This document shows, one piece after another, positions 1 to 64,000 of a stretch of DNA of 64,000 nucleotides (the first letter of the stretch is position 1; each line of letters opens with the position of its first letter). The DNA is from Kiritimatiellia bacterium (GTDB taxonomy: Bacteria > Verrucomicrobiota > Kiritimatiellia > JAAZAB01), in assembly GCA_050944835.1 (NCBI GenBank), contig JBMNRV010000004.1, positions 12,695 through 76,694 of the forward strand. The letters run 5' to 3'. Made by a program: the position numbers and the translations under genes. The notes below the pieces were generated by a model that was not told the origin of the DNA, did not search any database, and saw only the letters and a program-made list of their open reading frames with translations.

Positions 1-27
1 AAATGTAAAACGAAGGAATGATAGATC

Positions 28-1665
28 ATGTTGAAACTAAAAATACTATTGCTGTTTAGCGTGGCGTTTGGGTTGACATTTGCGCCGACTGCGCTCGCTG
101 ACCGTTACGTTGTCGAGCCGGGCACTCCCGGGGCAAATCCCGAATCGCCTTATGACTCCTGGGCCACAGCAGCGACCAACATTCAAGTAGCGGTGGGCGC
201 CGCCAGCGCCGGCGAAACGATTTGGGTCTCGAATGGCACTTATAAGGCTACCGGCGCCGGTACTCTTTTTGCGGGCGTCACCACCATGGTTCACCTTGCC
301 ACCAATGTCATATTGCGCAGCGTCAACGGTCCGGAAGTGACTATCCTGGATGGCGGCTATCCTGACATTACAAACCGTGTGATTTCTTTGAATCGCAACG
401 CAGCCTTATACGGCTTTACAGTCGTCAACGGACGTGCCGGGGGTGGCGGCGGGATTCTGATCGGCGACTATGGCGGCATAGTAAGCAATTGCGTGGTTTT
501 TAGTAACATCAGCGACAAAGCTCTGAATTCTGGAAAATACACTGGTGGCGGCGGCATATTTTCGTATGCAACCACCGGTACTGGGTATTTTTACAATTGC
601 TCAGTATATAATAACACTACCATAAGCAATAACGGAGGTGGCGCGTATTTTTCCGAGAATCTCATAGCAAGTCAGTGCGTTTTTTCCAACAATGCTACGG
701 ATGGCTATGGTGGCGGAGTTTATTTACTACAAGGCGCAACGGCTCTTGACGATTGCATTATCATTAATAACAGCAGCACAAATTCAGGAGCCGGGTTGTT
801 TGCTGCCTCTGGCGGCGCCGGTGCAATCATAAGCAAGTGTGTGATTTCAGGTAACACCGGAGATAGAGGCGCGGGATGTTTTCTGAACTCGCCCGTTGAA
901 TACTGTAAAATAATTAAGTGCAATATCAGCAACAATCAAGCTGCGCGTTGGGCTGGCGGGATAGAGAGTCAAAGCAGTAAGGTAATTTTGACAGATTGTC
1001 TGGTGGCAAACAATTCCGCACAGGAATATGCCGGCGGCATTCACTATAACGATTCTAAGGGGAATAATGTCGCTGAGATCATAAACTGCGTCATCCGTGA
1101 TAATAAAGTAAACGGAACATCCGGCGGCGCCGGCGCGTATCTTCGAGTAGGTTCATGCCGAATGGTTGGCTGCCTTGTGGTCAGCAATGTCATTACAAGC
1201 ACAAATTCCGGTGGCACCGGCGCAGGGATAAACATTCAATCGGCCGGTGCGATTTGTGAGAACAACACTGTTGTCGGAAATATAGTTTCAAACGGCTCCG
1301 GCGGCGGAATCTATATGTCGGGCGCTGGTCAGGTAATCAACACTGTCATCTACGGCAACACCGCGCTTACCAGGCCGGAATGGTATTCCACCGGAGCCGG
1401 AAGCTTTTCCAATTGCTGCACGGTAAATACCAACGGGATGAACGGCTCCGGCAATATTGCCGCCGATCCAAAGTTTGTGAATGCCGCTGTTGGCAACTAT
1501 CACTTATTGGCATCATCGCCCTGTGTCAACGCTGGAATAAATCAGGACTGGATGATCGCCGGCGTGGATTTGGATGGACGCCCGCGCCTGGATAGGTTTA
1601 CAAAACAGGTTGACATCGGATGCTATGAACGCTTGGCTAACGGCGTTTTATTCATGATGAAATAA
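28..1665 (+). CDS. Secreted right-handed parallel beta-helix repeat protein (pectate-lyase-like fold) with C-terminal DIGCYE (DxG[AC]YE) tail motif
   Basis: Typical signal peptide MLKLKILLLFSVAFGLTFAPTALA. Many Gly-rich beta-helix rungs (NxxGGGxY, GGGIYxSG). C-terminal 'VDIGCYE' resembles the DxGAYE tail of PVC-type beta-helix / choice-of-anchor proteins. Paralogous to the CDS at 45886-47484. Confidence 0.7.
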   Translation: MLKLKILLLFSVAFGLTFAPTALADRYVVEPGTPGANPESPYDSWATAATNIQVAVGAASAGETIWVSNGTYKATGAGTLFAGVTTMVHLATNVILRSVNGPEVTILDGGYPDITNRVISLNRNAALYGFTVVNGRAGGGGGILIGDYGGIVSNCVVFSNISDKALNSGKYTGGGGIFSYATTGTGYFYNCSVYNNTTISNNGGGAYFSENLIASQCVFSNNATDGYGGGVYLLQGATALDDCIIINNSSTNSGAGLFAASGGAGAIISKCVISGNTGDRGAGCFLNSPVEYCKIIKCNISNNQAARWAGGIESQSSKVILTDCLVANNSAQEYAGGIHYNDSKGNNVAEIINCVIRDNKVNGTSGGAGAYLRVGSCRMVGCLVVSNVITSTNSGGTGAGINIQSAGAICENNTVVGNIVSNGSGGGIYMSGAGQVINTVIYGNTALTRPEWYSTGAGSFSNCCTVNTNGMNGSGNIAADPKFVNAAVGNYHLLASSPCVNAGINQDWMIAGVDLDGRPRLDRFTKQVDIGCYERLANGVLFMMK

Positions 1666-1666
1666 A

Positions 1667-1700
1667 CCAGAAGGGGGATCACTATTCTCCTTCTGTTCAT
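1667..1700 (+). terminator. Hairpin (7-bp stem cagaagg/ccttctg) followed by a T-rich run; putative intrinsic terminator of the beta-helix gene
   Basis: Stem-loop seen directly 2 nt after the stop codon. Followed by ttcatctttgtgg. Confidence 0.4.
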
Positions 1701-2081
1701 CTTTGTGGCCAATTCCCCTCCTCCCCCTTGCTCTCTTTACGGTAGGCGCTGAGAGATTTCCGGCAAACACGCCTAAATGCGCGGCTGAAGGGAGGCACCA
1801 TGGTCATATACACACTCTCTGAGTCCGTAATGAATAATATCGGCACGTCATGCATTACAGAGGATTAAACGAAGATTATTAAATGGGACATGGGGCCAAC
1901 AAGTGTAATCAGGTGTTAAATAAAATGTACTCCCTGCTATGGACGTTGATGCATAGATAATCTAGTATGACGCTATTAAGTTGAGTTTAGTATTTGCTGT
2001 CGCTTATCCGTGGTTAGCAACAACTAGATGCACGGGTTAAATGCTATCACGGGCGGGCATAACAAGCACAGGAGGTTCTGA

Positions 2082-5000
2082 ATGACCAACCGAAGCATAC
2101 GTAAAGCAATAGCCGGTGTCAAAATATACACAGTGATGTTGGTTGCTCTGGCCTTAGGCGCCGTTTGTCTAAACGGGGGTGAAGCCGATATAACGTATTT
2201 TATGTGCATAGGGCAGTCCATGACTTTGGGTGAAATGGCATCGGCCGGCATCAATACCATTAGCCATGTGCCGTTCTATCCGGATTTTGCCAAGGAAGCA
2301 GCGGGGAAATACGGAATTCGCGTATGTCCATACGTTGATATGTGGAAAGTTGTGACCTCTTCCGGTGACGCCTTACTGTTGAATAACCCCTATTGGCGGG
2401 AAGTGGACGCCGATACCACACATCATCCGGAGTGGTTGATGATAGATGAAAACGGCAAAGTCAAGCGCCCTTACTGGGACACTTATCATCCTGGCTTTCA
2501 GCGGTCATGCACCAGACATCAGTCGCTGACAGAAGCGCAGATACGCGGAGTGCTCAACCATCTTTCCAACGGTTGTGGCGGTGTTTTTATTGACAATGCA
2601 GGGCTTGCAGATCACTTTTGCTGGGGCGAGAAATATAAACTACATGACCATCCCTGGCCAAAACCGGGTGGCGATGGATCGAATCGGCGCGCCAAGGAAA
2701 TGGTTTTCCAAGCCATTAAGCAATTCGATCCCGACAAGTTGTGCATCATTAATACCAGAGCTTCCGGCGATATGCGTACGGTATCCGATGCGTATATGAG
2801 GGAGTCGTATATATATGCAAGCGTACAACGGCCGGGCACGGGCAATTTAGCGGATCGGCGCGCTTGGTTGAACCGAAATCGTGATTGGAAACAATTTTCA
2901 GAGGAACGTGCAATGTTTACCCGGGCTTTCGAGAGAGGTCGGCCGGTATGCCAGAATTTTTTCCACGATCCCTGCACGGATGACGAAGCGGCCTTTCATT
3001 CCTTTGTCTGGAGCAAGCTGTGGCACCCCAGCATAATCTGGTGTGCGGCGTTGCATTATTGGTACACAGGCTTTGCTGACTGCCTGGCACGTACGGATGC
3101 GATGCGCGTGTTATATCGCATTCATAATAGTTTGGGCGACCCGCTCGGTGAGCCGGCGGTGACTGAAGAGTGGGGATACCGCTGGTTTGATAATGCTTGT
3201 CTGGTCATTAACGGTGTAAATATGGCGCAGACGCTGAAAGTGCCGGTTGATTCATCCGCCGCAGCTCTGGGAGAATTGTTCACCGGCGAAGAATTGACTA
3301 TCCAAAATGGGAGTGTGGTCCTTGATATGCCGCCGCAGACTGGGCGGATTATTATGCCCATTTCCAGTATTTTGAGCAATTATCTGTGTGAAATCCGCAT
3401 GGAAGCAGAGACCATAAGACGTTATCTGCAAGCCGAACAAACAGCCGGCAATCAGGCGCTGTTAGCGTTGCCGGCAACGCTGGAATGTTTGCGTGGCATA
3501 GAACAATCTGCGGATATGATGCTTGCCGCCGATTCACAGGCGCCTGATATGCTTGATGACGCAATCAACATGGCGGCGGCGGCGCAGAGTCTGGATGCGA
3601 ATGGCATGTTGCAAGAGCCTGCCCATCGCCTGTTGAATGAAGCGCGGAATCTGACAACGGAAGACATAAAGGGTTTTTTGCGTCTGACCAATTGCGCGCC
3701 GGCCAGCATCGAAATCTTTCGCGGGGGAACGAATGGAGAAGCTATTAAGATGTTCATGCGGTCGGCTATGGTATCTTTTACGCCATTTACACATAATCTG
3801 ACGGCATTTTTGCCTTTTGGCGAAGATGCCGCATACAACTTGCATGTCGGCCAGATATTCGGTTTTGGTGCTTCCGGCGAGACGAGGTTGAACTGGAACA
3901 AGCGGAAGCATGCCCGCCTTTTGATACCAGCGTTGCCGGGAATTGATGTGAAGGATGTTTATTTGCGCCCGGACGGCTTTTTAGCTGTTCGCAAAACCGT
4001 GGATACTCCCGCGCGCCAGGAAATTGAGGCGGAAATTGCGCTGGCGGGGCATACTTCCAATAAGCGTATTGACAATTACCGCCTTTTGATGAAGGCGGGC
4101 TTGGAAACGGGCTTGCCATTTTTGAATCTTGAATTTTGTGTGGTGGATGATGAAAAACAGATCTGCGAAGCGGAACTGCGTTTCGATGCCGGGCGTTATC
4201 CGATGCAAGTTGATTCCGTGCATGGGGCAGCGCCTGTGCAGGAACGAAACGATCAACACCTGGAATGGGTGTACTTCATGTCCAATCCTCAGGATCGCTG
4301 GGGGGTGTTGTTTTTAGGGGATAAGCTTAATTTCAGTCAAAACACATTGCTCGGCAAAGGGCAATTGAAGTTTGCTGTTGCGCCTTTGGTCGCACGCGCA
4401 GGGCCTTTTCTTGAGGAACGCATCCGTAATATCCGGGACTATAGCAGCCGTGTTCTGTCTTTGACTTCCGGCATGTACCTTAAGCTTGTGGCTCCCGATG
4501 AGTTTTGGCTAGATGCGACCAATAATAGTTTCCAGTCGGTTTTTATTGGCTGTTCGAACTATACGATAACATCGCTGGAGTTTGCGCCGGAGGTGGGAGC
4601 GCTGGGCATGCGCAAGGATATGGCAAGGCCGATTGGCAATGTTGCAATCACTCGCACAATCATCCGCGAACAGGACAACGCGGCCGATTTTGTTTTTGAA
4701 ACGCCGGAAGGATATGAGGAAAATGACTTTATATCCGTTCGCTGCCGCGCCACGGCGACCTTGGATTTCGGCAAGCGATTGGTTTTTGAGCGGTACCTTT
4801 CCCGGCGGCTCAAGTATTCGTTTAATGCCACCCCCCCAGTTGCGATAGAACCATTGCCGGAAGGCGGCGTAAAGTTCGCAATGAAAATAAAAACAGGCGC
4901 TCCATTGACGGGAGCAGTCCATTTTGCGATGTCCAATGCCGCGTATCAGGTTCGACCCGATCAGATGGATATTTCGCTCGACGCCAATACCGAGAGATTT

Positions 5001-5699
5001 TTGGAATTCGATGTTGCGGCGCCAAGCATTATGCCGAATCAAGCGCCGGTCCATGGCGCGGCAAAATTGGATTTACCCGCTAAAACCTTGACATTCCCTT
5101 TTGAAGTTAAATGCTCACCGGTCATCAATATTCGTGCATTGGATGCTAAAATTGTTGTGGATGGCGAATTTAACGAACCGGCTTGGGAAGATGCGGAATG
5201 TGCGGGAGATTTTGTTAATGCCACGGACGGCGCACCAGCGGCAAAGCGCACGGAAGCGCGCACGTTTTATACGTCCAATGCGTTATATATTGGATTTAAG
5301 TGTTACGACGAGAAAATGAAACTCAAAGTGGACTGCGCCAGATCAAACAGTGAATTCAACGATTTGGCGCTGAAAGACGACAGCATCGAAATTTACGTGC
5401 GTGCCGCTCCACGAGACGAATCAACTGATCAATATCAATATGTGCGCTTTGCATGTAATAGTGACTGTGTAAAGCGCGAAAGAGGCCCGAGTTGGAATGT
5501 GGCGGCAGCCAGGAAGGCGGACCACTGGACAGTGGAAGTGGAAATCCCGTTTAAGTCGCTTGGCGCCGTGCCGCGCCAAAGTGATTTCTGGGGCATCAAT
5601 TTTTGCCGTAATAATCCAGGATTGCCTTCCAGCTCATGGTCATATACGCATGGTACTTTTGCCAACCCTAAATTTTTTGGATGGGCCAGGTTTGAGTGA
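2082..5699 (+). CDS. Large secreted carbohydrate-active protein (1205 aa): N-terminal glycoside-hydrolase-like region of uncertain family, C-terminal CBM9-like carbohydrate-binding domain
   Basis: AGGAGG RBS 6 nt upstream and a signal peptide. C-terminal ~200 aa (DGEFNEPAWEDAECAGDF...TSNALYIGFKCYDE...WGINFCRNNP) matches the CBM9-like domain pattern. The N-terminal family could not be assigned by eye. Confidence 0.55.
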   Translation: MTNRSIRKAIAGVKIYTVMLVALALGAVCLNGGEADITYFMCIGQSMTLGEMASAGINTISHVPFYPDFAKEAAGKYGIRVCPYVDMWKVVTSSGDALLLNNPYWREVDADTTHHPEWLMIDENGKVKRPYWDTYHPGFQRSCTRHQSLTEAQIRGVLNHLSNGCGGVFIDNAGLADHFCWGEKYKLHDHPWPKPGGDGSNRRAKEMVFQAIKQFDPDKLCIINTRASGDMRTVSDAYMRESYIYASVQRPGTGNLADRRAWLNRNRDWKQFSEERAMFTRAFERGRPVCQNFFHDPCTDDEAAFHSFVWSKLWHPSIIWCAALHYWYTGFADCLARTDAMRVLYRIHNSLGDPLGEPAVTEEWGYRWFDNACLVINGVNMAQTLKVPVDSSAAALGELFTGEELTIQNGSVVLDMPPQTGRIIMPISSILSNYLCEIRMEAETIRRYLQAEQTAGNQALLALPATLECLRGIEQSADMMLAADSQAPDMLDDAINMAAAAQSLDANGMLQEPAHRLLNEARNLTTEDIKGFLRLTNCAPASIEIFRGGTNGEAIKMFMRSAMVSFTPFTHNLTAFLPFGEDAAYNLHVGQIFGFGASGETRLNWNKRKHARLLIPALPGIDVKDVYLRPDGFLAVRKTVDTPARQEIEAEIALAGHTSNKRIDNYRLLMKAGLETGLPFLNLEFCVVDDEKQICEAELRFDAGRYPMQVDSVHGAAPVQERNDQHLEWVYFMSNPQDRWGVLFLGDKLNFSQNTLLGKGQLKFAVAPLVARAGPFLEERIRNIRDYSSRVLSLTSGMYLKLVAPDEFWLDATNNSFQSVFIGCSNYTITSLEFAPEVGALGMRKDMARPIGNVAITRTIIREQDNAADFVFETPEGYEENDFISVRCRATATLDFGKRLVFERYLSRRLKYSFNATPPVAIEPLPEGGVKFAMKIKTGAPLTGAVHFAMSNAAYQVRPDQMDISLDANTERFLEFDVAAPSIMPNQAPVHGAAKLDLPAKTLTFPFEVKCSPVINIRALDAKIVVDGEFNEPAWEDAECAGDFVNATDGAPAAKRTEARTFYTSNALYIGFKCYDEKMKLKVDCARSNSEFNDLALKDDSIEIYVRAAPRDESTDQYQYVRFACNSDCVKRERGPSWNVAAARKADHWTVEVEIPFKSLGAVPRQSDFWGINFCRNNPGLPSSSWSYTHGTFANPKFFGWARFE

Positions 5700-5718
5700 T
5701 GTGATTTGGACATAATGT

Positions 5719-5750
5719 GGGCAGGCGGATTTATATAAATCCGCCCGCCC
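5719..5750. terminator. Near-perfect 15-bp inverted repeat (gggcaggcggattta / taaatccgcccgccc) 20 nt after the stop of the 1205-aa gene; terminator-like stem-loop without a U-tract
   Basis: 14 of 15 bp are complementary around a tttatataaa centre. No downstream T-run, so rho-independent function is uncertain. Confidence 0.4.
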
Positions 5751-5794
5751 ACAATAATAACCCTCTGCGTCGTTATGTAATTAAAAGGAGGTGC

Positions 5795-5893
5795 ATGTTA
5801 AAACAAAAGACCGGAACTGAACTTTTAGAAACCAACGTGAATTTATTAAGAAATAACGGCCTTTTTAGGATAAATATTCATCCTATGGGATGA
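5795..5893 (+). CDS. Putative 32-aa upstream ORF / leader peptide (MLKQKTGTELLETNVNLLRNNGLFRINIHPMG) with a strong SD, ending 8 nt before the GH109-like gene
   Basis: AAAGGAGG lies 5 nt upstream of the ATG. The stop TGA is at 5891-5893, immediately before the ATG at 5901. Confidence 0.3.
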   Translation: MLKQKTGTELLETNVNLLRNNGLFRINIHPMG

Positions 5894-5900
5894 GACTGAA

Positions 5901-7304
5901 ATGAGTAAAAACAATTACAACCGTAAAGATTTTTTAAAACAATCTGGAATTACAGGCACAGGACTCACAAGTTGCTCATCGAACACAGAAAAACCAAAAA
6001 CTCAGAATCGGGCACAAACCTTCAATATGTCTGGTTTTGTTGCACCAAAGCTTGATGTAGTCAGAGTCGCTGTTATAGGACTAGGGGATCGTGGGCCGGG
6101 GACAGTCAGAAGACTTGCAACTATTGAAGGTGTTGAAATCAAAGCCCTCTGTGATTTAGAAGCAGACAGAGTTAGCAAAACAGTTGAGTCAATCAAACAT
6201 TTGGGACACACACCGGATTCATATTCGGGTGGTGAAAATGAATGGAAAAAGATTTGTGAACGGTCCGATATTGACCTGATAGCTGTAGTTACGCCTTGGC
6301 GCCTGCATACGCCTATTTGTGTGTATGCTATGGAGAATGGTAAACATACATATACAGAGTTGCCGGCAGCTTTGACGATTGACGAGTGCTGGCAATTAGT
6401 GGAGACGTCAGAAAGAACCCGCAAGTATTGCGTTCAAATGTCCGGGAATTGTCACAGCGGCACTTCAGCAGTTGTTCTCAATATGGCCAGAAAAGGGTAC
6501 TTTGGGGATATTATCCATGGCGAAGGCGCTTACATACATGATCTGACGCGTTATCTATTCGATAAAGAAATGTATCACAATATGTGGCGTCTTAAAGAAA
6601 ACACCAATAGAAGCGGGTGCCTTTATCCTCAACATGGGCTAGTGCCCATCATTCAAATGATGGATATAAACTACGGAGATAAAATGGATTATCTTACATC
6701 CATATCAAGTAATGATTTTACAATGGCAAAAACAGCTGGAGAGCTTGCTTTAAACGATGACTTCTTTAAGCCCTGCGTGGGCAAAAATTACAACGGTAAT
6801 ATAAACATAACGACCATACGCACTAATAATGGCCGCACAATTATGATACAGCACGATGTAACTTCCCCCCGGCCAAATGTCAGGTTTAGCTTAATAAGCG
6901 GCACGAAAGCTATATACAAGGCTCCTGATAAAATTGCAACAAGTCATGCTGGCTGGTTGCCTGATGAAGAATTTAAAGCGCTAATCGAAAAATATACTCC
7001 GGAAATTACCAAAAGGTTCGATGAGCTTACTAAACAAGCAAAACAGATTGACAACAGGGGATATTACAAAGTAATGCCGACCGACTGGAGATTGATTGAT
7101 TGTCTCCGAAATGGGCTGCCAATGGATATGGATGTATATGAAGCAGCGGTTTCAAGCGCTATAATTCCATTGAGCATTGAGTCTGTAGCAAATAGATCAA
7201 ACTCAGTTGACGTTCCAGATTTTACTTGCGGATCATGGAAGACCAATCCAAGAGGGATGGACATTAACTTAGAAAGAGGCGGGGGAACTACAAAACTTCT
7301 CTAG
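5901..7304 (+). CDS. Gfo/Idh/MocA-family NAD-binding enzyme with TAT-like signal; GH109-like (alpha-N-acetylgalactosaminidase-type) candidate
   Basis: N-terminus 'NRKDFLKQSGITGTGL' is a twin-arginine-like (RK variant) signal, followed by the Rossmann motif VRVAVIGLGDRG. This architecture is typical of GH109 enzymes and of Gfo/Idh/MocA oxidoreductases. Confidence 0.7.
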   Translation: MSKNNYNRKDFLKQSGITGTGLTSCSSNTEKPKTQNRAQTFNMSGFVAPKLDVVRVAVIGLGDRGPGTVRRLATIEGVEIKALCDLEADRVSKTVESIKHLGHTPDSYSGGENEWKKICERSDIDLIAVVTPWRLHTPICVYAMENGKHTYTELPAALTIDECWQLVETSERTRKYCVQMSGNCHSGTSAVVLNMARKGYFGDIIHGEGAYIHDLTRYLFDKEMYHNMWRLKENTNRSGCLYPQHGLVPIIQMMDINYGDKMDYLTSISSNDFTMAKTAGELALNDDFFKPCVGKNYNGNINITTIRTNNGRTIMIQHDVTSPRPNVRFSLISGTKAIYKAPDKIATSHAGWLPDEEFKALIEKYTPEITKRFDELTKQAKQIDNRGYYKVMPTDWRLIDCLRNGLPMDMDVYEAAVSSAIIPLSIESVANRSNSVDVPDFTCGSWKTNPRGMDINLERGGGTTKLL

Positions 7305-7442
7305 AACAGACTTATTTTTAGGCTGAATACCATCCTGAGGGATAACACTGATTATTAATCACTGTCATCCCATAGGGAAGTTGAGCAACATTTATCAGCT
7401 TGACCTTAATAATATTGTGTTAGGAGTCATGTCAACAGAAAA

Positions 7443-8375
7443 ATGACTAAATTTTTGGCGAAACCCGCGGTAAAAATCATCGTTTCTGACGCCGGTCTAG
7501 GCGGCCTCTCTGTTTGTGCGGAATTGGCGCAACTCCTGGAACGCCGAGGCGATTTCGAAGTGGCGGATATAGTTTACTTTAATGCCTGCCCAGACCTCCA
7601 TCTGGGATATGACATATTGCCAAACATGGCGGAAAGAACCCGCGTTTTCAACTGTGCACTGGAAGGCATGCAACGACTAAATCCCGACGCCATCCTGATT
7701 GCCTGCAATACGCTATCGGTTATGTATGAAAACACGCCTTTTAGCCGCAAGGTCGCCATCCCGGTCGTAGATATCGTTGGCTTCGGCGTCGATCTGATTC
7801 AGAATTATCTACAAACGACACCTGCCGGACAAGCGATTATATTCGGCACCCCAACCACCATCGAAGCCAATACACATCTTAGGCAATTGATCGCACGCGG
7901 CGTAGATTCCCAGCGGATTGTCTGCCAACCATGCCCACAGTTGCCCGATAAAATTGAAAATGGACCTGAGCGGCCGCCGGCAACCGATATGATCGAGAAT
8001 TATGTCCGTAAAGCTGTCGCGCGCCTACCCGATCGGCGGCAACCGCTGGCGGCGGCGCTATGCTGCACACACTTCGGCTACAGTCGAAAACCCTTCGTAC
8101 AGAGTTTGGCGCGCCACATCCACTCACCTATAACCATCCTGAATCCCAACAGCGCCATGAGCGCATGTCTGACGGGGCCAGGCAACGGCAAAGCTCCAAT
8201 TAAGCCGTGCATAAATGTGTCCATGCTGTCTAAATACAATTTCCCCGAGGAAAAAATCCTGCCCATTAGCCAAATATTGGCGCCGATTTCTCAAGCTACA
8301 GCCGACGCTCTGAAACACTACCGCTACGATCCCGCATTGTTTGAATTTAAAACAACAGTATCCTGTGGAAAATAA
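7443..8375 (+). CDS. Asp/Glu/hydantoin racemase family protein (glutamate racemase-like)
   Basis: IIVSDAGLGGLSV resembles the MurI motif IGVFDSGVGGLTV. ILIACNTLS and CTHFGY correspond to the two catalytic-Cys regions. At 310 aa it is longer than a canonical MurI. Confidence 0.55.
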   Translation: MTKFLAKPAVKIIVSDAGLGGLSVCAELAQLLERRGDFEVADIVYFNACPDLHLGYDILPNMAERTRVFNCALEGMQRLNPDAILIACNTLSVMYENTPFSRKVAIPVVDIVGFGVDLIQNYLQTTPAGQAIIFGTPTTIEANTHLRQLIARGVDSQRIVCQPCPQLPDKIENGPERPPATDMIENYVRKAVARLPDRRQPLAAALCCTHFGYSRKPFVQSLARHIHSPITILNPNSAMSACLTGPGNGKAPIKPCINVSMLSKYNFPEEKILPISQILAPISQATADALKHYRYDPALFEFKTTVSCGK

Positions 8376-8737
8376 CAAAGCAGGAATAATCCTTGCTATT
8401 ATCATAATTAAAAGGACATGATGAATTAACGCCACTAGCATCCCCCCTAGCCTGCCATCATCCCCCCTCTGCCTGAGCGAATGTGATGTGTATAACGGCG
8501 GCAAATTACCACGATTGGCGTTTGCCCGAGCGCTATGTCGCCAAGCTTAGCGAGCGCATCTATTTCCAAACACAACGAGGTCTATTCGTAAAGAAAGAAT
8601 GTGGTGGAATCCACTTCCGGCTTGACTTTTTCATAGAGTTAACTTAAAAGTCTAGCCAATAAACACGGCGGCGGTCCGCCTTTTTAAAAAAAACGAAGCG
8701 CACAGTATAGACGTATCTGAAACTTCAGGAGAATCCC

Positions 8738-9367
8738 ATGCACAAGAAAGATCAAATCATCAACCGCTTGATTGCACTGACGCTCGCCGCCACCATGGCT
8801 GGTATGACCGGATGCGCAATGTTTCGCATTAAAGTAGCCGAAACTGACGTAGATGATATGCCGACGCTGGATGCCCGCTACGGCGCCCAGGATTTGCGCA
8901 AATTGAGCCAGGAAGTGGCCGATGAATTGGCGTCCGGCAAATTCCTCCAGGAACAAGCTGGCAATCCGATAATGATCATTTACGGTATTCAGCCCCGCAC
9001 TACCACGTTTGTTGATACTCAAGCTCTGACTGACCGCATTAAAACCACATTGCTGCAAACATCAAATGTGCAGTTTGTTAATGAAGCCCGGCGCGACCAA
9101 CTTCTCAAGGAACAAGGTTATCAGGCGGCACATGCTACGGATGAGACCCGCGTTTCCATTGGGAAACAGGCCGGCGCGAAATATATGCTCACCGGCGCGC
9201 TGGTGGAGATGGAAAAACGCACCGGCAAACAGGTACGGGTTTCCAAAACTGAGTTGATGTATTACCAGTTGACGGTTGATGTCACGGATTTGGAATCCGG
9301 CCTGATCGTCTGGTCCACCACTAAGGAATTCGCACGCCAGGCACGCAAGCCTTTGATCGGCTGGTAA
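8738..9367 (+). CDS. Lipoprotein, LpoB-like (COG3417, penicillin-binding-protein activator family) candidate
   Basis: Lipobox AGMTGC and a GGAG RBS. Segments VDTQALTDRIKTTLLQ..VQFVN, KYMLTGALVEME and LTVDVTDLESGLIVWS parallel E. coli LpoB C-domain motifs recalled from memory. Confidence 0.5.
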   Translation: MHKKDQIINRLIALTLAATMAGMTGCAMFRIKVAETDVDDMPTLDARYGAQDLRKLSQEVADELASGKFLQEQAGNPIMIIYGIQPRTTTFVDTQALTDRIKTTLLQTSNVQFVNEARRDQLLKEQGYQAAHATDETRVSIGKQAGAKYMLTGALVEMEKRTGKQVRVSKTELMYYQLTVDVTDLESGLIVWSTTKEFARQARKPLIGW

Positions 9368-9382
9368 TCGGTGTATGTGTTT

Positions 9383-10540
9383 ATGAAGCAGTTCTGCCAG
9401 GCCTGCGGACGTGTCGCCCAGCCTGCCGCTCTCCTGTACGGCTTGGCGCTGACGCTGCTGGTCGGCTGTAAAACACCGCCACTATACCAAGCCCGTACGG
9501 ATTTCTACGCCGGCCAACCGGAAAGCGCGGAACAGCTATTGTTGGAAATCCCGGCGGAAAACAAGGACGAAGTCCTCTTCCTGATGGAACGCGGCATGAT
9601 ACGTCACGTTCTCCGGGAGTATGATGCCAGCTCCGACGATTGGCGGCGCGCCGCCGATCGGGGAGACTGCCTTGAGACTTACAGCCTCACTCACGGCGCC
9701 ACCAGCCTGGTCAGCAACGATCGTGCATTGCCGTTTCGTGGCGCGCCGTTTGAAATGACGCTGTTATACTCATTCCTCGCCAAAAATTATATTGCACAGC
9801 AGAATTGGGATTACGCCGCCATCTGCGCGCGTAATATTATCAAACGCCTGGAGGACCTTAACGGCTTTCCGGACATTGCATACAGCCGGTATATTGCCGG
9901 CCTCTGCCTGGCGCTTATAAACGACACCGGCAACGCAGCCATCCAGTTCCGCGCCGCGAACGAGCTGTTGGAAGATTTTCAATTGGACCCGGAAACCGGC
10001 CGTATACTCGCTAGCACCAACACGCCGCCTGCAGCGTACAAGGGACAGGAACTAGTGGTTTTCATAGGCATGGGGCGCATGCCGCCGGGTTATGATTCTT
10101 ACGAGGATGACGACGAAGCCCCGCCCGTGGCAGAAATTTTCGCCGGTAACCGACGGCTGGGCGAAGCCCGCATATTTAACAATACAGCAAGCTTGCTGAC
10201 AGACACCAAAGCGCGCATGGCCGCCCTTCAACTAGCCAAAGATGCGGCCCGGATTGCCGCAAAAGAAATGATTGCCTCCTCAGTCGAAACTAACAACGAG
10301 GCTTTGGGCGACCTGATACGCATCATCCTGTTCGCCATGGAGATGCCGGATGAACGCCGCTGGGAGACACTGCCACGCTGGTTGGCCATCGCCCGTGTCC
10401 CCTGCCCCTCTGACATCCAGAGTTATACTGTGGTCTTCAACAACGGCGCCGCAAGCAAAACCATTTCCCAGCCGTTGATCCGCCGCGGCAATATCCTGAT
10501 TTCATTCTGCCGCGACCTGCATTTCAGCGAATCAGAGTAA
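9383..10540 (+). CDS. Hypothetical lipoprotein (helical/TPR-like?)
   Basis: The ATG at 9383 gives MKQFCQ...LLVGC with a lipobox (the listed ORF start at 9371 is GTG). No recognisable catalytic motifs. Confidence 0.5.
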   Translation: MKQFCQACGRVAQPAALLYGLALTLLVGCKTPPLYQARTDFYAGQPESAEQLLLEIPAENKDEVLFLMERGMIRHVLREYDASSDDWRRAADRGDCLETYSLTHGATSLVSNDRALPFRGAPFEMTLLYSFLAKNYIAQQNWDYAAICARNIIKRLEDLNGFPDIAYSRYIAGLCLALINDTGNAAIQFRAANELLEDFQLDPETGRILASTNTPPAAYKGQELVVFIGMGRMPPGYDSYEDDDEAPPVAEIFAGNRRLGEARIFNNTASLLTDTKARMAALQLAKDAARIAAKEMIASSVETNNEALGDLIRIILFAMEMPDERRWETLPRWLAIARVPCPSDIQSYTVVFNNGAASKTISQPLIRRGNILISFCRDLHFSESE

Positions 10541-10542
10541 CG

Positions 10543-11913
10543 CTACGGCGTATTCAATGGCGCTACTTCTATAATTTCTGCGGCAAGGAAGGTTCTAAAA
10601 ATACCCGGCTCGATTTCAAGCTTGATATCGCCATTATTGAAACGCTCCCGGATAATTCCCTTGAAGGTGAAAGCCGGCCCCTCGCCGGTACGGATGATAT
10701 GCGTAGGCACAAATTCCACCGGCCGCAAGCGCATTTTTTCGTGGATAATCTCGGTCTGGCCTTGAGCAAGCGTCCGCGTATGAGTTACATCGTAATAGCC
10801 CTGACGGGTTAATTGCAAGGTTTGCCGGCCAGGAGCAACAAAATCCAGCGCCATCTGCTCGGAAATGCGTTCCGTACCGCGGGCCACAGTCACGCCGCGA
10901 TTTTCGCCGTTCAGAAAAACCGTCACCCCTGGTGGCTCGGTGGTAATAAGCAGTGTTCCGCCAACGCGTTCCAGCTTTAATTCCACCAACAGATTCCCAC
11001 CGAGCGATAAAACATTGGTGGAAGACACGGGCGCATAGCCGCGCAACTCCGCCCGCAGCACGTATTGACCGGGCGCCAACCCTTCGGCCAGAAATGGCGC
11101 ATCCCCGTAATATTGATCATTCAGGAAAATTCGCGCTCCCGGTGGATCGGTATGCACCGTCAGGTTACCGGGCAGTGGAGTCAACACAATGTTTACTTTA
11201 TGCTCCACCCCCGCTTTGACGACGAACTCCTCCCGATATGGGGTGTATCCAGCCAACGTCAGATCCAGCACGTGCTGACCGGCAGGCAGGCGCGGCTGCC
11301 GGAAGGGCGTCTGCCCTAACTCGGCGCCATTCAAAACCACCTGAGCGCCGGGCGGCTTGGTTTCAACTATCAAGCGTCCAGCATCAGAATCCAAACGCGT
11401 TTTGACCAATACCGGGACGCGATCCGGCACTTCGGCTTCGATCACTTTGGGCAAGTGCCCCGGAGCGCTGAATCGGATTTGATGCCTCCCTAAGTGAATA
11501 TTCGGCAGCAGCAGCGGCGTTTTGCCATAATGCACACCGTTTATTTCCACATCCGCACCTGCGGGATGGGCTTGCACCAACAGCAAGCCACGCAATGGCT
11601 CCATCTTCAAATCCACTGGGATGCGCTCACCCGCACGCGCATTGATCGTTATCCGTGTCTCTTCGTAACCAGACTTTCGAGCGGCCAACAGGTGATCGCC
11701 GGGGCGGACCTGTAAGGTCGCCGGAGTGGATGCCTGCAAGACGCCATCCAATACCAACGACGCACCGGATGGATCAGATGTAATGTAAATCTGACAGGGA
11801 CGATTAGCATCCGCCGGACGCGATGGGCCACATCCAGTCAGGCTGACAAAGGCAAGGCACATCGCAAAGGTGGCGCATTGTATTAACGACTTTATAAGCT
11901 GGCTTAATTTCAT
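10543..11913 (-). CDS. PEGA-domain repeat lipoprotein
   Basis: Lipobox SLTGC. It has 5-6 repeats of the PEGA pattern (PSGASLVLDG, PAGADVEINGVHYGKTP, PPGAQVVLNGAELGQTPF, PPGARIFLNDQYYGDAPF, PPGVTVFLNGENRG). Confidence 0.7.
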   Translation of the reverse strand: MKLSQLIKSLIQCATFAMCLAFVSLTGCGPSRPADANRPCQIYITSDPSGASLVLDGVLQASTPATLQVRPGDHLLAARKSGYEETRITINARAGERIPVDLKMEPLRGLLLVQAHPAGADVEINGVHYGKTPLLLPNIHLGRHQIRFSAPGHLPKVIEAEVPDRVPVLVKTRLDSDAGRLIVETKPPGAQVVLNGAELGQTPFRQPRLPAGQHVLDLTLAGYTPYREEFVVKAGVEHKVNIVLTPLPGNLTVHTDPPGARIFLNDQYYGDAPFLAEGLAPGQYVLRAELRGYAPVSSTNVLSLGGNLLVELKLERVGGTLLITTEPPGVTVFLNGENRGVTVARGTERISEQMALDFVAPGRQTLQLTRQGYYDVTHTRTLAQGQTEIIHEKMRLRPVEFVPTHIIRTGEGPAFTFKGIIRERFNNGDIKLEIEPGIFRTFLAAEIIEVAPLNTP

Positions 11914-13202
11914 TTCCGTTTTAAATTGCGTTCCACGTCAATCAGGCGGCGGCGCGCGCGGGCGTGGCGCTCATCCGCGCGGTCAGGCACACGGTCGCAA
12001 ATCGTCCGCAACTGGCTGGCGGCTTCGCTCCAATCCTTCAGTTTGATTGCGCGTTCCGCCAGAAATTCATGGTTTTTGACAATTTCATCCAATTCACGTT
12101 TTGCTGCCTCAAGCAAGGCAACAGCATCCGTGTAAAAATCCGGCTTTGGCAGGATGGTTTCCAAATACCATTCCGTCTCCTGCAATGCGCGGATGGCGCC
12201 GGCCAGATTTTCGTTGCGCACCAGACGCTGGTCATACAGACCACGCCCCTGCAGGAAGGCCGCTTGAGCTAACTCCAGCAGTTTGTCGGGCGTTATGGCC
12301 AGAGCCGCCAATCCTAGTTCGTTCTGCGCAAATTCCTCCAACAACTCACGCAGGCGCCGGAAGGCGTCCGGCTCCAACACATTCAAAACCTTGACACGCC
12401 CGGTCCGCCTTCCGATGGTTATGCGCAGGTCCAACTGATCCCAGACATTCGTAGCGAGCCCTTTGTATTCAGGGCGCATCTCGAAAAAGCCGGAACTATG
12501 TATTTCTTCCGTCAGACGCCGGACAGTTTCAGCATCTATTTTCTTGTGCCGTCCACCCGGCACATGCCGGTTATTTTCCAAGTCGTCAATCTGTACCGAT
12601 AATTCCCGATTGCGCAATTGCAGAGCGTAGCGGAAAATATTCTGCGTACTACCCTGCACTTTTTCATACTCAATTTCCAAGTCATCTGAAGCGCTGACAC
12701 CCGGTGATGTGGCATGGTCGCCACCAGATGACGACAGCCCGATTCCAGACTTCAATATTATAACTGCCACAGCCACAAGTAGAACCATCAGGAATGCAAC
12801 CAGCGCTACAAATTTCGCACGGGCGCCGGCAGGTGTTCCGCTCGGTGTAACGTCTGTCGGCGCGGGCGCCGCAAAAAGGTTCTGCGGCGCGGCGGGGGGT
12901 TGATCGTTGATCACCTTAATTTCAGTGGCGCCGATAGTCAGGATGTCGCCCGTATGCAAGCGGGCCAAATGCAACGGTTGGTGGTTAAGTAAAGTCTGGT
13001 TCGCGCTGCCCAAATCTTCCGCCCACAAGCCTTCTCCCGGCTTGAAAAAAAAGCGGCAGTGAAAGCGCGACATAGCGGGGTCGCGCAGGGCAATGTCGTT
13101 ACTGGAAGAACGCCCCAGACGTGCCGCCCCGCCGACAATGCTGAATGTTCGCCCGGCATCCTGTCCCGCGACTATTAACAAATTGGCTGACGGCTTATCC
13201 AT
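11910..13202 (-). CDS. FHA-domain membrane protein (N-terminal cytoplasmic FHA, one TM, periplasmic C-domain); 4-bp overlap with the downstream PEGA gene
   Basis: FHA signature in GRTFSIVGGAARLGRSSSNDIALRDPAMSRFHCRFFF...GSANQTLLNHQPL. Hydrophobic segment KFVALVAFLMVLLVAVAVIIL. Confidence 0.7.
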   Translation of the reverse strand: MDKPSANLLIVAGQDAGRTFSIVGGAARLGRSSSNDIALRDPAMSRFHCRFFFKPGEGLWAEDLGSANQTLLNHQPLHLARLHTGDILTIGATEIKVINDQPPAAPQNLFAAPAPTDVTPSGTPAGARAKFVALVAFLMVLLVAVAVIILKSGIGLSSSGGDHATSPGVSASDDLEIEYEKVQGSTQNIFRYALQLRNRELSVQIDDLENNRHVPGGRHKKIDAETVRRLTEEIHSSGFFEMRPEYKGLATNVWDQLDLRITIGRRTGRVKVLNVLEPDAFRRLRELLEEFAQNELGLAALAITPDKLLELAQAAFLQGRGLYDQRLVRNENLAGAIRALQETEWYLETILPKPDFYTDAVALLEAAKRELDEIVKNHEFLAERAIKLKDWSEAASQLRTICDRVPDRADERHARARRRLIDVERNLKRK

Positions 13203-13306
13203 AACACGAGGTGAGGGTCAAGCAACTTCTGAATCGTTGACGCTACCGGCATGCCGGGTATTACGGCAGAAATAACGCATACGACGCCCGAACGCCCGGG
13301 TTGGGG

Positions 13307-13930
13307 TTATTCTCCCGATGGCAATTCAATATTCGCTGGCGGCAGGCCGTCATCCGCGACTGGAAAACCCTCTTTGGGCAGCGGCAATTCCGATTGCCGC
13401 ACCGCATAGGGGTTATAGTTACGGCGCGACTCGTTTTCGTCCGTCAGTGTAAGCTCATAACGCTCTGCCAGTCGTTTCCATTCACGCGGTGTAAATCGGC
13501 AGACATCATCCAAACCATTGAATAAATCCGCTGGCTGCAAAGTTGGAAATCGCAGCGTCTTAGGCGCTATCGCCATCACAGCAGCCTCCAAAGATGGCGA
13601 CAGCACGCCGGGTCCACCAATCAGCGCTACAGAGACATCAGCAGGTAATGCACGCAGATTTTCCGCGAATTCCATTTCTGAGAGCAAGCGCCAAGCTCCG
13701 GCCTCCCACAGAAAAACATCCGGCGCAGGACGGCCCGGGTCTGTCCGGTAAGCAAAAATCGTGACACCTCGCAAATGTTGCAAGTCAAAAGCCATCTGCA
13801 ACGGGCGCAGACGCGCCGGCGTTACCAGAGCCGGAGGCGCAGTACGCGGCGGACGCGGCGCCATGGCAGGCGCCGACAATACTCCCACCAGACATCCGAC
13901 CAACAACAATACCAGAGCGAATTTACGCAT
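13307..13930 (-). CDS. Hypothetical secreted Pro-rich protein
   Basis: The ATG at 13930 gives signal peptide MRKFALVLLLVGCLVGVLSAPAMA, with AGGAG 6 nt upstream. No assignable domain. Confidence 0.45.
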   Translation of the reverse strand: MRKFALVLLLVGCLVGVLSAPAMAPRPPRTAPPALVTPARLRPLQMAFDLQHLRGVTIFAYRTDPGRPAPDVFLWEAGAWRLLSEMEFAENLRALPADVSVALIGGPGVLSPSLEAAVMAIAPKTLRFPTLQPADLFNGLDDVCRFTPREWKRLAERYELTLTDENESRRNYNPYAVRQSELPLPKEGFPVADDGLPPANIELPSGE

Positions 13931-14039
13931 GACTGAACTCCTGTTATACTTCATTTAAACGCACACACCATACCGACGGTGGGTATACCTCATCTTTATG
14001 TTTTAAGACAGTATAAATTTAACAAACCTTAACGTATTG

Positions 14040-15206
14040 TCAATAGCCGTCAATAGCCGCCAGTTTTAGGTATGCCTCCAAAGTGCGCAGGGCGGTTTCC
14101 TCCCACCTGGCTCGCCGTGCACGCTCCATCCCACGCGCAATCAAGGTTTCCGACAGACCCGGCTCACTCAGCACTTGCATCAAAGCGCGCGCTAGCGCGC
14201 TGGAGTCACGCGGATCAACCTGTAAGGCCGCATCGCCGACAACCTCAGGCAACGACGCACAATTGGAACAGACTACTGGTGTGCCGCAAGCCATCGCCTC
14301 CAGCACCGGCAGACCAAACCCTTCGTAAAACGAAGGCAACGTGAAAACATCCGCCCGGCGGTATTCCTCCAGCAACTGCGAATCGGATAAATACCCTAAC
14401 CACACCACCGCCTCCGCCACCCCCAATTCCTGCGCCAGACGCGGCGCCTCCGGGTACCGCGGGTCCATCGCACCGGCTAACCGTAACTCCACGGGAAATT
14501 GTGCTATCCTTCGCAATTCTGCGAAAGCCCGCAGCAGACCGCTCAGATTTTTGTAGGGATCCGGGCGTCCGACCCAGAAAATTTTCCTGACGGCTCCGGG
14601 CGCCGGACTGGCACGTACAGGGCCCGGTGTGAAGCGGGACGACACACCTTCGCCGATCACCGCTAATGCCGGTGGCCGCCGCAAACCGCTCAACAAGCTA
14701 TTTTCAATATCGCGCCGGGATATTTCACTAACCGTAATAATCAGGTCGGTACGGCGCACTACTTCACGCATTAAGCGGCGGTAAACAAAAAACAGACGGC
14801 GCTTGCGTGCCCGCGGGGCATATTGCGGGAAGAGCAAAGGGATAAGATCATGCAGGGTTATGACGCATTTGACCGGTCCTGCCCTCCCCGCCGGGAAGGC
14901 GCCCAAGGGTATCATGTAATTAGGCGAATGAAACAGATCCAGCCGTAAAGTGCGCAGCAGACGTGGCATGAGTAATTGCCCACGCGGAGAAAACAGCCCG
15001 TATGGCAACAACTGTGTGGTAAAATTCGACCGCCCGGCAAAGCCGGTCTCCTCCGCCATACGCGCCATTACTTCCGCATCCTGGAAAAACAAAACGAATT
15101 CGTGGTCATGATCCAAGCGGACAAACTGACTCAGTAATTCACGAGTATAGGAACCAATGCCGGAAATTTCAGGGAAAATCCAACGCGCATCCAAGCCGAT
15201 TCTCAT
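14040..15206 (-). CDS. Glycosyltransferase family 4 (GT4)
   Basis: [18 protein letters not shown] motif. Start chosen at MRIGLDAR because it forms an ATGA overlap with the stop of the upstream GT4. Confidence 0.8.
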
Positions 15207-16360
15207 GCCACTACTCCACGGTAAACATCCCAAGTGCGCCGGGCTGTCTCATGCCAGGTATATTGCGCCGCCCGCACCCGACCGCGCGCCACCAATTCCA
15301 TACGCAATTTCCGGTCATCCAACAGATTTGATACCGCCGCCGACCAGGCCTCTGAATCGAATTCCGGTATAATCCGGGCGCCATCGCCCAGAACTTCCGG
15401 CAGTGAGCCTCCGGCTGAAGCCACAACCGGCGTGCCACAGGCCATTGCCTCCAGCGGCGGGAAACCAAAACCCTCGTAGAGCGATGGAAACAACATCAAT
15501 TCCGCTCCCGCGTATAATAATGGCAACTCACCATCCGCTGCATCCGCCAGCCATCGGATACGCGCGGCGCGTGGCGAATTGCGCATCCGTTCCAGAATTG
15601 CCTCATATTTCCAGCCAGGTCGGCCGACAATCACCAGATCGCCGTCAAACCCGCCTAACCGTTCAAACACCTCGATCAAAAACGTATAATTCTTACGTGG
15701 TTCCAGCGTACCCACTGATAGGATATAAGGACGTTCCAGACCGCGCAGGAGACGCTCGGTGATCACAACGTCAGCTGATGGCTCAGCAAATTCGCTGCCG
15801 ATACCCAAGGGCACGGCCGTGACTTTACCGCGGCACTCCGGCAGCATCTCTTCCATTTCGGCGGCACAAAAATTGGAGTCGGTGATAATTGCATCGGCAC
15901 GCGCCACGGTCCGGTTCAAGCGCGCGCGCAGATAAGCCAGATTGCGCGTTTCCGCGCAATCCGGATGGCGTATAAAACTCAGGTCGTGAATGGTAACCAC
16001 GGCCCGGCCGCGCCGCAGAGGCGGGACGATAAAATTCGGAAAATGATAAACATCAGCCGGCCCGGCCAGACTGTCGAAAGGCGGCCACCCCAGACGTTTC
16101 CAAGCCTGCTGCACCAATTGTCCGGGCAGCCAGCGCACCGCTCGTGCCCGGAGGCCAGCGGGCAAGTTGGTGTCGGCGCGCCGGCGGAAATCGAAATAAA
16201 AACCGCTGATTTCGTCCGTTCCACGCAACTCGCTCAGGTGGATCGCCAACATTCTGGTATAGCGTCCGATGCCAGCCCGTTGGGCAATGGCGGATTGAAT
16301 ATCAAGACAGATATGCACTTGTTTTTCCATATTGAATGTGCGGACAAATGCCGCTATCAT
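15203..16360 (-). CDS. Glycosyltransferase family 4 (GT4)
   Basis: [20 protein letters not shown] motif. The start is uncertain (alternative ATG at 16330). Confidence 0.8.
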   Translation of the reverse strand: MIAAFVRTFNMEKQVHICLDIQSAIAQRAGIGRYTRMLAIHLSELRGTDEISGFYFDFRRRADTNLPAGLRARAVRWLPGQLVQQAWKRLGWPPFDSLAGPADVYHFPNFIVPPLRRGRAVVTIHDLSFIRHPDCAETRNLAYLRARLNRTVARADAIITDSNFCAAEMEEMLPECRGKVTAVPLGIGSEFAEPSADVVITERLLRGLERPYILSVGTLEPRKNYTFLIEVFERLGGFDGDLVIVGRPGWKYEAILERMRNSPRAARIRWLADAADGELPLLYAGAELMLFPSLYEGFGFPPLEAMACGTPVVASAGGSLPEVLGDGARIIPEFDSEAWSAAVSNLLDDRKLRMELVARGRVRAAQYTWHETARRTWDVYRGVVA

Positions 16361-16369
16361 TCCAACTTA

Positions 16370-16576
16370 ATGCAAGCAAAGAAACAATTCGACAAATTCA
16401 GCGCTTCGGAAATTTACTGTCCGCGCTGTGGCAGACTGCGCCAAGTCCGCGAACGTCTGCTGCTGGTGCTGCCGCGAGCGGAAATCTTCGAATACCGTTG
16501 CGTTGTCTGCGCCGAATCGCTTGGCACAAGGGAAGTTACCGCCGGCCAAGCGGACACTCCGCCATTCTCAACATGA
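16370..16576 (+). CDS. Small (68-aa) zinc-ribbon protein, two CxxC pairs (CPRCG...CVVCA)
   Basis: Only the last 68 codons of the listed 15965-16576 ORF are intergenic; the rest is antisense to the GT4 gene. An ATG at 16370 begins MQAKKQFDKFSASEIYCPRCG. Confidence 0.35.
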   Translation: MQAKKQFDKFSASEIYCPRCGRLRQVRERLLLVLPRAEIFEYRCVVCAESLGTREVTAGQADTPPFST

Positions 16577-16765
16577 CCACCGCAGCAACAACAGGATTGC
16601 GATTATAGCCGTCACAATCAACCAGACGGGACGGGGCGGCGGCGCTTCTCCGCGATACTGCGGCTCCTCATCAATACTGCGCCGACGCATATAATCTCTA
16701 TCAGCCAACCCCATGCCATCCCCCCGAATTTATCACGCACAAAAGTCTAACACCCCTATATAACG

Positions 16766-17245
16766 TCAAGCATCGCCTGACGCAGCGACCAACGGCACCA
16801 CCAGCACAGCGCACTCAGCCTTACGCACTACTTTTTCTGCCACACTGCCGAACAGCACACGCCCCAATGGACTGCGCCCCTGTCGCCCGACCACCAACAA
16901 GTCGGCTTTTACCTCAGCAGCATATTTCAAAATTTCAACCGCATCCACGCCGATCAGAATTGCCACCTCCAACCGGAGATCCGCCGGCATGCGTTTGGAA
17001 TAGGTCTCTTGAACTTTGGCGTTAATATCGTGGTACGCTTTCCGGTTGACGCCGTCAATATCGTTGATGTAAGCCCTCCAAAACTGGGCATCCGGCTCGG
17101 GAATAACGTGCAAGAGCCGCAGCACACCGCTGCCGCCGCGTCGCGCTTCCTCAACGGCAAAACCGAACGCACGGTCGGCGTTTGTCGAAAAGTCAGTGCA
17201 GAACAACACATTCTTGAACAATCCACCGTTATCTGTTTTCGGCAT
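16766..17245 (-). CDS. uspA: Universal stress protein (UspA family)
   Basis: 159 aa with a Usp ATP-binding-type C-terminus (VVGRQGRSPLGRVLFGSVAEKVVRKAECAVLVV). Confidence 0.8.
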   Translation of the reverse strand: MPKTDNGGLFKNVLFCTDFSTNADRAFGFAVEEARRGGSGVLRLLHVIPEPDAQFWRAYINDIDGVNRKAYHDINAKVQETYSKRMPADLRLEVAILIGVDAVEILKYAAEVKADLLVVGRQGRSPLGRVLFGSVAEKVVRKAECAVLVVPLVAASGDA

Positions 17246-17491
17246 ACATCCCTCCCATCTTTAGTATAAGTTTAACCTAAAAAGAACAGTTGGCAAGTTT
17301 ACCGCAGCGTACCCCCCGAACACACAACCGGACTTTCGGAATACAACAGCAATAGTGCCACATTCGGCGAATGAAACAAGCGCAAAATTGCAAAGTTTGG
17401 GCTTGACAGTACGCTCGATATCGGAACACTATACAGCAGGGGGCTGAATACGTGACGGGGCATGGCGGCAAATAGCCCAAGGAGCGGTGAC

Positions 17492-19771
17492 ATGTTTATT
17501 AATTGGCGCAAGTTAATCCCAGTCGCACTGATGGCGATCGTATTCTCTGCCTTTCAGGCTGCGGGGCAAATTCTGGAAATCACTTATCCTGATCAAGTGC
17601 TGGACTTTCCGGAAACTGCCGAATTTGCCGGCATCGAAGCCGGTAAAGCATGGGATATGTCAGAACTTTACGACATTACCTACCGCTACGGCTTTCACGA
17701 GCCGTTTATACCGCCAACCGGCGGCATCTGGAAAGGCTGCGCTTACGATTTGGATTTACCGGCACTTTTTCATCCGCTCTTCCGGGGCGTCATATCCGAT
17801 CCGGGGTATCCGCAGTATTTCACCATGCATACTCCCGGCACGCCATATGGCCCATTGAACCCTGTCAATACCGAGAATTATAACCGGCTATCTTTCCGGC
17901 ACGCGCTGGATGCCACAAACCGCTCGTTATGTCAAATTCTCTGGAACCACACCATCCTTGAAAACGAAACCAATTGCTTGTATTTCGCCGACGGCGATTA
18001 CGCCCGCGCTGGCGGTTCCAACACTCCCGTTCCGAACACCGACGGTTTCCGGATTTATGACATAGACTTGGCTGGCGGCATATTCAGCGAAGATTGTCTG
18101 CCGGAATGGGACAAACCAACAACCATAGGCGCTTGGACCGGTACGGTTTATGGATTCGTTATTGTGCCGTCTGTCTATGCCCGGCGCGGCATGGAATATG
18201 CCCTGGATTGGATTCGCCTGTACCGTTCCGATACCAACACCTGTATCCCATTAACTTGGACTGCCAACGACCTGCATCCCCAAGCAAACTTGGTATCCCT
18301 GCAACTATACGTCGCCACCAACAACATAGGCGATCCGGGCGATCTTTTTCTCTCCGGTATCGCCAATGACGGCGAAATGGAATTCCATACCGGCGCCTTG
18401 CCACCGGGCGAATACTATCTTTATCTGAAAGCCGTACTGGATACCGGTGACGGGTTTGACGAGCTAGCCCGCAGCGCCTACTCGCCCATGATCCGCATTA
18501 ATGCGCGCCCGACATTTGATTTCACGGCGCCATCATTCACCAGCGGTGTGGAATATGCCACCGCTGAACGCGGCAACCCGTGGGATATGAATGACGTTGG
18601 GGATTTTGACATCGGGCGCGTCACCGGCATTACCGACGCGGCGCTTGATAATGGCATATTGTACGCCACCACTGTAAATGACGATCCGCAAATAGCCTTG
18701 AGCTTGCGGCGTCCCGATGGCACGATGGCGCCGATCCCCACCGCCGACTATCGTTACCTAACCTTCCGCATGTATTTCAACCCATCGAATTATCCATCAT
18801 CCGCTTTTACCAATTTTCATGAACGCAGCCATATTCTGGGCGGCGTGGCACGCTGGCAATGGGTTTACACGGATTTCGAGCTTGACCAATCCTACACCAA
18901 AGATTTGATCCTGCATGAAGGCTGGAACAATTACACGGTGGATTTATGGGATGACGCTCTACTGGAAACCCGCAATGCTCCGCCAAATGCCGGCTGGACA
19001 AATATCCCCGAAGTGAATTACCTGATTTTTCATCCGATAGAGTCCAGTGTTCTTATGCCGATGCGTCTGGATTGGGTAAAACTGTGTGCGCCCAATAAGC
19101 CGAATAACCACTACTATAAATTCCAGTGGCAAGCCGGCGACGCCGATGGCGACCCCCTCAACATCACCCTGTTTTACGGCAAGGGAACCGGTACAAACTT
19201 CACGGGAACCGCGATTGTCACCCTGACCAACCAAACACCAGGCCCTGGCGCCTTCACTTGGTACACCGGAGAGGTGCCAGCCGGCGAATACACCATCCGC
19301 GCCATCGTTTCCGATGGCTGCAACACGTTGACGCGGGACGCGCCGGCGCCACTGATTGTCGGGCCACCAAAGCCGCGCTTCCCTACCCCCCTGCTCCGTG
19401 GCAATGGCGTTCAGGACCACCTGATTTTGCGCGCCGGTGACACATTGACAGTGACGGCGGAAGTGGATGCCGGCGACTATACCGGACTGGAAGCCGAATG
19501 GTGGCTTGCAGCCTGGGACACCAAACGAAATTGCTGGTATTATCTGAATTCCGCCATGCTTTGGACGAAGTTTGACGGCAACCTTTCGACTTTCCCCCCA
19601 GTCTATCGTGGCCCTCTACTCCACCTGCCGCCAACAGAAGCATTACGCGATTTTCCGCCACCGGCAGGCGATTATTACCTTTTCTTCGCGCTGGACCTTG
19701 CCGATGGCCGGCTGAACTATCCGGAAGGCCCGATAGTCTATAATCAATTGCGGGTTACGGTCACCCCATGA
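17492..19771 (+). CDS. Large secreted hypothetical protein (~760 aa), translationally coupled to the downstream GT2
   Basis: AAGGAG lies 7 nt before the ATG at 17492. Signal peptide MFINWRKLIPVALMAIVFSAFQAAGQ. The stop overlaps the GT2 start (ATGA). Confidence 0.55.
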   Translation: MFINWRKLIPVALMAIVFSAFQAAGQILEITYPDQVLDFPETAEFAGIEAGKAWDMSELYDITYRYGFHEPFIPPTGGIWKGCAYDLDLPALFHPLFRGVISDPGYPQYFTMHTPGTPYGPLNPVNTENYNRLSFRHALDATNRSLCQILWNHTILENETNCLYFADGDYARAGGSNTPVPNTDGFRIYDIDLAGGIFSEDCLPEWDKPTTIGAWTGTVYGFVIVPSVYARRGMEYALDWIRLYRSDTNTCIPLTWTANDLHPQANLVSLQLYVATNNIGDPGDLFLSGIANDGEMEFHTGALPPGEYYLYLKAVLDTGDGFDELARSAYSPMIRINARPTFDFTAPSFTSGVEYATAERGNPWDMNDVGDFDIGRVTGITDAALDNGILYATTVNDDPQIALSLRRPDGTMAPIPTADYRYLTFRMYFNPSNYPSSAFTNFHERSHILGGVARWQWVYTDFELDQSYTKDLILHEGWNNYTVDLWDDALLETRNAPPNAGWTNIPEVNYLIFHPIESSVLMPMRLDWVKLCAPNKPNNHYYKFQWQAGDADGDPLNITLFYGKGTGTNFTGTAIVTLTNQTPGPGAFTWYTGEVPAGEYTIRAIVSDGCNTLTRDAPAPLIVGPPKPRFPTPLLRGNGVQDHLILRAGDTLTVTAEVDAGDYTGLEAEWWLAAWDTKRNCWYYLNSAMLWTKFDGNLSTFPPVYRGPLLHLPPTEALRDFPPPAGDYYLFFALDLADGRLNYPEGPIVYNQLRVTVTP

Positions 19772-20652
19772 AAAATGGCAAACCATTGATTTCCGTCATC
19801 ATTCCCGCCTATAACCACGAGCGATTCATCGGCGCCTCGATTGAGAGCGTTCTAAATCAGACCTACGAGAACCTGGAGCTGATCATCGTAGATGATGGCT
19901 CTACAGACGGCACGCCGGATGTAATCGCCGGGTTCCGTGACGCACGCATCCGGGCGGTACGTCAAACCAATCAGGACGCATATAACGCCTTGAACCGCGG
20001 CATGTCTATGGCCGAAGGCGCTATCATCACTATTTTAAATTCCGACGACGTTTTTGCGCTCGACCGTTTGGAAGTCCTCTTAGACCGGCGTGCGCAGACG
20101 GGCGCAGCCTGCATTTTTACCAATGTGCGCCCAGTAGATGCTCAGGGGCAACCATTGCCGGACAGCCACCCCTGGCGCGCTTGGCACGAACGCAATCGCC
20201 GCTTCTATTTCGATTGCGGCGACCTTTACACCGCATTTCTGAAGGGCAACCTGATGATCGGCACCTCCAATCTTTTTCTGGATGCGGAACTAGCCCGCAA
20301 GGTGGGCGAATTTGCGCCATTGCGTTATCTGCACGATTACGATTATATCTTCCGTGTAATGACGGCAGCGCCCGGACGCGTGGATTATATGCACGACCGC
20401 GAGCTATGGGACTACCGGTTGCACGGCTCCAACACTATCAGCCGTGGAGCAGTGACCGCCCGCGAACAGGATCAAGCCCTGATTATGCGCTATCTATTGT
20501 CCGGCCTGCCGGAAACCTGTCGTCCGCGCGCAGCCGCCGGCGCCGAACGCCTATTGGAATTGGAGCGCGAGCTGCAGATTGAGCGCCATCGTCTGGCGCA
20601 TCCCTGGCGCTGGAAGTTGTCGCGCATCCTGGCCGCCGCGCGCGGAAAGTGA
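19768..20652 (+). CDS. Glycosyltransferase family 2 (GT2)
   Basis: ISVIIPAYNHERFIGASIESVLNQTY...LIIVDDGSTDGT is a classic GT2 N-terminal signature. Confidence 0.8.
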   Translation: MKNGKPLISVIIPAYNHERFIGASIESVLNQTYENLELIIVDDGSTDGTPDVIAGFRDARIRAVRQTNQDAYNALNRGMSMAEGAIITILNSDDVFALDRLEVLLDRRAQTGAACIFTNVRPVDAQGQPLPDSHPWRAWHERNRRFYFDCGDLYTAFLKGNLMIGTSNLFLDAELARKVGEFAPLRYLHDYDYIFRVMTAAPGRVDYMHDRELWDYRLHGSNTISRGAVTAREQDQALIMRYLLSGLPETCRPRAAAGAERLLELERELQIERHRLAHPWRWKLSRILAAARGK

Positions 20653-20663
20653 TAATCTGCGGT

Positions 20664-21527
20664 TTACTCCGGTTGCGTACGCCAGCGGCGGTGCATCCAA
20701 GTCCATTGATCGGGATGAGCGCGGATGACATCTTCGATCACAGAAGTATATTGCTGCGTGGCAGCGTGGATGGTTTCCGGCTCGCAATCAGCCGGTGGCG
20801 CCAGCGGCGGAAAAAACTTCACCAAGAGCCGTCCATCAGGCTGGCGAATGATAAAAATCGGAATGACAGGCGCTTGGCTGCGGGCGCTCAAAACAGCCAA
20901 GCCAGGTGAAGTGCAGGCCGGACGCCCGAAAAAGTCCACAAAAATTCCGTGTCTGCGCTTCATGTTCTGATCCAGCACAAATCCCAACACTTCATTATTC
21001 TTCAGCACCTGCCGGCAAGCGCGATAGGAATTGCGCGCCGGCAAAGTTTTTACCCCCATTCGATGCCGCGCCTGTTCCCAGTACTGGTTTAATGAATCAG
21101 GCTTAATGGTTTTAGTGATGACCGTCAAAGGGACACCAAGGGAGGGCGCTATAGTACAGAGCAACTCAAAGTTGCCGACATGTGCGGTTAGCACCAAAGC
21201 GCCCCGTCCTTGTTCCAGTACATGCGGGATCGTGTTTTCCCCTTCCATGTCAATCAGGCCGTGAATCTGGCTGCGTTCTATCGCGCCGAATCGCAGGATT
21301 TCAACGAGCAGCAGCCCGAAATTATCATACATGCCGTCAGCAATCAATTGGATGGCATCTGGATCGCGGTCAGGGAAACACCGGGCAAGCGTCTGCAACA
21401 CTTCACAGCGGCGCAGACGTAAAACCGACCCCATCAGAAACCCCAGACGCTTGCCCCAGCACATAGCCCGGGCATGTGTCATACGCGCAAAAGCCGCTTC
21501 CAATCGTTTAACTATCCAGACAATCAT
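20664..21527 (-). CDS. Lipid A biosynthesis (Kdo2-lipid IVA) lauroyl/myristoyl acyltransferase-like, LpxL/HtrB family
   Basis: 287 aa with a GALVLTAHVGNFELL motif typical of LpxL-type lysophospholipid acyltransferases. Supports a diderm envelope. Confidence 0.65.
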   Translation of the reverse strand: MIVWIVKRLEAAFARMTHARAMCWGKRLGFLMGSVLRLRRCEVLQTLARCFPDRDPDAIQLIADGMYDNFGLLLVEILRFGAIERSQIHGLIDMEGENTIPHVLEQGRGALVLTAHVGNFELLCTIAPSLGVPLTVITKTIKPDSLNQYWEQARHRMGVKTLPARNSYRACRQVLKNNEVLGFVLDQNMKRRHGIFVDFFGRPACTSPGLAVLSARSQAPVIPIFIIRQPDGRLLVKFFPPLAPPADCEPETIHAATQQYTSVIEDVIRAHPDQWTWMHRRWRTQPE

Positions 21528-24037
21528 GTTTCCGCCGACTTCTTCTTCCGCGGGCGCGCGCGCGGGGAACGCTTAGCGGCTGGTTTTGCAGGTGCGGCGG
21601 CAGAAACTTGAAATGCCAGCTTATCGCCCTCACACACCACCCGCACTTGTGCCGCATCGGTTATCCGCCCGGCAAGGATTTCCTCGGCCAGTGGGTCTTG
21701 CAAATATTTTTCCACAGCACGGCGCAGCGGACGCGCGCCGAATTTCTCGTCAAAACCTTTTTCAACCAAAAATTCCGCTGCCGGTTCATCCAAGTCAATC
21801 TGGATATTGCGCACATCCACCCGCTGACGCAATTTAGCCAATTCCAACTCCAGAATGCGGGCGACATCCTCACGTGTCAATTGCCGGAAGACGATGATGT
21901 CATCCACGCGGTTAACCAATTCGGGCCGAAACACCTTACGCGATTCGTCCAACATAAGGGTTTTCAAGCGCTCAAAATCAGCTTGACGGTCGGGCTGACC
22001 GAAACCCAGCCCGCCGGCGCTATTAATGAAATCTGAGCCCAGATTAGAGGTCATGATAACGATGGTGTTACGGAAACTGACTCGCCGTCCCAGACTATCG
22101 GTTAACATACCTTCCTCCAACACTTGCAACAGAATGTGCATGACATCGGGATGAGCCTTTTCAACTTCGTCGAACAAGACCACTGAATATGGTCGGCGGC
22201 GGACTTTTTCCGTCAGTTGCCCGCCTTCATCGTATCCAACATAGCCCGGCGGCGAACCGACCATGCGCGACACCATGAACTTGTCCATGTACTCCGACAT
22301 GTCAATCTGGATCAGGGCGTCCGGATCTGAAAACATATAATCCGCCAACGCGCGCGCCAACAGCGTTTTGCCGACGCCGGTCGGCCCGAGGAAGATGAAA
22401 GAGCCGATAGGGCGGCGCGGGTCTTTCAAGTCAGCGCGCGAACGGCGCAGGGCTTTGGAAATCGCGGCTACCGCTTCATGTTGGCCGATCACGGTTTTTT
22501 CCAGCTCCTGTTCCATATTTTGCAGGCGCATGGTTTCTTTGGGGTCCATCTTGGTCAATGGCACTCCCACCCATTTGGAAACCACGGACATGATTTCGTT
22601 TTCGCGTATGACCGGTTTTTTGCTTTCCTGACTTTTACGCCATTTTTCACGAGTTTTTTCGAGTTTTTCGCGCTCCGCTCGTTCCTTATCGCGCCATTTC
22701 GCGGCATCCTCAAATTGCTGGGCTTCAATGGCCTTTTCCTTAGCGGCTTTCAGTTCGGCGATGTTTTCTTCCTGCTTACGCAGGCCGGGCGGCCGCGACA
22801 TCGTAGTTAAGCGGGCTTGCGCACCGGCTTCATCCAGCACGTCAATTGCTTTATCCGGCAAGTAGCGCCCGGTGATATAGCGATCCGCCAGACGGGCAGC
22901 AGTCTCCAGCGCCGCATCGCTGAATTTAACCTTATGATGTTCTTCGTAACGACCGCGGAGGCCGCGCATGATGGCGATAGTCTCCTCGACCGTCGGCTCG
23001 TCCACCAACACCGTTTGGAAACGCCGTTCGAGGGCGGAATCCTTCTCAATGTATTTGCGATACTCGTTCATGGTTGTGGCGCCGACACATTGCAGCTCGC
23101 CGCGCGAAAGCGCGGGTTTGATTATATTAGATGCGTCCATCGCGCCTTCCGCCGAGCCGGCGCCGACAATTGTGTGCAATTCATCCATGAACAGGATGAC
23201 ATTTTTGGCATGGCGTATTTCATCCATGACGGCCTTGATGCGCTCCTCGAACTGGCCGCGGTATTTCGTGCCGGCCACCATCAGCGCCATGTCCAGCGCA
23301 ATCACCTGGCGGTCAGCCAAAGGCTCAGGCGCTTCGTGATTGGCGATCATCTGGGCCAGCCCCTCGACAATCGCCGTTTTGCCGACACCAGCCTCCCCGA
23401 TCAGCACAGGGTTGTTTTTAGTGCGGCGGCACAGTATTTGAATCACGCGCCGCGTTTCTTCGGTGCGTCCGATCACCGGGTCCAGCTCGCCCTTGCGCGC
23501 CATTTCCGTCAGATTGCGCCCGAAGGCATTCAAGGCCGGCGTCTTTGTTTCGGCGCGCCGTCCGGTCGGCGCATCCTGCACCGCCGCGGCATGGTCAAAA
23601 TCGGGATTCAGTTCCTTGAGCACCTCCAGACGGGCATGTTCAATATCAACGTTAAGGTTACGCAGCACACGGGCGGCCACGCCTTCCTCTTCGCGGAGCA
23701 AACCAAGTAGTATATGTTCCGTGCCGATGTAGTCATGATTGAGCGCCCCCGCCTCATTCTTGGCCAGCGCCAGCACCTTTTTGGCGCGGGGCGTCAATGG
23801 CAATGTGCCAGCCACCTTAGTTTCCGGCCCCTGCCCAACCGCCTTTTCCACCTCCAGGCGCAGAGCCTCCAAATCCACTCCCAACTGTTCCAGCACATTG
23901 ACTGCCACGCCTTCACCGAGGGCGATGAGTCCGAGCAGCAGATGCTCCGTGCCCACGTACTGATGATTAAAGCGCTCTGCCTCATTCCGCGCCAACTGAA
24001 TCACCTGTCTGGCACGCGGTGTAAAATCATTCATCAT
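21524..24037 (-). CDS. clpC: ATP-dependent Clp protease ATPase subunit ClpC (two Clp_N repeats, D1, UVR linker, D2)
   Basis: Two N-domain repeats ([13 protein letters not shown] / [13 protein letters not shown]). Walker A GEAGVGKT and [12 protein letters not shown]-like coiled coil lies between the AAA modules. Confidence 0.9.
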
Positions 24038-24093
24038 GTCAGCCGCCTTTCATTAAATATGGCAACGCTCAGAACACGGTCATTCACGCAACA

Positions 24094-25152
24094 TCACTGA
24101 CGCAGCGCCAGCCGCTCCCGCACCAACCGTGCACGCGCTAAATCTCTTTTTTCCGAACCGATATGCCGTCCGCCTAATTTCTGCAGGTGGCCGGGTTGAA
24201 TCAGCAGAAACAATTCGTCTAATAAGTTTTTGGGCCAATCTACCACAATCCCCATATCAATGCCAAGCCGCAAAGCGGAAAGCAAATCGAGCGTTTCTCT
24301 GGAATTGAGCATGAAAGCATGCGTCAGGATTCCCATGGCACGGCCGATATGATCGCGCAGACGGTTTTCACGTTGCTGCAACAGGCGCGCGCGGGCATTC
24401 TTTTCATGGTCGGCGATCTCCAAAACAATCTGTTCGAGGCGTCCAATGATGTTTTCCTCACGTTCACCCAAGGTGGTCTGATTGGAAATCTGGAACATGT
24501 TGCCCGAGGCATCGGTACCTTCGCCCCACAGGCCGCGCACCGCCAAGCCGATTTTATTGACGCCTTTGATGATACTGCTGATCTCGTTCATCAACACTAA
24601 CCCCGGCAGGTGCAACATTACGCTGGCACGCATACCGGTGCCGACATTGGTGGGACAGGCCGTCAAATAACCCAGCCGCGACGAATAAGCGTAAGTTGCC
24701 CGCTGCTCAATGGCAGTATCAATCAGGTCAATCCGGCTCCACAAATCACGCAGCACCAAGCCGGGTGACATAGCCTGCAAGCGCAGATGGTCTTCCTCGT
24801 TGACCATGATGGCGATGGTTTCGTCGCGCTTCAATATCAGGCCGCTGCCCGGGGTCTTGGAAACAGAAAGGTCACGACTGATCAGGTGGCGCTCCACCAA
24901 CACTCCCCGATCCACGCGACTCAGTCTGGACATTTCCAGCGCCATCGGTTTGGGATCGTCCAGCACGGCAGGCAAGATCACCGACATTTCCTGCCACATC
25001 CGGAGCGACATCACATCTGGCGCCCAGCCGGGAAATGGCTGATGCGCCAGATTGCGCGCCAGCCGCACACGGCTGCTGACGATCACCTCGTTGTCGCTGC
25101 CTATCTGCAGCCAAGCTCCCGGTTGTTTTAACAAATCATCAATGCCGGACAT
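24094..25152 (-). CDS. mcsB: Protein arginine kinase McsB (ATP:guanido phosphotransferase family)
   Basis: 352 aa with a guanido-kinase signature (CPTNVGTGMRASV; ...NEEDHLRLQ). Positioned directly upstream of clpC as in ctsR-mcsA-mcsB-clpC operons. Confidence 0.85.
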   Translation of the reverse strand: MSGIDDLLKQPGAWLQIGSDNEVIVSSRVRLARNLAHQPFPGWAPDVMSLRMWQEMSVILPAVLDDPKPMALEMSRLSRVDRGVLVERHLISRDLSVSKTPGSGLILKRDETIAIMVNEEDHLRLQAMSPGLVLRDLWSRIDLIDTAIEQRATYAYSSRLGYLTACPTNVGTGMRASVMLHLPGLVLMNEISSIIKGVNKIGLAVRGLWGEGTDASGNMFQISNQTTLGEREENIIGRLEQIVLEIADHEKNARARLLQQRENRLRDHIGRAMGILTHAFMLNSRETLDLLSALRLGIDMGIVVDWPKNLLDELFLLIQPGHLQKLGGRHIGSEKRDLARARLVRERLALRQ

Positions 25153-25203
25153 GATCGCAAAGTCCTTTTCACGGCGCAGCCTTCACCCGCAATGCCTCAA
25201 GAT

Positions 25204-25713
25204 TTATGCGCCAGCCCTCGCTGACGGCGGCTGAAGGTTTTCCAGATTGCGTATGCTATCGCGGATACGGGCAGCCGCCTCATAATTTTCCGCACGGACG
25301 GCCTCCTGCAATTCCTGGCGGAGTTCCGCCAAAGTGACAACCGCCGGCGGCACGGTGGCGACGGCAACGGATGGCTGCTTACCGACGTGCTGGAGACCGC
25401 GATGCATGGCTTCGAGAAGCGGCTCCAGCTCCGCGGCAAAAGCTTCATAACAATACCGGCAGCCCAGCCGGGAAGACTTACGGAAATCATCGAGGCTCAT
25501 CCGGCAATGCGAACAGACTTTATCGGGCTGTTCCTCACCCTCACGAGAACCTCCCAAACCGAGCAATACGTCCGTGATCGAGACTGCGCCACTGACATCC
25601 AAGCCGTGCTCAACGGCACAGGTCTCGCATAGATGCAGTTTTTTTACTTCACTGTTCAGCATCTGGGTCAAGTGTACCGTCGCTGGTTTCTGGCCGCAAG
25701 ATTCACACATCAT
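25204..25713 (-). CDS. mcsA: McsA-like activator of McsB (zinc-finger CxxC pairs plus UVR motif)
   Basis: CESCGQ...CETCA and CSHCRMS...CRYCY zinc-finger pairs. The C-terminal UVR-like segment is LRQELQEAVRAENYEAAARIRDSIRNLE. Confidence 0.7.
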   Translation of the reverse strand: MMCESCGQKPATVHLTQMLNSEVKKLHLCETCAVEHGLDVSGAVSITDVLLGLGGSREGEEQPDKVCSHCRMSLDDFRKSSRLGCRYCYEAFAAELEPLLEAMHRGLQHVGKQPSVAVATVPPAVVTLAELRQELQEAVRAENYEAAARIRDSIRNLENLQPPSARAGA

Positions 25714-25731
25714 AGATTGGCGTCTCCCATA

Positions 25732-26601
25732 TCACTCAATCGGCGTGCCTTGGTCGGCGGCAAAAACATGAAACTTCTTTGTCAGCATACGGGTCAACGG
25801 ACCAGGCCGGCCGGAACCGATTTTGCGACGGTCCATTTCCACCACGCTGATGATTTCCGCTGCCGTGCCAGTCAGGAACATCTCGTCGGCGTTGTAGAGA
25901 TCATACCGGGTCAGTTGTATCTCACGCACTTCCAAGCCGTTTTCAGCAGCCAGCCGCATGACGACGTTGCGCGTCACTCCATCCAAAGCGCCTTCACTGA
26001 CAGGCGGCGTCAGAAGTTGTTTATTCCGTATGATAAAAATATTATCACCCGTGGCTTCGGCAACATAGCCCTTGGTATTCAGCATAACTGCCTCTTCCAC
26101 ACCGGCATTGACAGCTTCAATCTTGGCCAGAATGTTGTTGAGGTAGTTCAAGCTTTTGATATTGGGATTAACCGATTCCGGATGATTGCGCAATGTACCG
26201 CAGGTCACGATCTTTAATCCGCGGGCATAGAGTTTTTCAGGGTAAAGCTGAATCCCGGCGGCAATAATAATAACCTGTGGGCGGCGGCAATTGTACGGGT
26301 TCAGACCTAAAGAGCCTTCGCCACGCGTTACGACCAGCCGGATATATGCGTCGCTCAAGCGGTTGGCCTTACATGTTTCCACCACGGCGCGTGCCATAGC
26401 CGTGCGCGTCATAGGGATTTTCAGCGCGATAGCATGTGCGGAACGGTAGAGCCGATCCACGTGCTCATCCAGCATGAACACCCGTTTATTGTAAGCGCGA
26501 ATGCCTTCAAAGACACCATCGCCATACAACAGGCCATGATCAAATACCGAAACCCGCGCTTCCGACTCCGGCACCAGCTTACCATTCATATAGATTTTCA
26601 T
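25732..26601 (-). CDS. ilvE: Branched-chain amino acid aminotransferase (class IV PLP enzyme)
   Basis: NGKLVPESEARVSVFDHGLLYGDGVFEGIRAY is a typical IlvE N-terminus. 18-bp gap to mcsA. Confidence 0.8.
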   Translation of the reverse strand: MKIYMNGKLVPESEARVSVFDHGLLYGDGVFEGIRAYNKRVFMLDEHVDRLYRSAHAIALKIPMTRTAMARAVVETCKANRLSDAYIRLVVTRGEGSLGLNPYNCRRPQVIIIAAGIQLYPEKLYARGLKIVTCGTLRNHPESVNPNIKSLNYLNNILAKIEAVNAGVEEAVMLNTKGYVAEATGDNIFIIRNKQLLTPPVSEGALDGVTRNVVMRLAAENGLEVREIQLTRYDLYNADEMFLTGTAAEIISVVEMDRRKIGSGRPGPLTRMLTKKFHVFAADQGTPIE

Positions 26602-26741
26602 AACATCTCCCGTTTGCGTCCGCCGACGCCTGTTAGGCAGCGGCCAATCGCTTGTTTAATAATAACTAAAACTGATTCTTCAACAGATGGCCAGTGCGGC
26701 CCGCATCATCCGTGGTTCATCCCCAAGCAAAACTTTACGCC

Positions 26742-27488
26742 TCAACACTGGCACAAACGACCTTCCTTCAGCTCCATAACACGCGGGCAGCGCTCCGCCA
26801 CATCGGCATTATGCGTCACCACAATCAGTGTCTGCGCTTCCCGGTCCACCAGATCAAACAAGCCATCCAGCACATAACGGCCGGTGGCCGGATCAAGGTT
26901 CCCGGTCGGCTCATCCGCCAACACAAAGGACGGACGGTTCATCAGGGCGCGCGCTAAGGCCACCCGCTGTTGTTCGCCGCCGGACAATTCCATCGGCAGA
27001 TGCGTCAAGCGCTTTCCCAAGCCCACTGCCTCCAGCAAGTCACGCGCGCGCCGGGTGACAGCTTCCGGCGGCAAGCGCCGCGCCGCCAGTGGATTCATGG
27101 CAGGCAAACAAACATTTTCCAGAACATCCAACTCCGGCAGCAGATGGTAAAACTGAAAAACCAAGCCGATCCGGGTCGCCCGCAGTATATTGCGGCGACG
27201 GGCAGAAACGCCATATAAATCCTCACCCTTAAAGAGAACACGTCCACCCGACGGCTGTTCCAATCCACCCAGCACGTGCAGCAAAGTGCTTTTGCCGGCG
27301 CCGCTCGCTCCGATTACGGCAACGCGTTCGCCAAGCCGCAATTCCAGGTTGACATCCCGCAACACTTCGACTGACGCGCGTCCCAGCGCGTAGCTTTTGC
27401 GCAGATGCTCAACCGTCACCAGAACTTCCGGCGCCTCTGACCTCTCTTCCATCCGTTTATTCATACCGTAAAGCACGCGCAGGATCAA
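26742..27488 (-). CDS. lolD: ABC transporter ATP-binding protein, LolD-like (lipoprotein release)
   Basis: Walker [10 protein letters not shown], signature [15 protein letters not shown], Walker [13 protein letters not shown]. Overlaps the upstream FtsX-like permease gene. Confidence 0.8.
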
Positions 27489-28701
27489 GCTTTGCCGCGC
27501 GCCGGGCGGGAATAAATCCCGCCAGCGTACAGATCAGCAACGACAACACCGCCACCATCCCTACATCCGTAAAAGTCACCCGGGCAGGAATTTCGCTCAG
27601 GTGATATAATTCCTTCGGGAACAATTCCATACTCAGCAGACTGGCCAATCCGCGCATGATTGCGTTGCGGAAGCGCAGCACCAGTATCCCTAATCCGATG
27701 CCCATGACCGTGCCAAACATACCTTGGATAAAACCTTGCCAAAAAAACACTGACATGATGGAGAAGGAAGGGAATCCCAACGCCTTGAGCAACCCGATTT
27801 CCTTAGTTTTCTGGACCACCTCAACAATCAGCGTATTGGTTAAGCCAAATGCCGCCACTAACACAATAAAAATCAAAAGAAAAAACATCATGTGTTTTTC
27901 CACGCGCAACACATCAAACAACTGGCGGTTTAAATCTATCCAAGTGCGGCATTGCAAACCAGGAAACTCATCCGCCAGACGCTCGGAAATACGCTCTGCA
28001 ACGGCAGGCGCCTGATATGGATCATGCGTCATGACCCGCACGGCATGCACCCCCTCTTCTATGCCGCATAATTCAGCGGCCACACCGAGCGGCGTCAGCA
28101 CAAACCCGACATCGTATTCCCACATGCCGATTTCAAAAATGCCGGCCACTGTGAGCTCGACCGGCAGAAAAACCTCATCCCGGCCACTGGTAAATTGCTG
28201 GGGCGCATATAATAAAAGACGGCTGCCGACACTTAAGCCAAGTCGCTTTGCCAAATCCGACCCGACGACGACATCTTCCGGGCCCATATCAAAAGTGCCG
28301 GCAATAATATGTTGCGGCAGACGGCTGACCTCTTTCTCAAGCTCCACGTCAACCCCACGCAGCAACGGTGTATGTATGCGGCCGCCATGCTGGACGAAAA
28401 CCAAACCTTGCATATACGGCGCTACACCCGCCACCCCCGGCACAGAACGCACTGCGGCGGACACTTCCGGCGCATCCGTTATGATGTCCTCCGGCCGCAT
28501 TACGGTAACATGCGCGTCAAAACCCAGTATTTTTTCACGCCACATGTCATCGAAGCCGGTCATGACGGCAATCACGATCACCAACACCGCCACGCCCAGC
28601 ACCACCCCGATCATGGAAATGACCGAAATCACGGAAATGAACGTGCGCTTAGGCTTAAGGTACTTCAGCGCTAGAAATAATGAAAATGGCAGGTACATCA
28701 C
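27457..28701 (-). CDS. Lipoprotein-releasing system permease LolC/E-like (FtsX/MacB-type)
   Basis: 414 aa. The N-terminus MMYLPFSLFLALKYLKPKR resembles LolC/LolE. Four TM segments plus a periplasmic domain. Confidence 0.75.
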   Translation of the reverse strand: MMYLPFSLFLALKYLKPKRTFISVISVISMIGVVLGVAVLVIVIAVMTGFDDMWREKILGFDAHVTVMRPEDIITDAPEVSAAVRSVPGVAGVAPYMQGLVFVQHGGRIHTPLLRGVDVELEKEVSRLPQHIIAGTFDMGPEDVVVGSDLAKRLGLSVGSRLLLYAPQQFTSGRDEVFLPVELTVAGIFEIGMWEYDVGFVLTPLGVAAELCGIEEGVHAVRVMTHDPYQAPAVAERISERLADEFPGLQCRTWIDLNRQLFDVLRVEKHMMFFLLIFIVLVAAFGLTNTLIVEVVQKTKEIGLLKALGFPSFSIMSVFFWQGFIQGMFGTVMGIGLGILVLRFRNAIMRGLASLLSMELFPKELYHLSEIPARVTFTDVGMVAVLSLLICTLAGFIPARRAAKLDPARALRYE

Positions 28702-28765
28702 AAGAGCGATTCCGGGTTAAAGAAGGCCGGCCACACAACCCTACGGCTTTCGGCAACGCGCAAGT

Positions 28766-30235
28766 TCAGTCGGACGTTTCCAGCGCCCGTAACTGCGGAA
28801 ATAAAATTACGTCACGAATGGTTTCCGCGCCGGTCAAAATCATCACCAAACGGTCAATCCCCATGCCCATTCCGCCGGCTGGCGGCATGCCGTATTCCAA
28901 CGCCGTCAAAAAGTCTTCATCCATTTTTTGGGCATCCTCGCCCGCCTGCTCAGCGAACCTTCGGCGTTGCTCCAAGGGATCGTTCAATTCCGAATAGCCT
29001 GGGGCAACTTCCATGCCGTTGATCACCAACTCGAACACATCCACCAGTTCCTGATTGTCAGAACAGCGCTTGGCTAACGGCACAAACTGCCGCGGCAGAC
29101 GTGTCACAAAAGTAGGATTGATCAGTGTGCGTTCGATCAATTTTTCGTAAACTTCATGCGTAACCAGCAATTTATCCCAGGCGGGATCAATGTCCAAACC
29201 GGCGGCCTGAGCCCGTACGCGCGCTTCGTCCAAAGGCAGCTCAAACCAATCATCACCCATGCGTTCCCGCACCAGATCGCTATAAGCGACTTCGCGCCAC
29301 GAGCCGCTCAAATCAATCTGATGATCCGGCCGACCGACCAGCAAGCCGCCGCAGACTTCACGCGCGGCCGCTTGAATCAAGTCCTGTGCCAGTTGCTGCA
29401 CGCCCTTACGGTCCGACCATGCAACATACGCCTCCAGCATGGTGAATTCCGGGTTATGATTGCGCGACAGCCCTTCATTGCGGAAATTGCGGTTCAGCTC
29501 AAAAACCCGCGGCATGCCGCCGACTAACAGGCGCTTGAGATACAATTCCGGCGCAATCCGCAGGAACATATCGGAATTCAAGGCCGTATAGTGCGTGCGG
29601 AAAGGCCGAGCCGTCGCACCGCCCGGCTGGGGCTGCATCATCGGCGTCTCGACCTCCACGAAGTCGCGGTCCCACAGGAACGCACGGATGGCGCGAATTA
29701 TGGCAGCCCGACGTGAAAAGACTGTACGCGTATCGGCGTTGGCGATCAAATCCAGATAACGCCGGCGGTAACGCAAATCCACATCGCGCAATCCATGCCA
29801 CTTTTCGGGCAGAGGGCGCAGCGCTTTACCCAATAACCGCCACGCATCAACCCGAATCGTCGGCTCACCCATGCGGGTCGTGAACATTTCGCCTGTCACA
29901 CCAATCAGATCGCCCAAGTCCAGCAGGTGGAAGGCTTCGATCTGTTCCGGCGGCATATGCGATTTGCCGATATATATCTGAATTCTGCCGGTGGCATCTT
30001 GCAAGTCGGCGAAAATGCTCTTCCCCATGTCGCGGACGGTCAGCAAGCGCCCGGCCGCACGCGCCGGATGATTTTCGGCGAATGCAGCGCACACCTCGCC
30101 TATGGAAGGCGTAGCGACAAATTCACCACCATCCGACTGGCAACCAAGCGCCTCCAGACGCCGGAGATTTTCCAACCGTCGCGCTTCCACGCCTGCACCG
30201 GCTTCCGGCTGTAGTTTTGGGTCAACGGCGGTCAT
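28766..30235 (-). CDS. lysS: Lysine--tRNA ligase (class II)
   Basis: Class II aaRS motifs (FRNEG, GGMGMGIDRLVMIL) and an OB-fold N-terminal domain. Confidence 0.9.
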   Translation of the reverse strand: MTAVDPKLQPEAGAGVEARRLENLRRLEALGCQSDGGEFVATPSIGEVCAAFAENHPARAAGRLLTVRDMGKSIFADLQDATGRIQIYIGKSHMPPEQIEAFHLLDLGDLIGVTGEMFTTRMGEPTIRVDAWRLLGKALRPLPEKWHGLRDVDLRYRRRYLDLIANADTRTVFSRRAAIIRAIRAFLWDRDFVEVETPMMQPQPGGATARPFRTHYTALNSDMFLRIAPELYLKRLLVGGMPRVFELNRNFRNEGLSRNHNPEFTMLEAYVAWSDRKGVQQLAQDLIQAAAREVCGGLLVGRPDHQIDLSGSWREVAYSDLVRERMGDDWFELPLDEARVRAQAAGLDIDPAWDKLLVTHEVYEKLIERTLINPTFVTRLPRQFVPLAKRCSDNQELVDVFELVINGMEVAPGYSELNDPLEQRRRFAEQAGEDAQKMDEDFLTALEYGMPPAGGMGMGIDRLVMILTGAETIRDVILFPQLRALETSD

Positions 30236-30262
30236 GGGGCAACGAAAACGCCGGAAAGCGGC

Positions 30263-30439
30263 TTATTTCTCCTTAATGGCTTCCACCGGACATTCACCGG
30301 CGCATACCCCGCACTCAACGCATTTTTCTTCATCAATCACATAGCGCTTTTCGTCTTTAGATTTAGAAATTGCTTCCACCGGGCAGGATTCCGCACATTT
30401 TCCGCAAGCTGTGCATTTGTCTGTAATTTCGAAAGCCAT
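30263..30439 (-). CDS. 2x[4Fe-4S] ferredoxin (58 aa)
   Basis: MAFEITDKCTACGKCAESCPVEAI...CVECGVCAGECPVEAI. The listed ORF (to 30652) is an out-of-frame extension over the phosphoesterase gene, so the start is set at the ATG at 30439. Confidence 0.8.
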   Translation of the reverse strand: MAFEITDKCTACGKCAESCPVEAISKSKDEKRYVIDEEKCVECGVCAGECPVEAIKEK

Positions 30440-30464
30440 CTTTGCATCCTTCCATTTATTTAAT

Positions 30465-31196
30465 TCAACGCCCGATTGCCAACCGGGCGGCCAGTCGTTC
30501 CGGCAAGCCGGCGCTCCTGATTTTTTCCTGCGCCAGAGGAACATTGTATTCCACACGACGCAACTCAACTTCCTTCTTATCAACGTAAAAAACAGCATAA
30601 GCCGCACGCGGATCACCGTCACGCGGCTGGCCAATGCTGCCAACATTGACAAAATACTTTTTGCCGAGATTAATTTTCAGGCGGCTGTAAGTGCCTCCCA
30701 CAACTTCGGAGGCCTTTTCAAAAGCCAGCGGAACATGGGTATGCCCAAAAAAGCAAATGGTTGTAGTTTGATAATTAAAACTCGACTCCGCCTCCAAGCC
30801 TTCAAAAACATACCCCCACATATCCGGCATATCCAGCGTACTATGGACGATAGTAAACCCACTAACCCGTTGCACCAACGGCAGATCCGCCAAGTATTTT
30901 TGCTGATCGGCCGACAATTGTCGCCGTGTCCAATCCACTGCATCAGCCGCCAGGGGATGAAACCCGGTTAAATCGTCGTCAAAGGAGCAATAATGATCAT
31001 GATTACCGCGTACCGCCACGCAATTCAACTCCCGGATTTTATCCAGGCACTCCGCCGGATTGGCATTGTAACCGACGATGTCGCCCACACAGACAAAATC
31101 CGTTACTCCGGCTTTGGCGGCATCCTCAAACACTGCCTGCAACGCCTCCAAATTTCCATGTATATCGCTCAAAACCCCGTAAATCTGACCGCTCAT
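30465..31196 (-). CDS. Metallophosphoesterase (calcineurin-like, YfcE-type)
   Basis: GVLSDIHGN..., GDIVGYN and GNHD motifs. Confidence 0.75.
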   Translation of the reverse strand: MSGQIYGVLSDIHGNLEALQAVFEDAAKAGVTDFVCVGDIVGYNANPAECLDKIRELNCVAVRGNHDHYCSFDDDLTGFHPLAADAVDWTRRQLSADQQKYLADLPLVQRVSGFTIVHSTLDMPDMWGYVFEGLEAESSFNYQTTTICFFGHTHVPLAFEKASEVVGGTYSRLKINLGKKYFVNVGSIGQPRDGDPRAAYAVFYVDKKEVELRRVEYNVPLAQEKIRSAGLPERLAARLAIGR

Positions 31197-31230
31197 CAGG
31201 TAATCCTTGCCTGCGTCTATTTGCCTGCGT

Positions 31231-31908
31231 CTATAAACGCATCAATGCGGCAGCCAAAACCAAGTCGTCTGGAGTAGTGATCTTGATATTAGAAGAACTG
31301 GATGGCACAATCCGCACCGTTTTGGATATCAATTCCACCGCTGAAGCCTCATCGGTTATCTTCACACGTTTTTTATTCACCTGCTCAAACGCCTTCATCA
31401 GTAAATCACGCTTAAATGACTGGGGCGTCTGCACTCGCCAGAGCTTTGTCCGGTCAATCGTCTTAGCGACAATCATCCCGCGCGGCACTTCTTTGACAGT
31501 ATCCGTAATTTTAACCGCCGCCACGCCGGAGCCATGTTGCCGTGCCGACTTGATCGTATCGGAAATCAGGGCCGGCGTCACACAGGGGCGCGCGCCATCA
31601 TGCACCGATACGATATTCACTTCCGGCCCCAGCTCCACCAAACCGTTCCAAACGGAAGTCTGGCGCTGAGCGCCACCGGCTACAATTTTTTTAACCTTCG
31701 TACAACCAAACATTTGCACAGCACATCGCGCCGATTCCACCCGCTCTTTGCGGACAACCAGAATGATTTCCTCAATATCACGACATTTCTCGAAAGCCGT
31801 CACAGCATGCACAAACACCGGCTTGGAACCAAGACTCAAAAATGCCTTGTCCACGTTCGGGCCCATGCGCTCGCTGCGTCCACCGGCAACTATGATTGCA
31901 CAATTCAT
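31231..31908 (-). CDS. ispD: 2-C-methyl-D-erythritol 4-phosphate cytidylyltransferase
   Basis: IIVAGGRSERMG...DKAFL is the IspD N-terminal signature, and the 225-aa length fits. Confidence 0.85.
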   Translation of the reverse strand: MNCAIIVAGGRSERMGPNVDKAFLSLGSKPVFVHAVTAFEKCRDIEEIILVVRKERVESARCAVQMFGCTKVKKIVAGGAQRQTSVWNGLVELGPEVNIVSVHDGARPCVTPALISDTIKSARQHGSGVAAVKITDTVKEVPRGMIVAKTIDRTKLWRVQTPQSFKRDLLMKAFEQVNKKRVKITDEASAVELISKTVRIVPSSSSNIKITTPDDLVLAAALMRL

Positions 31909-32045
31909 TTTATTATCACATAAAAGCCGACATTACCCACCCAATGAAGGCTGAAGTTACCTGATTTCGGCAATAAAGTCAAATAATGTTTGCTATTATT
32001 TCAAAACCGTGTAAAAAGTTGCCACTTAACTTATTAAGCTTAAAA

Positions 32046-32154
32046 CGGCATTTAAAATTCAGAAAATGATATAAAATGTTGAGAATAAGTATATTAAGAC
32101 TGAAATATACTGCAATCATTGGGTGTAAGAAAAATTCCTGAATTTTAAATGCCG
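32046..32154. repeat. Perfect 17-bp inverted repeat (cggcatttaaaattcag ... ctgaattttaaatgccg) bracketing a 75-bp AT-rich segment in the ispD/trmH divergent intergenic region; MITE-like or operator stem
   Basis: Arms lie at 32046-32062 and 32138-32154 and are exact reverse complements. The local GC content is far below that of the surrounding window. Confidence 0.6.
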
Positions 32155-33018
32155 GATATAAGATTAAGCTTTACCCTGTTGCGTAAAAAAGCAAAAATGA
32201 GCGGCGATTTCTTAATTACCAGCCTGCAAAACCAACGTATCAAACAAGCAGTTAAGCTGCGTCAGCACACTTACCGCGACCGAACGGACCTGATGCTGGT
32301 CGAAGGGTATCGAGAAATCCGGCGCGCACTGGATAATCATTACCGTCTATCCTCTTTATTCGTCTGTCCCGGTTTTTATCTCGGTAAAAATGAGCCGGGA
32401 CTCGTTGAACAATGTCGGGCGAGCGGCACGGAAATCATTGTCTGCACCAAGCCGGTGTTTGAAAAAATCGCATACCGTGAGCGCCCGGAAGGGTTGTTGG
32501 GGGTTATGCCACGCATGCGGACTACCCTGGACCAGCTCCGCTTGCGGCCACAGCCCCTGCTCGTGGTAGCGGAAGCCATAGAAAAACCCGGCAATCTGGG
32601 GACTATGCTACGTTCAGCCGATGCCGCCGGCGCGGATGCCGTGATCGTGTGCGACCCGCGAACGGATATTTACAACCCCAATGTCGTGCGGGCCAGTATC
32701 GGCACAATATTTTCCGTGCCGGTGGTGACGGAAACTTTTGAAACAGTCCATGCCTGGCTGCGCCGACACCGTATTCTGACCCTGGCGGCCACACCGCATG
32801 CCCAGCAGACCTATACCAAGCCGGATCTGACGGTCGGCGTAGCGATCGTGTTAGGGACGGAACAACTCGGCCTCAGCGAACGATGGATGACTGCCGCGGA
32901 TTTGCAAGTGCGAATTCCCATGCACGGCCAGGCCGACTCGCTCAATGTGGCCGCGGCAGCCACCATCCTGCTGTTCGAAGTACGCCGCCAACGAGATGCA
33001 GCCGCAGCCAAGCGTTAA
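32149..33018 (+). CDS. SpoU/TrmH-family RNA 2'-O-methyltransferase
   Basis: LVVAEAIEKPGNLGTMLRSADAAGADAVIV and GTEQLGLS motifs. The start is uncertain (alternative ATG at 32197), and the first ATG lies inside the right arm of the inverted repeat. Confidence 0.75.
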   Translation: MPDIRLSFTLLRKKAKMSGDFLITSLQNQRIKQAVKLRQHTYRDRTDLMLVEGYREIRRALDNHYRLSSLFVCPGFYLGKNEPGLVEQCRASGTEIIVCTKPVFEKIAYRERPEGLLGVMPRMRTTLDQLRLRPQPLLVVAEAIEKPGNLGTMLRSADAAGADAVIVCDPRTDIYNPNVVRASIGTIFSVPVVTETFETVHAWLRRHRILTLAATPHAQQTYTKPDLTVGVAIVLGTEQLGLSERWMTAADLQVRIPMHGQADSLNVAAAATILLFEVRRQRDAAAAKR

Positions 33019-33021
33019 TAA

Positions 33022-33561
33022 TCAATTGCCGGCTGACGGCGTATTAGTTGCTGCGTCAGCAACTGCGTTCGTATCCACAGCGGGTACACTGTTGCTCTCC
33101 GCCACGGCATTCGTATCCACAGAGGTTACCGCTGCGGCATTTGTATCCACGGTGGCGCTCGCCGCTGCAGCATTCGTGGCGGCGGCGGCTTCGGCCTCTT
33201 TTTTGGCTTTGGCTTCCGCCTCTTTTTTAGCTTTGGCTTCGGCAGCCTTCTTTTCGCGGGCAGCCTTAGCGGCAGCCGCTTTGGCTTCGGCTTCCGCTTT
33301 TCGCTTCAGCTCCGCCAACATGGGCAGCTCGAAACGATTACGGGTGCCCGGTGATAGGTATTTCCATGGATAAGTCACACTGCCGCGCGAAGTTTGCATA
33401 ACTAACCCTTCCGGCAGGGCCTGTTCCACCGTGCCCTCCAACACTTTACCGTTGGCCATACGTGGTGGAGCATCTGGAAGCGAGGTAATGGCTTCATCGG
33501 CCCATAGCGCCACGTTGAAAATAAAAGCCAGCGCTAAACTAATACAAATACGTATATTCAT
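33022..33561 (-). CDS. Secreted low-complexity Ala/Lys/Glu-rich protein with VDTNA-type repeats
   Basis: Signal peptide. KAEAEAKAAAAKAAREKKAAEAKAKKEAEAKAKKEAEAAAA tract. Imperfect 24-bp DNA repeats (gcctcttttttRgctttggcttcS). Confidence 0.5.
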   Translation of the reverse strand: MNIRICISLALAFIFNVALWADEAITSLPDAPPRMANGKVLEGTVEQALPEGLVMQTSRGSVTYPWKYLSPGTRNRFELPMLAELKRKAEAEAKAAAAKAAREKKAAEAKAKKEAEAKAKKEAEAAAATNAAAASATVDTNAAAVTSVDTNAVAESNSVPAVDTNAVADAATNTPSAGN

Positions 33562-34853
33562 CCTAATGTCTCCCGTTGTTCGATTGGCACATAATGCCTT
33601 TCTTCAGCGCCAATATAAACCTGACGCGGCCGCGCAATTTTGAAACTTTCGCCATGCACCATTTCATTCCAATGCGCCAGCCACCCCGGCACCCGCCCAA
33701 TGGCAAATAAAACCGTAAACATGTTATTAGGAATGCCCACGGCCTTCAAGATCAAGCCGGAATAAAAGTCCACGTTGGGATATAGATTGCGCTCCAGGAA
33801 ATAAGGGTCGGAAAGGGCGGCATCTTCCAAGTGTAATGCAATATCGAACAAGGGACTGGTATTACCGGATTTACGCAAGAGTTTGTGGCAAGCCTCTTTA
33901 AGAATTTTTGCGCGCGGATCAAAACTTTTATAAACGCGATGTCCGAACCCCACTAAGGGTGTTTTGTTTTTACGCCGTTTGGCCTGTTCGATGAATTTGC
34001 GTCCATCGCCGCCGGATGCCAGTATCTGTTCGAGCATATTGATGACTTCCTGATTAGCGCCACCGTGGCGCGGCCCCCACAAGGCTGAAATGCCGGCGGA
34101 AATCACGGAATAGATATTCGCCATGCTGGAACCTGCCAAGCGCACGGTCGAGGTGCTGCAATTCTGCTCATGGTCGGCGTGCAGGATCAAAAACAACTCC
34201 ACCGCGCGTACAATATCTTCGTCCTGTTGGTAATTGCGCACCGGCGAGGAATACATCATGTTCAGAAAGTTCTGAACATACTTCAGTTTAATGGAAGGAT
34301 ATACAACCGGCTCGCCGATGGACTTTTTATACGAAAACGCCGCAATCGTCCGTACCTGAGAAATCAAGTTAGCCATAAACTGTTCTTCGGCATCATGGTC
34401 CAGTACATCGGGCAAGGGATAAAACGTTGACAGCGAAGCCACCATGGTTGAAAGAATGCCCATAGGATGGGCGTGATTAGGGAATGCCAGGAAGAAGTGG
34501 CGCATGTCTTCGTGGATCAGCGACGACACATTCAGACGTTCTGAAAAACGTGCCAGTTCTGCCGTCGTCGGCAATTTGCCTTTAATCAACAAATATGCCG
34601 TTTCAACAAAGGTTGAATTAGCGGCCAATTCCTCAATCGGGTATCCGCGATATCGCAAAATACCCTTTTCGCCATCAAGGTAAGTAATGGCGCTTCGGCA
34701 GCTGCCGGTATTGGCCAGAGCGGGATCAATGGTAATCAAACCGGTTTGTTCGCGCAAGTTGGAAACATTAATAGCTCGCTCGCCTGTAACCGCCTGCATC
34801 AGCGGCAGCCGGAACTCCTTCCCATCCAGAACCAGTTTGACTGAATCTTCCAT
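33558..34853 (-). CDS. gltA: Citrate synthase
   Basis: Hallmarks of dimeric type II citrate synthase (GYPIEELA...; HADHEQNCSTSTVRLAGSS; GFGHRVYK). The start is set at the ATG (MEDSVK); the listed ORF begins at an upstream TTG. Confidence 0.9.
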   Translation of the reverse strand: MEDSVKLVLDGKEFRLPLMQAVTGERAINVSNLREQTGLITIDPALANTGSCRSAITYLDGEKGILRYRGYPIEELAANSTFVETAYLLIKGKLPTTAELARFSERLNVSSLIHEDMRHFFLAFPNHAHPMGILSTMVASLSTFYPLPDVLDHDAEEQFMANLISQVRTIAAFSYKKSIGEPVVYPSIKLKYVQNFLNMMYSSPVRNYQQDEDIVRAVELFLILHADHEQNCSTSTVRLAGSSMANIYSVISAGISALWGPRHGGANQEVINMLEQILASGGDGRKFIEQAKRRKNKTPLVGFGHRVYKSFDPRAKILKEACHKLLRKSGNTSPLFDIALHLEDAALSDPYFLERNLYPNVDFYSGLILKAVGIPNNMFTVLFAIGRVPGWLAHWNEMVHGESFKIARPRQVYIGAEERHYVPIEQRETLG

Positions 34854-35010
34854 AAACGCCCCCAAATATGCTGAAAAGTTAGTTTATTAGATGTTTGTGT
34901 AACAGATGTCAAGATTGAAAATGCCGTTTTAGCGCTTGACATTCCCAGCAGCATAACGCATCATTCGCCCATTTAACAACCATTGTCAGTAAATATTGTC
35001 AGGAGACACC

Positions 35011-35238
35011 ATGTCACGGGTTTGTGAAATCTGCCAAAAGGGATCATTGACCGGCAATCGTATAATTCGCCGCGGCTTGCCCAAAGCTAAGGGCGGTATC
35101 GGCTTGCATACCACTGGGGTCACCCGCCGAAAATTTCTTCCGAATCTCCAAAAAATCCGCACGCTGGAAAATGGCGGGGTTAAGGTGCGCAAGGTATGCG
35201 CCACTTGTATTAAATCGGGCAAGGTCAATAAAGCTTAA
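35011..35238 (+). CDS. rpmB: 50S ribosomal protein L28
   Basis: MSRVCEICQKGSLTGNRI...KVRKVCATCIKSGKV. AGGAGA RBS 5 nt upstream of the ATG at 35011. Confidence 0.9.
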   Translation: MSRVCEICQKGSLTGNRIIRRGLPKAKGGIGLHTTGVTRRKFLPNLQKIRTLENGGVKVRKVCATCIKSGKVNKA

Positions 35239-35344
35239 TCGTCTGCCGACGAACGCATAAGACGTGTTATATTTATCAAACTTAGTGTAAGTTGCCGACC
35301 GAATCGCAGGGCAAGTCGGATAACTACCAAAGGAGGGAAGAGGC

Positions 35345-35932
35345 ATGAACATCGGTTTGATTGCTCTTATTGTCGTTGTCGTCTTGATTTTGTTCGTAGC
35401 CAGTATTTACAACAAACTGGTTGCCCTGCGCAACCGGTTCAAAAACGCATTTTCCCAGATTGACGTGCAACTCAAGCGGCGCTATGACCTGATTCCAAAT
35501 CTGGTGGAAACTGCCAAGAAATACATGCAACACGAACGGGAAACGCTGGAAGCCGTAATCCATGCCCGCAATCAGGCAGCTTCTGCTCAGCAGGCCGCCG
35601 CCGCCGCACCGGGCAACCCCGCGGCTATGCAAGGCTTACGCGGCGCCGAGGCCGCGCTATCTGGCAGCGTTGGAAGGTTTTTCGCATTGATGGAAAATTA
35701 TCCCGACCTGAAAGCCAACCAGAACATGTCACAATTGATGGAAGAGTTGACCTCTACGGAAAACAAAATCGCTTTCGCCCGTCAGGCTTACAACGACGCC
35801 GTCATGTCCTACAACACAGCGCGCGAGACATTTCCAAATGTGCTGTTTACCGGCATGTTCGGTTTCAGCGAAGCCGCCCTCTTCGAAATCACCGATGCCG
35901 TCGAACGGGAAGCGCAAAAAGTAAAATTTTAG
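35345..35932 (+). CDS. LemA family protein
   Basis: N-terminal TM followed by LVALRNRFKNAFSQIDVQLKRRYDLIPNLVETAK, a LemA hallmark. AAAGGAGG RBS. Confidence 0.85.
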   Translation: MNIGLIALIVVVVLILFVASIYNKLVALRNRFKNAFSQIDVQLKRRYDLIPNLVETAKKYMQHERETLEAVIHARNQAASAQQAAAAAPGNPAAMQGLRGAEAALSGSVGRFFALMENYPDLKANQNMSQLMEELTSTENKIAFARQAYNDAVMSYNTARETFPNVLFTGMFGFSEAALFEITDAVEREAQKVKF

Positions 35933-36054
35933 TCCTCATAAACGGCATTTGAACATGTTCCTGCGCCCTGAAACGAACGCAGAAGAATGTTTAAGAGGAC
36001 AACGCTAGTCACAACTTGTTAGTTGTTATATCCCCTGTTACGGGTTCAGGCCTT

Positions 36055-38052
36055 ATGGATTTTTTTGAACATCAGGCGCGCGCCCGCCGCAACACCGGCC
36101 GATTGATTTTCTTTTACTGTCTGGCTGTGGTGTTGATCATAATCGCAGTTTACCTCGCCTGCGCCTTCACGTTTGGCATGTTGACTTCCTCTGACGAAGA
36201 AAGAGCCGACGGCGCAGGCCGCTCAACATCGCTATGGCATCCTGAATTGTTTACCCTTACTACTATCGGCACATTGTTGATTGTTCTGGGTGGCTCCACT
36301 TACAAAGTCATGCGTTTATCAGGCGGTGGCAGTTCGGTGGCGGCTATGCTTGGTGGACGCATGATTAACCGCAATACCACCAATCCAGACGAACGTAAAG
36401 TGCTGAACGTCGTCGAGGAAATGGCGATTGCCGCCGGCATCCCCGTGCCGCCGGTGTTTTTGCTCGCCAATGAATCAGGCATCAATGCCTTTGCCGCCGG
36501 ATTTGCGCCAACGGACGCAGTAATCGGCATCACCCGCGGCGCAATAAAGCAACTTTCCCGCGATGAATTGCAGGGCGTGATTGCCCATGAGTTCAGCCAC
36601 ATCTTCAACGGCGATATGCGCCTCAACATAAGGTTGATGGGAATCTTGCATGGCATCCTGCTGATCGGGATGCTTGGGTACTGGTTGCTGCGCAGCTCCT
36701 TCTACACCGATAACCATCGCTCTTCAAAGAAAGACAAAGACAAGTCGGGCGCGCAAACGGCCATATTGGGACTGGCGCTGTTTGTGATTGGATACATCGG
36801 TGTGTTCTTCGCCAAACTGATAAAAAGCGCCGTCTCGCGTCAACGCGAATTTCTGGCTGACGCCGCCGCAGTGCAGTTCACCCGCAATCCGGCCGGCATC
36901 GCCGGCGCATTAAAAAAAATCGGCGCCGCATCCGCCGGATCAAATATCAAGAACGATCACGCCGAAGAAGCCAGCCACCTTTTCTTCGCCAATGGTTTGG
37001 CTTCCGCTTGGTTTTCACTGATGGCAACCCACCCCCCACTGACAGAGCGCATCCGGCGGATTGATCCGTCCTTCACCGGCAAATTTTCCAAAATGGCCGA
37101 AACACCACCGCCCAAGTCAGGTCTGGACTCGCCAGTGACAGCTCGCCCTGCCCCAGAATTGGCATATGCGGCTATGGCGTCAAATACTGACACCCGCACC
37201 GTGTATGTCACTGCCCAGGATGTGGTGGCAACCGTGGGCGCGCCGCAACCGGCGCATTTACTATACTCGCAAAACCTTTTGGCAGCATTGCCCAGCGCAC
37301 TCCAAACCGCCGCGTATGAGCCAACCGGCGCATGCGCTCTCATCTATAACTTGCTAATGAGCAACGAAGGCGAAACTCGCACCCGTCAACAGCAAATCCT
37401 GAATAAATCCACCGACTCGGCGGTATGCCAGGCCGCAGCGGAACTGGCCGGCCCGGTTCGGGAGTTACCGGAGGAATTGCGCCTGCCGCTGGCCGATCTG
37501 GCCATTGCCACGCTCAAGGAACTGACACCGTCGCAATACAAGAATTTCCATAACAACGTCGAAAAACTGATTCTGGCCGACGAGCAAGTGGAACTGTTCG
37601 AATACGCATTATACCGTATGCTGCAGCGACATCTGGCGCCGTTTTTCACACAAACCCGACCGCCGGCCATTAGGTATTACAGTTTGAAGCCGCTACTGTC
37701 CCCATGCATTGACTTGCTTTCCTGCTTGGCATATTGGGGCGACGAAACCGGCGATGATGCCCATAAAAATTTTGAAGCAGGCTTGGCACGACTGGTTGCA
37801 ACTGGGGAATTCTCGGCAATCACCCCTACTATGCGTGACAGGGAAGATTGCGGAGTTAAGGTTCTGGATAAGGCTTTACAGCCATTAGCTCAGGCTGAAC
37901 CAGCTTTGAAAAAACGAATCATGGATGCCTGCGTGGCTTGTGTTGCCGCCAATGGCGCCGTGAATGCCGCTGAAGCTCAACTGTTGCGCGCCATCGGCGA
38001 CTCTCTGGATTGCCCTATACCACCGCTCATGGCCAAGGCTGTCCTAAACTAA
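36055..38052 (+). CDS. M48-family zinc metalloprotease (HtpX-like) with long C-terminal extension (TerB-like helical region)
   Basis: HEFSHIFNGD (HExxH), TM segments, and a classic LemA-M48 pairing. Start at ATG 36055 (the listed ORF starts at TTG 36016). Confidence 0.75.
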   Translation: MDFFEHQARARRNTGRLIFFYCLAVVLIIIAVYLACAFTFGMLTSSDEERADGAGRSTSLWHPELFTLTTIGTLLIVLGGSTYKVMRLSGGGSSVAAMLGGRMINRNTTNPDERKVLNVVEEMAIAAGIPVPPVFLLANESGINAFAAGFAPTDAVIGITRGAIKQLSRDELQGVIAHEFSHIFNGDMRLNIRLMGILHGILLIGMLGYWLLRSSFYTDNHRSSKKDKDKSGAQTAILGLALFVIGYIGVFFAKLIKSAVSRQREFLADAAAVQFTRNPAGIAGALKKIGAASAGSNIKNDHAEEASHLFFANGLASAWFSLMATHPPLTERIRRIDPSFTGKFSKMAETPPPKSGLDSPVTARPAPELAYAAMASNTDTRTVYVTAQDVVATVGAPQPAHLLYSQNLLAALPSALQTAAYEPTGACALIYNLLMSNEGETRTRQQQILNKSTDSAVCQAAAELAGPVRELPEELRLPLADLAIATLKELTPSQYKNFHNNVEKLILADEQVELFEYALYRMLQRHLAPFFTQTRPPAIRYYSLKPLLSPCIDLLSCLAYWGDETGDDAHKNFEAGLARLVATGEFSAITPTMRDREDCGVKVLDKALQPLAQAEPALKKRIMDACVACVAANGAVNAAEAQLLRAIGDSLDCPIPPLMAKAVLN

Positions 38053-38241
38053 AGTCCCCTACCCCCACCTCCACCGCCAAATGCCGTCGCCCGGCAAGGA
38101 AATAAACATTGATCTCAATCCCTGGAAGCTATAAGCTGTTCAAAAACTGAATGCTATAAACAGCCATGCAAAAACGATCATTCTTTTTGCACGTCTGATG
38201 ATCCTCGTCCGGGAAACAGATATTTATCGAGAGGAGCGCGT

Positions 38242-39570
38242 ATGCGCCAGCAAGCCATCAAATGGCTCAACAATGAATTACCGCAATTAGTTGCACAGCA
38301 GGTACTGACGCCTGAAGCGGCAGAGCGTTTGCGGGCGCATTACGGGCTGCCCGCGCCAGCGCGCCCTGCCCGGCTGGGCGTGGTCATCTTCGCTATCCTC
38401 GGCACGCTGCTGATCGGCGCAGGCGCCATTCTCCTGCTAGCCCATAATTGGGATGCAATATCACGGCCAATGCGCACTGTCCTATCATTCCTGCCACTCA
38501 TCGCCGCGCAGGCGCTGGCGGCATGGGTCATACTCCGCCGGCCGCAGAGTCTGGCCTGGCGCGAAGGCGCCGGCGCCCTGCTCTTCCTGATGATCGGCGC
38601 AAGCATCGCCCTGATTGCCCAAACCTACAACATCTCCGGCGACACACCGCGATTCATCCTGACGTGGTCGCTGCTGGGCTTGCCAGTAGCCTATTTGCTT
38701 AACGCACTGATCCCGGCACTGCTCTATCTCTGGGGTATCACCGCTTGGGCTGGTTGCGTCCATGACACACCAAGCGCGGTCTTTGGCTACTGCCTGCTGG
38801 CTGCGCTGTTAATACCGCTGTTCGCGGTCTGGCTGCGTAAGGACCGTTACGCGGCCCGCCCAACAATTTTGCTCTGGGTGTTCTGCATCAGCGCCACAAT
38901 CGCCTGCATGGCAACCATGCCGTATGTTTTGCCCGAGATTTGGCTCTCCATTATTCACACCAGCTTGTTTGCGCTGATGTTCCTCGCCGGCGAATTCTGG
39001 TTCAACGACGTCGGCGGATTTTGGTCACGCCCGCTCCGCCACTTCGGCGCCGCCGGCATCCTGATCACATCATTCCTGCTCACCTTCAACTGGCCGTGGT
39101 CTGACATTGCTCGTTGGAATCAAATCCAATGGGAACGTTTACAGGCAGCCAGTAGCCATATACTGTCCAATGCTATACTGCTGGGCTTGTTGTTGCTGGC
39201 CACTCTATGCCTGCTGGTCACCAAGCCCCGGCGCAAGACGATTTCTGGTCTGCTGATGGGCTTGGCGCCGCTTCTGGCCATCGGCGGTTATTGCCTCCAT
39301 GTTCTCTCCAGCGCTTGTGCGTGGGGGGTAATCATATTTAACATCTACCTCCTCGCCATCGGCTTCTGGCTTCTGGTCACCGGCATCATGCGCAACCGGC
39401 AAGGCCGGATGAATGCAGGTTTGGTGACCGTGGGCGCGCTGATCGTCGCGCGCTTCTTTGACAGCGACTTGAGTTTCTTGCTGCGCGGTCTGATTTTCAT
39501 CGGGCTGGGCATTGCGCTCTTGGCAGCCAATCTGATCATCCTGCGCCGGAAAGGAGCGCCCCATGCATAA
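38242..39570 (+). CDS. DUF2157-type polytopic membrane protein
   Basis: Soluble N-terminus followed by ~10 TM helices. The GAGGAG RBS and the overlap with the downstream GDYXXLXY-type gene match the known DUF2157/GDYXXLXY pairing. Confidence 0.55.
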   Translation: MRQQAIKWLNNELPQLVAQQVLTPEAAERLRAHYGLPAPARPARLGVVIFAILGTLLIGAGAILLLAHNWDAISRPMRTVLSFLPLIAAQALAAWVILRRPQSLAWREGAGALLFLMIGASIALIAQTYNISGDTPRFILTWSLLGLPVAYLLNALIPALLYLWGITAWAGCVHDTPSAVFGYCLLAALLIPLFAVWLRKDRYAARPTILLWVFCISATIACMATMPYVLPEIWLSIIHTSLFALMFLAGEFWFNDVGGFWSRPLRHFGAAGILITSFLLTFNWPWSDIARWNQIQWERLQAASSHILSNAILLGLLLLATLCLLVTKPRRKTISGLLMGLAPLLAIGGYCLHVLSSACAWGVIIFNIYLLAIGFWLLVTGIMRNRQGRMNAGLVTVGALIVARFFDSDLSFLLRGLIFIGLGIALLAANLIILRRKGAPHA

Positions 39571-40138
39571 GCGCTATCTACTACTGGGCTTGGCCGTGAC
39601 CGTAGCGGTGCAACTTGCCGTGCCAGCCTTGATGATCGTCGGACATGAACGGGCCTTGCGGGAAGGCCAAGTGTTCAAATTCAAAACGCGCCCGGTAGAT
39701 CCCGCTGATGCCTTCCGCGGCCGTTATGTCTGGGTAAGCCTGGAGCCGGATATCGTCGAGCTGACCGATCCGGAACAATGGAATCCCAGCCGAAAAGTTT
39801 TCGCCGTTCTTGAAACCGACCCCGATGGCTTTGCGCTTGTGAAGCGGCTTGAGCGTTGCCAGCCAAAAGATGAACCATCCGTGCAGGTGCGAATGTTATG
39901 GCACGATCTTGATTCCGAGCAACAGAAAGTGCGCATCCAATGGCCAGGGCTGGAGCGTTACTATATGCCTGAAGATCAGGCGCCGGCCGCCGAAGCCGCC
40001 TACTTAAAAGCTAACCAATCCACTAACCATGCCTGCTATGTCACCGTCCGCGTCCGCGGCAAGCAAGCCCTCATTGAAAACCTGTTCATTGAGGATCAAC
40101 CAGTTCAGGACTGGTTGCGCAAGCAACCAAAACCATAA
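39563..40138 (+). CDS. GDYXXLXY-domain protein (variant motif GRYVWVSL)
   Basis: N-terminal TM. 'VDPADAFRGRYVWVSLEP' resembles the DPRDLFRGDYVxL core of the family. Confidence 0.5.
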   Translation: MHKRYLLLGLAVTVAVQLAVPALMIVGHERALREGQVFKFKTRPVDPADAFRGRYVWVSLEPDIVELTDPEQWNPSRKVFAVLETDPDGFALVKRLERCQPKDEPSVQVRMLWHDLDSEQQKVRIQWPGLERYYMPEDQAPAAEAAYLKANQSTNHACYVTVRVRGKQALIENLFIEDQPVQDWLRKQPKP

Positions 40139-40161
40139 AAAACTTATATAGGATCATACCA

Positions 40162-40923
40162 ATGGACAAAACTTATACACGGGTTGCAATCATCACTGGC
40201 GCCACTTCCGGGATTGGAGAAGCCACAGCGCGGAAATTCGTTGCCGCCGGGTTCGGCGTAGTCGGCAATGGCCGTAATGCGGATAAACTATCCGCAATGG
40301 AAAAAGAATTGGGCAACCTGTTCGTGGGCGTCGCGGGCGATGCCTCCGATGAAGCAGTCATCAACAAACTTTTCACCACTGCCACTGAACGCTTCGGCCG
40401 CACAGCGGATATAGTAATCGCCAATGCCGGACGCGGATTGGGCGGCTCGGTGCAAAGCGCCGACTTATCACAATTTGAGGCTCGCCTCAGATTGAATGTG
40501 GCCGCCGCCCTGAAACTCATGCAGCAGGCAGCGCATGAAATGGTTGCGCGTCAGGCGCATCATTTCCCGCAAGCGGCCGCCGATATAGTGGTAATCGGTT
40601 CTGTGGTGGGACGCAACGTCTCACCTTACAGCGCGGTTTATGGCGCTACCAAGTTCGCCGTGCATTCCCTGGCTGAAGGGCTGCGCCGGGAGATCGGCCC
40701 TAAGGGCGTACGCGTTTCATTAGTTGAGCCGGGAACTCTCCTCAGCGGATTTCAGGCCGCGGCTGGCTACTCCGAGGAAATGTGCCAGGGATTTCATGAT
40801 AAATTCGGGCCACTGCTCATTGGCAAAGACGTGGCCGAAGCCATTTATTATATCGTTACCCAACCACCGCATGTCAACATCAGCGATATAGTAGTACGAC
40901 CGACACGCCAGGATTATCCCTGA
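40162..40923 (+). CDS. Short-chain dehydrogenase/reductase (SDR)
   Basis: TGATSGIGEATARKF Rossmann motif and a YGATK catalytic Tyr-Lys. Confidence 0.85.
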   Translation: MDKTYTRVAIITGATSGIGEATARKFVAAGFGVVGNGRNADKLSAMEKELGNLFVGVAGDASDEAVINKLFTTATERFGRTADIVIANAGRGLGGSVQSADLSQFEARLRLNVAAALKLMQQAAHEMVARQAHHFPQAAADIVVIGSVVGRNVSPYSAVYGATKFAVHSLAEGLRREIGPKGVRVSLVEPGTLLSGFQAAAGYSEEMCQGFHDKFGPLLIGKDVAEAIYYIVTQPPHVNISDIVVRPTRQDYP

Positions 40924-41020
40924 TTTGAACTGTTAAAGGGAGGAAAGATTAAACCGCCAAGAACTCCAAGGTGGCGGGAGGAGATTAGCCAAAAATGCAC
41001 ACTATGGGACAACACTGATT

Positions 41021-42538
41021 ATGCAACAGAAACAGATATTGCTTGGGAAAGGCACAAACCAGGTGTCATTATTGGCCCGCTACGCCAACCGGCACGGCCT
41101 GATCGCAGGCGCCACCGGCACGGGCAAAACAGTCTCGCTGATGCTGCTGGCGGAAGGATTTTCGCGGATGGGAGTGCCGGTTTTTATCGCCGACGTCAAG
41201 GGTGATGTCTCCGGGTTGGCGGTAGCCGGGACACCGAGCGAAAAACTCCTGGAGCGAGCACAACAGATTGGTGTTGAAAATTACACCGGCGAAGCAAACC
41301 CGGTTATCTTCTGGGATTTATTTGGTAAAACCGGACATCCAGTACGGGCGACAGTCAGCGAAATCGGCCCCAGCCTGCTGGCGCGCATACTGGAACTCAA
41401 CGACGTTCAGACAGGTATGCTGGAAATCGCGTTTAAGCTCGCAGATGACAATGGCTGGCTCTTGCTTGATTTAGATGATTTGCGCGCGCTGTTGAATTAC
41501 CTTGTTGACCACCGCCGGGAAGTCTCCCGTCAATATGGCTTGATCACTGCGCAATCCATAGCCGCCGTGCAACGCTCATTGCTGGCTCTGCAACGCGAGG
41601 GTGTAGAATCCTTCTTAGGTGAACCAGCGCTGGAACTCGGCGACTTAATGCGCACCGACCTCAGCGGACGCGGCATCATCAGCATCCTGGCCGCCGACCA
41701 GTTAATATTAAAGCCGCGGTTGTATTCCAGTCTGTTGCTGTGGTTACTCTCCGAATTGTTCGAAAATTTGCCGGAAGTCGGCGATCAGGAACAACCGCGC
41801 CTGGTATTCTTTTTCGATGAAGCCCATCTGCTTTTCGACGATGCCCCCGCCAGCCTGCGCCGCCGCGTAGAACAAGTTGTGCGCATTATTCGTTCCAAAG
41901 GCGTCGGCGTGTATTTTTGCTCACAATTCCCAGACGACATTCCCAACGAAATCCTTGGACAACTCGGCAATCGCATCCAGCACGCGCTGCGCGCTTTCAC
42001 ACCCCGTGACCAGAAAGCCGTTAAAACCGCCGCTGAAACTTTCGCCATCAACCCAAATCTGGATGTCGCAGCGGCCATTACGCAGTTGGCCGTGGGCGAA
42101 GCGCTTGTCTCCACGCTGCAGGAAAAAGGAATTCCCCTCCCGGTGGAGCGTGCCTTGATAAGTCCGCCGCGATGCCGCATGGGCGCGATTACCGAAGCCG
42201 AACGTGATGTAGTCCGTTCCCGCAGTCCGGTGGGCGCCAAATATGACCGCCCCGTCAACCGGGAATCAGCCTACGAAATGCTGGAACGACGGGCCATGCC
42301 AAGTGCCGCCCCGGCGCAGGCGCCGGCCCAGACGCCGGCGCCTTCGGCGCCTACTCCGCAACCGGCCAAAACGGAGAGCGGCCGGGGTAAATTCTGGGAA
42401 TTCCTCTGGGGCACTAAACGCCGTCAAGGTATGGTGGAAACACTAGCCAAACAGACAGCCCGAACTGTAGGCGGCCAGATCGGACGCAAGATCGTACGGG
42501 GTGTGCTGGGAGGAATCCAAGGCTCGCGCCGGCGTTAA
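41021..42538 (+). CDS. DUF853 / HerA-like P-loop ATPase (E. coli YjgR-type)
   Basis: GATGTGKT Walker A near the N-terminus, LVFFFDEAHLLF Walker B, ~505 aa like YjgR. The C-terminal Pro/Ala-rich tail is low complexity. Confidence 0.7.
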   Translation: MQQKQILLGKGTNQVSLLARYANRHGLIAGATGTGKTVSLMLLAEGFSRMGVPVFIADVKGDVSGLAVAGTPSEKLLERAQQIGVENYTGEANPVIFWDLFGKTGHPVRATVSEIGPSLLARILELNDVQTGMLEIAFKLADDNGWLLLDLDDLRALLNYLVDHRREVSRQYGLITAQSIAAVQRSLLALQREGVESFLGEPALELGDLMRTDLSGRGIISILAADQLILKPRLYSSLLLWLLSELFENLPEVGDQEQPRLVFFFDEAHLLFDDAPASLRRRVEQVVRIIRSKGVGVYFCSQFPDDIPNEILGQLGNRIQHALRAFTPRDQKAVKTAAETFAINPNLDVAAAITQLAVGEALVSTLQEKGIPLPVERALISPPRCRMGAITEAERDVVRSRSPVGAKYDRPVNRESAYEMLERRAMPSAAPAQAPAQTPAPSAPTPQPAKTESGRGKFWEFLWGTKRRQGMVETLAKQTARTVGGQIGRKIVRGVLGGIQGSRRR

Positions 42539-42629
42539 CCCGATTTGTGATTGCAAAAATAAGCGGCTTCGGGTAGCTTAACCTTGTTGCCGGATGGTCC
42601 GGTATGATTGTTTTAAACCTTAAAAGCGC

Positions 42630-42848
42630 ATGATTAATATGAGCAAACAACCTGAAATACCGCCACAGGAATGGGAACTCGGTGACTGGGAGGCGGCATT
42701 GACAATCAATGTCGGCACAGCTTATGTCTGCCGTGCATGTAGCAATCTGGTGATGGTGACTAAGGGCGGTGTCGGCACACTGGACTTGGTCTGTTGCGGC
42801 GTGCCCATGGAAAAAATTGAAAAAAATCAGCCAGAAGGAACAGCCTGA
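42630..42848 (+). CDS. Desulforedoxin-like small Fe(Cys)4 protein (single domain)
   Basis: YVCRACSNLVMVTKGGVGTLDLVCCGVPM matches the desulforedoxin / Dfx N-domain pattern Y-x-C-x-x-C-G...G-G-x-L-x-C-C-G-x-x-M. Confidence 0.55.
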   Translation: MINMSKQPEIPPQEWELGDWEAALTINVGTAYVCRACSNLVMVTKGGVGTLDLVCCGVPMEKIEKNQPEGTA

Positions 42849-43093
42849 TGTCAACCATCAAACCCAAGGGAGCCACATACATCTGTCCAGTCTGCGGCGC
42901 CGAGATCATTGTGTTGGCGCCGTGCAGCGGCTGTTTCATCCCACGCTGCTGTGACAAACCGATGGAGCTGCGCCCACGGCGCGTCCAATTTTACGTCTGC
43001 CCGGTCTGCAAAGCCGAAATTGCGGCGCTACACCAGACAAAACCCGATAGTTTTCATCCACGCTGCTGCGGGCAGGATATGCGCCCGGCTTGA
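42848..43093 (+). CDS. Tandem (two-domain) desulforedoxin-like protein
   Basis: Two repeats: YICPVCGAEIIVL...PRCCDKPM and YVCPVCKAEIAAL...PRCCGQDM. The start overlaps the upstream stop (TGATG). Confidence 0.55.
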   Translation: MSTIKPKGATYICPVCGAEIIVLAPCSGCFIPRCCDKPMELRPRRVQFYVCPVCKAEIAALHQTKPDSFHPRCCGQDMRPA

Positions 43094-43133
43094 CACCCCG
43101 CCTGTCCTATTAAAGACTGGTGGAGAATAGTCA

Positions 43134-43865
43134 CTATGACTTCTCCTTTCCCAGATCATTAGGCATCGTTTGTGCGGTAATATACGCCTGTTGTGGATGA
43201 TTGGGCGTAGCGGGAAAGGCCAGATTGAGCTGTTTCTCCTTGACCATAGGCGATAGATACTGCGCCTGTAACGGCTTTGGCTTTCGATTCACGAGCGCCG
43301 CCAAAGCGCCAAGTGTCACATACTGTTCGCTGCAAATCTTTCTGATCACCGAACGCATCTGTTCTCGACTAATTCGTTGTTTCTTGCGTGGAAGCTGTGC
43401 AATAGCTTCGATTTCGCGTAGCTTCTCTGGCATGAGATGCTCAAGGCTATCAATCAAAGGTTCACTGTGATAATTTGACACCACTCGTCCCTGTCTGTCG
43501 CGAAGGAGTTCCGCCTCCTTATATGTAGAGCTACCGCCGTTAAGTGGGGAGCTGCCGTCGTTAAGTGGGGAGCTGCCGCCGTTAAGTGGGGAGCTCCCAC
43601 CGTTAAGTGGGGAGCTCGTCACCTTACCGAACACGTCGTCGGGATGAGGTAAATCAAGCCCCTTCAGGTGATACACGGCGCCGCGTCCGCGGCCAGCTAA
43701 CGTCAGCAGTTGTTTATTATGGACCAACTGGTGCAGAATCCGTGACAGGTCGGCGGGATGCTTCCCTGTCAACTGTGCCAGGCGCGCTCCCTCATCGGCC
43801 GCAAGCAGACATACCATCCCCATTACCACGCCGATAATCATCTGAATTTTGAAGATTGCTTTCAT
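43134..43865 (-). CDS. Hypothetical protein with two winged-HTH-like segments flanking an SSPLNGG heptad repeat; possibly a remnant of a larger RecG-C-terminal-HTH / AlbA_2-type regulator
   Basis: N-terminal hydrophobic stretch, then ...LAQLTGKHPADLSRILHQLV...GRGRGAVYHL. The C-terminus ...LGALAALVNRKPKPLQAQYLSPMVKEKQLNLAFPATPNHPQQAYIT resembles the end of AlbA_2/HTH-type 'putative transcriptional regulator' proteins. Confidence 0.45.
   Translation of the reverse strand: MKAIFKIQMIIGVVMGMVCLLAADEGARLAQLTGKHPADLSRILHQLVHNKQLLTLAGRGRGAVYHLKGLDLPHPDDVFGKVTSSPLNGGSSPLNGGSSPLNDGSSPLNGGSSTYKEAELLRDRQGRVVSNYHSEPLIDSLEHLMPEKLREIEAIAQLPRKKQRISREQMRSVIRKICSEQYVTLGALAALVNRKPKPLQAQYLSPMVKEKQLNLAFPATPNHPQQAYITAQTMPNDLGKEKS
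43531..43618. repeat. 4 x 21-bp near-perfect tandem repeat (ccgNcgttaagtggggagctS), in-frame (SSPLNGG x4) inside the CDS at 43134-43865
   Basis: Read directly from the sequence. Confidence 0.9.
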
Positions 43866-43901
43866 TTCAGATTTCCAACCAGGGTGGGAGGGACCACGGA
43901 T

Positions 43902-43991
43902 GGTGCGAGCCGCACTGGCGGTGCGAGCCGCACTGGCGGTGCGAGCCGCACTGGCGGTGCGAGCCGCACTGGCAGTGCGAGCCGCACTGGC
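43902..43991. repeat. 5 x 18-bp perfect tandem repeat (ggtgcgagccgcactggc; last copy agtgcg...) in the 5' leader 37 bp upstream of the start codon of the 43134-43865 gene
   Basis: Read directly. The repeat is in frame with the downstream ATG, contains no start codon, and has an in-frame stop at 44013-44015. Confidence 0.9.
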
Positions 43992-44102
43992 AGTGATGAA
44001 CCCCGGATTGGATTAAACCGCCAAAGCGCCAGCAACTAATTTCTTTCCCCTACCTTGCCGTCTTGGCGGTTTATCTATTCCTCGCTCTTCGGAGAGAACA
44101 AG

Positions 44103-45869
44103 CTACTTGGCGGTTTCAATCGGCTTGACTGCATATATTCCGCGTGCCGACCGGACTTCAATGGCCAACTGGTCATTTGCGCCGGTCCGCGCCAGCCATT
44201 CGAGTTCCACCTTACCAATCCGCGCCGGGAGCGGATCAATCGCCGTCTCCCGCCGCCCCTGTAATATTTCCATCGCTCCCGAAGACTTTAGGCACACATT
44301 AACTTCGGCATGGGGAACGACGCTGGCGCTCATCCGGGTGATATAAGTTGGGAGCTTGCCGGTATTCCTGATCACGGCCTTGACACGGTATATGCCGTCG
44401 GCTATCGGAACGGCGCTCGCCGCGCTGATTTCAATTTCAGGCGCCCAGGTCATGTATTCCAGGCAGAAGGCGACACACTTGGCGCACAATTCGGCTCTTT
44501 CCTCGGGAGGCGGATTGACGTGGCCGATGATATTAAATCCGCCTATTTCAACTTTTCCAAGCTGGGGATGGTCAAACGGTTTCCATTCATGAAACACGCC
44601 GCCATCGGGATGTTGGTCGTGCCAACGGAGCATTGCCAGGCCGAGCGGTTCCGGAAAATCCGGACCAATAACGTCTATGGACGTGTAATCGAACATAGGA
44701 AACGCCTGTCTGGAATTAAAACCCAGGTAATTATAAATCATGCCAAGCTCAAACACTAACGCGAGCTTGCCTTGGCGTTCATAACACCAATTCCAATAGG
44801 AGCCCGTAGTTTCGCCTTGCGGTTTGCCGGTTTTGATTTCCTCGTAACTGCTTAGCAGCGGCAGACCGGTCATGGCCTGCGCCTTTTCTCCGATCAGCGC
44901 GATCAACCGTGCGTCTTCGTCGTATTCGGCGGCCGTTTTAATGGCAGCCGTCGGATAAAAAATGGCCTGATTGCCGCCATGGAAATCCAAAACACCGACA
45001 ATATTTGTATGGCCAATAATAAAATCGGCCATGGCGCGCGTCTCCGGCTCGGACAACGGATATTTGCCCTGCCCCAGGAAATGGGGATAGGGCCGCCAAT
45101 TGGCAGTCGGAAAATCCCGGTTGAAGTCGCAACGCGCTTGAGACTGGTTCCGCGCCGTATCAAGTTCGCCGCCGTCCCAATCGTGGATCATTCCCTCGTC
45201 CACCAGGTAATAATACTCACCGGCGATTTGCGTGAGACGGCGGGTAAGCACAAGGCGGCTGTCATTGGTGGAAAGCACACACAGCCCGTCCGGACTCGGC
45301 CAACGCATGGACAGGATTTTGCCGTCACCGTCAATGTCTTCGGGCGTGATGCTGTTCTTTTGCGGCGCATCCACATACTTGCTGCGACACCATGAATTAT
45401 TGGAGGTGCGCAGAACATATTCCGCCCCATCAACGGCCAACCGCGGAATAATGTAAACCACCCTTTTGCCTAGCAGAGAGCGCAAAGCATCATCCCGGGA
45501 ATAATTGGCGCACAAATGCTCCGCCAGAACCAAGCAAAGCCGGCTACCCGTCATTTCAACGGCGTGCAAGTTGGCTTGGAACACGAAAGCCGGGCGATAC
45601 TCCAATGGAATCCCGTCCGAACGCTCCGCCGCAATTTCAAGGAGCCAGACATTGCGTCCCTCGGGAGTGACGGCCATGGATTGCAAGGAAACAAGATTCG
45701 GATAAGCCGCGGCCAGCGCCTGCACCTTGGCGGTCAATTGCGCATAATTGTCAAATCCGCCATAACTGGACGCGGCGGCCGACTTGATATTTTCAGGTTT
45801 TACCGGTTGCATTCCAGCCGCAAGCGCCGCGGCAACCAAAAACATAATATGCCATGATTTCATATGCAT
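44103..45869 (-). CDS. M14-family zinc carboxypeptidase, secreted
   Basis: YDNYAQLTAKVQALAAAYPNLVSLQSMAVTPEGRNVW (M14 N-region); HAVEM (HxxE zinc ligands); IIPRLAVDGAEY; DFNRDFP; SEPETRAMADFI; DFHGGNQAIFYP. Start moved to MHMKSW because the listed N-terminal extension overlaps the upstream gene in another frame. Confidence 0.7.
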   Translation of the reverse strand: MHMKSWHIMFLVAAALAAGMQPVKPENIKSAAASSYGGFDNYAQLTAKVQALAAAYPNLVSLQSMAVTPEGRNVWLLEIAAERSDGIPLEYRPAFVFQANLHAVEMTGSRLCLVLAEHLCANYSRDDALRSLLGKRVVYIIPRLAVDGAEYVLRTSNNSWCRSKYVDAPQKNSITPEDIDGDGKILSMRWPSPDGLCVLSTNDSRLVLTRRLTQIAGEYYYLVDEGMIHDWDGGELDTARNQSQARCDFNRDFPTANWRPYPHFLGQGKYPLSEPETRAMADFIIGHTNIVGVLDFHGGNQAIFYPTAAIKTAAEYDEDARLIALIGEKAQAMTGLPLLSSYEEIKTGKPQGETTGSYWNWCYERQGKLALVFELGMIYNYLGFNSRQAFPMFDYTSIDVIGPDFPEPLGLAMLRWHDQHPDGGVFHEWKPFDHPQLGKVEIGGFNIIGHVNPPPEERAELCAKCVAFCLEYMTWAPEIEISAASAVPIADGIYRVKAVIRNTGKLPTYITRMSASVVPHAEVNVCLKSSGAMEILQGRRETAIDPLPARIGKVELEWLARTGANDQLAIEVRSARGIYAVKPIETAK

Positions 45870-45885
45870 ATTTTTTGCCTTTTTC

Positions 45886-47484
45886 CTAGTAGACATTGAA
45901 GAACGTGCCTCTCCGGATATATTCGTAAGCGCCCATATCCACAACACCGTAGCGGATGCGCCGGCGGCCGTCCAGATCAAGCTGCCCATCCGCCACCCAC
46001 TGGTTATCGCCTTGATCAATGCAGGGCGAATCGGATTTCAGACGGAAATCGCCGGCCGCGTAATTTGCAAACCCCGCATCGCCAGCAATGTTATTGGCGC
46101 CGATAGTTATAGCATTGGTGTTATACGCACATGAATTATACACCACGCCAGTGTAATAGCCGTAATCCACCACGCTGTAAATATCGTTTCCCGGATGAAC
46201 AGCGTTGCCCCTATTGCTTTGAGCAATGGTGTTATAGATGCCGGAACCGCCGTGACGCACACTTACACCGCCATAGACGCTCCCCAATGATTTATTGCTG
46301 ACTACGGTACAGTTGATGATTTTGCCATAGTTTGCTGTATAGAACAAAACCGCCGCGCCATTAGCATCATAAGCGGTATTGCCCGCCACCAGAGAATTTT
46401 GAAGCGTTCCGCCCACAGTTATATACGCCCCGGCGCCGCGACCGGCATGATTGCCGATGAGATGACTGCCGCTGACAAAACAATTTGCATTTAAATACGC
46501 TCCGCCACCGTGGCCATCTCCGTTCGTCGCATAGTTCCAACTGATATTACAGTTACTGATCACTATATACGGATCCTGGAGATAGCAATAAATCCCACCA
46601 CCGTATGATGCCTCGTTAGACACAATTGTGCAGCGCGCCACTGTGGCGGTGCCCCAGATAAACAGCCCGCCGCCGTAATTGGCTGACCAGTTATTGGCAA
46701 TGACACTGTCCGCTACCGCCACCTCAACCAGCGACGTCCCATTGCGCATGGCCATCCCGCCCCCGCCGTTCCCCGCCGACGTTATATAAGAATAATTATT
46801 GCTGATAAAGCATCTGCGCACGACCCCCTTCATGAACGTATAAATTCCCCCGCCGGAAGCCTTGGCATGATTTTCATAAATCTGACAGTCCACAATCAGC
46901 CCATTATTCAAGCCCACTCCTCCACCTGTCCAGCCCGACTCCATATTCACGCTGTTATAGCTCACCACGCAGTTGCTCAACATGCCGCCGCCGTCGACCT
47001 TAACCCCACCCGCGTCCTGCGTAGACCGATTCCGGGTGATAATGCAGTTTTTTACGGTCCCGCCCTTAGTGGTTATCTGCACTCCGCCGCCGGCCGCACC
47101 GGCGCCGTTGGTGATGGTAAACCCGTCCACCACTGCATCCGCGTGATTGAGGTAAAAACAGCGGTAGGTGTCCCGGCCGTTCACAAAAGTCTCTGTCCGG
47201 CCGTACAAACTGGTGACAATAATGCCGGAACCTACCGTAACCACATCATTCAGATTATACGTGCCGTTGGACACCAACACCACGTCGCCAGGCTCATTCG
47301 CCTTGGCTACTCCCTGGTTGATGCTGGCCACGGCGTTAGCCCAGGAATCACCGGAGTTCCCGTCATTCCCAGCCAACGACACGTAAACGGTTTTCGCCCA
47401 TACTCCGCAAGTGGCCACCAAAAGACAGCCCAGCCAAACACATCCGCGCAACAACCGACTCCAATCCAATAATGCGACCTTCAT
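45886..47484 (-). CDS. Secreted right-handed parallel beta-helix repeat protein with C-terminal DMGAYE tail; carries the conserved MKVALLD... N-terminal leader
   Basis: Gly-rich helix rungs (GGGVQITT, GGGIYCY, GHGGGAYL). C-terminus VVDMGAYEYIRRGTFFNVY. Paralog of the 28-1665 protein. Confidence 0.7.
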   Translation of the reverse strand: MKVALLDWSRLLRGCVWLGCLLVATCGVWAKTVYVSLAGNDGNSGDSWANAVASINQGVAKANEPGDVVLVSNGTYNLNDVVTVGSGIIVTSLYGRTETFVNGRDTYRCFYLNHADAVVDGFTITNGAGAAGGGVQITTKGGTVKNCIITRNRSTQDAGGVKVDGGGMLSNCVVSYNSVNMESGWTGGGVGLNNGLIVDCQIYENHAKASGGGIYTFMKGVVRRCFISNNYSYITSAGNGGGGMAMRNGTSLVEVAVADSVIANNWSANYGGGLFIWGTATVARCTIVSNEASYGGGIYCYLQDPYIVISNCNISWNYATNGDGHGGGAYLNANCFVSGSHLIGNHAGRGAGAYITVGGTLQNSLVAGNTAYDANGAAVLFYTANYGKIINCTVVSNKSLGSVYGGVSVRHGGSGIYNTIAQSNRGNAVHPGNDIYSVVDYGYYTGVVYNSCAYNTNAITIGANNIAGDAGFANYAAGDFRLKSDSPCIDQGDNQWVADGQLDLDGRRRIRYGVVDMGAYEYIRRGTFFNVY

Positions 47485-47575
47485 ACTACCCCTCCTGTTA
47501 TGTATTAATGTTACCTGTCCGTGTTCTCTCCCGTCCGTGTCCGTCTTTTTTATGTTACCCTCCTGTTATGTATTA
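47375..47575 (-). repeat. Conserved leader cassette copy 1: 5'UTR (duplicated cattaatacataacaggagg segment) plus first ~35 codons MKVALLDWSRLLRGCVWLGCLLVATCGVWAKTVYVSL
   Basis: Aligns with 53350-53480 and 57790-57915 (minus-strand reading ...ttaatRcataacaggWgg...ATGAAGGTCGCATTRTTGGAT...). Confidence 0.8.
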
Positions 47576-47593
47576 ATGTTTCACCGACAACAC

Positions 47594-50500
47594 TCATAAA
47601 GACCGGCGCCATGAACGATGCAGGGTGATTTTGTCGCCCGGCCCCACCACCATGAGCCGGATCATCCGGCGGCCATCGCCGTCCCGGTCGGGAAAATGCT
47701 CTGGATTGACAGGGCCAACCGCCTCTTCCAGTTCTATTTCCCTTTCACCGACCGACACCACCCGCCCCACCGGCTCGTGCGCCTCGTTGACAACCGTCAT
47801 GCCCGGTTCCACATAAAACAAAGCGTCTGGATACACCCGCAGTCGGCGCCCCTTAATCCTATCAACGTACAACACATTTTCATAAAGTTCGTTATCGCCG
47901 ACATTGAACCGATCCGCGGCCAGTATCTTTTCAACCGGTATCGCGCTCCCATAAATCCCATTCGTAAGTCCTCGCGTCACAATGGCCGTGCCACCCGCCG
48001 GCTGAAGCCCTTGCAGTATCGGGCCGGAAAGCGTTATTTCCCCTTTCTCATAGTCAACGCTTTTTACCACCGCCGTAAGGTCCGCCAGTTCATCCTGCGG
48101 CGGCGGCAGCAGCGACTCAAGGCCGGCGCTCCTATTGTTATCCAACAGATATATCCACCGTAACTCGCCGTCGGCGCCCTGCTCCAGCGCCGCCGTGCGG
48201 GCAGCGATTTTTACATCCCCGCCGTCCAACTCCAAAATGGAAGCGGACTCCCCATCCGGAGTCTCCAGTCTTGAAAAGACCACGTGCTTCCGGCCACCCA
48301 TGGATATTTCCAGCGCCACCGGCAGATCCTGCCCCGCCAGCGGCAGAACACGCACCGAATCAATGAACGGCGTTTTGCGGTACGGCTCATACACCGCGAC
48401 ATAGACGCTCTCCAGATCATCCCCCGACCGGCGGCGAACCAGAAACTTGACCGGCTCGGAAAATCCGCCCTGCCGTGGAACGCCGTCGCAGGCAAACACG
48501 GTCTCACCCTGTCCGTCCTGGTGGGCGGCAAGAATATGCGCCCGGAGCGCCACATCGTCTGACGCGTCTAAATGCCAGCTCGCGCCGGCGGCGCTGTTAC
48601 CGCTAAGCCTGGCCTCCTGCGCGTTGAACAGCCATTGGAAACCGCTGCCGCGGTAATCCCAATACGGCACATTTCCCTTGTTATAGCGTTTCGCCACATT
48701 TTCCGGCGTGAAACGTGCGTCATCATAAAAACATCCATAGGGAACATTCGTCCCGGCAAGAGTTCCATTAGTGACCGGGGCGCCAAAATCAAGGCTGCTC
48801 TTAAATTCCGCTTTGGGTGGACCGTGCACCAGCCAGTCATGCTGTTTTCCACCGCGGACCCGGAAGATATCCACGATATAAGCATTCGTGGGCGACACAT
48901 CCACGAGCATCAGCGTCCGGCGATAGAGTTTTACGTCATCATAACAATCTTCGGACGAGACCTCCACCAACTGAGCAAAAGCTCCGGGATCATAAACATG
49001 CAAACGCCCCTTGTTAATCTGTCTGGTGGCATTTTCACTTGAACATGTTTTCTTGGTCATCTGCTTGGCGGCGTTGATCATGACGGTATTATGGGCCAAC
49101 GTGTTATAAATATAGGTTTCGTAGAATCCTTTGCTGCCGGTCACATAACCGAAATCCGGAATCAGCGCATGCCCTTGGGAGTATATATCCAACTGCAGGC
49201 GATCCCAGTGGGAATGAAACGGATAGTAACCATAAAGAATTGCCAGGGCCGTCCGATTGGTTCCCGTGCCGGTCTGCAGGCTGGCCCAACCCAGTCCGGG
49301 TAAAAGCTCGCTGGTTACACCCAATACATCTGGATATTTTCCGGCTGACGCCGCCAACTCCTCGTCAGTGGCCCACTCGCAAAAGAGGTCTGGAGCGCGC
49401 GGCTTGCCGGTAAAGAGGTCTGTTTTATTATTGCCGGACTTGTCACGCCGCATTTGAAGCAGCGCCTTGGCAACAAGCACATCATGCGTCAGGTTGTAAG
49501 CAACCTCAAACACATCACGCTCCCTTACGCTCCCGGCGGCATGTGAGGGAGTGTCGCCAAAGGCCGGCAGGAATTCCCCGGCGCAAATCATCCGCATGGG
49601 CCAGGTGAACATCTTACGGAAACGATCCCGCCGGACAATTTCCTCCATTCGCGTGCGCTCCTTCACGGGCAGACATGGCAATTCATAAGCTATCTTAGCG
49701 AATGAATCAAGCATCAAGGTGTTATAATGCGGGGCAGACCAGGGAAAACCATCGCCATGGATCAGATTGTTGAATTGTTCCTCCAATCCCAGACAACTGA
49801 TATACCATGAGCCCTTTGGCTTCGGATCGGGATTGGATATCGCGCTTTGTATCAATTTGCTATCCCGCAGCGTGACACCCAGCCGCAGGAGCGCCAATTG
49901 CTGCACACCGCAGGAGGAAACCACACGATTATTACCGGCCATAATGTCATCGGCCATAACGCGCAGAAAGCGGCTCTCGATCCGGTCGCAAATTTCCGCG
50001 CCAGTCAGACCGGTCAGCTTTAGAAGCGCCGCGTCATTTTCGATGGCCGGCCGCACAGCATCATAAGCCGGCGGAGCGATGCAGGCCGGGCCCAGACACT
50101 CCCAACCGCGGTTCAGCATGCGCCCCCGGTAGTCAGGGCGCGACTCTCCTTCGCGCGACTGTTTTTCATAAAAATACCGCGGGTAATATTCAGCCACCTG
50201 CCAGAGCAACAAGGCGCAGGCATGGGCGTAACGCGCATCATCAGTGAACAGGTAAGCCCGGCTCAAATCATCCAGCGCCGGCAGAAAATGGCGCATAATC
50301 AGTTGGTGCGCATAATACGCCACAAACCACACTTTGCGGTCTTCCCCGGGAACATGCCAACCCCAGCCGTCGTCCGGGAATTCCCCGGTAAGCAGACTGC
50401 GATCCTTGCAACCACTCCTCAAAAATGCCTCAAAATCGTTTGAGGGATACTCCCTGCCATTTGGCGCAGTGAGTTTCCACGGCTTGTCAAAGGACACTTG

Positions 50501-50833
50501 CCAGTTATAGGGGTACATCTCCAAATCGCCCGACTTGAAGGTAACGCCGACTTCATAAGGAATTACCGCGCGCGGCACGTTGGGTGGCGGAACAAGCGTG
50601 CGCAACTTTTCATCGTCGTATTTCAGCCACTTGTCCGTGCGGGCAATGATTGCGTCCCGTTCCAGCCGCGCCCACTCATATTTTTCAAGGTTTTGTTTTA
50701 AAACCGCCATTTTGGCGGCGGTATAATAAGCGCGCTCCGCTCCGGCCCGGGCCGAATTAACGCCCGCGCAAAACAGCGCAGTCAGGCAGAAGATAATCCC
50801 ATGCGCGCAGTTTATTGTAGCGGAGCGCTTCAT
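47594..50833 (-). CDS. Heparinase II/III-like polysaccharide lyase (alginate-lyase-like N-domain plus Hepar_II_III C-domain), secreted, 1079 aa
   Basis: YGYYPFHSHWDRLQLDIYSQGHALIPDFGY matches the heparinase II/III H-x-H-x-D...G...D-x-G core. Signal peptide present. GGAGGTG RBS. Confidence 0.75.
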   Translation of the reverse strand: MKRSATINCAHGIIFCLTALFCAGVNSARAGAERAYYTAAKMAVLKQNLEKYEWARLERDAIIARTDKWLKYDDEKLRTLVPPPNVPRAVIPYEVGVTFKSGDLEMYPYNWQVSFDKPWKLTAPNGREYPSNDFEAFLRSGCKDRSLLTGEFPDDGWGWHVPGEDRKVWFVAYYAHQLIMRHFLPALDDLSRAYLFTDDARYAHACALLLWQVAEYYPRYFYEKQSREGESRPDYRGRMLNRGWECLGPACIAPPAYDAVRPAIENDAALLKLTGLTGAEICDRIESRFLRVMADDIMAGNNRVVSSCGVQQLALLRLGVTLRDSKLIQSAISNPDPKPKGSWYISCLGLEEQFNNLIHGDGFPWSAPHYNTLMLDSFAKIAYELPCLPVKERTRMEEIVRRDRFRKMFTWPMRMICAGEFLPAFGDTPSHAAGSVRERDVFEVAYNLTHDVLVAKALLQMRRDKSGNNKTDLFTGKPRAPDLFCEWATDEELAASAGKYPDVLGVTSELLPGLGWASLQTGTGTNRTALAILYGYYPFHSHWDRLQLDIYSQGHALIPDFGYVTGSKGFYETYIYNTLAHNTVMINAAKQMTKKTCSSENATRQINKGRLHVYDPGAFAQLVEVSSEDCYDDVKLYRRTLMLVDVSPTNAYIVDIFRVRGGKQHDWLVHGPPKAEFKSSLDFGAPVTNGTLAGTNVPYGCFYDDARFTPENVAKRYNKGNVPYWDYRGSGFQWLFNAQEARLSGNSAAGASWHLDASDDVALRAHILAAHQDGQGETVFACDGVPRQGGFSEPVKFLVRRRSGDDLESVYVAVYEPYRKTPFIDSVRVLPLAGQDLPVALEISMGGRKHVVFSRLETPDGESASILELDGGDVKIAARTAALEQGADGELRWIYLLDNNRSAGLESLLPPPQDELADLTAVVKSVDYEKGEITLSGPILQGLQPAGGTAIVTRGLTNGIYGSAIPVEKILAADRFNVGDNELYENVLYVDRIKGRRLRVYPDALFYVEPGMTVVNEAHEPVGRVVSVGEREIELEEAVGPVNPEHFPDRDGDGRRMIRLMVVGPGDKITLHRSWRRSL

Positions 50834-51235
50834 TATTCAAACACCTCCAATGTCATCCCACACACAGACAGACGCGTATGGAGCCCGGACTGGAGCAAAC
50901 CGCCAAGGCGCCAAGGGAAGCAAGAGAGAAAGTTTATTGGAGTGATATGGCAGGCCGCGCTGTCCGCCATGCGGGCATGGATCGGCGGACACCTGGATAC
51001 TCGAATGAATTCGCGTATCAGGGTGTCAACCAATCCGCCAGACCGGCAGATGCCGGTCAACGCGGCATGCGTTCGTGATCCAAAAAACTTGCTTCTTCCT
51101 CCACGTCTCCGCGTCTTCGCGTGACACCATACCCTCTTGTGCATCTTGTGCATCTTTGTGGCTAATCTCCTTCCCTAAACTCCTCCTCCGCGTTCCCGCG
51201 CCTCCGTGTGCCCCTCTCCCTTCTCAATCTGCGTT

Positions 51236-53203
51236 TTACTCTGCAGAATCATTACCGTTACTTACACGTCCATCGTCCTTTTCGTCAACGACACCGCGGC
51301 CGAGCGCCCAGAACAGGTATTTCAAATCAAAAATTCCGCCGATACAAATCCAGATGAGGACGACTACACCGATTATAAAACCGAGCCAGGCCTTAAAATG
51401 CCAGAACTTAGACCACCAAGCCACAGAGGTCTCGCCAAAACAATGGTAGATCGTTACACCTGCAAAAAACACCAGCCAGGCAAGCTGCCAGAACTGCCAG
51501 GCAAAATAGATTATTTTATCGCCAAAGGTGAACTCGTCGGTCAGGCCTAGCCGCTTCCAACTGAAGATTTTCACACTCTTGACACCGTGCTCTCCGGCCT
51601 TGTCATACTTGCCGCGGTGCAGCAGTTTCTCAAGATTGTAATCTTGCTTATAGGTCAAAAGGGAAATGACAACATAAAGCGTCGTGCATATCAGGCAGGA
51701 AGTAATATATATCTGTTGGCTATTGAAGAGCAGTTCGCCTGATTCCTTCAGGAAAAAGGCCGGCTTGATCTGTTGCAGCGCCATGCCGCCAAGCGACAAC
51801 ACGGCGCCGGTAATCATCGCGGTCCATGCCGCCGGCGCTGTGCCCTTTTTCCAGTATAAGGCTCCGATAATACACACCCCTGCCCCGGAGACAAAAATAC
51901 TGAAAGTGACGTTCAAAAAGACAAACAGATACTCAACCTGCCGGAAAAAATAACCGAAGAGATAAATCAGCGCGCCGACTAGAACGATTGAAATGCGCAG
52001 CCAGAAAATATGTTGAGTAGTGGTGAACGGTTGCTTGCGCAGAGGCGCCACCACATCCTGAATAAAAATTGAACCCCATGAATGAAAATTGGTGTCATCC
52101 GCGCTAATGGAAATTGCCGCCATGAAAGTGGCAAACAGGCCTAACATCCCGACTGGTAAAACCAAACCAAGCGCCGTAGGCGTCAACATCTGTGTGCGCA
52201 GGGTCGGGTTGGCAATGCCGCTTAAAACCTGATTAACTTTTTCAGCCACCGGCTGATAGCTGGAGTTGTACATGATCACGTAAACAGCGGCCGGGATCAT
52301 CATCAACATCAGAGCTTGAACCACGCCGCGCCAGCCGCTTATAAGTGAGGCCATCCGGTTCTCATGCGGGGTTTTTGCGGCGCAAGCATAGCCCCGCGAG
52401 CCCTGCCAAGCAAACTGGGAATAAAACGTGGTAAACATTCCCCAGACCCAATACCATGCATTATAAGCCTTGAGTCCTTCAGAGCGGTAGGGATGCACCA
52501 GCGAAACCCCCTCCGGCGCCGCGGTCATTGCATTGATAATGGAATCCCAGCGGGGCACAACCGCAACGAATACAAATACCAGCAACACGATAAACATGAT
52601 ATTGCAGAACATGCCCTGTATAAAATCGGTAACCGTGATGGCCACCTGACCGCCGACAGTCGCGAAGAAGACCCCAATCGCTATAATCAAAAACAAGATG
52701 GAGGCATAAGTGTCCAACGGCATACCCGCCACGGAATACGTCTCTGGCAAGCCGCAAAAATATATAAAAAACCGCGCCGTAACTGCTGGGAAAATGCCGT
52801 AATTTATGATGCCGGCCACCCAGGCCAGGATGCCGGTGAAAATCCTGAATTTTTTGCTATAGCGGGCTTCAAACAATTGGGACAGCGTAAACACCCGCGT
52901 TTCCCGGTAACGATAAACAAGCCAGCCGGTCAATGCCAAAAACAAAAAAACCGGCCAACGTGTCATATACCACCAAGCCGGCGTGAAACCGGCAACGTAA
53001 TACATTTCAAAAGCGCCAATTATGGAGACCGTGCCCAACCAGGTAATATCCGCTGAAATGCTCAGCACATAACGACCGGCGCAGCGGTTGGCCGCCAGAA
53101 AATCGGCGGGACTTTTGATATAGCGGTTGCAATAAAAAAGAACCGCTACCAGAAACGCGATAAATACTCCGAGTATGCTCCAGTCTATCCAATGCATGTA
53201 CAT
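51236..53203 (-). CDS. Sodium:solute symporter family (SSF) transporter, 655 aa
   Basis: 13-14 TM helices and SSF-type sequence (e.g. ...GGQVAITVTDFIQG..., RYIKSPADFLAANR). Confidence 0.8.
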   Translation of the reverse strand: MYMHWIDWSILGVFIAFLVAVLFYCNRYIKSPADFLAANRCAGRYVLSISADITWLGTVSIIGAFEMYYVAGFTPAWWYMTRWPVFLFLALTGWLVYRYRETRVFTLSQLFEARYSKKFRIFTGILAWVAGIINYGIFPAVTARFFIYFCGLPETYSVAGMPLDTYASILFLIIAIGVFFATVGGQVAITVTDFIQGMFCNIMFIVLLVFVFVAVVPRWDSIINAMTAAPEGVSLVHPYRSEGLKAYNAWYWVWGMFTTFYSQFAWQGSRGYACAAKTPHENRMASLISGWRGVVQALMLMMIPAAVYVIMYNSSYQPVAEKVNQVLSGIANPTLRTQMLTPTALGLVLPVGMLGLFATFMAAISISADDTNFHSWGSIFIQDVVAPLRKQPFTTTQHIFWLRISIVLVGALIYLFGYFFRQVEYLFVFLNVTFSIFVSGAGVCIIGALYWKKGTAPAAWTAMITGAVLSLGGMALQQIKPAFFLKESGELLFNSQQIYITSCLICTTLYVVISLLTYKQDYNLEKLLHRGKYDKAGEHGVKSVKIFSWKRLGLTDEFTFGDKIIYFAWQFWQLAWLVFFAGVTIYHCFGETSVAWWSKFWHFKAWLGFIIGVVVLIWICIGGIFDLKYLFWALGRGVVDEKDDGRVSNGNDSAE

Positions 53204-53230
53204 AATAAGACCCTGTTGTTTTCCGATTCC

Positions 53231-53453
53231 TTAATAGATACTGAAAAACGTGCCGTTATGAATATATTCGTAAGCGCCCATATCCACAATGCCGTAGCGG
53301 ATGCGCCGGCGTCCATCCAGATTAAGCTGCCCATCCGCCACCCAATGACACGTAAACGGTTTTTGCCCATACCCCGTCAGCGGCCGCCAAAAGACAGCCC
53401 TGCCAAACCCATCCGCGCAACAACCGACTACGATCCAACAATGCGACCTTCAT
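53231..53453 (-). pseudogene. Deletion remnant of a beta-helix paralog: first ~38 codons (MKVALLDRSRLLRGWVWQGCLLAAADGVWAKTVYVSL) fused out of frame to the last ~32 codons (...QLNLDGRRRIRYGIVDMGAYEYIHNGTFFSIY*)
   Basis: 53231-53345 aligns with 45895-46010 (3' end of gene 45886-47484), and 53345-53460 aligns with its 5' end. The junction lies at a ttgg(c/g)tgg microhomology, and the fused reading frame stops after 43 codons (GGGWAA*). Confidence 0.7.
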
Positions 53454-53480
53454 ATTCCACCACCTGTTATGCATTAATGT
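53350..53480 (-). repeat. Conserved leader cassette copy 2 (drives the remnant ORF, immediately upstream of the SSF transporter)
   Basis: ...ggtgaaacattaatgcataacaggtggtggaatATGAAGGTCGCATTGTTGGATCGTAGTCGG... Confidence 0.8.
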
Positions 53481-53527
53481 TTCACCAAGTCGTTTGCAAC
53501 AATTCAAGCATACGCGTTGATGACATT

Positions 53528-56500
53528 TCACCCCGACATTCCTGGGCCTTTCCATGCCCTGATAAAAACATGGCCAGCGCCGCGCAATAGTTGCGCGCTG
53601 ATCGTCAGCCTGGATTTGTCCGGGCCGACAGCAATGTCGTTGTCAGCGAGTTCGCCGCGCAAATTCCGGTTTTCATCATAAACCGCCACCTTCGAGACTG
53701 GGAACGGCAAAACAATCTCTATTGCATAAGGCGTTTCCAGACGGTAAAGCATTTCTTCCCCGGCATCCTCGCACAAATCCAAGGCAAGCATGACCGGCAC
53801 AAAATAACTATCACCCGCTTGCAGGTCGCAAATCTGGAATGAATCGCCGACCGCAAAGCCGTCGTTGTCGTCAACCTGTATAATATACTCATGACGCACC
53901 TTATTGATATGTGTCGCGCGGCCGTTGCAGGAATTAAGAATCATCTTGTTCTTAAAATAATCGTTATCGCGGTTTTGCAAATCAAGCGGGCCTAAACTGT
54001 AAGGCAGGAAATACCAGGTTTTAATCGTATTGTTTGAGACCAACCCGGCGACCTTGCCATCCGCGATGAAAAACGACGGTTCCCGGACGGTGACGGTTGC
54101 CTTATCCTCTCCCGCTATCGGCTGAATTTGATTGATATGATAGAGACTGCCATGGGAATATGCGCCGGCATTGAAATGGATGCGGTCACACCCCGAAAAT
54201 TCCGGGAGCCGCCCGCTGAGCGTCATTTCATTCCGCGCATAATCAATGGCGGCAATCTCACCCTGAAACGGCTGCGGGGCAATTGCTTTAATTTTCCAGC
54301 CACCGAAATCAGCCTCGGTACCGTTGAATAAACGCATTTTCAGCAATTGGCCATCTTTCACCGAGCAGAAAAAGTATTCGCCGCTGAACGAGCCCAGGGA
54401 ACGATCCCCCTCGCGCAACAGGTGCGCAACCGCCGGATTCCCGGCCCGGGCAATATAATCCAGCCGTTTTTCAGCCGGCCGGGGCGTATTGGCCGCAGGC
54501 AACCCCCCACTCTTGTTATCCAGATACATTTCCACCAACCCCATGCCGCCATCGGCCGTCAAACAAAACCGGAGCAAATGTTTTCCGGCGGACAAATGGA
54601 TGTTGCCGACTGGGACAGTTGCATATTCAAAAGTTGAAGTGGCGCTTTTCCCATCAAAGACGGAGCCGACCGGCTGGTCGTCAATGAACGCCTGCCATTC
54701 GCCGAAGTGGCGCGTCCGCAGAAACTTAAAAGCCAGATCGTATTCCGCCGACTCCGGTGTTTCAAACTCAAAGGCGATGGAATTTCCCTTCAGAGCCGAG
54801 GCGATCATCAGTGAATTATAAAGAGCGTCACGTTCCGTATTCAGGCCCAATGACTCCTTGACCGGCGCTTTTATAAATTCGTAAATCATCAGATTATTCT
54901 TATCGGGACGAGTTTCGTCCGCAGCGACAGTGTTTACGCTTAAAACCGCTCCGCAGGGATCCGGATCGCTTTCCGCAGAAGGTCCGCCGGCGGAAACGGG
55001 AACAACCGTCAACTCCCCGACCTGCAAGACCGCCGGCTCACGCTCATAGAAATGGATAACGCTGAAAAACCGGCTGACACCGTCTCCTTGGTCCCGGGCA
55101 ATCACAAATTTGGTTTTGGTCGGCGGCGGCGACAAGGGTCCATCAGCCACGAATATGCTCCGGCCCGCCGCCGGCAGCATAGTCAATTCCACGTTTGCCG
55201 GGTAATATTCGTCGCACGCGCTCCAGCGCGCGCTCCATAGGCAGTTGCCTTCGGCTTGCGCATAGTCAATCAGGAACCCATACCCGGCGCCAGGCGGACC
55301 CCGCTGGTATTTAGACTCGGGCGTCCATCCCTTAACACGGTAATCGGCCATAATGGCATCGCCATAACGAATGTCCGGTCCGGCCATGGAACCGGCGCGC
55401 ACAATCTCCCCCATGGCCAGACCGGTTGTGGAAAAATCGCCCTCAATGGAATGGAAGGAATAGTCGCGCTGGCGGCCACCGCCAACATCAAAAATATCAA
55501 CCAGATAAACATCGCTATCGTTAATGTCAACAAGCGCCAGATTACGGCGATACAAGGAAATATCCTCAGCCTGATAAGCGGTTTCATCATGTGCCTCGGC
55601 GACACTGAAGCCGGGCGAAGCAAAAAAGTAATTCAAGCTTCCCCCGCCGCCGGCATCCTCAAGCTGCGACTTGCCGTTAACGGCAACAGTATTATGCGCA
55701 ATGGTGTGCCCAGCCCAGCCGTAGCGGAAATGATTGGCGCCGCCACCGGTTTCCAGCGACAATTCCCGCCCCAGACCGTAAAACAGAAAAGCCAACTCGT
55801 CCAGATGCCCGTGGTTTAGGGTGGGACCATAGCGGAAAAACACACTGGACTCGTTCGTCCTGGGACCGGCACGAAGCAAAACCAGCCCATTGCAGCCGAA
55901 CAAGGCGCTTGGGTTGCGGTCCGGCGTCTCCGGCGGCGGATTGCTGGTAAAATCCGGCGCATGGAAAAGGAGCCAATCATCGGCTTCATAGGCGCCGACG
56001 ACATCCCCGCCGGTATAACCATCCAGAATCTGCCGGTATTGCGAAGCGTTGTCAGGATCATACACGTAAAACTTTACGGCATTGATAAAATCGCGGCGGT
56101 TGAACGGCGGTGGATTGCGGATGATGGCCCGGTCAATCGTATGGTCGCCGAAGTGCGGGAAATGGCCGGAACAGAGATATTTTGACTCACCGCCCAAAAT
56201 GCCTTTACGGTAAACGGGATGGGCGTAAAAATTATACCCCCGGGGATAGTCCGGATTGCGCAGGTTGACGCAAATCGTAGCAATCATTTCCCAAAGCTCG
56301 CGCGTATGGCTTTCATACATCCCTGATGTTTCGTAATAACAGCCATCCCGGTCAAAAGTGTTGGCAAAAAAATTCGGGAGGGCGTAAGGACTAAGGCGCA
56401 GAAGATGATCAACATAATATTTGATCCCCAAGGTTGACCCGACCGACATAACCCCCATAGCCAGGTCCAATCCCCCATTGGTGAAACGATACTGGCCGCT

Positions 56501-57889
56501 GTTGAGCAGCGCCATGCAGTAATCGGCGCTTTTCAACAGAAGTTCATGACGGACATGTTCCTCAATTGTCGTATAGCGGGAGTCGCGGGAAGGCCCGGAA
56601 AAACTCTCCGACATGCAGAGAATGTCATAAGCGGGCGCATAATGACTCGACAAACAAAACGCCACCTGATATTGGGACGCCTGCATGCGTCCGCCACCCG
56701 GATAGTCAACCGGCCCGTCGCAAGCAGGATCAAGCGAGGCGATACAATCCAGGATCAAGGCCGCTTTGTGCGCGTATTTTTCCTCGCCGGAAAGCACATA
56801 CATATAGCAGAGCGACTTCAAAACACTGTCCATTAATTTCTTGACACAGGAAGAATTATAAACACCTAAAAAGCAATGGCGCTTGCCGGTGTCAGGATTA
56901 AACCACCCTTGACCATCATCCGGATGTTCCGCATCTGGAAATTTATGGCGGTTCTTGCAGACAACCTGATGCGGATCTTCAAAACCAACGGCATGCAGAC
57001 GTTCACCGCAAAGCGGGCAAAGCAAGTAATCCAGCCCCCAGATAAAAACCGCATTGGTGGCAGGCATCATTTTCACAATATCAGCATCACTAATATCCAG
57101 CCATTTCTCCGCGGTTTTTTGATATTCCCGATATAACTGCCGGGCCCAGTCATATTTTTCAACCCGCTGCCGGGCCGCGGCAATGTCGTCATGGTGCAAA
57201 AAGAGCGTGGGATGTTCCACAGGATAATTAAAACCTATAGCCTCCGGAATCACCGCGTCCGCCTTGGTATCCGCGTTGAGAAACTCAATTTCATTAATGG
57301 CAAATCCACGGTTGGTGACGTTCCATGTTTCCACGAAAGCAATGCTTATGTTCGTGGCCATGACGGCAGGAAAAGCGATCTGCTGCGGGCCCTCGGCGTT
57401 GATAAAGACTCTCTCAATGGGCGCGTCGCCGTTCAAGGTAAACCGCATCGTTTTCCAGCGGGCAAATCCTTCCCGCGCGCGGAACCTGGTGGTATCCTGA
57501 ATAGAAATGCGGATTTCATTAACTTGGACGGCATTCTTGAACTTAAAATCAAGAACTATGGGGGAACCGGCATCGTATTTTTTATAAAAAAGCGATGAAA
57601 GGTCTCTGTCAAAAAGCGCATTTTTCAGGCGCGTCTTTTCCGCGTCCGTTAATCTTAAAGAGATCTCAACCTCCACATTATCCGGCTGAAAGACGGCAGT
57701 TGGCGGACAGGCAACGGCATCCGGAGATGGACATTGCTCCGCATGACACTGGCAACCGGCTGCAAACAGGCACGCTGATCCCAAAACAACAAACAACCGC
57801 GCCCATACCCCGCCGGCGGCCGCCAAAAGACAGCCCAGCCTAACACAGCCACGCGCCAACCGATTACAATCCAACAATGCGACCTTCAT
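53528..57889 (-). CDS. Giant (1453-aa) heparinase II/III-like polysaccharide lyase carrying the conserved MKVALLD... leader
   Basis: FFRYGPTLNHGHLDELAFLFYGLGRELSLETGG...HNTVAVNG is the Hepar_II_III core. N-terminus MKVALLDCNRLARGCVRLGCLLAAAGGVWA. Confidence 0.7.
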   Translation of the reverse strand: MKVALLDCNRLARGCVRLGCLLAAAGGVWARLFVVLGSACLFAAGCQCHAEQCPSPDAVACPPTAVFQPDNVEVEISLRLTDAEKTRLKNALFDRDLSSLFYKKYDAGSPIVLDFKFKNAVQVNEIRISIQDTTRFRAREGFARWKTMRFTLNGDAPIERVFINAEGPQQIAFPAVMATNISIAFVETWNVTNRGFAINEIEFLNADTKADAVIPEAIGFNYPVEHPTLFLHHDDIAAARQRVEKYDWARQLYREYQKTAEKWLDISDADIVKMMPATNAVFIWGLDYLLCPLCGERLHAVGFEDPHQVVCKNRHKFPDAEHPDDGQGWFNPDTGKRHCFLGVYNSSCVKKLMDSVLKSLCYMYVLSGEEKYAHKAALILDCIASLDPACDGPVDYPGGGRMQASQYQVAFCLSSHYAPAYDILCMSESFSGPSRDSRYTTIEEHVRHELLLKSADYCMALLNSGQYRFTNGGLDLAMGVMSVGSTLGIKYYVDHLLRLSPYALPNFFANTFDRDGCYYETSGMYESHTRELWEMIATICVNLRNPDYPRGYNFYAHPVYRKGILGGESKYLCSGHFPHFGDHTIDRAIIRNPPPFNRRDFINAVKFYVYDPDNASQYRQILDGYTGGDVVGAYEADDWLLFHAPDFTSNPPPETPDRNPSALFGCNGLVLLRAGPRTNESSVFFRYGPTLNHGHLDELAFLFYGLGRELSLETGGGANHFRYGWAGHTIAHNTVAVNGKSQLEDAGGGGSLNYFFASPGFSVAEAHDETAYQAEDISLYRRNLALVDINDSDVYLVDIFDVGGGRQRDYSFHSIEGDFSTTGLAMGEIVRAGSMAGPDIRYGDAIMADYRVKGWTPESKYQRGPPGAGYGFLIDYAQAEGNCLWSARWSACDEYYPANVELTMLPAAGRSIFVADGPLSPPPTKTKFVIARDQGDGVSRFFSVIHFYEREPAVLQVGELTVVPVSAGGPSAESDPDPCGAVLSVNTVAADETRPDKNNLMIYEFIKAPVKESLGLNTERDALYNSLMIASALKGNSIAFEFETPESAEYDLAFKFLRTRHFGEWQAFIDDQPVGSVFDGKSATSTFEYATVPVGNIHLSAGKHLLRFCLTADGGMGLVEMYLDNKSGGLPAANTPRPAEKRLDYIARAGNPAVAHLLREGDRSLGSFSGEYFFCSVKDGQLLKMRLFNGTEADFGGWKIKAIAPQPFQGEIAAIDYARNEMTLSGRLPEFSGCDRIHFNAGAYSHGSLYHINQIQPIAGEDKATVTVREPSFFIADGKVAGLVSNNTIKTWYFLPYSLGPLDLQNRDNDYFKNKMILNSCNGRATHINKVRHEYIIQVDDNDGFAVGDSFQICDLQAGDSYFVPVMLALDLCEDAGEEMLYRLETPYAIEIVLPFPVSKVAVYDENRNLRGELADNDIAVGPDKSRLTISAQLLRGAGHVFIRAWKGPGMSG

Positions 57890-57915
57890 GTTATCCTATC
57901 TGTTATGTATTAAGC
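57790..57915 (-). repeat. Conserved leader cassette copy 3
   Basis: ...gcttaatacataacagataggataacATGAAGGTCGCATTGTTGGATTGTAATCGG... aligns with the other two copies. Confidence 0.8.
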
Positions 57916-58063
57916 TAAAAAGAAATAATCTTGCGCCATGACACAACCTGCTTCAAAAAAAATAGTTGTTTTTTACACATGAACATTTAGCCTTAAAAAA
58001 ATCGTTGCTGTTAAATAAATTTATGTTGGTTCCCAAATAAATTTCGCCTGAATCCATGACGGG

Positions 58064-59341
58064 TCAAGCGTCCACCATGCCGGCCTCCGCCACCATCCGC
58101 TCCACCGTCTCATATAAACGCGGTAACTCACTGATGGCGGCCCGGCCGCCGGGTCCAGCCCAGGGCAACCCCTGCTGGCTGGGCCACTCGCCGTTTTGGA
58201 TGAAACAGTCAGTCGCTTGAGATAGATCGTCAATTTGCAGGAATTCGGCCTGATCCTCCGGCTGGACTTTCCGCTGGATATATTGCGGAGAAATTTGGTG
58301 GATGCGCCCGGCGGCAACATACACCAGATCGCACAACTGCACAAACGGACGCGTATCCTCCAACCGGGTCAACGGCCGCTCCGCCTCGCCGCGCAAATAT
58401 GCATAATAAGCACAATGGTTTTCCTTCAGCTTAGTCATCGGCGTATCCGGCGCCAACGGTATTGGTATTGTTTCCTGTCGGCCGTCATGCCAAGCAATCC
58501 GGTATCCTTCTTCCTTAACGAAAATGCGCGCCTTATCACAAACCAGCCACTCCATCCGTTCAGGTTGCCAGCAGGCATGGGACATCACTATCGTCAGACG
58601 CACACCACCGCCCAGACCGGCGCGCACAAAGGACGTATCCATGCCTTGGATGGAATGCGCGCGGTAGAGTTCAGCCTCCGCCCATTCGACGGGCGCCCAA
58701 TCCAAGACATCACGCATACCGCCCCAAAAGAGAATATTATGCACGTAATGCGCCATAGCGTTACCCATGCCGGAATCCAACACCAGCCGCCCGTTCAGCA
58801 TCAGCCGCCCAGCCCATGGGGCCCGGCTGTAATAGTTGTTGGAGCGCTCCCATAGCCCGCGATAGCCGACTTCGCGCAGTTGGCCGAACTCGCCGGCCAC
58901 CAAGCGCTGCTTCATTTTCCGGCGCTCGCCTTCGACAATATGATTGAATCCCACCTGCGTCAACTTTTCGGCCCGCGCCTCCACCTCCAGCATCTCGTCC
59001 AATTCCTGGTAATTCAACGTGGGCGGCTTTTCCAGATAAACCGCCAAGCCGCGCTCGATACAGGCGCGGTGCATAGGGGCGTGCAGCGGCACCGGCGTGG
59101 GAATCACCACCATATCCAATTCGGCGGCACAGTAATCCAGCATGGCAAGATAATTGTCAAACACCTTGATGCCGCGGCGCCGGTATTCCCATTCCGACAT
59201 TTTGTCTTTGAATTTGCTCAAATCCGGATCGCAGGAACAGACCAACCGACAGGCGCCGGTTGCCTCCAACTGCTTCACCGCAAGCTGATGCGAGCCCGCG
59301 AAGCCGCCCATCCCGATAATGCCGACACTAATTGGCGCCAT
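58064..59341 (-). CDS. Gfo/Idh/MocA-family oxidoreductase (cytoplasmic)
   Basis: MAPISVGIIGMGGFAGSHQ Rossmann N-terminus, 425 aa. Confidence 0.8.
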   Translation of the reverse strand: MAPISVGIIGMGGFAGSHQLAVKQLEATGACRLVCSCDPDLSKFKDKMSEWEYRRRGIKVFDNYLAMLDYCAAELDMVVIPTPVPLHAPMHRACIERGLAVYLEKPPTLNYQELDEMLEVEARAEKLTQVGFNHIVEGERRKMKQRLVAGEFGQLREVGYRGLWERSNNYYSRAPWAGRLMLNGRLVLDSGMGNAMAHYVHNILFWGGMRDVLDWAPVEWAEAELYRAHSIQGMDTSFVRAGLGGGVRLTIVMSHACWQPERMEWLVCDKARIFVKEEGYRIAWHDGRQETIPIPLAPDTPMTKLKENHCAYYAYLRGEAERPLTRLEDTRPFVQLCDLVYVAAGRIHQISPQYIQRKVQPEDQAEFLQIDDLSQATDCFIQNGEWPSQQGLPWAGPGGRAAISELPRLYETVERMVAEAGMVDA

Positions 59342-59417
59342 ATTGGAAAATTCCTTTTACACCACCCTTTCAAACACCTGGTTTCTCTGTCCCACAGGGA
59401 TCCAGAAAATCAGACGG

Positions 59418-60170
59418 TTAAGTTTTTTGACTGATTTTAATCTTACGCAAAGATTCCCGCTGTTCCCAGACCTTGGTAATCGCCATTACAATATCTCGCA
59501 TATCGGACTCATCGCCCAACAACACTGCATGCGGAATCCAACAGGCCTCACGACAAATCTGTTCCGTATTAGGGCAGACTACGGATTGATAATCCGTCGG
59601 CTGACCATAGAACGGACACGATCGCGGACAATTCCGTGGGCCATCGCCCGTCAATGAAAAGACTGGATTTTTATACAGCGGCGCCGGATAACCGAAGCTA
59701 GCGGGAATGCCCTCGGCCTCCAATGCCGCCAAAAACATCTCTCGTGTTATCCCATCCCACTTTTCCGCCAAGTGCCTGAAGACATACATATGATAACTTC
59801 GCCGCGTTACACGCGAATCACCACGCATCAACCCTAGTCCGCTCATCCCCTTTAACTGTTCATCTAAATATCTGGCGGTGGCCATAAAAGTATAGGGCGG
59901 CACTATCACCTCGTCTCCGGCGCCAATACCATTGGCCGCCATAGCCGCCTCCAACGCCAAAGTTCCATTGGCAAAGGTAACGCCATATTTCGCATCTTGA
60001 AACTCAGCGTAACGGCGCTCAAACTCCTGCACCTGCTCGCCATACCACCATTTCCCACTGTCAAAGACCCGTAAAAGATTTTCCCGCTCCTCCGGCCCGA
60101 AAACCGGCCATTCCGTAAATGGTTTGCTCCGAACCGCTTTGCCTCCCGCCAATGCCAATTTTTGCGTCAT
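59418..60170 (-). CDS. DegT/DnrJ/EryC1/StrS-like aminotransferase lacking the central PLP-lysine region (internally truncated; probable pseudogene or degenerate paralog)
   Basis: The N-terminal ~100 aa (…YGVTFANGTLALEAAMAANGIGAGDEVIVPPYTFMATA) and C-terminal ~100 aa (…YHMYVF…REMFLAALEAEGIPASFGYPAPLYKNPVF…) resemble the family, but the protein has only 250 aa versus the usual ~370-400. Confidence 0.5.
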   Translation of the reverse strand: MTQKLALAGGKAVRSKPFTEWPVFGPEERENLLRVFDSGKWWYGEQVQEFERRYAEFQDAKYGVTFANGTLALEAAMAANGIGAGDEVIVPPYTFMATARYLDEQLKGMSGLGLMRGDSRVTRRSYHMYVFRHLAEKWDGITREMFLAALEAEGIPASFGYPAPLYKNPVFSLTGDGPRNCPRSCPFYGQPTDYQSVVCPNTEQICREACWIPHAVLLGDESDMRDIVMAITKVWEQRESLRKIKISQKT

Positions 60171-60205
60171 AACTCATCGCCTTATACGATGTTAACCCTG
60201 CCGGC

Positions 60206-61153
60206 TCACCGACAGTACTTGATAGTAATCAAAATGTCTTGTGGGCAATTGCCAAAATTTTTCCCAAACAGACACACCCCGCCCTGGTTTTTATCCTGTT
60301 CGTCTATTCCCAAGCGCAAAGTGTTGTAGGTTTTACTATTCAAATTCAAATCCGAGATTACCACTGATGAAATTTTCTCACCGTCAATAAAGGCGCCATT
60401 CCGGGTAACCTTCCACTCCTTGAACATGCCGTATTGATTATTTTTTCGCGGCCACCAGGCGGGGTTGTATCTCCCCCGTTTATCCGAGTAAAAACCCCAA
60501 GAATGCCAAGGGCCTATCTTTACGCCATTGATCCAAATACTGATATCAGAAGGGCACTCTTTATCAGAAGGGCGCGCTTTTTCTCCGTCAGGCCAATTGG
60601 CTTCCGACGATATTTCCATGGCAACCGTAATATCCTCCAGCGCTACATTGCGTGGATATTTGCGTGGAAAGCGATATTCTACCCAGCCCCGGCCAAACCA
60701 TAACAACTGAGCGGTGATGCGCTCCGGCTCCAAAAAAGTCCGGGGATCATCAAAGATTCCTATCATTTTCTCCGTATTAGCCAGACCGCAGGTTGGCTCA
60801 ACATGGCAATCGTGATAGCTGCCGATCGGGATGGAAATCCGGGTAGACACGTAGGAATCTTGGTCATCCTCTCTGGGATTAAAGCGAAAAACGATTTCGT
60901 TATACTGCGCTCTGCATATTTTCTGAGCGCCGTGAATCCCGGCACGCGTAATACACTGCACCAACCCTGTTTTTTCCAGAATATTCACAGCCTTAGTTGC
61001 ATAAGACTGGGAAACACCCAGCTCCTGCGCAATCTGCGATATATTCATATCTTTCTGCAAAAGCATCCTATAAACAGCTAACCTGCTCTTTGAGCCCAAC
61101 GCCTGAAAATATCGCGCGGCCGTCGTTGAATCACCCTCGATTAACTTTTGCAT
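60206..61153 (-). CDS. ArsR/SmtB-family winged-HTH regulator fused to a ~220-aa C-terminal beta-rich domain of unknown function
   Basis: N-terminus YFQALGSKSRLAVYRMLLQKDMNISQIAQELGVSQSYATKAVNILEKTGLV is ArsR-like. The C-terminal region has no recognisable catalytic motif (possibly a ConA/DUF1080-like sandwich). Confidence 0.6.
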   Translation of the reverse strand: MQKLIEGDSTTAARYFQALGSKSRLAVYRMLLQKDMNISQIAQELGVSQSYATKAVNILEKTGLVQCITRAGIHGAQKICRAQYNEIVFRFNPREDDQDSYVSTRISIPIGSYHDCHVEPTCGLANTEKMIGIFDDPRTFLEPERITAQLLWFGRGWVEYRFPRKYPRNVALEDITVAMEISSEANWPDGEKARPSDKECPSDISIWINGVKIGPWHSWGFYSDKRGRYNPAWWPRKNNQYGMFKEWKVTRNGAFIDGEKISSVVISDLNLNSKTYNTLRLGIDEQDKNQGGVCLFGKNFGNCPQDILITIKYCR

Positions 61154-61403
61154 GTATATTCCTTTTTTGGAATTATTATTCCAAACCTTGCATTAAAATA
61201 TCGCAAAATCTTTTTTTGTAAAGAAAAATATTTGAAATCCCTATCAAGAGTTAGTCACGTTGCAGCGGATGACCTAAAACTGCGGCAGTTGGCAAGTTTG
61301 TCACAGATGCGCGGCGCGAAGGATGAAGCTGTATAAGCATACCGCGAATCGCCTGTGCGGTCTCGCACCCCTTTCGTCCCTTTTGTCCCTTCTGTCCCAA
61401 ACT

Positions 61404-61452
61404 GGTTTTTGATCAATGACCGGATTTTTTTGGGAAAGCCCACCCACCTAAA
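61404..61452. repeat. Intergenic ~40-bp motif copy A (aatgaccggatttttttgggaaagcccacccacctaaacccac)
   Basis: Matches copy B at 63088-63125 (aatgaccggattttttggagaaagtccacctaaaatccat), about 85% identity. Confidence 0.6.
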
Positions 61453-61573
61453 CCCACTTGCCACACATAGCGGGATATGCTAACATCCCAGCGTCGTATC
61501 TGCTTCGCCCTGTGCCGGTGTCAAACCTGCACGGTGCAAAACTTAAAAGCTTAAACAAATCAACCAAATTGTT

Positions 61574-62821
61574 ATGGCTACCAATATCAGCAATGAAGCG
61601 CGCCCGCAGGCGGAAGATACCGGCTTGAATCCAACCGCGATGAAGAGCATTACCAGCGCCAGCAAACTGCCTCCGGCTGTGCGAGTGGTAAAGCCGACAG
61701 CGCCGGTTCAGACAGCGTCTCCACCAACCCTTGTTCCATTGGGAACCAACCAATCCGACATTGCTTTCCGACTGCAAATTGCGGATCAAATCTGGCGGTA
61801 CATCGCTCATGGATTAGTGATAACCGATGCCGCAGGCATAGTACAATGCGCCAATCCGGCATTTATCAACATGCTGCGTTACTCTGCTGAACAGGAAGTA
61901 ATCGGTCTTGATATTCGATCCTTGCTACCGACGCCCACCGATCTGGATAGTGTGATCCACCACCTCAGCGAGCGCTGTATCTGCGCAAAACAGATCGTCG
62001 TTAAAACCTGCGACGGTTCTCCGTTGCCGGTTCAACTTACCGCCTCCCCGGTATTTCTACCGAACGATCAACTGGGCTTCATGATTTTTTCAATGGATGA
62101 CGCCACAGCCGACATTGAGGCGGAAGACCTACGTGAACAATCAACGCTGCAAGCTCAGACTGCCGCCGTGTCGCAAGCCCGATTAGATGCCATCGCCGAA
62201 ATGAGCTACGCCTTAAATGATCCACTGCAAAACCTGTTGGCGCTGTCGGAGGATGAACAACGCCCTGATTGTCAGGAGCAAATCAAGCGCGTGATTGAAA
62301 TAGTTCAGCAGTTTCGCACACCATCGCAAGCCGCGCCGGAGGAGGATGCCGCCACTGATGACGAAACACTGCCCACTCAGACGCAGGAGCCGACGACTTC
62401 GGATGACCAACTAATCTCCTCTACACAGGACCTGGTTATGGTGGTGGATGATGACCCGCTGACTCGCCAAATGTTTGAGCGTCTGCTTTCCATGTCGTTT
62501 CCCCACTTACGCATTGAATCCGCCGAAAACGGCGAACAAGCCATTGAGCTTTTTATACGCGGACATCACACCCTGATCATCATGGACATTATGACACAGG
62601 GATTGCGTGGCGATGCCGCATTTACGCGCATTTCTGAAATCTGTGCGGAGAAAAACTGGGTCATGCCCCACGTCATTTTTTGCACCGGCTTCATACCCCC
62701 CATAACTGTTGCGGCCATCTCTAATGACCCCTGGCACACACTCTTACACAAGCCTGTCACCCGCAAAGACATATTGGATGCCGTGCAACAATTTCTACCA
62801 AGCACACCGGCCGACGCCTAG
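61574..62821 (+). CDS. PAS-domain / degenerate HisKA (His->Tyr) / receiver-domain protein lacking an HATPase domain
   Basis: PAS-like ...GLVITDAAGIVQCANPAFINMLRYSAEQ... DHp-like AEMSYALNDPLQNLLALSE (compare SHELRTPL). REC-like LVMVVDDDPLTRQMFERLL...LIIMDIMTQGLRGD. Confidence 0.6.
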   Translation: MATNISNEARPQAEDTGLNPTAMKSITSASKLPPAVRVVKPTAPVQTASPPTLVPLGTNQSDIAFRLQIADQIWRYIAHGLVITDAAGIVQCANPAFINMLRYSAEQEVIGLDIRSLLPTPTDLDSVIHHLSERCICAKQIVVKTCDGSPLPVQLTASPVFLPNDQLGFMIFSMDDATADIEAEDLREQSTLQAQTAAVSQARLDAIAEMSYALNDPLQNLLALSEDEQRPDCQEQIKRVIEIVQQFRTPSQAAPEEDAATDDETLPTQTQEPTTSDDQLISSTQDLVMVVDDDPLTRQMFERLLSMSFPHLRIESAENGEQAIELFIRGHHTLIIMDIMTQGLRGDAAFTRISEICAEKNWVMPHVIFCTGFIPPITVAAISNDPWHTLLHKPVTRKDILDAVQQFLPSTPADA

Positions 62822-63087
62822 GCGACATCTCCCTATTGGTTGATGCCAGTCCGTGTCAGTCAGTGTCTTCCGTCCTTGTCAGTTTGAGGACCTAAAAATC
62901 CCAAGACATCCCCAAAAAAAATTGGAAGCAGTTATATATAATCTCTTGTAAACAAACGATATGATCCTTTTACGGGTGTGTCTTGAAGTGGAAAAGTGGT
63001 TTTCTGGAATAGCCCCAACGGGGCGTTACATACCAGCCTAGGGCAACGCCAGACCCTGAATTTAACCCGCTCGGCCTGATCTTTATG

Positions 63088-63125
63088 GAATGACCGGATT
63101 TTTTGGAGAAAGTCCACCTAAAATC
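63088..63125. repeat. Intergenic ~40-bp motif copy B, 42 bp upstream of the NfeD-like gene
   Basis: See copy A at 61404-61452. Confidence 0.6.
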
Positions 63126-63166
63126 CATATTGATATTTTTTGCATAGATAGTATTATCCGAAGCTG

Positions 63167-64000
63167 ATGCGATTTTTGCAACAACGCGGTTTATTTAAGG
63201 CGGGTCGAAAATTGACCAAGGGGTTGGCGGTACGCTTACTGATTGCCGGGATGGTCTTGTGCGCCGGTCTTTGTGCGAACGGCGGCACGGACACCACCGC
63301 TGCCGCATCCGTTCATCCGCCTATCGCCAGTAACGGGCCAACCTTTATCATCCCCATTGAGGGACCCATTGAAAAAGCGCTGTTGTACGTCATCCGACGC
63401 GGCCTGGCACAGGCGGCGGAGAGGCAGGCCGGCGCAGTGGTATTTGTCATAGACACACCCGGCGGCCAACTGGATGCCACAGAGGAAATCATCCGTCTGC
63501 TCCTGCAAACACGAGTGCCGACCTATACCCTGGTGCAATCGCGCGCACTCTCCGCCGGCGCCATCATTGCTATGGCTACCGACCGGATATACATGACACC
63601 GGGCAGCATCATCGGCGACGCCCTGCCGATCATGATCACGCCCTTCGGCGGCGTCCAAGAGTTGCCGGAAGCCGTTCAGGAAAAAGCCGTTTCCGGAGTC
63701 GCCGCCATAATCCGTTCCGCGGCCCAACAAAAAGGCCATGACCCACAATTAGCGGAAGCTATGGTGCGGCGGGAACTGGAATATACATCCGGCGGTATCG
63801 TTATCAGCCCGGCCGGGCAATTACTGACCCTTACCGCTACGGAAGCCGCTCGTCCGGTCGGCCCAGACGGCCAGCCGTTGCTGTCACAGGGTACTGTGGC
63901 CGACCTTGCGGAATTGCTGCAGCGCGAGGGGCGCGACGCGAAAAACACTGTAACCTTAGTGGTGACGGCGGCAGAAAAGATAGCACGCTTAATCGAATCC
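63167..64000 (+). CDS. NfeD-like membrane-bound ClpP-class serine protease (5' partial; continues beyond the window)
   Basis: Frame open from ATG 63167 to the window end, so it is absent from the complete-ORF track. Translation ...FIIPIEGPIEKALLYVIRRGL...VVFVIDTPGGQLDATEEII...VQSRALSAGAIIAMATDRIYMTPGSIIGDALPI matches the NfeD N-terminal protease domain. Confidence 0.65.
   Translation, partial: MRFLQQRGLFKAGRKLTKGLAVRLLIAGMVLCAGLCANGGTDTTAAASVHPPIASNGPTFIIPIEGPIEKALLYVIRRGLAQAAERQAGAVVFVIDTPGGQLDATEEIIRLLLQTRVPTYTLVQSRALSAGAIIAMATDRIYMTPGSIIGDALPIMITPFGGVQELPEAVQEKAVSGVAAIIRSAAQQKGHDPQLAEAMVRRELEYTSGGIVISPAGQLLTLTATEAARPVGPDGQPLLSQGTVADLAELLQREGRDAKNTVTLVVTAAEKIARLIES

Follow-up and report, generated by a model that had tools for sequence, protein, structure and literature searches.

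Two short overlapping genes in the 64-kb window (the whole stretch of DNA that was analysed) encode three domains that, judging from comparative analysis of their sequences, are homologous to desulforedoxin (Dx): a single domain in the product of ORF1, and two further domains, joined in one chain, in the product of ORF2. Desulforedoxin is a metalloprotein familiar from textbooks, and what is known of it comes mainly from one homodimer of 36 aa and from its occurrence as a domain of superoxide reductase (SOR) and of desulforubrerythrin; to our knowledge, its physiological role is still unclear. The gene pair described here does not amount to a novel type of system. The metal-binding domain is a known one, and what had gone unrecognised is its widely conserved arrangement as three domains encoded by two genes. 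In this arrangement, which is found in at least four bacterial phyla, a naturally occurring single-chain Dx 'dimer' would be linked to a partner protein that carries the third Dx domain. We consider it probable that the two proteins act together, as a heteromer with Fe(Cys)4 sites, in carrying electrons in the manner of rubredoxin to enzymes that detoxify O2, NO or H2O2.

Gene anatomy and domain identity

Rereading of the ORFs from the sequence reproduced the coordinates (42630-43093) and the gene anatomy given in the first-pass annotation of this DNA, which had been prepared from the sequence alone and had described a translationally coupled pair of desulforedoxin-like genes (Table 1). When read from the ATG at 42630, ORF1 encodes a protein of 72 aa (MINMSKQPEIPPQEWELGDWEAALTINVGTAYVCRACSNLVMVTKGGVGTLDLVCCGVPMEKIEKNQPEGTA). 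However, the start is probably the alternative ATG at 42639 (M4), yielding a 69-aa product, since M4 is nearly invariant among 83 relatives and its position is that at which the homologues begin. The product of ORF2 has 81 aa (MSTIKPKGATYICPVCGAEIIVLAPCSGCFIPRCCDKPMELRPRRVQFYVCPVCKAEIAALHQTKPDSFHPRCCGQDMRPA). The TGA of ORF1 (42846-48) and the ATG of ORF2 (42848-50) have an A in common, forming the sequence TGATG (42846-42850), and the genes of relatives likewise overlap by 4 nt or 1 nt, in agreement with translational coupling.

Table 1. Features of the gene pair and its surroundings in the window.
Feature	Coordinates	Strand	Description
M48 peptidase	36016-38052
DUF2157	38242-39570
GDYXXLXY protein	39563-40138
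SDR	40162-40923
HerA_C/DUF853 (YjgR-like) ATPase	41021-42538	+	PF05872, 709 bits
Terminator-like hairpin and T-run	42588-42614	+	7-bp stem (4 GC), 3-nt loop, tail TGATTGTTTT; consensus match only
ORF1	42630-42848	+	72 aa; desulforedoxin-like protein, one domain
N-terminal extension of ORF1	42663-42713	+	aa 12-28, EWELGDWEAALTINVG; family-specific
ORF1 Dx core	42714-42818	+	aa 29-63; C34, C37, C55, C56, M60
Shine-Dalgarno-like GAAGGAA	42834-42840	+	7 nt 5' of the ORF2 ATG, within the end of ORF1; read from the sequence
ORF2	42848-43093	+	81 aa; two desulforedoxin-like domains in tandem, single chain
ORF2 Dx domain 1	42869-42973	+	aa 8-42; C13, C16, C34, C35, M39
ORF2 Dx domain 2	42980-43090	+	aa 45-81; C51, C54, C73, C74, M78
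243-aa repeat protein	43134-43865	-	convergent with the pair
M14 carboxypeptidase	44103-46019	-

Comparison with the nearest relatives gave dN/dS values of 0.14-0.19 for ORF1 and 0.11-0.25 for ORF2, and by this measure both are real genes under purifying selection. The possibility of one frameshifted or split gene was ruled out by this selection and by the recurrence of the same two-gene layout with stop/start overlap in 56 loci. A terminator-like hairpin placed between the stop codon of the HerA_C gene (42538) and ORF1 suggests that the pair forms a separate transcription unit. A promoter scan revealed no sigma-70 promoter around the pair, and an Rfam scan no RNA families in the entire window.

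The ligand motif reads C34-x2-C37-x17-C55C56-x3-M60 in ORF1, while ORF2 contains C13-x2-C16-x17-C34C35-x3-M39 and C51-x2-C54-x18-C73C74-x3-M78. A six-frame scan of the window for CxxC-x14-19-CC-x3-M detected 3 copies, all within these two genes. The first-pass annotation was thus right in counting three Dx motifs, but the exact form that it gave them (C-x-x-C-G...C-C-G) does not hold (CRACS in ORF1; CCD and CCG in the ORF2 domains); across the family, the consensus reads CPVCGAE...PRCCN..M. Two additional cysteines of ORF2 domain 1 (C26 and C29) were considered as a fourth site and rejected, their conservation being limited to the closest relatives.

The homology of all three domains to Dx, proposed earlier from the motifs, is borne out by several lines of evidence. 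In searches with the Pfam model PF06397 (Desulfoferrod_N; gathering score 23 bits), which the first-pass annotation had named as a check, both ORF1 (33.9 bits, E 2.4e-8) and ORF2 (29.6 bits, E 5.2e-7) scored above the cut-off. The halves of ORF2 taken separately scored 22.0 (domain 1) and 16.9 bits (domain 2), both under it. The same model matched 53/53 tandem relatives and 82/83 ORF1 relatives (E<=0.01), and the NCBIfam models TIGR00319 and TIGR00320 gave matches under their cut-offs only. ORF1 also matched PDB chains of desulfoferrodoxin (Dfx) and Dx (1dfx/1cfw) directly at the sequence level (E about 1e-3). In hhalign comparisons with Dx of Desulfovibrio gigas (the sequence used being consistent with the 1cfw_A match), ORF1 reached 95.8%, and the first and second halves of ORF2 97.1% and 96.7%, respectively. 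The two halves, described in the first-pass annotation as two domains fused in one chain, matched each other at 99.7%, and each of them matched the ORF1 family at 98%.

Structure predictions point in the same direction. The ORF1 model is confident in the Dx core only (aa 29-63, pLDDT about 89), and its top 6 Foldseek matches were Dfx N-domains and 1dxg (probability 0.98-0.99); overall, the best matches in the structure search were 1dxg/1cfw and Dfx N-domains. The AlphaFold2 (AF2) model of ORF2 (pLDDT 87.6, pTM 0.68) contains a beta-hairpin spanning the domain junction (E40-45/E47-50), and these features indicate a fixed two-domain unit. With essentially no linker between the domains, the protein may plausibly be a covalent Dx pseudo-dimer.

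The canonical spacing of Dx domains is CXXCX15CC (PMC3116461). In the proteins analysed here the spacer comprises 17 residues in ORF1 (126/126 relatives) and 17 and 18 residues in domains 1 and 2 of ORF2 (family mode 17), which corresponds in the hhalign alignments to a loop insertion of 2-3 residues relative to Dx. The PF06397 score, the ligand pattern and the fold are therefore those of Dx, and the X15 spacing is not.

The Dx core of ORF1 is preceded by a segment in which W20, I26 and G29 are invariant and W15, T25 and V28 are conserved at >=90%. The motif W..(E)W..[AS][LW]TI.VG occurs in 126/126 ORF1 relatives, and a Pfam search of the segment, which is not known to have homologues elsewhere, gave no match. 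AF2 predicts a helix at low confidence (pLDDT about 65). Since the segment is strongly conserved yet left unplaced by AF2 in the monomer, we regard it as a candidate partner-binding element, through which ORF1 probably docks with either the tandem protein or a partner common to both.

Distribution of the pair and its gene neighbourhoods

A word-index search retrieved only 5 clusters of tandem proteins and 13 of ORF1 proteins, while an exhaustive profile search with the tandem family among 1.84 billion representatives yielded 78 matches (E<=1e-3). Some 55 of them are two-domain proteins in full length (76-95 aa), and canonical Dx or Dfx is absent from the 78. The 53 tandem proteins that were aligned share 28-77% identity with the window protein, and their sole invariant columns are C13, C16, C34, C35, M39, C51, C54, C73, C74 and M78. 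All 8 cysteines are thus kept, so that the spacing whose loss in homologues would, according to the first-pass annotation, have spoken for generic Zn ribbons is conserved. A C-terminal -AA terminates 27/53 of the tandem proteins, the window copy not being one of them. The ORF1 profile retrieved 210 clusters at E<=1e-5, all named 'hypothetical protein' or (JGI) 'desulfoferrodoxin-like iron-binding protein'; among ORF1 relatives C34, C37, C55 and M60 are invariant and C56 is present at >=90%, a small clade having Cys-His in place of Cys-Cys (C56 replaced by His). Neither Pfam nor NCBIfam has a model dedicated to either family, the names given in the sources go no further than 'hypothetical' or generic labels, and a literature search, with most subscription journals outside its coverage, found no published natural tandem Dx or gene pair of this kind.

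When genomes representing GTDB species, one for each, were scanned with an alignment of 12 tandem sequences, 50 loci were identified, and pairs were detected with HMMs for both families on six-frame ORFs, the remaining cases being checked by hand. Among 58 non-redundant loci, an ORF1-type gene lies directly 5' of the tandem-type gene in 56, which answers the earlier suggestion that the pair be sought in related genomes. These include one locus where the pair is cut by the contig end (L021) and one where the tandem gene was left uncalled in the source annotation (L060); ORF1 is missing from L046 and L048. Conversely, the tandem gene was present in 7/7 loci reached via ORF1 proteins. Where both genes were called, there is either a 4-nt overlap or an 11-nt gap between them. 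The hosts belong to Kiritimatiellia, Verrucomicrobiota-labelled bins, Planctomycetota (including Brocadiaceae/Brocadiia), Lentisphaerae/Victivallales (Lentisphaerota), Thermodesulfobacteriota/Deltaproteobacteria and Deferrisomatales. The pair spans four or more phyla, the anammox Brocadiaceae among them, and every titled record that contains it is a MAG or an uncultured bacterium.

On these sequence grounds, the pair is a conserved, translationally coupled module. That each gene leads to the other, that the two are coupled and that both are under purifying selection speaks for a unit of two proteins in fixed stoichiometry. Covariation between the two proteins (MI with APC, 51 pairs) was also considered as evidence of contacts and rejected: the top pairs (ORF1 L21/L50/L14 with ORF2 F30/F48/F69, z 4-5.5) track a single clade split.

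Neighbours of the pair were counted as phmmer matches to six-frame ORFs in the 58 loci, many of whose contigs are short, and were verified with Pfam. The recurrent neighbours all share the strand of the pair. The most frequent are an ODP/flavodiiron-like metallo-beta-lactamase (12/58 loci), hybrid cluster protein (Hcp/Prismane; 11/58) and a rubrerythrin-like protein, whose gene follows the pair (11/58). These are accompanied by Methyltransf_28 (9/58), a TrxR/NROR-like Pyr_redox_2 protein encoded directly 3' of the pair (8/58), an Rrf2 regulator (8/58), a 4Fe-4S ferredoxin-like protein of the AF_0155 type (8/58), a geranylgeranyl-reductase-like flavoprotein (7/58), a cupin (6/58) and ferritin (5/58). 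One or more of Hcp, ODP, the rubrerythrin-like protein and Pyr_redox_2 occur in at least 33 of the 58 loci. In the clearest operons, the gene order is Rrf2, Fer4, ODP, ORF1, tandem, cupin, Hcp at one locus (L062), Rrf2, Fer4, an 89-aa Cys-rich ORF, ORF1, tandem, YgbA_NO, cupin, Hcp in two others (L004/L005), and ORF1, tandem, Pyr_redox_2 in a further two (L059/L061). No redox partners of the Hcp, ODP, rubrerythrin-like or Pyr_redox_2 types are encoded within 6 kb of the pair in the window. An SDR gene accompanies the pair in 6/58 loci, confined to the closest relatives. The wide conservation of the module, the N-terminal segment of ORF1 and the O2/NO-stress operon context in other genomes had all been missed by the first-pass annotation.

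Proposed role and alternative explanations

In the proposed mechanism, the three Dx-type sites of the two products, with four Cys each (CxxC...CC), would most likely bind iron, as in desulforedoxin. The product of ORF2, as a head-to-tail fusion of two Dx domains, would form a compact unit equivalent to a covalent Dx 'dimer', to which ORF1 would add a third centre and a docking segment. Acting like rubredoxin, this small one-electron carrier would be reduced by a ferredoxin-like protein or by a flavoreductase that uses NAD(P)H, and would in turn reduce cytoplasmic detoxifying enzymes of anaerobes, namely flavodiiron/ODP protein, hybrid cluster protein and rubrerythrin.

It has been reported that flavodiiron proteins (FDPs) and rubrerythrins require a small rubredoxin-type carrier together with NADH:rubredoxin oxidoreductase (NROR), the donor being unidentified in many organisms, and that Dx-type centres show redox activity at potentials near 0 mV (+240 mV in desulforubrerythrin) (PMC7482061). 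Hcp belongs to the core of the regulons that respond to NO and nitrite, its gene usually forming an operon with that of its reductase (hcr) or of a ferredoxin-like protein (frdX), and NsrR is a member of the Rrf2 family (PMC1274295). If the pair does act as a carrier for these enzymes, it would fill the donor gap for FDPs and rubrerythrins in many anaerobes (PMC7482061), and it would supply testable candidates in environmentally important uncultured groups, i.e. anammox bacteria, Kiritimatiellia and Thermodesulfobacteriota. The pair could also be used, as a scaffold provided by nature, to examine the tuning of Fe(Cys)4 redox centres by covalent linkage. These results should be useful to specialists in the oxidative and nitrosative stress of anaerobes or in Fe-S bioinorganic chemistry, and are not paradigm-changing. 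Several observations speak against an electron carrier, namely the lack of a redox partner near the window pair, the spacer of 17-18 residues, the Cys-His clade and the zinc-ribbon matches described below.

A more far-reaching version of this proposal may be put forward only tentatively, and we think it rather doubtful. The two proteins would associate through the N-terminal segment of ORF1 into a hetero-oligomer with 3 Fe(Cys)4 centres (6 if ORF1 dimerises like Dx), a 'rubredoxin-type wire' without described precedent. In anaerobes poor in rubredoxin, among them the anammox Brocadiaceae and Kiritimatiellia, such a complex would be the long-missing physiological reductant of Hcp, flavodiiron proteins and rubrerythrins, and this would be the first physiological role assigned to Dx-type proteins.

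The sequence does not reveal which metal is bound, and Zn is common in Cys4 knuckles. The proteins might accordingly be structural zinc ribbons, that is small Zn-binding adaptors, regulators or nucleic-acid-binding proteins with no redox role. The tandem members do show sub-threshold Pfam matches to zinc-ribbon families (LysW-type 36/53, CoiA_N 27/53, HVO_2753 17/53), one of them bears the JGI label 'RNA polymerase subunit RPC12/RpoP', and both the spacer, unlike that of canonical Dx, and the scores of the separate ORF2 halves, below the PF06397 cut-off, would suit such proteins. However, the sole invariant residues are those of the Dx/Dfx signature, the vicinal Cys-Cys with Met at +4; PF06397 alone matches all tandem members (best E-value 8e-21), and the closest structural matches are Dx and Dfx. 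Moreover, the repeated same-strand linkage to genes of Hcp, FDP, rubrerythrin and flavoreductase would be unexpected for a generic Zn ribbon, and we therefore hold this explanation to be unlikely.

Somewhat less likely still is a role as a sensor of NO or iron, as a scavenger, or as an iron donor in the repair of metal centres, in which nitrosative stress would lead to the consumption or nitrosylation of the Fe(Cys)4 sites, with no cycling of electrons. The operons in which the pair is embedded among Rrf2, Fer4, ODP, cupin and Hcp genes, the adjoining YgbA_NO gene in two loci (L004/L005) and the ferritin gene near the pair in 5 loci would fit this idea, and three metal sites per module together with the C-terminal -AA of 27/53 tandem proteins could fit a protein regulated by turnover. 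Nevertheless, the window copy has neither the -AA ending nor NO-related neighbours, and no observation made here demands sacrificial chemistry. A cycling electron carrier fits better, because the 8 loci with an adjoining Pyr_redox_2 gene and the 11 with a rubrerythrin-like gene display the classic layout of reductase, carrier and terminal enzyme.

The YjgR-like ATPase beside the pair in the window, recognised by the first-pass annotation, was identified correctly by its family (see Table 1), but the functional link implied by the adjacency found no support. It is highly improbable that the pair is an accessory of this protein, e.g. a metal-binding adaptor of the NTPase: the ATPase gene does end 92-101 nt 5' of ORF1 on the same strand, an arrangement repeated in four other loci (L009-L012), but this amounts to only 5/58 loci, all from close Kiritimatiellia or Verrucomicrobiota-labelled relatives (69-75% identity), the pairs of other lineages have no HerA_C gene, and the lineage-limited adjacency and the terminator-like hairpin between the genes lead us not to regard the ATPase as a functional partner. 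A defence-system interpretation was likewise rejected, PADLOC giving no match for the pair and only generic HerA/mad8 matches for the ATPase.

Comparison with known Fe(Cys)4 proteins

Desulforedoxin of D. gigas (PDB 1DXG/1CFW) forms a homodimer of 36-aa chains that contains two Fe(Cys)4 centres. The pair shares with it the CxxC...CC ligand pattern with vicinal cysteines, the Met four residues past the CC, the GGxG loop (kept in ORF1) and the presence of two domains per functional unit (in ORF2). It differs from Dx in that (i) the ORF2 domains are fused in a single chain with essentially no linker, (ii) the spacer comprises 17-18 residues as opposed to 15, (iii) a third domain resides on an obligatory partner protein (ORF1) with a conserved 28-aa N-terminal extension, and (iv) the pair occurs in PVC bacteria and in Thermodesulfobacteriota MAGs.

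Rubredoxin (PF00301) carries two CxxCG knuckles about 30 residues apart, or about 12 in short-type Rd domains. Neither ORF1 nor ORF2 matched PF00301 at E<=1 in the Pfam search, and PDB rubredoxins were reached at E 1.5-2.2 over one knuckle only. The pair thus belongs to another fold family, has a ligand geometry that includes vicinal Cys, and distributes three centres over two chains, where rubredoxin has a single centre in a single chain. The likeness that we propose to the system of rubredoxin and NADH:rubredoxin oxidoreductase lies in a small Fe(Cys)4 carrier being encoded beside Pyr_redox_2, FDP/ODP or rubrerythrin-like genes (PMC7482061). Desulforubrerythrin of Campylobacter jejuni combines a Dx domain, rubrerythrin and a rubredoxin domain in one fusion protein, and shows that a Dx-type centre can be an electron entry point for a rubrerythrin diiron site (redox data in PMC7482061). 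By contrast, the Dx domains of the pair are free-standing, and the rubrerythrin-like protein encoded after it in 11 loci is the product of a separate gene.

In sequence, ORF1 is most closely related (36-38% identity) to the N-terminal Dx domain of desulfoferrodoxin/2Fe-superoxide reductase (Dx-SOR; PF06397 + PF01880; 1DFX, 2JI1), and the tandem family has a CCN..M variant that is similar to Dfx of D. baarsii. The pair differs from Dx-SOR in having no SOR catalytic domain: TIGR00320, with a cut-off of 146.9 bits, gave 26.8 and 21.7 bits over its N-terminal part only. The proteins are therefore not SORs, and a six-frame scan of the window for the SOR domain or signature gave no match, as the first-pass annotation had noted in finding no SOR partner. 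Canonical Dfx is only an occasional neighbour of the pair in other genomes: a canonical 2Fe-SOR is encoded about 650 bp 5' of the pair at one locus (L038), and an SOR is present at another (L023).

Protein-level variation within the family

In a subclade of Thermodesulfobacteriota/Deferrisomatales, the ORF1 homologues (single desulforedoxin-like domain) of loci L051, L052, L053, L055 and L056, together with protein P0207, contain histidine in place of cysteine as the fourth ligand and read ..EPRCHGKPM.. at this position. This substitution implies a Cys3His site in these proteins, and their tandem partners (ORF2 type, two such domains in one chain) have kept all 8 cysteines.

The tandem proteins also share a C-terminal feature. 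Of 53 aligned, 34 end in -A and 27 in -AA (P0019-P0077; loci L004-L062), with endings such as LEAA, RLAA and PKAA. The ORF2 product of the window terminates in -RPA (at 43090) and its closest relatives in -PAA. By analogy, the conserved dipeptide is reminiscent of ssrA-like ClpXP degrons.

Multi-domain desulforedoxin architectures other than the ORF2-type tandem exist. Two metagenomic proteins among the hits of a tandem-family profile search show this. P0092 (195 aa) is built of four desulforedoxin-like repeats, and its final one is C-H type. P0088 (80 aa) is a different tandem whose spacers are of canonical length.

Gene neighbourhoods of homologous loci

In Thermodesulfobacteriota the gene order is Methyltransf_28, ORF1 homologue, tandem gene, rubrerythrin-like gene and GGR-like flavoprotein gene. 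A Methyltransf_28 gene immediately 5' of the ORF1 homologue was found in L060, L042, L043, L049, L050, L054, L057 and L058; its overlap with the latter was read in L060, a locus with called genes (see table). Methyltransf_28 is the NDUFAF7-like protein arginine methyltransferase family. Alongside this neighbour, we noted that an arginine directly precedes the vicinal cysteines in the tandem consensus (PRCCN).

L004 and L005 carry a cysteine-rich ORF (MKCPGQDMRYW...CPACNKPVEFF...CSNCGYKF...CAEWCPYAEQC) within an Rrf2-Fer4-...-Hcp operon (Hcp, hybrid cluster protein); Pfam has no family on record for it. The superoxide reductase (SOR) encoded near the pair in L038 is composed of a desulforedoxin domain and a SOR domain with EKHIP...CNLHG, and a second SOR-signature ORF is present in L023, on the opposite strand. 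L046, from a Candidatus Subterrananammoxibius MAG, is one of two loci in which the tandem gene has no ORF1 partner.

Surroundings of the pair in the window

The DUF2157 and GDYXXLXY genes, another conserved gene pair, lie 5' of the SDR and HerA_C genes. Two tandem DNA repeats are located just 3' of the ORF1/tandem pair.

Features of the window and of homologous loci
Feature	Location	Remarks
Tandem gene	L046 5956-6255	
Rubrerythrin, rubredoxin-like C-terminus	L046 about 7286	between tandem gene and short desulforedoxin
Canonical short desulforedoxin	L046 9737-9904	spacer 15, ..YYCSICGQKIKVMEGGVGTLVCCGEDM..; 3.5 kb downstream of tandem gene
Methyltransf_28 gene / ORF1 homologue	L060 3868-5004 / 5001-5195	overlap of 4 nt at ORF1 start
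89-aa Cys-rich ORF	L004 141-410; L005 3818-4087	overlaps start of ORF1 homologue
Canonical 2Fe-superoxide reductase	L038 991-1365	~650 bp upstream of pair
Genes for a DUF2157 membrane protein and a GDYXXLXY protein	window 38242-40138	overlapping (39563 vs 39570)
Convergent 243-aa ORF	window 43134-43865	minus strand; weak Fic-like_C match
21-nt repeat unit, x4.2	window 43528-43616	encodes SSPLNGG heptads in 243-aa ORF
18-nt repeat unit, x5.2	window 43902-43995	98% matches; upstream of 243-aa ORF

Follow-up and report, generated by a model that had tools for sequence, protein, structure and literature searches.

A repeated signal-peptide cassette, probably from a beta-helix gene, in an accessory island of a Kiritimatiellia species with a proposed role in glycan utilisation

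In a 64-kb stretch of DNA (the window) from a Kiritimatiellia MAG, a segment of 113-144 nt occurs three times as direct repeats within a locus encoding polysaccharide-lyase-like proteins. Are these repeats a common promoter, traces of a duplicated gene module, or something else? The explanation that we favour, at a probability of roughly 0.7, is that the segment is the 5' end of a beta-helix gene copied by recombination within an accessory island, where the largest protein is an active lyase and its smaller relative has an altered role. The locus as a whole is best read as an accessory island for glycan utilisation, ordinary but instructive, in a Kiritimatiellia species that lives in anaerobic-digester sludge.

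Annotation of the window by open reading frames and profiles gave the gene content and order that the earlier note on this DNA had described, and domain or profile matches supported its naming of five proteins (two lyases, a beta-helix protein, an M14 peptidase and an SSF symporter); the host is likewise outside the Bacteroidota, as it had proposed. All genes of the locus lie on the minus strand (Table 1). The eight co-oriented genes, for the winged-helix regulator, the DegT-like, Gfo/Idh/MocA, giant cell-surface lyase-like, SSF, lyase1, beta-helix and M14 proteins, would probably be transcribed as one or two polycistronic units. The winged-helix protein (MarR, 25.3 bits; HTH_metalloreg, 39.6 bits, which is under the cut-off of that model) is a candidate local regulator. 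The DegT-like protein falls about 110 aa short of the 360 positions of the Pfam model; it has 250 aa in contigs L017-L019 as well and is called at 195 aa in ENA contig L022, in which genes are fragmented. The start of the M14 gene was set at the ATG at 45869, as called in contig L021, and not at that of a 638-aa TTG ORF.

Table 1. Features of the locus, in window coordinates
Feature	Position	Strand	Remarks
Strain-variable island	43095..61400		18,306 bp; contains the entire locus; from contig comparison
Winged-helix protein, 315 aa	60206..61153	-	N-terminal ArsR/MarR-type domain; first gene of the co-oriented block
Short DegT/DnrJ/EryC1-like protein, 250 aa	59418..60170	-	PF01041, 104 bits
Gfo/Idh/MocA oxidoreductase	58064..59341	-	PF01408, 63 bits
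AT-rich spacer	57890..58063	-	Unique DNA upstream of copy C; 31.6% GC vs 53%
Cassette copy C	57800..57913	-	13-nt motif TTAATACATAACA, weak Shine-Dalgarno, ATG (57889), 30 signal-peptide codons (MKVALLDCNRLARGCVRLGCLLAAAGGVWA)
Giant PF07940 protein, 1453 aa	53528..57889	-	
Cassette copy B	53338..53481	-	5' part of the beta-helix relic
Beta-helix relic	53227..53481	-	Includes cassette copy B
SSF sodium:solute symporter, 655 aa	51236..53203	-	PF00474, 75 bits
Lyase1, PF07940 protein, 1079 aa	47594..50833	-	
Imported recombinant allele tract, ~2.4 kb	47060..49440	-	10-25% divergence from other strains; flanks ~100% identical
Extra upstream leader-motif copy	47559..47585	-	10 nt past the lyase1 stop; sole copy in the alternative allele of other strains
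Cassette copy A	47369..47512	-	Leader motif, AGGAGG, ATG (47484), signal peptide of the intact beta-helix gene
Beta-helix/choice-of-anchor-Q protein, 532 aa	45886..47484	-	
M14 zinc carboxypeptidase-like protein, 588 aa	44103..45869	-	N-terminus signal-peptide-like

The island is missing from one contig of the same species (L027), which carries 20 nt in its place. With the junctions aligned, nucleotides 1-3659 of this contig matched window 39437-43094 at 99.2% and nucleotides 3679-5234 matched window 61401-62956 at 100%; in six other contigs the left flank continues into the island. The empty site retains a complete 66-nt element, of which a paralogue is present at window 63052-63118. At the island ends (43095 and 61400), we looked for terminal repeats, att repeats and mobility genes and found none, and the GC content and tetranucleotide composition of the island are like those of the flanks.

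Copies A and B of the cassette are 87.5% identical over 144 nt (BLAST E 2e-41), A and C 83.3% over 114 nt (E 4e-23), and B and C 84.1% over 113 nt. A further repeat pairs 45883-45999 with 53227-53344 (87.3% over 118 nt) and corresponds to the 3'-terminal part of the beta-helix gene. Because the 64 kb has no other long dispersed repeats, these stand far above chance, and at 83-88% identity the cassettes are not short chance matches of less than 70%. Their description as about 130 bp of nearly identical 5'UTR and signal codons was right as to the three sites but not as to near-identity, nor as to a long 5'UTR: the non-coding part amounts to 22-28 nt upstream of the ATG (the motif AACATTAATRCATAACA plus a Shine-Dalgarno sequence), while the remaining 90-115 nt or so encode a 30-aa Sec signal peptide. 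The cassette is best read as the translation-initiation region plus the Sec signal-peptide codons of the beta-helix gene, and it shows no sign of being a shared promoter. Among 1.84e9 representative proteins, significant matches to the cassette peptide were confined to the beta-helix cluster and the relic ORF, in a listing that does not include the giant lyase itself; the cassette DNA was scanned against collections lacking the source genome, which makes the result that it is not genome-wide a weak one.

The intact beta-helix protein is secreted and right-handed, with a C-terminal choice-of-anchor Q domain (NF041518, 31.3 bits versus a cut-off of 25). Its AF2 model is a parallel beta-helix, for which the best structural neighbours were PL6 lyases, AlgE epimerases and Pel9A. 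It resembles choice-of-anchor Q and other right-handed beta-helix surface proteins with PL6-, PL9- or AlgE-epimerase-like folds, but TM scores are low (0.33-0.49), sequence identity is 10-20%, and a look for a catalytic motif gave none. The "beta-helix remnant" of the earlier note is indeed one: the leader and codons 1-38 are followed by an internal deletion of about 1.37 kb and then, out of frame, by the last ~40 codons and the stop of the gene, so that the relic ORF (53453-53322) ends after 43 codons. Compared with copy A, its signal peptide carries L18Q and C26D, both of which break the hydrophobic core.

Copy C joins the giant lyase gene in frame. Behind the cassette signal peptide lies another hydrophobic stretch, which contains a lipobox-like LFAAG|C, and the N-terminus is chimeric, with a borrowed signal peptide ahead of the protein's own lipoprotein-type signal. 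The giant protein is nearly an orphan, and its sole distant homologue (P0116) has a different N-terminus.

Recent duplication and recombination, as proposed before, agree with the anatomy of the repeats; duplication of a whole module of lyase, beta-helix and downstream gene does not. The two lyases share 24% of their residues over ~800 aa, but the DNA of the beta-helix pieces agrees at 84-88%. This contrast limits the young event to the beta-helix gene and its 5' end. The native site of the cassette would be the intact gene (copy A). A second copy of this gene would once have stood downstream of the giant lyase and decayed through the frameshifting deletion (copy B), and recombination would also have placed the first ~113 nt at the 5' terminus of the gene for the giant lyase (copy C); the order of these events is one that we infer. 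The direct repeats are spaced 4,436 nt apart around the giant lyase and 5,969 nt apart around the SSF-lyase1 pair, a pattern that duplicative insertion or unequal homologous recombination would produce. An intact gene, a deleted and frameshifted copy and a 5' fragment fused in frame elsewhere, lying as direct repeats on either side of intervening genes, resemble segmental duplication with pseudogene relics and exchange of signal-peptide ends. The locus differs from plain segmental duplication in the two tandem signal sequences of the giant lyase and in the slight over-conservation of a short A/T-rich motif.

This motif belongs to a leader that is duplicated in tandem in the window, its 22-nt copies lying 68 nt apart (47491-47512 and 47559-47580). 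The tract around it (Table 1) takes in the leader together with the adjoining portions of two genes, 3' for lyase1 and 5' for the beta-helix gene, and is an imported recombinant allele. Between the two alleles, dN/dS was 0.25 for lyase1, indicating purifying selection, and 0.38 for the beta-helix gene; the leader showed 2 mismatches in 32 nt versus ~20% divergence in the flanking coding DNA. The over-conservation and duplication of the leader motif hint at some cis function.

Could the leader then act as a promoter or operator through which one regulator, perhaps the ArsR/MarR-like protein, controls the beta-helix gene, the giant lyase gene and, via the relic, the SSF gene? A 13-nt motif, TTAATRCATAACA, marks every cassette copy and has no other occurrence in the 64 kb, the alternative allele, ~20% diverged, keeps it with a single change, the leader motif is duplicated in the window allele, and a winged-helix regulator gene comes first in the island. 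We nevertheless regard such a shared regulatory element as distinctly unlikely. A common promoter, which the earlier note had considered, finds little room in the 22-28 nt shared upstream of the ATG: the 13-nt motif ends 4-5 nt before the Shine-Dalgarno sequence and leaves no space for a normal -35/-10/5'UTR, and a scan for sigma-70-like promoters gave no match in any of the three cassettes. The motif is not palindromic, and it is absent from the AT-rich spacer and from upstream of the regulator gene. Copies A and B start 10-110 nt past the stop codon of the preceding co-oriented gene without an intervening terminator; promoter and terminator counts were at the level of shuffled sequence, and the cassettes showed no RNA fold and no Rfam match. 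Moreover, the conserved length is mostly coding and extends into the gene body (A/B) or is paired with the 3' end of the gene (B), a signature of gene duplication. A weak or non-sigma-70 promoter, or an operator, may lie within the leader; the most promoter-like DNA for the giant-lyase and SSF genes would be the spacer 57890-58063, the sole AT-rich spacer of this kind. The repeats might instead be a portable leader and signal-peptide adaptor, through which homologous recombination adds, deletes or swaps genes for secreted enzymes in the population. They are co-oriented and bracket discrete gene units, one of them has been productively grafted onto a different gene, the island is accessory and internally mosaic, and the aligned allele segments break at the leader (47564/47484). 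This is very unlikely, given that the seven island-bearing contigs covering the repeats are all built alike, none of them showing a deletion or an amplification, that repeats of 113-144 nt at 83-88% identity are poor RecA substrates, and that copy B is a decayed pseudogene. That the repeats and the relic come from a collapsed or chimeric assembly of strain variants, or from binning, is scarcely credible, even though the source is a MAG and strains vary strongly at copy A, where there are two alleles. The layout is reproduced at 97-100% identity in contigs from at least 5 other samples, including the Logan assembly of PacBio HiFi run ERR10905742; run SRR31066179 yielded two Logan contigs that match the window at 100% identity; the B and C junctions are identical in JGI, ENA and Logan assemblies of at least 4 further samples, HiFi included; and a single ENA contig (L022) spans window 61220-44872.

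As to function, the earlier claim of two lyases held for fold and domain, PF07940 being above threshold in both proteins, and must be qualified for lyase1. This protein has its own signal peptide, and its family profile matches PL17 (E 1.6e-21) and PL40 (E 7.9e-21). Its AF2 model (pLDDT 86.7) is an (alpha/alpha)6 toroid plus an antiparallel beta-sandwich, like the PL17 alginate lyases Alg17c (PDB 4NEI) and AlgL17 (9IRQ) and the PL40 ulvan lyase Uly1040 (9VTK); profile homology spans both domains, and PL17/PL40 were the top Foldseek matches (target TM 0.70-0.71, E ~1e-25). Based on the HMMER alignment, the family keeps equivalents of Asn201, Tyr258 and His413/His415 of Alg17c (for the roles of N201, Y258 and H413, see PMC12088678 and PMC4765187) and an AHNTV motif. 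Identity to these enzymes, however, is just 14-17%, the window proteins are 350-750 aa longer with additional C-terminal beta domains, the position of His202 beside the Asn is taken by Tyr in the lyase1 family and by Gly in the giant protein, and the NCBIfam oligoalginate-lyase model scored 19 bits against a cut-off of 1400. Lyase1 has S307, Q311, G360 and S366 at near-invariant positions occupied by N, H, R and E in the family, and it alone lacks the conserved catalytic Asn and Glu. It deviates at 16 of 141 conserved columns, versus 0-4 in its relatives (48-53% identical) except one with 14. With the neutralising Asn replaced by Ser, an altered or non-catalytic (binding) role is likely for lyase1. 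The giant protein, which has long additional C-terminal domains after its central lyase-like core, keeps Asn471, Tyr525 and His693 in a multiple alignment at 20-23% identity.

Alternatively, both proteins might have this fold but serve as uronyl C5-epimerases or bind glycans, in an island that modifies or binds a polymer. Dermatan-sulfate epimerase 1 shares the fold (Foldseek rank 25), lyase1 has lost the Asn and Glu, distant homologues have no conserved catabolic neighbourhood, and DegT-like and Gfo/Idh/MocA genes, both of which are neighbours here, are typical of sugar-nucleotide modification pathways. We consider this unlikely, though worth keeping in mind: the top matches by profile and by fold are without exception lyases that have been characterised experimentally, the giant protein retains Asn/Tyr/His, the proteins carry secretion signals with an importer gene between them, and the island has no glycosyltransferase or polymer-export genes. 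As a lyase of the toroid type, the giant protein would act extracellularly, cutting a uronate-containing polymer into products that the SSF protein would take up. The PL17/PL40-like fold and the transporter make it plausible that this is a PUL for an acidic polysaccharide, as suggested earlier, but the 64-kb window contains no uronate-catabolism genes. Unlike PULs of Bacteroidota, the island of this Kiritimatiellia host has an SSF symporter instead of a SusC/SusD pair or TonB-dependent transporter. It resembles PULs and CAZyme clusters from outside the Bacteroidota in its co-oriented secreted or lipoprotein-type glycan-active proteins, importer and local regulator, and, like many PULs, it is strain-variable.

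The locus is a glycan-utilisation island that varies between strains; of the two old paralogues with PL17/PL40-like fold that it encodes, one, lyase1, appears from its residues to be catalytically degenerate. Between 44.1 and 61.2 kb every gene lies on the minus strand, and Pfam and NCBIfam scans, the source of the island annotations, bore out the genes and gene order of the earlier note. The M14 peptidase was assigned by domain score (PF00246, 129.5 bits, above threshold); the likely start of its gene is the ATG at 45869, matching the call in a related contig. The SSF symporter matched PF00474 above threshold (75.2 bits over 432 aa) and TIGR00813 at 92 bits, under the 184-bit cut-off. The beta-helix protein matched NF041518 (choice-of-anchor Q; 31.3 bits vs a cut-off of 25), and its AF2 model is a right-handed parallel beta-helix with a repeating three-strand coil (pLDDT 68, core good). 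PL6 lyases, AlgE epimerases, Pel9A and tailspikes were its structural neighbours at TM 0.33-0.49; these are generic beta-helix matches, and assignment to a PL family by fold was rejected. The DegT homologue covers 250 aa vs 360 Pfam model positions. It is also 250 aa long in related contigs L017-L019 and was called at 195 aa in ENA contig L022, where genes are fragmented; it may be truncated or degenerate.

Features of the island and its surroundings, the genes in order of transcription (window coordinates)
Feature	Position	Strand	Remark
Winged-helix (ArsR/MarR-like) protein	60206-61153	-	first; 315 aa
DegT/DnrJ/EryC1-type aminotransferase homologue	59418-60170	-	second; short, 250 aa
Gfo/Idh/MocA oxidoreductase	58064-59341	-	third
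Giant lyase	53528-57889	-	fourth; 1453 aa, heparinase II/III C-terminal domain
SSF symporter	51236-53203	-	fifth
Lyase1	47594-50833	-	sixth; 1079 aa, heparinase II/III C-terminal domain as in giant lyase
Beta-helix protein	45886-47484	-	seventh; 532 aa, choice-of-anchor Q domain
M14 peptidase	44103-45869	-	eighth
Cassette copy A	47369-47512		at beta-helix gene
Cassette copy B	53338-53481		at beta-helix relic
Cassette copy C	57800-57913		at 5' end of giant lyase
3'-end repeat of beta-helix gene	45883-45999		
3'-end repeat in relic	53227-53344		
66-nt element, first copy	61381-61444		
66-nt element, second copy	63052-63118		

Window proteins were identical to proteins MGI6086647, MGI6086650 and MGI6086652 of the NCBI MAG Kiritimatiellia bacterium, and the layout recurred at 97-100% identity in independent assemblies (JGI, ENA and Logan) of no fewer than five other samples. 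L022 covers window 61220-44872 in one contig; run ERR10905742 is PacBio HiFi sequencing of sludge from an anaerobic digester (PMC10541625). In a further contig of the same species (L027), window position 43094 is joined to 61401 via 20 nt (CCGAATTTAACCCGCTCGGA), and the flanks match the window at 99.2% and 100% identity. This contig is without window 43095-61400, a block of 18,306 bp, which establishes a presence/absence polymorphism at a fixed site; six further contigs extend from the left flank into the island. An intergenic element of about 66 nt (CCGAATTTAACCCGCTCGGACTGGTTTTTGATCAATGACCGGATTTTTTTGGGAAAGCCCACC) occurs in two copies 1.67 kb apart, flanking a PAS/response-regulator gene. The island interrupts the first copy, which is without the first 20 nt of the element. 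The 20 nt of L027 complete that element (L027 3657-3722), which argues that the empty site is probably ancestral and the 18,306-bp block probably an insertion. The island shares the presence/absence polymorphism of an integrative element (ICE) but not its other hallmarks: no integrase or transposase was matched by Pfam or NCBIfam in the island ORFs, no terminal or att-type direct repeats of the island were found, and its composition is not atypical (GC 52.9% vs 53.2-53.3% in the flanks; island-flank tetranucleotide correlation 0.92-0.94, equal to that of flank vs flank). At its left end, a 243-aa ORF (43134-43865, minus strand) showed a weak Fic-like_C match, a segment that by eye is winged-helix-like, and, at 43528-43616, 4.2 tandem copies of a 21-nt unit that encode SSPLNGG repeats; the ORF appears to be a piece of a larger regulator gene.

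Repeat finding, MAFFT and self-BLAST agreed on a cassette present in three copies. Copies A and B were 87.5% identical over 144 nt, and copy C was 83-84% identical to either over 113-114 nt (E-values 1e-23 to 1e-41); no further dispersed repeats of cassette size were found in the 64 kb. The three-site 5' cassette of the earlier note is real and above the 70% identity that it had set as a limit, but at 83-88% the copies are less than nearly identical. They are direct repeats on the coding strand, with an ATG in each. Upstream of the ATG they share only 22-28 nt, an A/T-rich motif, (A)ACATTAATRCATAACA, followed by a Shine-Dalgarno sequence; downstream they share 30-38 codons (MKVALLD..RL.RGCV.LGCLL.A..GVWA) that encode a Sec-type signal peptide with VWA at its end. 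A second repeat (87% identity) comprises the last ~40 codons and the stop of the beta-helix gene, and because it adjoins the cassette in copy B, that copy corresponds to the beta-helix gene minus codons ~39-492. The deletion breaks the reading frame and leaves an ORF of 43 codons. The claimed beta-helix remnant was thus confirmed as a deleted, frameshifted beta-helix gene; the substitutions L18Q and C26D in the hydrophobic core of its signal peptide are as expected if it is a decaying relic. Copy C continues in frame into the giant lyase, in which RLFVVLGSACLFAAGC, right after the borrowed VWA, forms another hydrophobic stretch that ends in a lipobox-like sequence. P0116, the sole distant homologue of the giant lyase (34% identity), has a quite different N-terminus, which argues that the cassette was grafted ahead of a pre-existing lipoprotein-type signal. 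Copies B and C were invariant across all strains seen.

Recent duplication of a whole module of lyase, beta-helix gene and downstream gene had been proposed for these repeats. Lyase1 and the giant lyase are only 24% identical over ~800 aa and are therefore old paralogues, whereas the beta-helix fragments retain 84-88% DNA identity, which speaks against such an event; judged by these identities, recent copying was confined to the beta-helix gene and its 5' end. The giant lyase lies between direct repeats 4,436 nt apart, and the SSF-lyase1 pair between direct repeats 5,969 nt apart, a geometry that duplicative insertion or unequal recombination would produce. The cassette, which is the RBS and signal peptide belonging to the beta-helix gene, probably spread through duplication, deletion and fusion of an ordinary kind. 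Copy A differs between strains: the window allele carries the leader motif twice, 68 nt apart, together with MKVALLDWSRLLRG, and the allele of other strains a single motif with MKLELLDCGRLARG. Gene conversion between copies A and B was rejected as the source of the window allele, since the difference belongs to a divergent tract of ~2.4 kb (about 49440-47060) that far exceeds the cassette. The tract is 75-90% identical between strains, with flanks at ~100%, and is best read as an imported allele. Within it, dN/dS was 0.25 for lyase1 and 0.38 for the beta-helix gene, which indicates purifying selection on both.

Nothing supports the suggestion that the cassette is a common promoter. No sigma-70-like -35/-10 pair with 16-18 nt spacing was found in 47485-47600, 53454-53530 or 57890-57915, although that consensus may not be the one used by Kiritimatiellia; in the whole region (43-62 kb), promoter-like sites numbered 21 vs 17.9 +/- 5.2 in shuffles, and terminator-like sites were at shuffle level. 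The three cassette leaders showed no stable RNA fold (z +0.25 to +0.85 vs shuffled sequence), and an Rfam scan of the window gave no match. Copies A and B begin 10-110 nt past the stop codon of a gene that precedes them in the same orientation; the sole strongly AT-rich spacer (57890-58063, 31.6% GC vs 53%) lies upstream of copy C and is unique sequence. On the simplest reading, the cassette would be a translation-initiation region plus signal peptide within polycistronic mRNAs. The leader motif might in addition have a cis function. Its 13-nt core (TTAATRCATAACA) was found in the window only at the cassettes, and the 32 nt past the lyase1 stop show 2 differences between alleles that are ~20% diverged around them (P ~0.03 by our own binomial estimate). 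In genome and metagenome contig collections that do not include the source MAG or contig L002, the cassette DNA pattern ATGAAGSTCGMATTRTTGGAT gave chance 21-22-nt matches only (Rhizobium, Luteolibacter and others). A 36-aa profile of the cassette peptide, run against 1.84e9 representative proteins, matched the relic ORF and the beta-helix cluster, plus a single weak junk sequence; this search left out the giant lyase itself, so its negative carries little weight. These searches hint, weakly, that the cassette is not genome-wide.

As proposed earlier, both lyases match the heparinase II/III-like family PF07940 (lyase1 44.8 and giant lyase 45.3 bits, threshold 24); PF05426, also listed in the earlier note as a check, gave no match. 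In single-sequence searches, PL17 alginate lyases and the PL40 ulvan lyase Uly1040 were matched weakly and in the beta-sandwich only. Lyase1 has at least 114 homologues, each of ~1000 aa; the few that carry a source name come from Kiritimatiellia, Armatimonadota, Lentisphaeria, Victivallales, Opitutales and Parapedobacter. A 43-sequence profile of this family gave E 1.6e-21 for PL17 and E 7.9e-21 for PL40, with both toroid and sandwich covered, and the PL40 match also took in the C-terminal domain (14% identity). The AlphaFold (AF2) model of lyase1 (pLDDT 86.7, pTM 0.88) predicts an (alpha/alpha)n toroid followed by an antiparallel beta-sandwich, a fold shared by the best 45 Foldseek PDB matches. 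PL17 and PL40 structures ranked best (E ~1e-25, target TM 0.70-0.71), and PL39, PL15, PL12, PL21 and PL33 lyases and dermatan-sulfate epimerase came next. The predicted fold of lyase1 is that of the PL8/12/15/17/21/39/40 toroid lyases; the giant lyase was compared with them by sequence only. Against the NCBIfam equivalog NF042990 (oligoalginate lyase, cut-off 1400 bits), the giant lyase scored 19 bits and lyase1 gave no match, and identity to PL17 structures was 14-17%. By equivalog score and identity, both proteins fall outside CAZy PL17 and are best described as unclassified relatives of PL17/PL40. The lyase1 family, remote from either, could be a new PL family. Gene neighbourhood gave no clue to substrate: none was conserved among distant lyase1 homologues, except for a CBM9 protein beside one of them, P0003 (1000 aa, immediately upstream of it in contigs L024/L025).

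In toroid lyases, a conserved triplet comprises an Asn that neutralises the carboxylate, a Tyr that serves as general acid, and a His (PMC12088678, PMC4765187). Employing a HMMER alignment of the lyase1 family to Alg17c (4NEI), we mapped Asn201, Glu254, Tyr258 and His413/His415 of Alg17c to N307, E366, Y370 and H540/H542 of the family. Unlike the toroid lyases with the Asn/Tyr/His triplet (PMC12088678), lyase1 is without the Asn: it has S307 where 42 of the 43 members carry Asn, and it is the sole sequence of the 43 with Ser at the Glu position too. Tyr370 and His540 are present, and Q311 and G360 replace His and Arg. Lyase1 deviates at 16 of 141 conserved columns, relatives that are 48-53% identical to it at 0-4 (one exception, 14). 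A compensated frameshift was rejected as the cause of these odd motifs; other reading frames restore neither GNYGMHQ nor RDG..E, so the changes are substitutions. Probably, the role of lyase1 is altered or non-catalytic, yet selection maintains the gene; lyase1 is a natural active-site variant that has no neutralising Asn and stays under purifying selection. In a joint alignment at 20-23% identity, Asn471, Glu520, Tyr525 and His693 of the giant lyase align with the family residues; with moderate confidence, the giant lyase keeps the triplet, and on the strength of these four residues it looks catalytically competent. Most lyase1-family members and the giant lyase (residues ~288-320) also contain a Cys/His-rich zinc-ribbon-like insert (CPVHG...CPVGG, or CPLCG...C), every cysteine of which is lost in lyase1 (residues ~88-130, window ~50445-50570).

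Kiritimatiellia are known for breaking down complex glycans that are often anionic; to our knowledge, the enzymes concerned are largely uncharacterised. The idea of a PUL-like system for an acidic polysaccharide held in part. The fold related to PL17/PL40 makes a uronate-containing polymer a reasonable guess, and the digester habitat allows the further guess of microbial EPS. However, a Bacteroidota-type PUL has an adjacent SusC/SusD pair, and neither a SusC-like TonB-dependent transporter nor a SusD-like lipoprotein was found among the Pfam-scanned ORFs of island and window; nor does the window contain uronate-catabolism genes, its other genes being housekeeping ones. If the repeats do act as leader and signal-peptide adaptors, recombination there would insert, delete and re-head secreted glycan-active genes within an accessory island. 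A more ambitious combination, in which the repeats are such adaptors, the A/T-rich 13-17-nt motif is a cis-element and lyase1 is a glycan-binding or sensing pseudo-lyase, has long odds against it. Were it true, lyase1, without the catalytic Asn and Glu and under purifying selection, would serve a non-Bacteroidota PUL analogue. The locus leaves current concepts unchanged; ordinary but useful, it illustrates cleanly, at the level of a population, island presence/absence, import of a 2.4-kb divergent allele, gene decay and signal-peptide transfer between genes, and it offers two concrete biochemical targets, the lyase1 family and lyase1 as its active-site variant.

Other features of the window were observed. 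Just downstream of the M14 gene, a 237-nt gap contains an array (43902-43995) of 5.2 copies of the 18-nt unit GGTGCGAGCCGCACTGGC (98% matches), each with a GTGCG-AGC-CGCAC hairpin; the array, also present in related contig L021, may be terminator-like. Two copies of the 20-nt sequence AAACCGCCAAGRCGSCAAGG, inverted relative to each other (44053-44072, minus; 50897-50916, plus; 0.02 expected by chance), bracket the lyase1/beta-helix/M14 block. A second glycan-related group lies at the start of the window (28-1665, 2082-5699 and 5901-7304), with a beta-helix protein 30% identical to that of the island but different at the N-terminus, a 1205-aa GHL15 + CBM9 protein and a GH109-like Gfo/Idh/MocA protein. 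A look-up for the protein encoded at 2082-5699 gave no record. This Kiritimatiellia genome also has, at 21524-25713, a CtsR/McsAB/ClpC stress module of Gram-positive style, made up of a ClpC-type AAA+ chaperone, a protein-arginine (guanidino) kinase resembling McsB and a McsA-like protein with a UVR motif.

Follow-up and report, generated by a model that had tools for sequence, protein, structure and literature searches.

A probable deletion-derived relic of a beta-helix gene upstream of a sodium:solute symporter gene in a Kiritimatiellia genome

Between a heparinase II/III-like gene (hep1453) and a gene for a sodium:solute symporter (SSF), the genome of an uncultured Kiritimatiellia bacterium carries a 223-nt segment that raises a simple question: is it what is left of a lost gene, a regulatory element of the transporter downstream, or a small gene in its own right, as the annotation at NCBI has it? 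The segment was found in the window, by which we mean the whole 64,000-nt stretch of DNA that was analysed, and begins with an ATG 74 nt downstream of the hep1453 stop. All of the listed genes of the locus lie on the minus strand (Table 1), and the setting is apparently that of a long minus-strand polysaccharide-utilisation cluster and an active operon. The symporter, which corresponds to MGI6086650.1 at NCBI by exact-sequence look-up, has 2441 homologs. We propose that the segment is probably a non-functional remnant of a gene for a secreted right-handed beta-helix (choice-of-anchor Q) protein, made by internal deletion, and as such an ordinary pseudogene relic, the product of a well-known process in a recombination-prone polysaccharide locus.

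Table 1. Features of the relic locus, in order of transcription (positions are those of the window).
Feature	Position	Strand	Description
Winged-helix (MarR/ROK-like) regulator	60206-61153	minus	5'-most of the listed genes
Short DegT-like ORF	59418-60170	minus	
GFO/IDH/MocA oxidoreductase	58064-59341	minus	
Third cassette copy	57797-57913	minus	hep1453 leader and first 31 codons
hep1453	53528-57889	minus	Heparinase II/III-like gene, 1453 aa (Pfam)
Leader GGTGAAACATTAATGCATAACAGG and Shine-Dalgarno-like AGGTGGTGG	53454-53486	minus	Directly before relic ATG; motif search and alignment
Relic	53231-53453	minus	Between hep1453 and SSF
5' beta-helix fragment	53345-53453	minus	Start codon, 30-residue signal peptide, first mature residues KTVYVSL
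Frameshifted 43-codon ORF	53322-53453	minus	Signal peptide and 13 residues
Deletion junction	53342-53348	minus	Within TTGG/GTGG; paralog nt 112 joined to nt 1489
3' beta-helix fragment	53231-53344	minus	Last 37 codons, second half of choice-of-anchor Q domain
Spacer	53204-53230	minus	Relic's original stop to SSF start, 27 nt; carries SSF ribosome-binding region
Sodium:solute symporter (SSF) gene	51236-53203	minus	Downstream of relic; Pfam SSF, E 6e-21
hep1079	47594-50833	minus	Heparinase II/III-like gene, 1079 aa
Intact beta-helix paralog	45886-47484	minus	532 aa, right-handed beta-helix/choice-of-anchor Q; reference copy
M14 carboxypeptidase	44103-45869	minus	

Some further parts of the cluster deserve mention. 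The product of the DegT/DnrJ/EryC1-like ORF has a length of only 250 aa, its match to the profile is limited to positions 5-79 (of 360), and the ORF may be another truncated or decayed gene of the same cluster. The spacer between SSF and hep1079 (50834-51235, minus strand) measures 402 nt and contains purine-rich GGAG/ACGG stretches, as well as a 106-codon ORF (50833-51153) that looks non-coding. We also considered that hep1453 and hep1079 might be recent duplicates that had brought the beta-helix copy along, and rejected this, as the two are only 24% identical.

Two joined ends of a beta-helix gene

The intact paralog downstream of hep1079 is found at NCBI as MGI6086647.1 (exact-sequence look-up), and its choice-of-anchor Q domain (NF041518; 31.3 bits versus a cut-off of 25) occupies residues 479-522, at the C-terminus. 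When the minus strand of 53150-53560 was compared with the window by blastn, the 5' part of the relic matched 47512-47369 with 87.5% identity over 144 nt (E 1.9e-47), which takes in the beta-helix ORF up to nt 116 together with 28 nt of leader, and the 3' part matched 46002-45871 with 84.1% identity over 132 nt (E 1.3e-36), including the last 114 nt of the ORF with its stop and 15 nt of the paralog's downstream spacer. The two alignments overlap by 10 nt of the query at the junction. The original prediction that the two ends of a paralog of this gene (about 110 nt from the 5' end and about 115 nt from the 3' end) are directly joined thus agrees with alignments to the region of the intact gene that are highly significant for both halves, and we count about 110 and 113 nt for the two pieces. 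From the ATG to the original stop (TAA, 53231-53233), an ungapped comparison gives 196 equal bases out of 223 and 27 differences, and no indels. Of the 1599 nt of the paralog, the relic lacks 1376 (1376 mod 3 = 2), hence the join is out of frame, and the breakpoint can be placed anywhere after relic nt 106 to 112 (window 53348-53342). The residues KTVYVSL that follow the signal peptide occur only in the beta-helix gene and are absent from hep1453, which identifies the parent as a beta-helix gene.

As foreseen in the same prediction, the fusion reads as an ORF of 43 codons, whose translation is MKVALLDRSRLLRGWVWQGCLLAAADGVWAKTVYVSLGGGWAA and ends in GGGWAA before the stop; beyond the junction, its last seven residues come from reading the 3' fragment out of frame. 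NCBI lists the ORF as a hypothetical protein, ACOYCD_01705 (MGI6086651.1). Of about 532 codons, 73 survive, in two halves that are out of frame with each other, and by themselves the fragments score below the family thresholds of the choice-of-anchor Q and beta-helix profiles. In one JGI metagenome assembly (L008, introduced below) a 36-codon ORF with a GTG start is called over the 3' fragment instead (8314-8424), and exact look-up of this product returned no match in either its V-start or its M-start form. The predicted distance of 27 nt between the original stop and the SSF start holds for the ATG at 53203 (against 53231 for the end of the relic). There is a second ATG at 53197, which is probably the true start to judge from the consensus of the homologs (MHxIDW) and from the 653-aa product called by JGI, so that the spacer between relic and SSF would measure 33 nt rather than 27.

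Origin of the relic and of its leader cassette

We propose that a beta-helix gene formerly lay between hep1453 and SSF within the polysaccharide-utilisation cluster, and that one deletion of about 1.38 kb would have removed about 86% of its coding sequence and shifted the frame. Its ends would lie in two short direct repeats that match imperfectly, TTGGCTGG at about codon 37 and GTGGGTGG at a distance of 37 codons from the stop, with replication slippage or microhomology-mediated end joining as likely mechanisms. On the paralog, the breakpoints do fall in TTGGCTGG/GTGGGTGG, in line with the join at a short imperfect direct repeat that had been predicted. The microhomology (three nt exact, TGG, and six of eight positions in the two repeats) was measured on this diverged paralog and is only suggestive because the true parent would be 12-14% different from the measured copy. 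Simulated at random in the paralog, deletions reach 3 nt or more of exact repeat with P = 0.06 and six or more matches out of eight with P = 0.03. A microhomology-mediated deletion is plausible on these grounds, and microhomology-flanked deletions have been described in bacterial pseudogene decay (PMC6054270; also PMC2916853, PMC2817411).

Distributed over codon positions 1, 2 and 3 in the original frames, the 27 differences between relic and paralog number 6, 6 and 15 (P = 0.014), a bias that fits divergence under purifying selection before the deletion. Together with the lack of indels, it suggests that most of the 12-14% divergence from the intact copy would have been gained while the parent was still a working gene, and that the deletion would be younger than the duplication. 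In the hydrophobic core of its signal peptide, the relic has W15, Q18 and D26 at positions taken by C, L and small residues in the three intact copies, which would fit relaxed constraint. Since the leader, the ribosome-binding site, the start codon and the signal peptide are retained, a 43-residue peptide may still be made; most likely, the relic is a neutral passenger that read-through from upstream would transcribe, just as it would have transcribed the intact gene.

A full-length parent of the relic, or an intact beta-helix gene at its position, was not found in the searched databases, and the ancestral state is for this reason one that we infer rather than see. If the alleles of the intact locus are set aside, no homolog of the beta-helix protein exceeds 41% identity, and the partial beta-helix proteins in its cluster are all alleles of the intact locus. 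A scan of GTDB genomes with the SSF protein gave no matches, a scan of JGI metagenomes recovered only relatives at 36-50% identity, and a profile scan of GTDB genomes gave 80 loci. None of these relatives shows a beta-helix gene in the available sequence upstream of SSF, which is shorter than 1 kb in several of them (e.g. L028, L029 and L053). For hep1453, there are no close relatives outside the species and one other relative at 34% identity. The closest diverged relative is L010 (SRR13306812), whose SSF gene is 85.7% identical at the nucleotide level. In its sequence (1-2764), SSF follows an M14 carboxypeptidase gene after 14 nt, with no beta-helix gene before it, and the homology upstream of SSF starts at the 27-nt spacer. 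The gene downstream of SSF in L010 is absent from the window, and no remnant of it was found in the window's SSF-hep1079 spacer. This order, M14 then SSF, indicates that the locus has been rearranged between lineages, and the history of the relic may involve more than one event. The closest non-conspecific SSF, at 68% identity, lies in L019 (8140-12045; GCA_028687435.1, a Verrucomicrobiia/Kiritimatiellia-type MAG), where it is followed by a distant hep1453 homolog (25% identity), such that the pairing of SSF with a heparinase-like gene recurs in the opposite order.

The 5' end of the relic belongs to a cassette of leader and signal peptide (MKVALLD..GVWA) of which the window holds three copies on the minus strand, at 57797-57913, 47392-47512 and 53361-53486, with 82-88% nucleotide identity. 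Its carriers are two otherwise unrelated genes, hep1453 and the beta-helix gene, plus the relic: the proteins of the two genes have 24 of 35 N-terminal residues in common and nothing else (BLASTP), and the 5' end of the relic is 84% identical to the start of hep1453 over 113 nt (blastn). The leader motif was found in 3 copies versus 0.02 expected (motif search), and a fourth, shorter copy lies at 57900-57913. What is conserved upstream of the ATG in the three cassette copies amounts to only about 14-25 nt, TTAATRCATAACAG, to which GGTGAAAC adds in two copies. In two copies, TTAATRCATAACAG extends to GGTGAAACATTAAT..., and the Shine-Dalgarno sequence and the 30-residue signal peptide come next. 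Past this leader of about 14-25 nt, at the location of a -35 box, no similarity was found among the three copies.

When 1.84 billion representative proteins were searched with a profile built from the three signal peptides, only three matches came back, namely the relic ORF (P0257), the cluster of beta-helix alleles (P0121) and an unrelated protein of low complexity (P0258, E 1.2e-4). A widespread sorting signal is thereby ruled out, the matches being the lineage's own and a weak unrelated one, and the restricted distribution points to DNA peculiar to this lineage, copied from gene to gene. Compared with the alternative allele (L006, L007, L009 and L017), whose spacer measures 51 nt, the beta-helix allele of the window has a 68-nt insertion (47513-47580, minus strand), in which the leader motif occurs a second time, as GTAACATTAATACATAACAGGAGGG, along with a purine-rich stretch of the ACGGA type. 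In the other alleles, about 10 nt separate the stop of the upstream gene from the start of the leader, within the 51-nt spacer, as would be expected for an intra-operon translation-initiation region.

Strain variation and alternative readings

An identical relic with the same junction is present in five further assemblies of the same species: L001 (SRR31066179, 100% identical to the window), L002 (SRR13001970, 99.4%), L003 (ERR10905742, 99.1%), L008 (JGI 3300049647, 99.4%) and L009 (ENA ERZ2648110, 96.9%). In L002, L003, L008 and L009, the 324-nt spacer between hep1453 and SSF shows one substitution relative to the window, which falls outside the relic (53517). All strains sampled from the species carry the deletion, and among the members of the 90% clusters of SSF and of the beta-helix protein, those that could be traced either have the same relic or end before the region.

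Around the relic, the locus varies strongly between strains. From 49300 to 46950, a stretch that covers the 3' two-thirds of hep1079, the leader and the 5' third of the beta-helix gene, alleles are only 65-87% identical in strains with 100% identical flanks (L006, L007, L017 and L009), and L006 is also divergent in 46560-45400 (the 3' third of the beta-helix gene and the start of the M14 gene). These alleles would be either recombination imports or diversifying alleles. The SSF-hep1079 spacer keeps its 402 nt in most strains and is replaced by 88 unrelated nt in L018 (958-1043). Over 11.5 kb, L008 differs from the window at 68 positions, with 46 of them in 51245-52931 and 17 in 53517-53917, that is, at densities of 2.7% and 4.2% between strains otherwise almost identical. 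The 585 nt in between (52932-53516), which include the relic and run 270 nt into SSF, show no difference at all (P ~2e-5 for such a gap, by permutation), and L002 and L003 have the same clustered positions of difference. This SNP-free island could in principle be a sign of constraint; its most economical reading is that two recombination tracts end on either side of the relic, as expected if the donor is structurally different there.

How well does a deletion relic stand against other readings of the same data? The original prediction itself had raised the concern of an assembly collapse, and the assemblies are apparently all short-read; yet the same join appears in six assemblies made with different assemblers, that is in five besides the window, four of which (L002, L003, L008 and L009) come from different samples and differ elsewhere. 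The number of differences from the intact copy also means that the relic could not be built from reads of that copy, and a 3-nt repeat is far too short for an assembly collapse. We thus exclude a collapse or chimera of intact-gene reads, to which we give a probability of practically nil. That the 43-codon ORF is a genuine small protein-coding gene, in accordance with the NCBI annotation, might be argued from its intact start, ribosome-binding site and signal peptide and from its prediction by a gene caller. This appears extremely unlikely given that the sequence is fully accounted for by the frameshifted fusion of the two ends of a 532-aa gene, that the seven residues past the junction are out-of-frame read-through, and that the signal-peptide profile recovers nothing other than this ORF, the P0121 allele cluster and the weak, unrelated P0258. 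A third possibility is an origin other than one deletion within a gene: a larger deletion may have fused the 5' end of one beta-helix gene to the 3' end of a further copy downstream, with loss of the genes in between, or the relic may be a by-product of locus rearrangements. The region is a recombination hot spot, as seen from its divergent alleles amid identical flanks, its spacers are variable among strains, the gene order differs in L010, and the three cassette copies offer sites for ectopic recombination. On the other hand, both halves are similarly diverged from the paralog (89.6% identity for the 5' half and 86.3% for the 3' half), blastn against the window reveals no trace of other genes in the 324-nt spacer, and the 3' half runs into a paralog-like spacer and then straight into the ribosome-binding region of SSF, a pattern expected from a single gene that once stood in front of SSF. 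It is because of the rearrangement between lineages seen in L010 that we leave some weight to such a larger or multi-step event, as an unlikely explanation, and prefer a single deletion in place.

It had further been predicted that a promoter of the conserved cassette might now drive the transporter, or that the remnant might act as a short leader ORF. That the relic has been co-opted in one of these ways, through a promoter in the leader region or through the 43-codon ORF as an upstream ORF modulating SSF, would be in keeping with its intact Shine-Dalgarno sequence, ATG and signal-peptide ORF, with its retention in all sampled strains inside the 585-nt island, between flanks that are 2.7-4.2% divergent, and with the call of a gene by the NCBI pipeline. 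Promoter capture was nevertheless not borne out. A scan of the minus strand for the sigma-70 consensus found no site in 53454-53527 or in the corresponding regions of the other two cassette copies (47485-47593 and 57890-58063), nor any terminator in these spacers, the matches across the region numbering 21, in line with shuffles (17.9 ± 5.2), and the conserved upstream part is too short for both promoter boxes. Whatever promoter the gene had would stay in place upstream of SSF after an internal deletion, and so nothing would have been captured: if the gene had decayed in place, SSF was already the next gene, 27 nt past its stop, and so already co-transcribed. The deletion would have taken 1.4 kb out of the transcript and, for ribosomes starting at the relic ATG, moved the stop from 27 nt to 118 nt before SSF, a distance that argues against translational coupling. 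In 53204-53527 (minus strand), there is no terminator-like site and no attenuator-like structure; the spacer matches no Rfam family, and its predicted RNA fold is marginally better than those of shuffles (z-score -1.78). Conservation of the ORF is without power here, as its carriers are all at least 97% identical. The ORF is absent from the 86%-identical L010. The SNP-free island extends over 270 nt of SSF coding sequence with zero synonymous changes, and since selection on the leader would not clear synonymous variation from SSF, it looks like a recombination mosaic. We consider co-option as a promoter or upstream ORF distinctly improbable, and it would be very improbable indeed that the relic has been kept as a useful cis element on SSF, its decay having been turned into a regulatory upstream ORF. 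Were it useful in cis, the nascent chain of the signal peptide could bring the polycistronic mRNA to the membrane, or else the ORF could set the translation rate of SSF. A relic that probably has no function is thus the reading that we retain.

Comparison with known systems

The significance of this relic is mostly practical, and no larger question is opened or resolved by it. MGI6086651.1 appears mis-annotated as a hypothetical protein and should be flagged as a pseudogene fragment. The relic also illustrates neatly how a single deletion out of frame could turn a gene of an operon into a spacer with the translation signals left behind, and it is one more sign that recombination and decay are quickly remodelling this Kiritimatiellia polysaccharide locus.

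With leader ORFs and attenuators that control transporter or biosynthetic genes downstream of them, the relic has in common a short translatable ORF upstream of a transporter gene in the same orientation. It differs from them in having no terminator/antiterminator alternative, no coupling distance and no conservation beyond one species, and in an origin that is fully explained by gene decay. Its relation to secreted choice-of-anchor Q/beta-helix proteins (NF041518; Pfam Beta_helix, DUF5123) is one of homology: both halves correspond to the ends of such a protein (the N-terminus and the C-terminal choice-of-anchor Q domain) that is encoded 6 kb away, while only 73 of about 532 codons are kept, unlike in intact members. 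As in microhomology-mediated deletions, whether by replication slippage between short direct repeats or by alternative end joining (A-EJ; Chayot et al., 2010, as cited in PMC6054270), the junction lies in a TGG within TTGGCTGG/GTGGGTGG of which one copy is left. It differs in that the repeat is short and its excess over chance, measured on the paralog, is marginal (P = 0.03-0.06), and the mechanism is indistinguishable from other illegitimate recombination.

The relic comes closest to the deletion-made pseudogene relics of bacteria, which together with deletional bias and the decay of redundant paralogs have been described in Rickettsia, Mycobacterium leprae, Salmonella and Burkholderia symbionts (PMC2817411, PMC2916853, PMC6054270). 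Like these, it has lost most of its length, shows a frameshift and a premature stop with a short repeat at the deletion, and has been kept as intergenic DNA between functional genes. What sets it apart is that the genome around it is not a reduced one but a polysaccharide-degrading Kiritimatiellia MAG of free-living or gut type, and that it lies within an apparently active operon, where both ends of the gene survive along with its translation signals.
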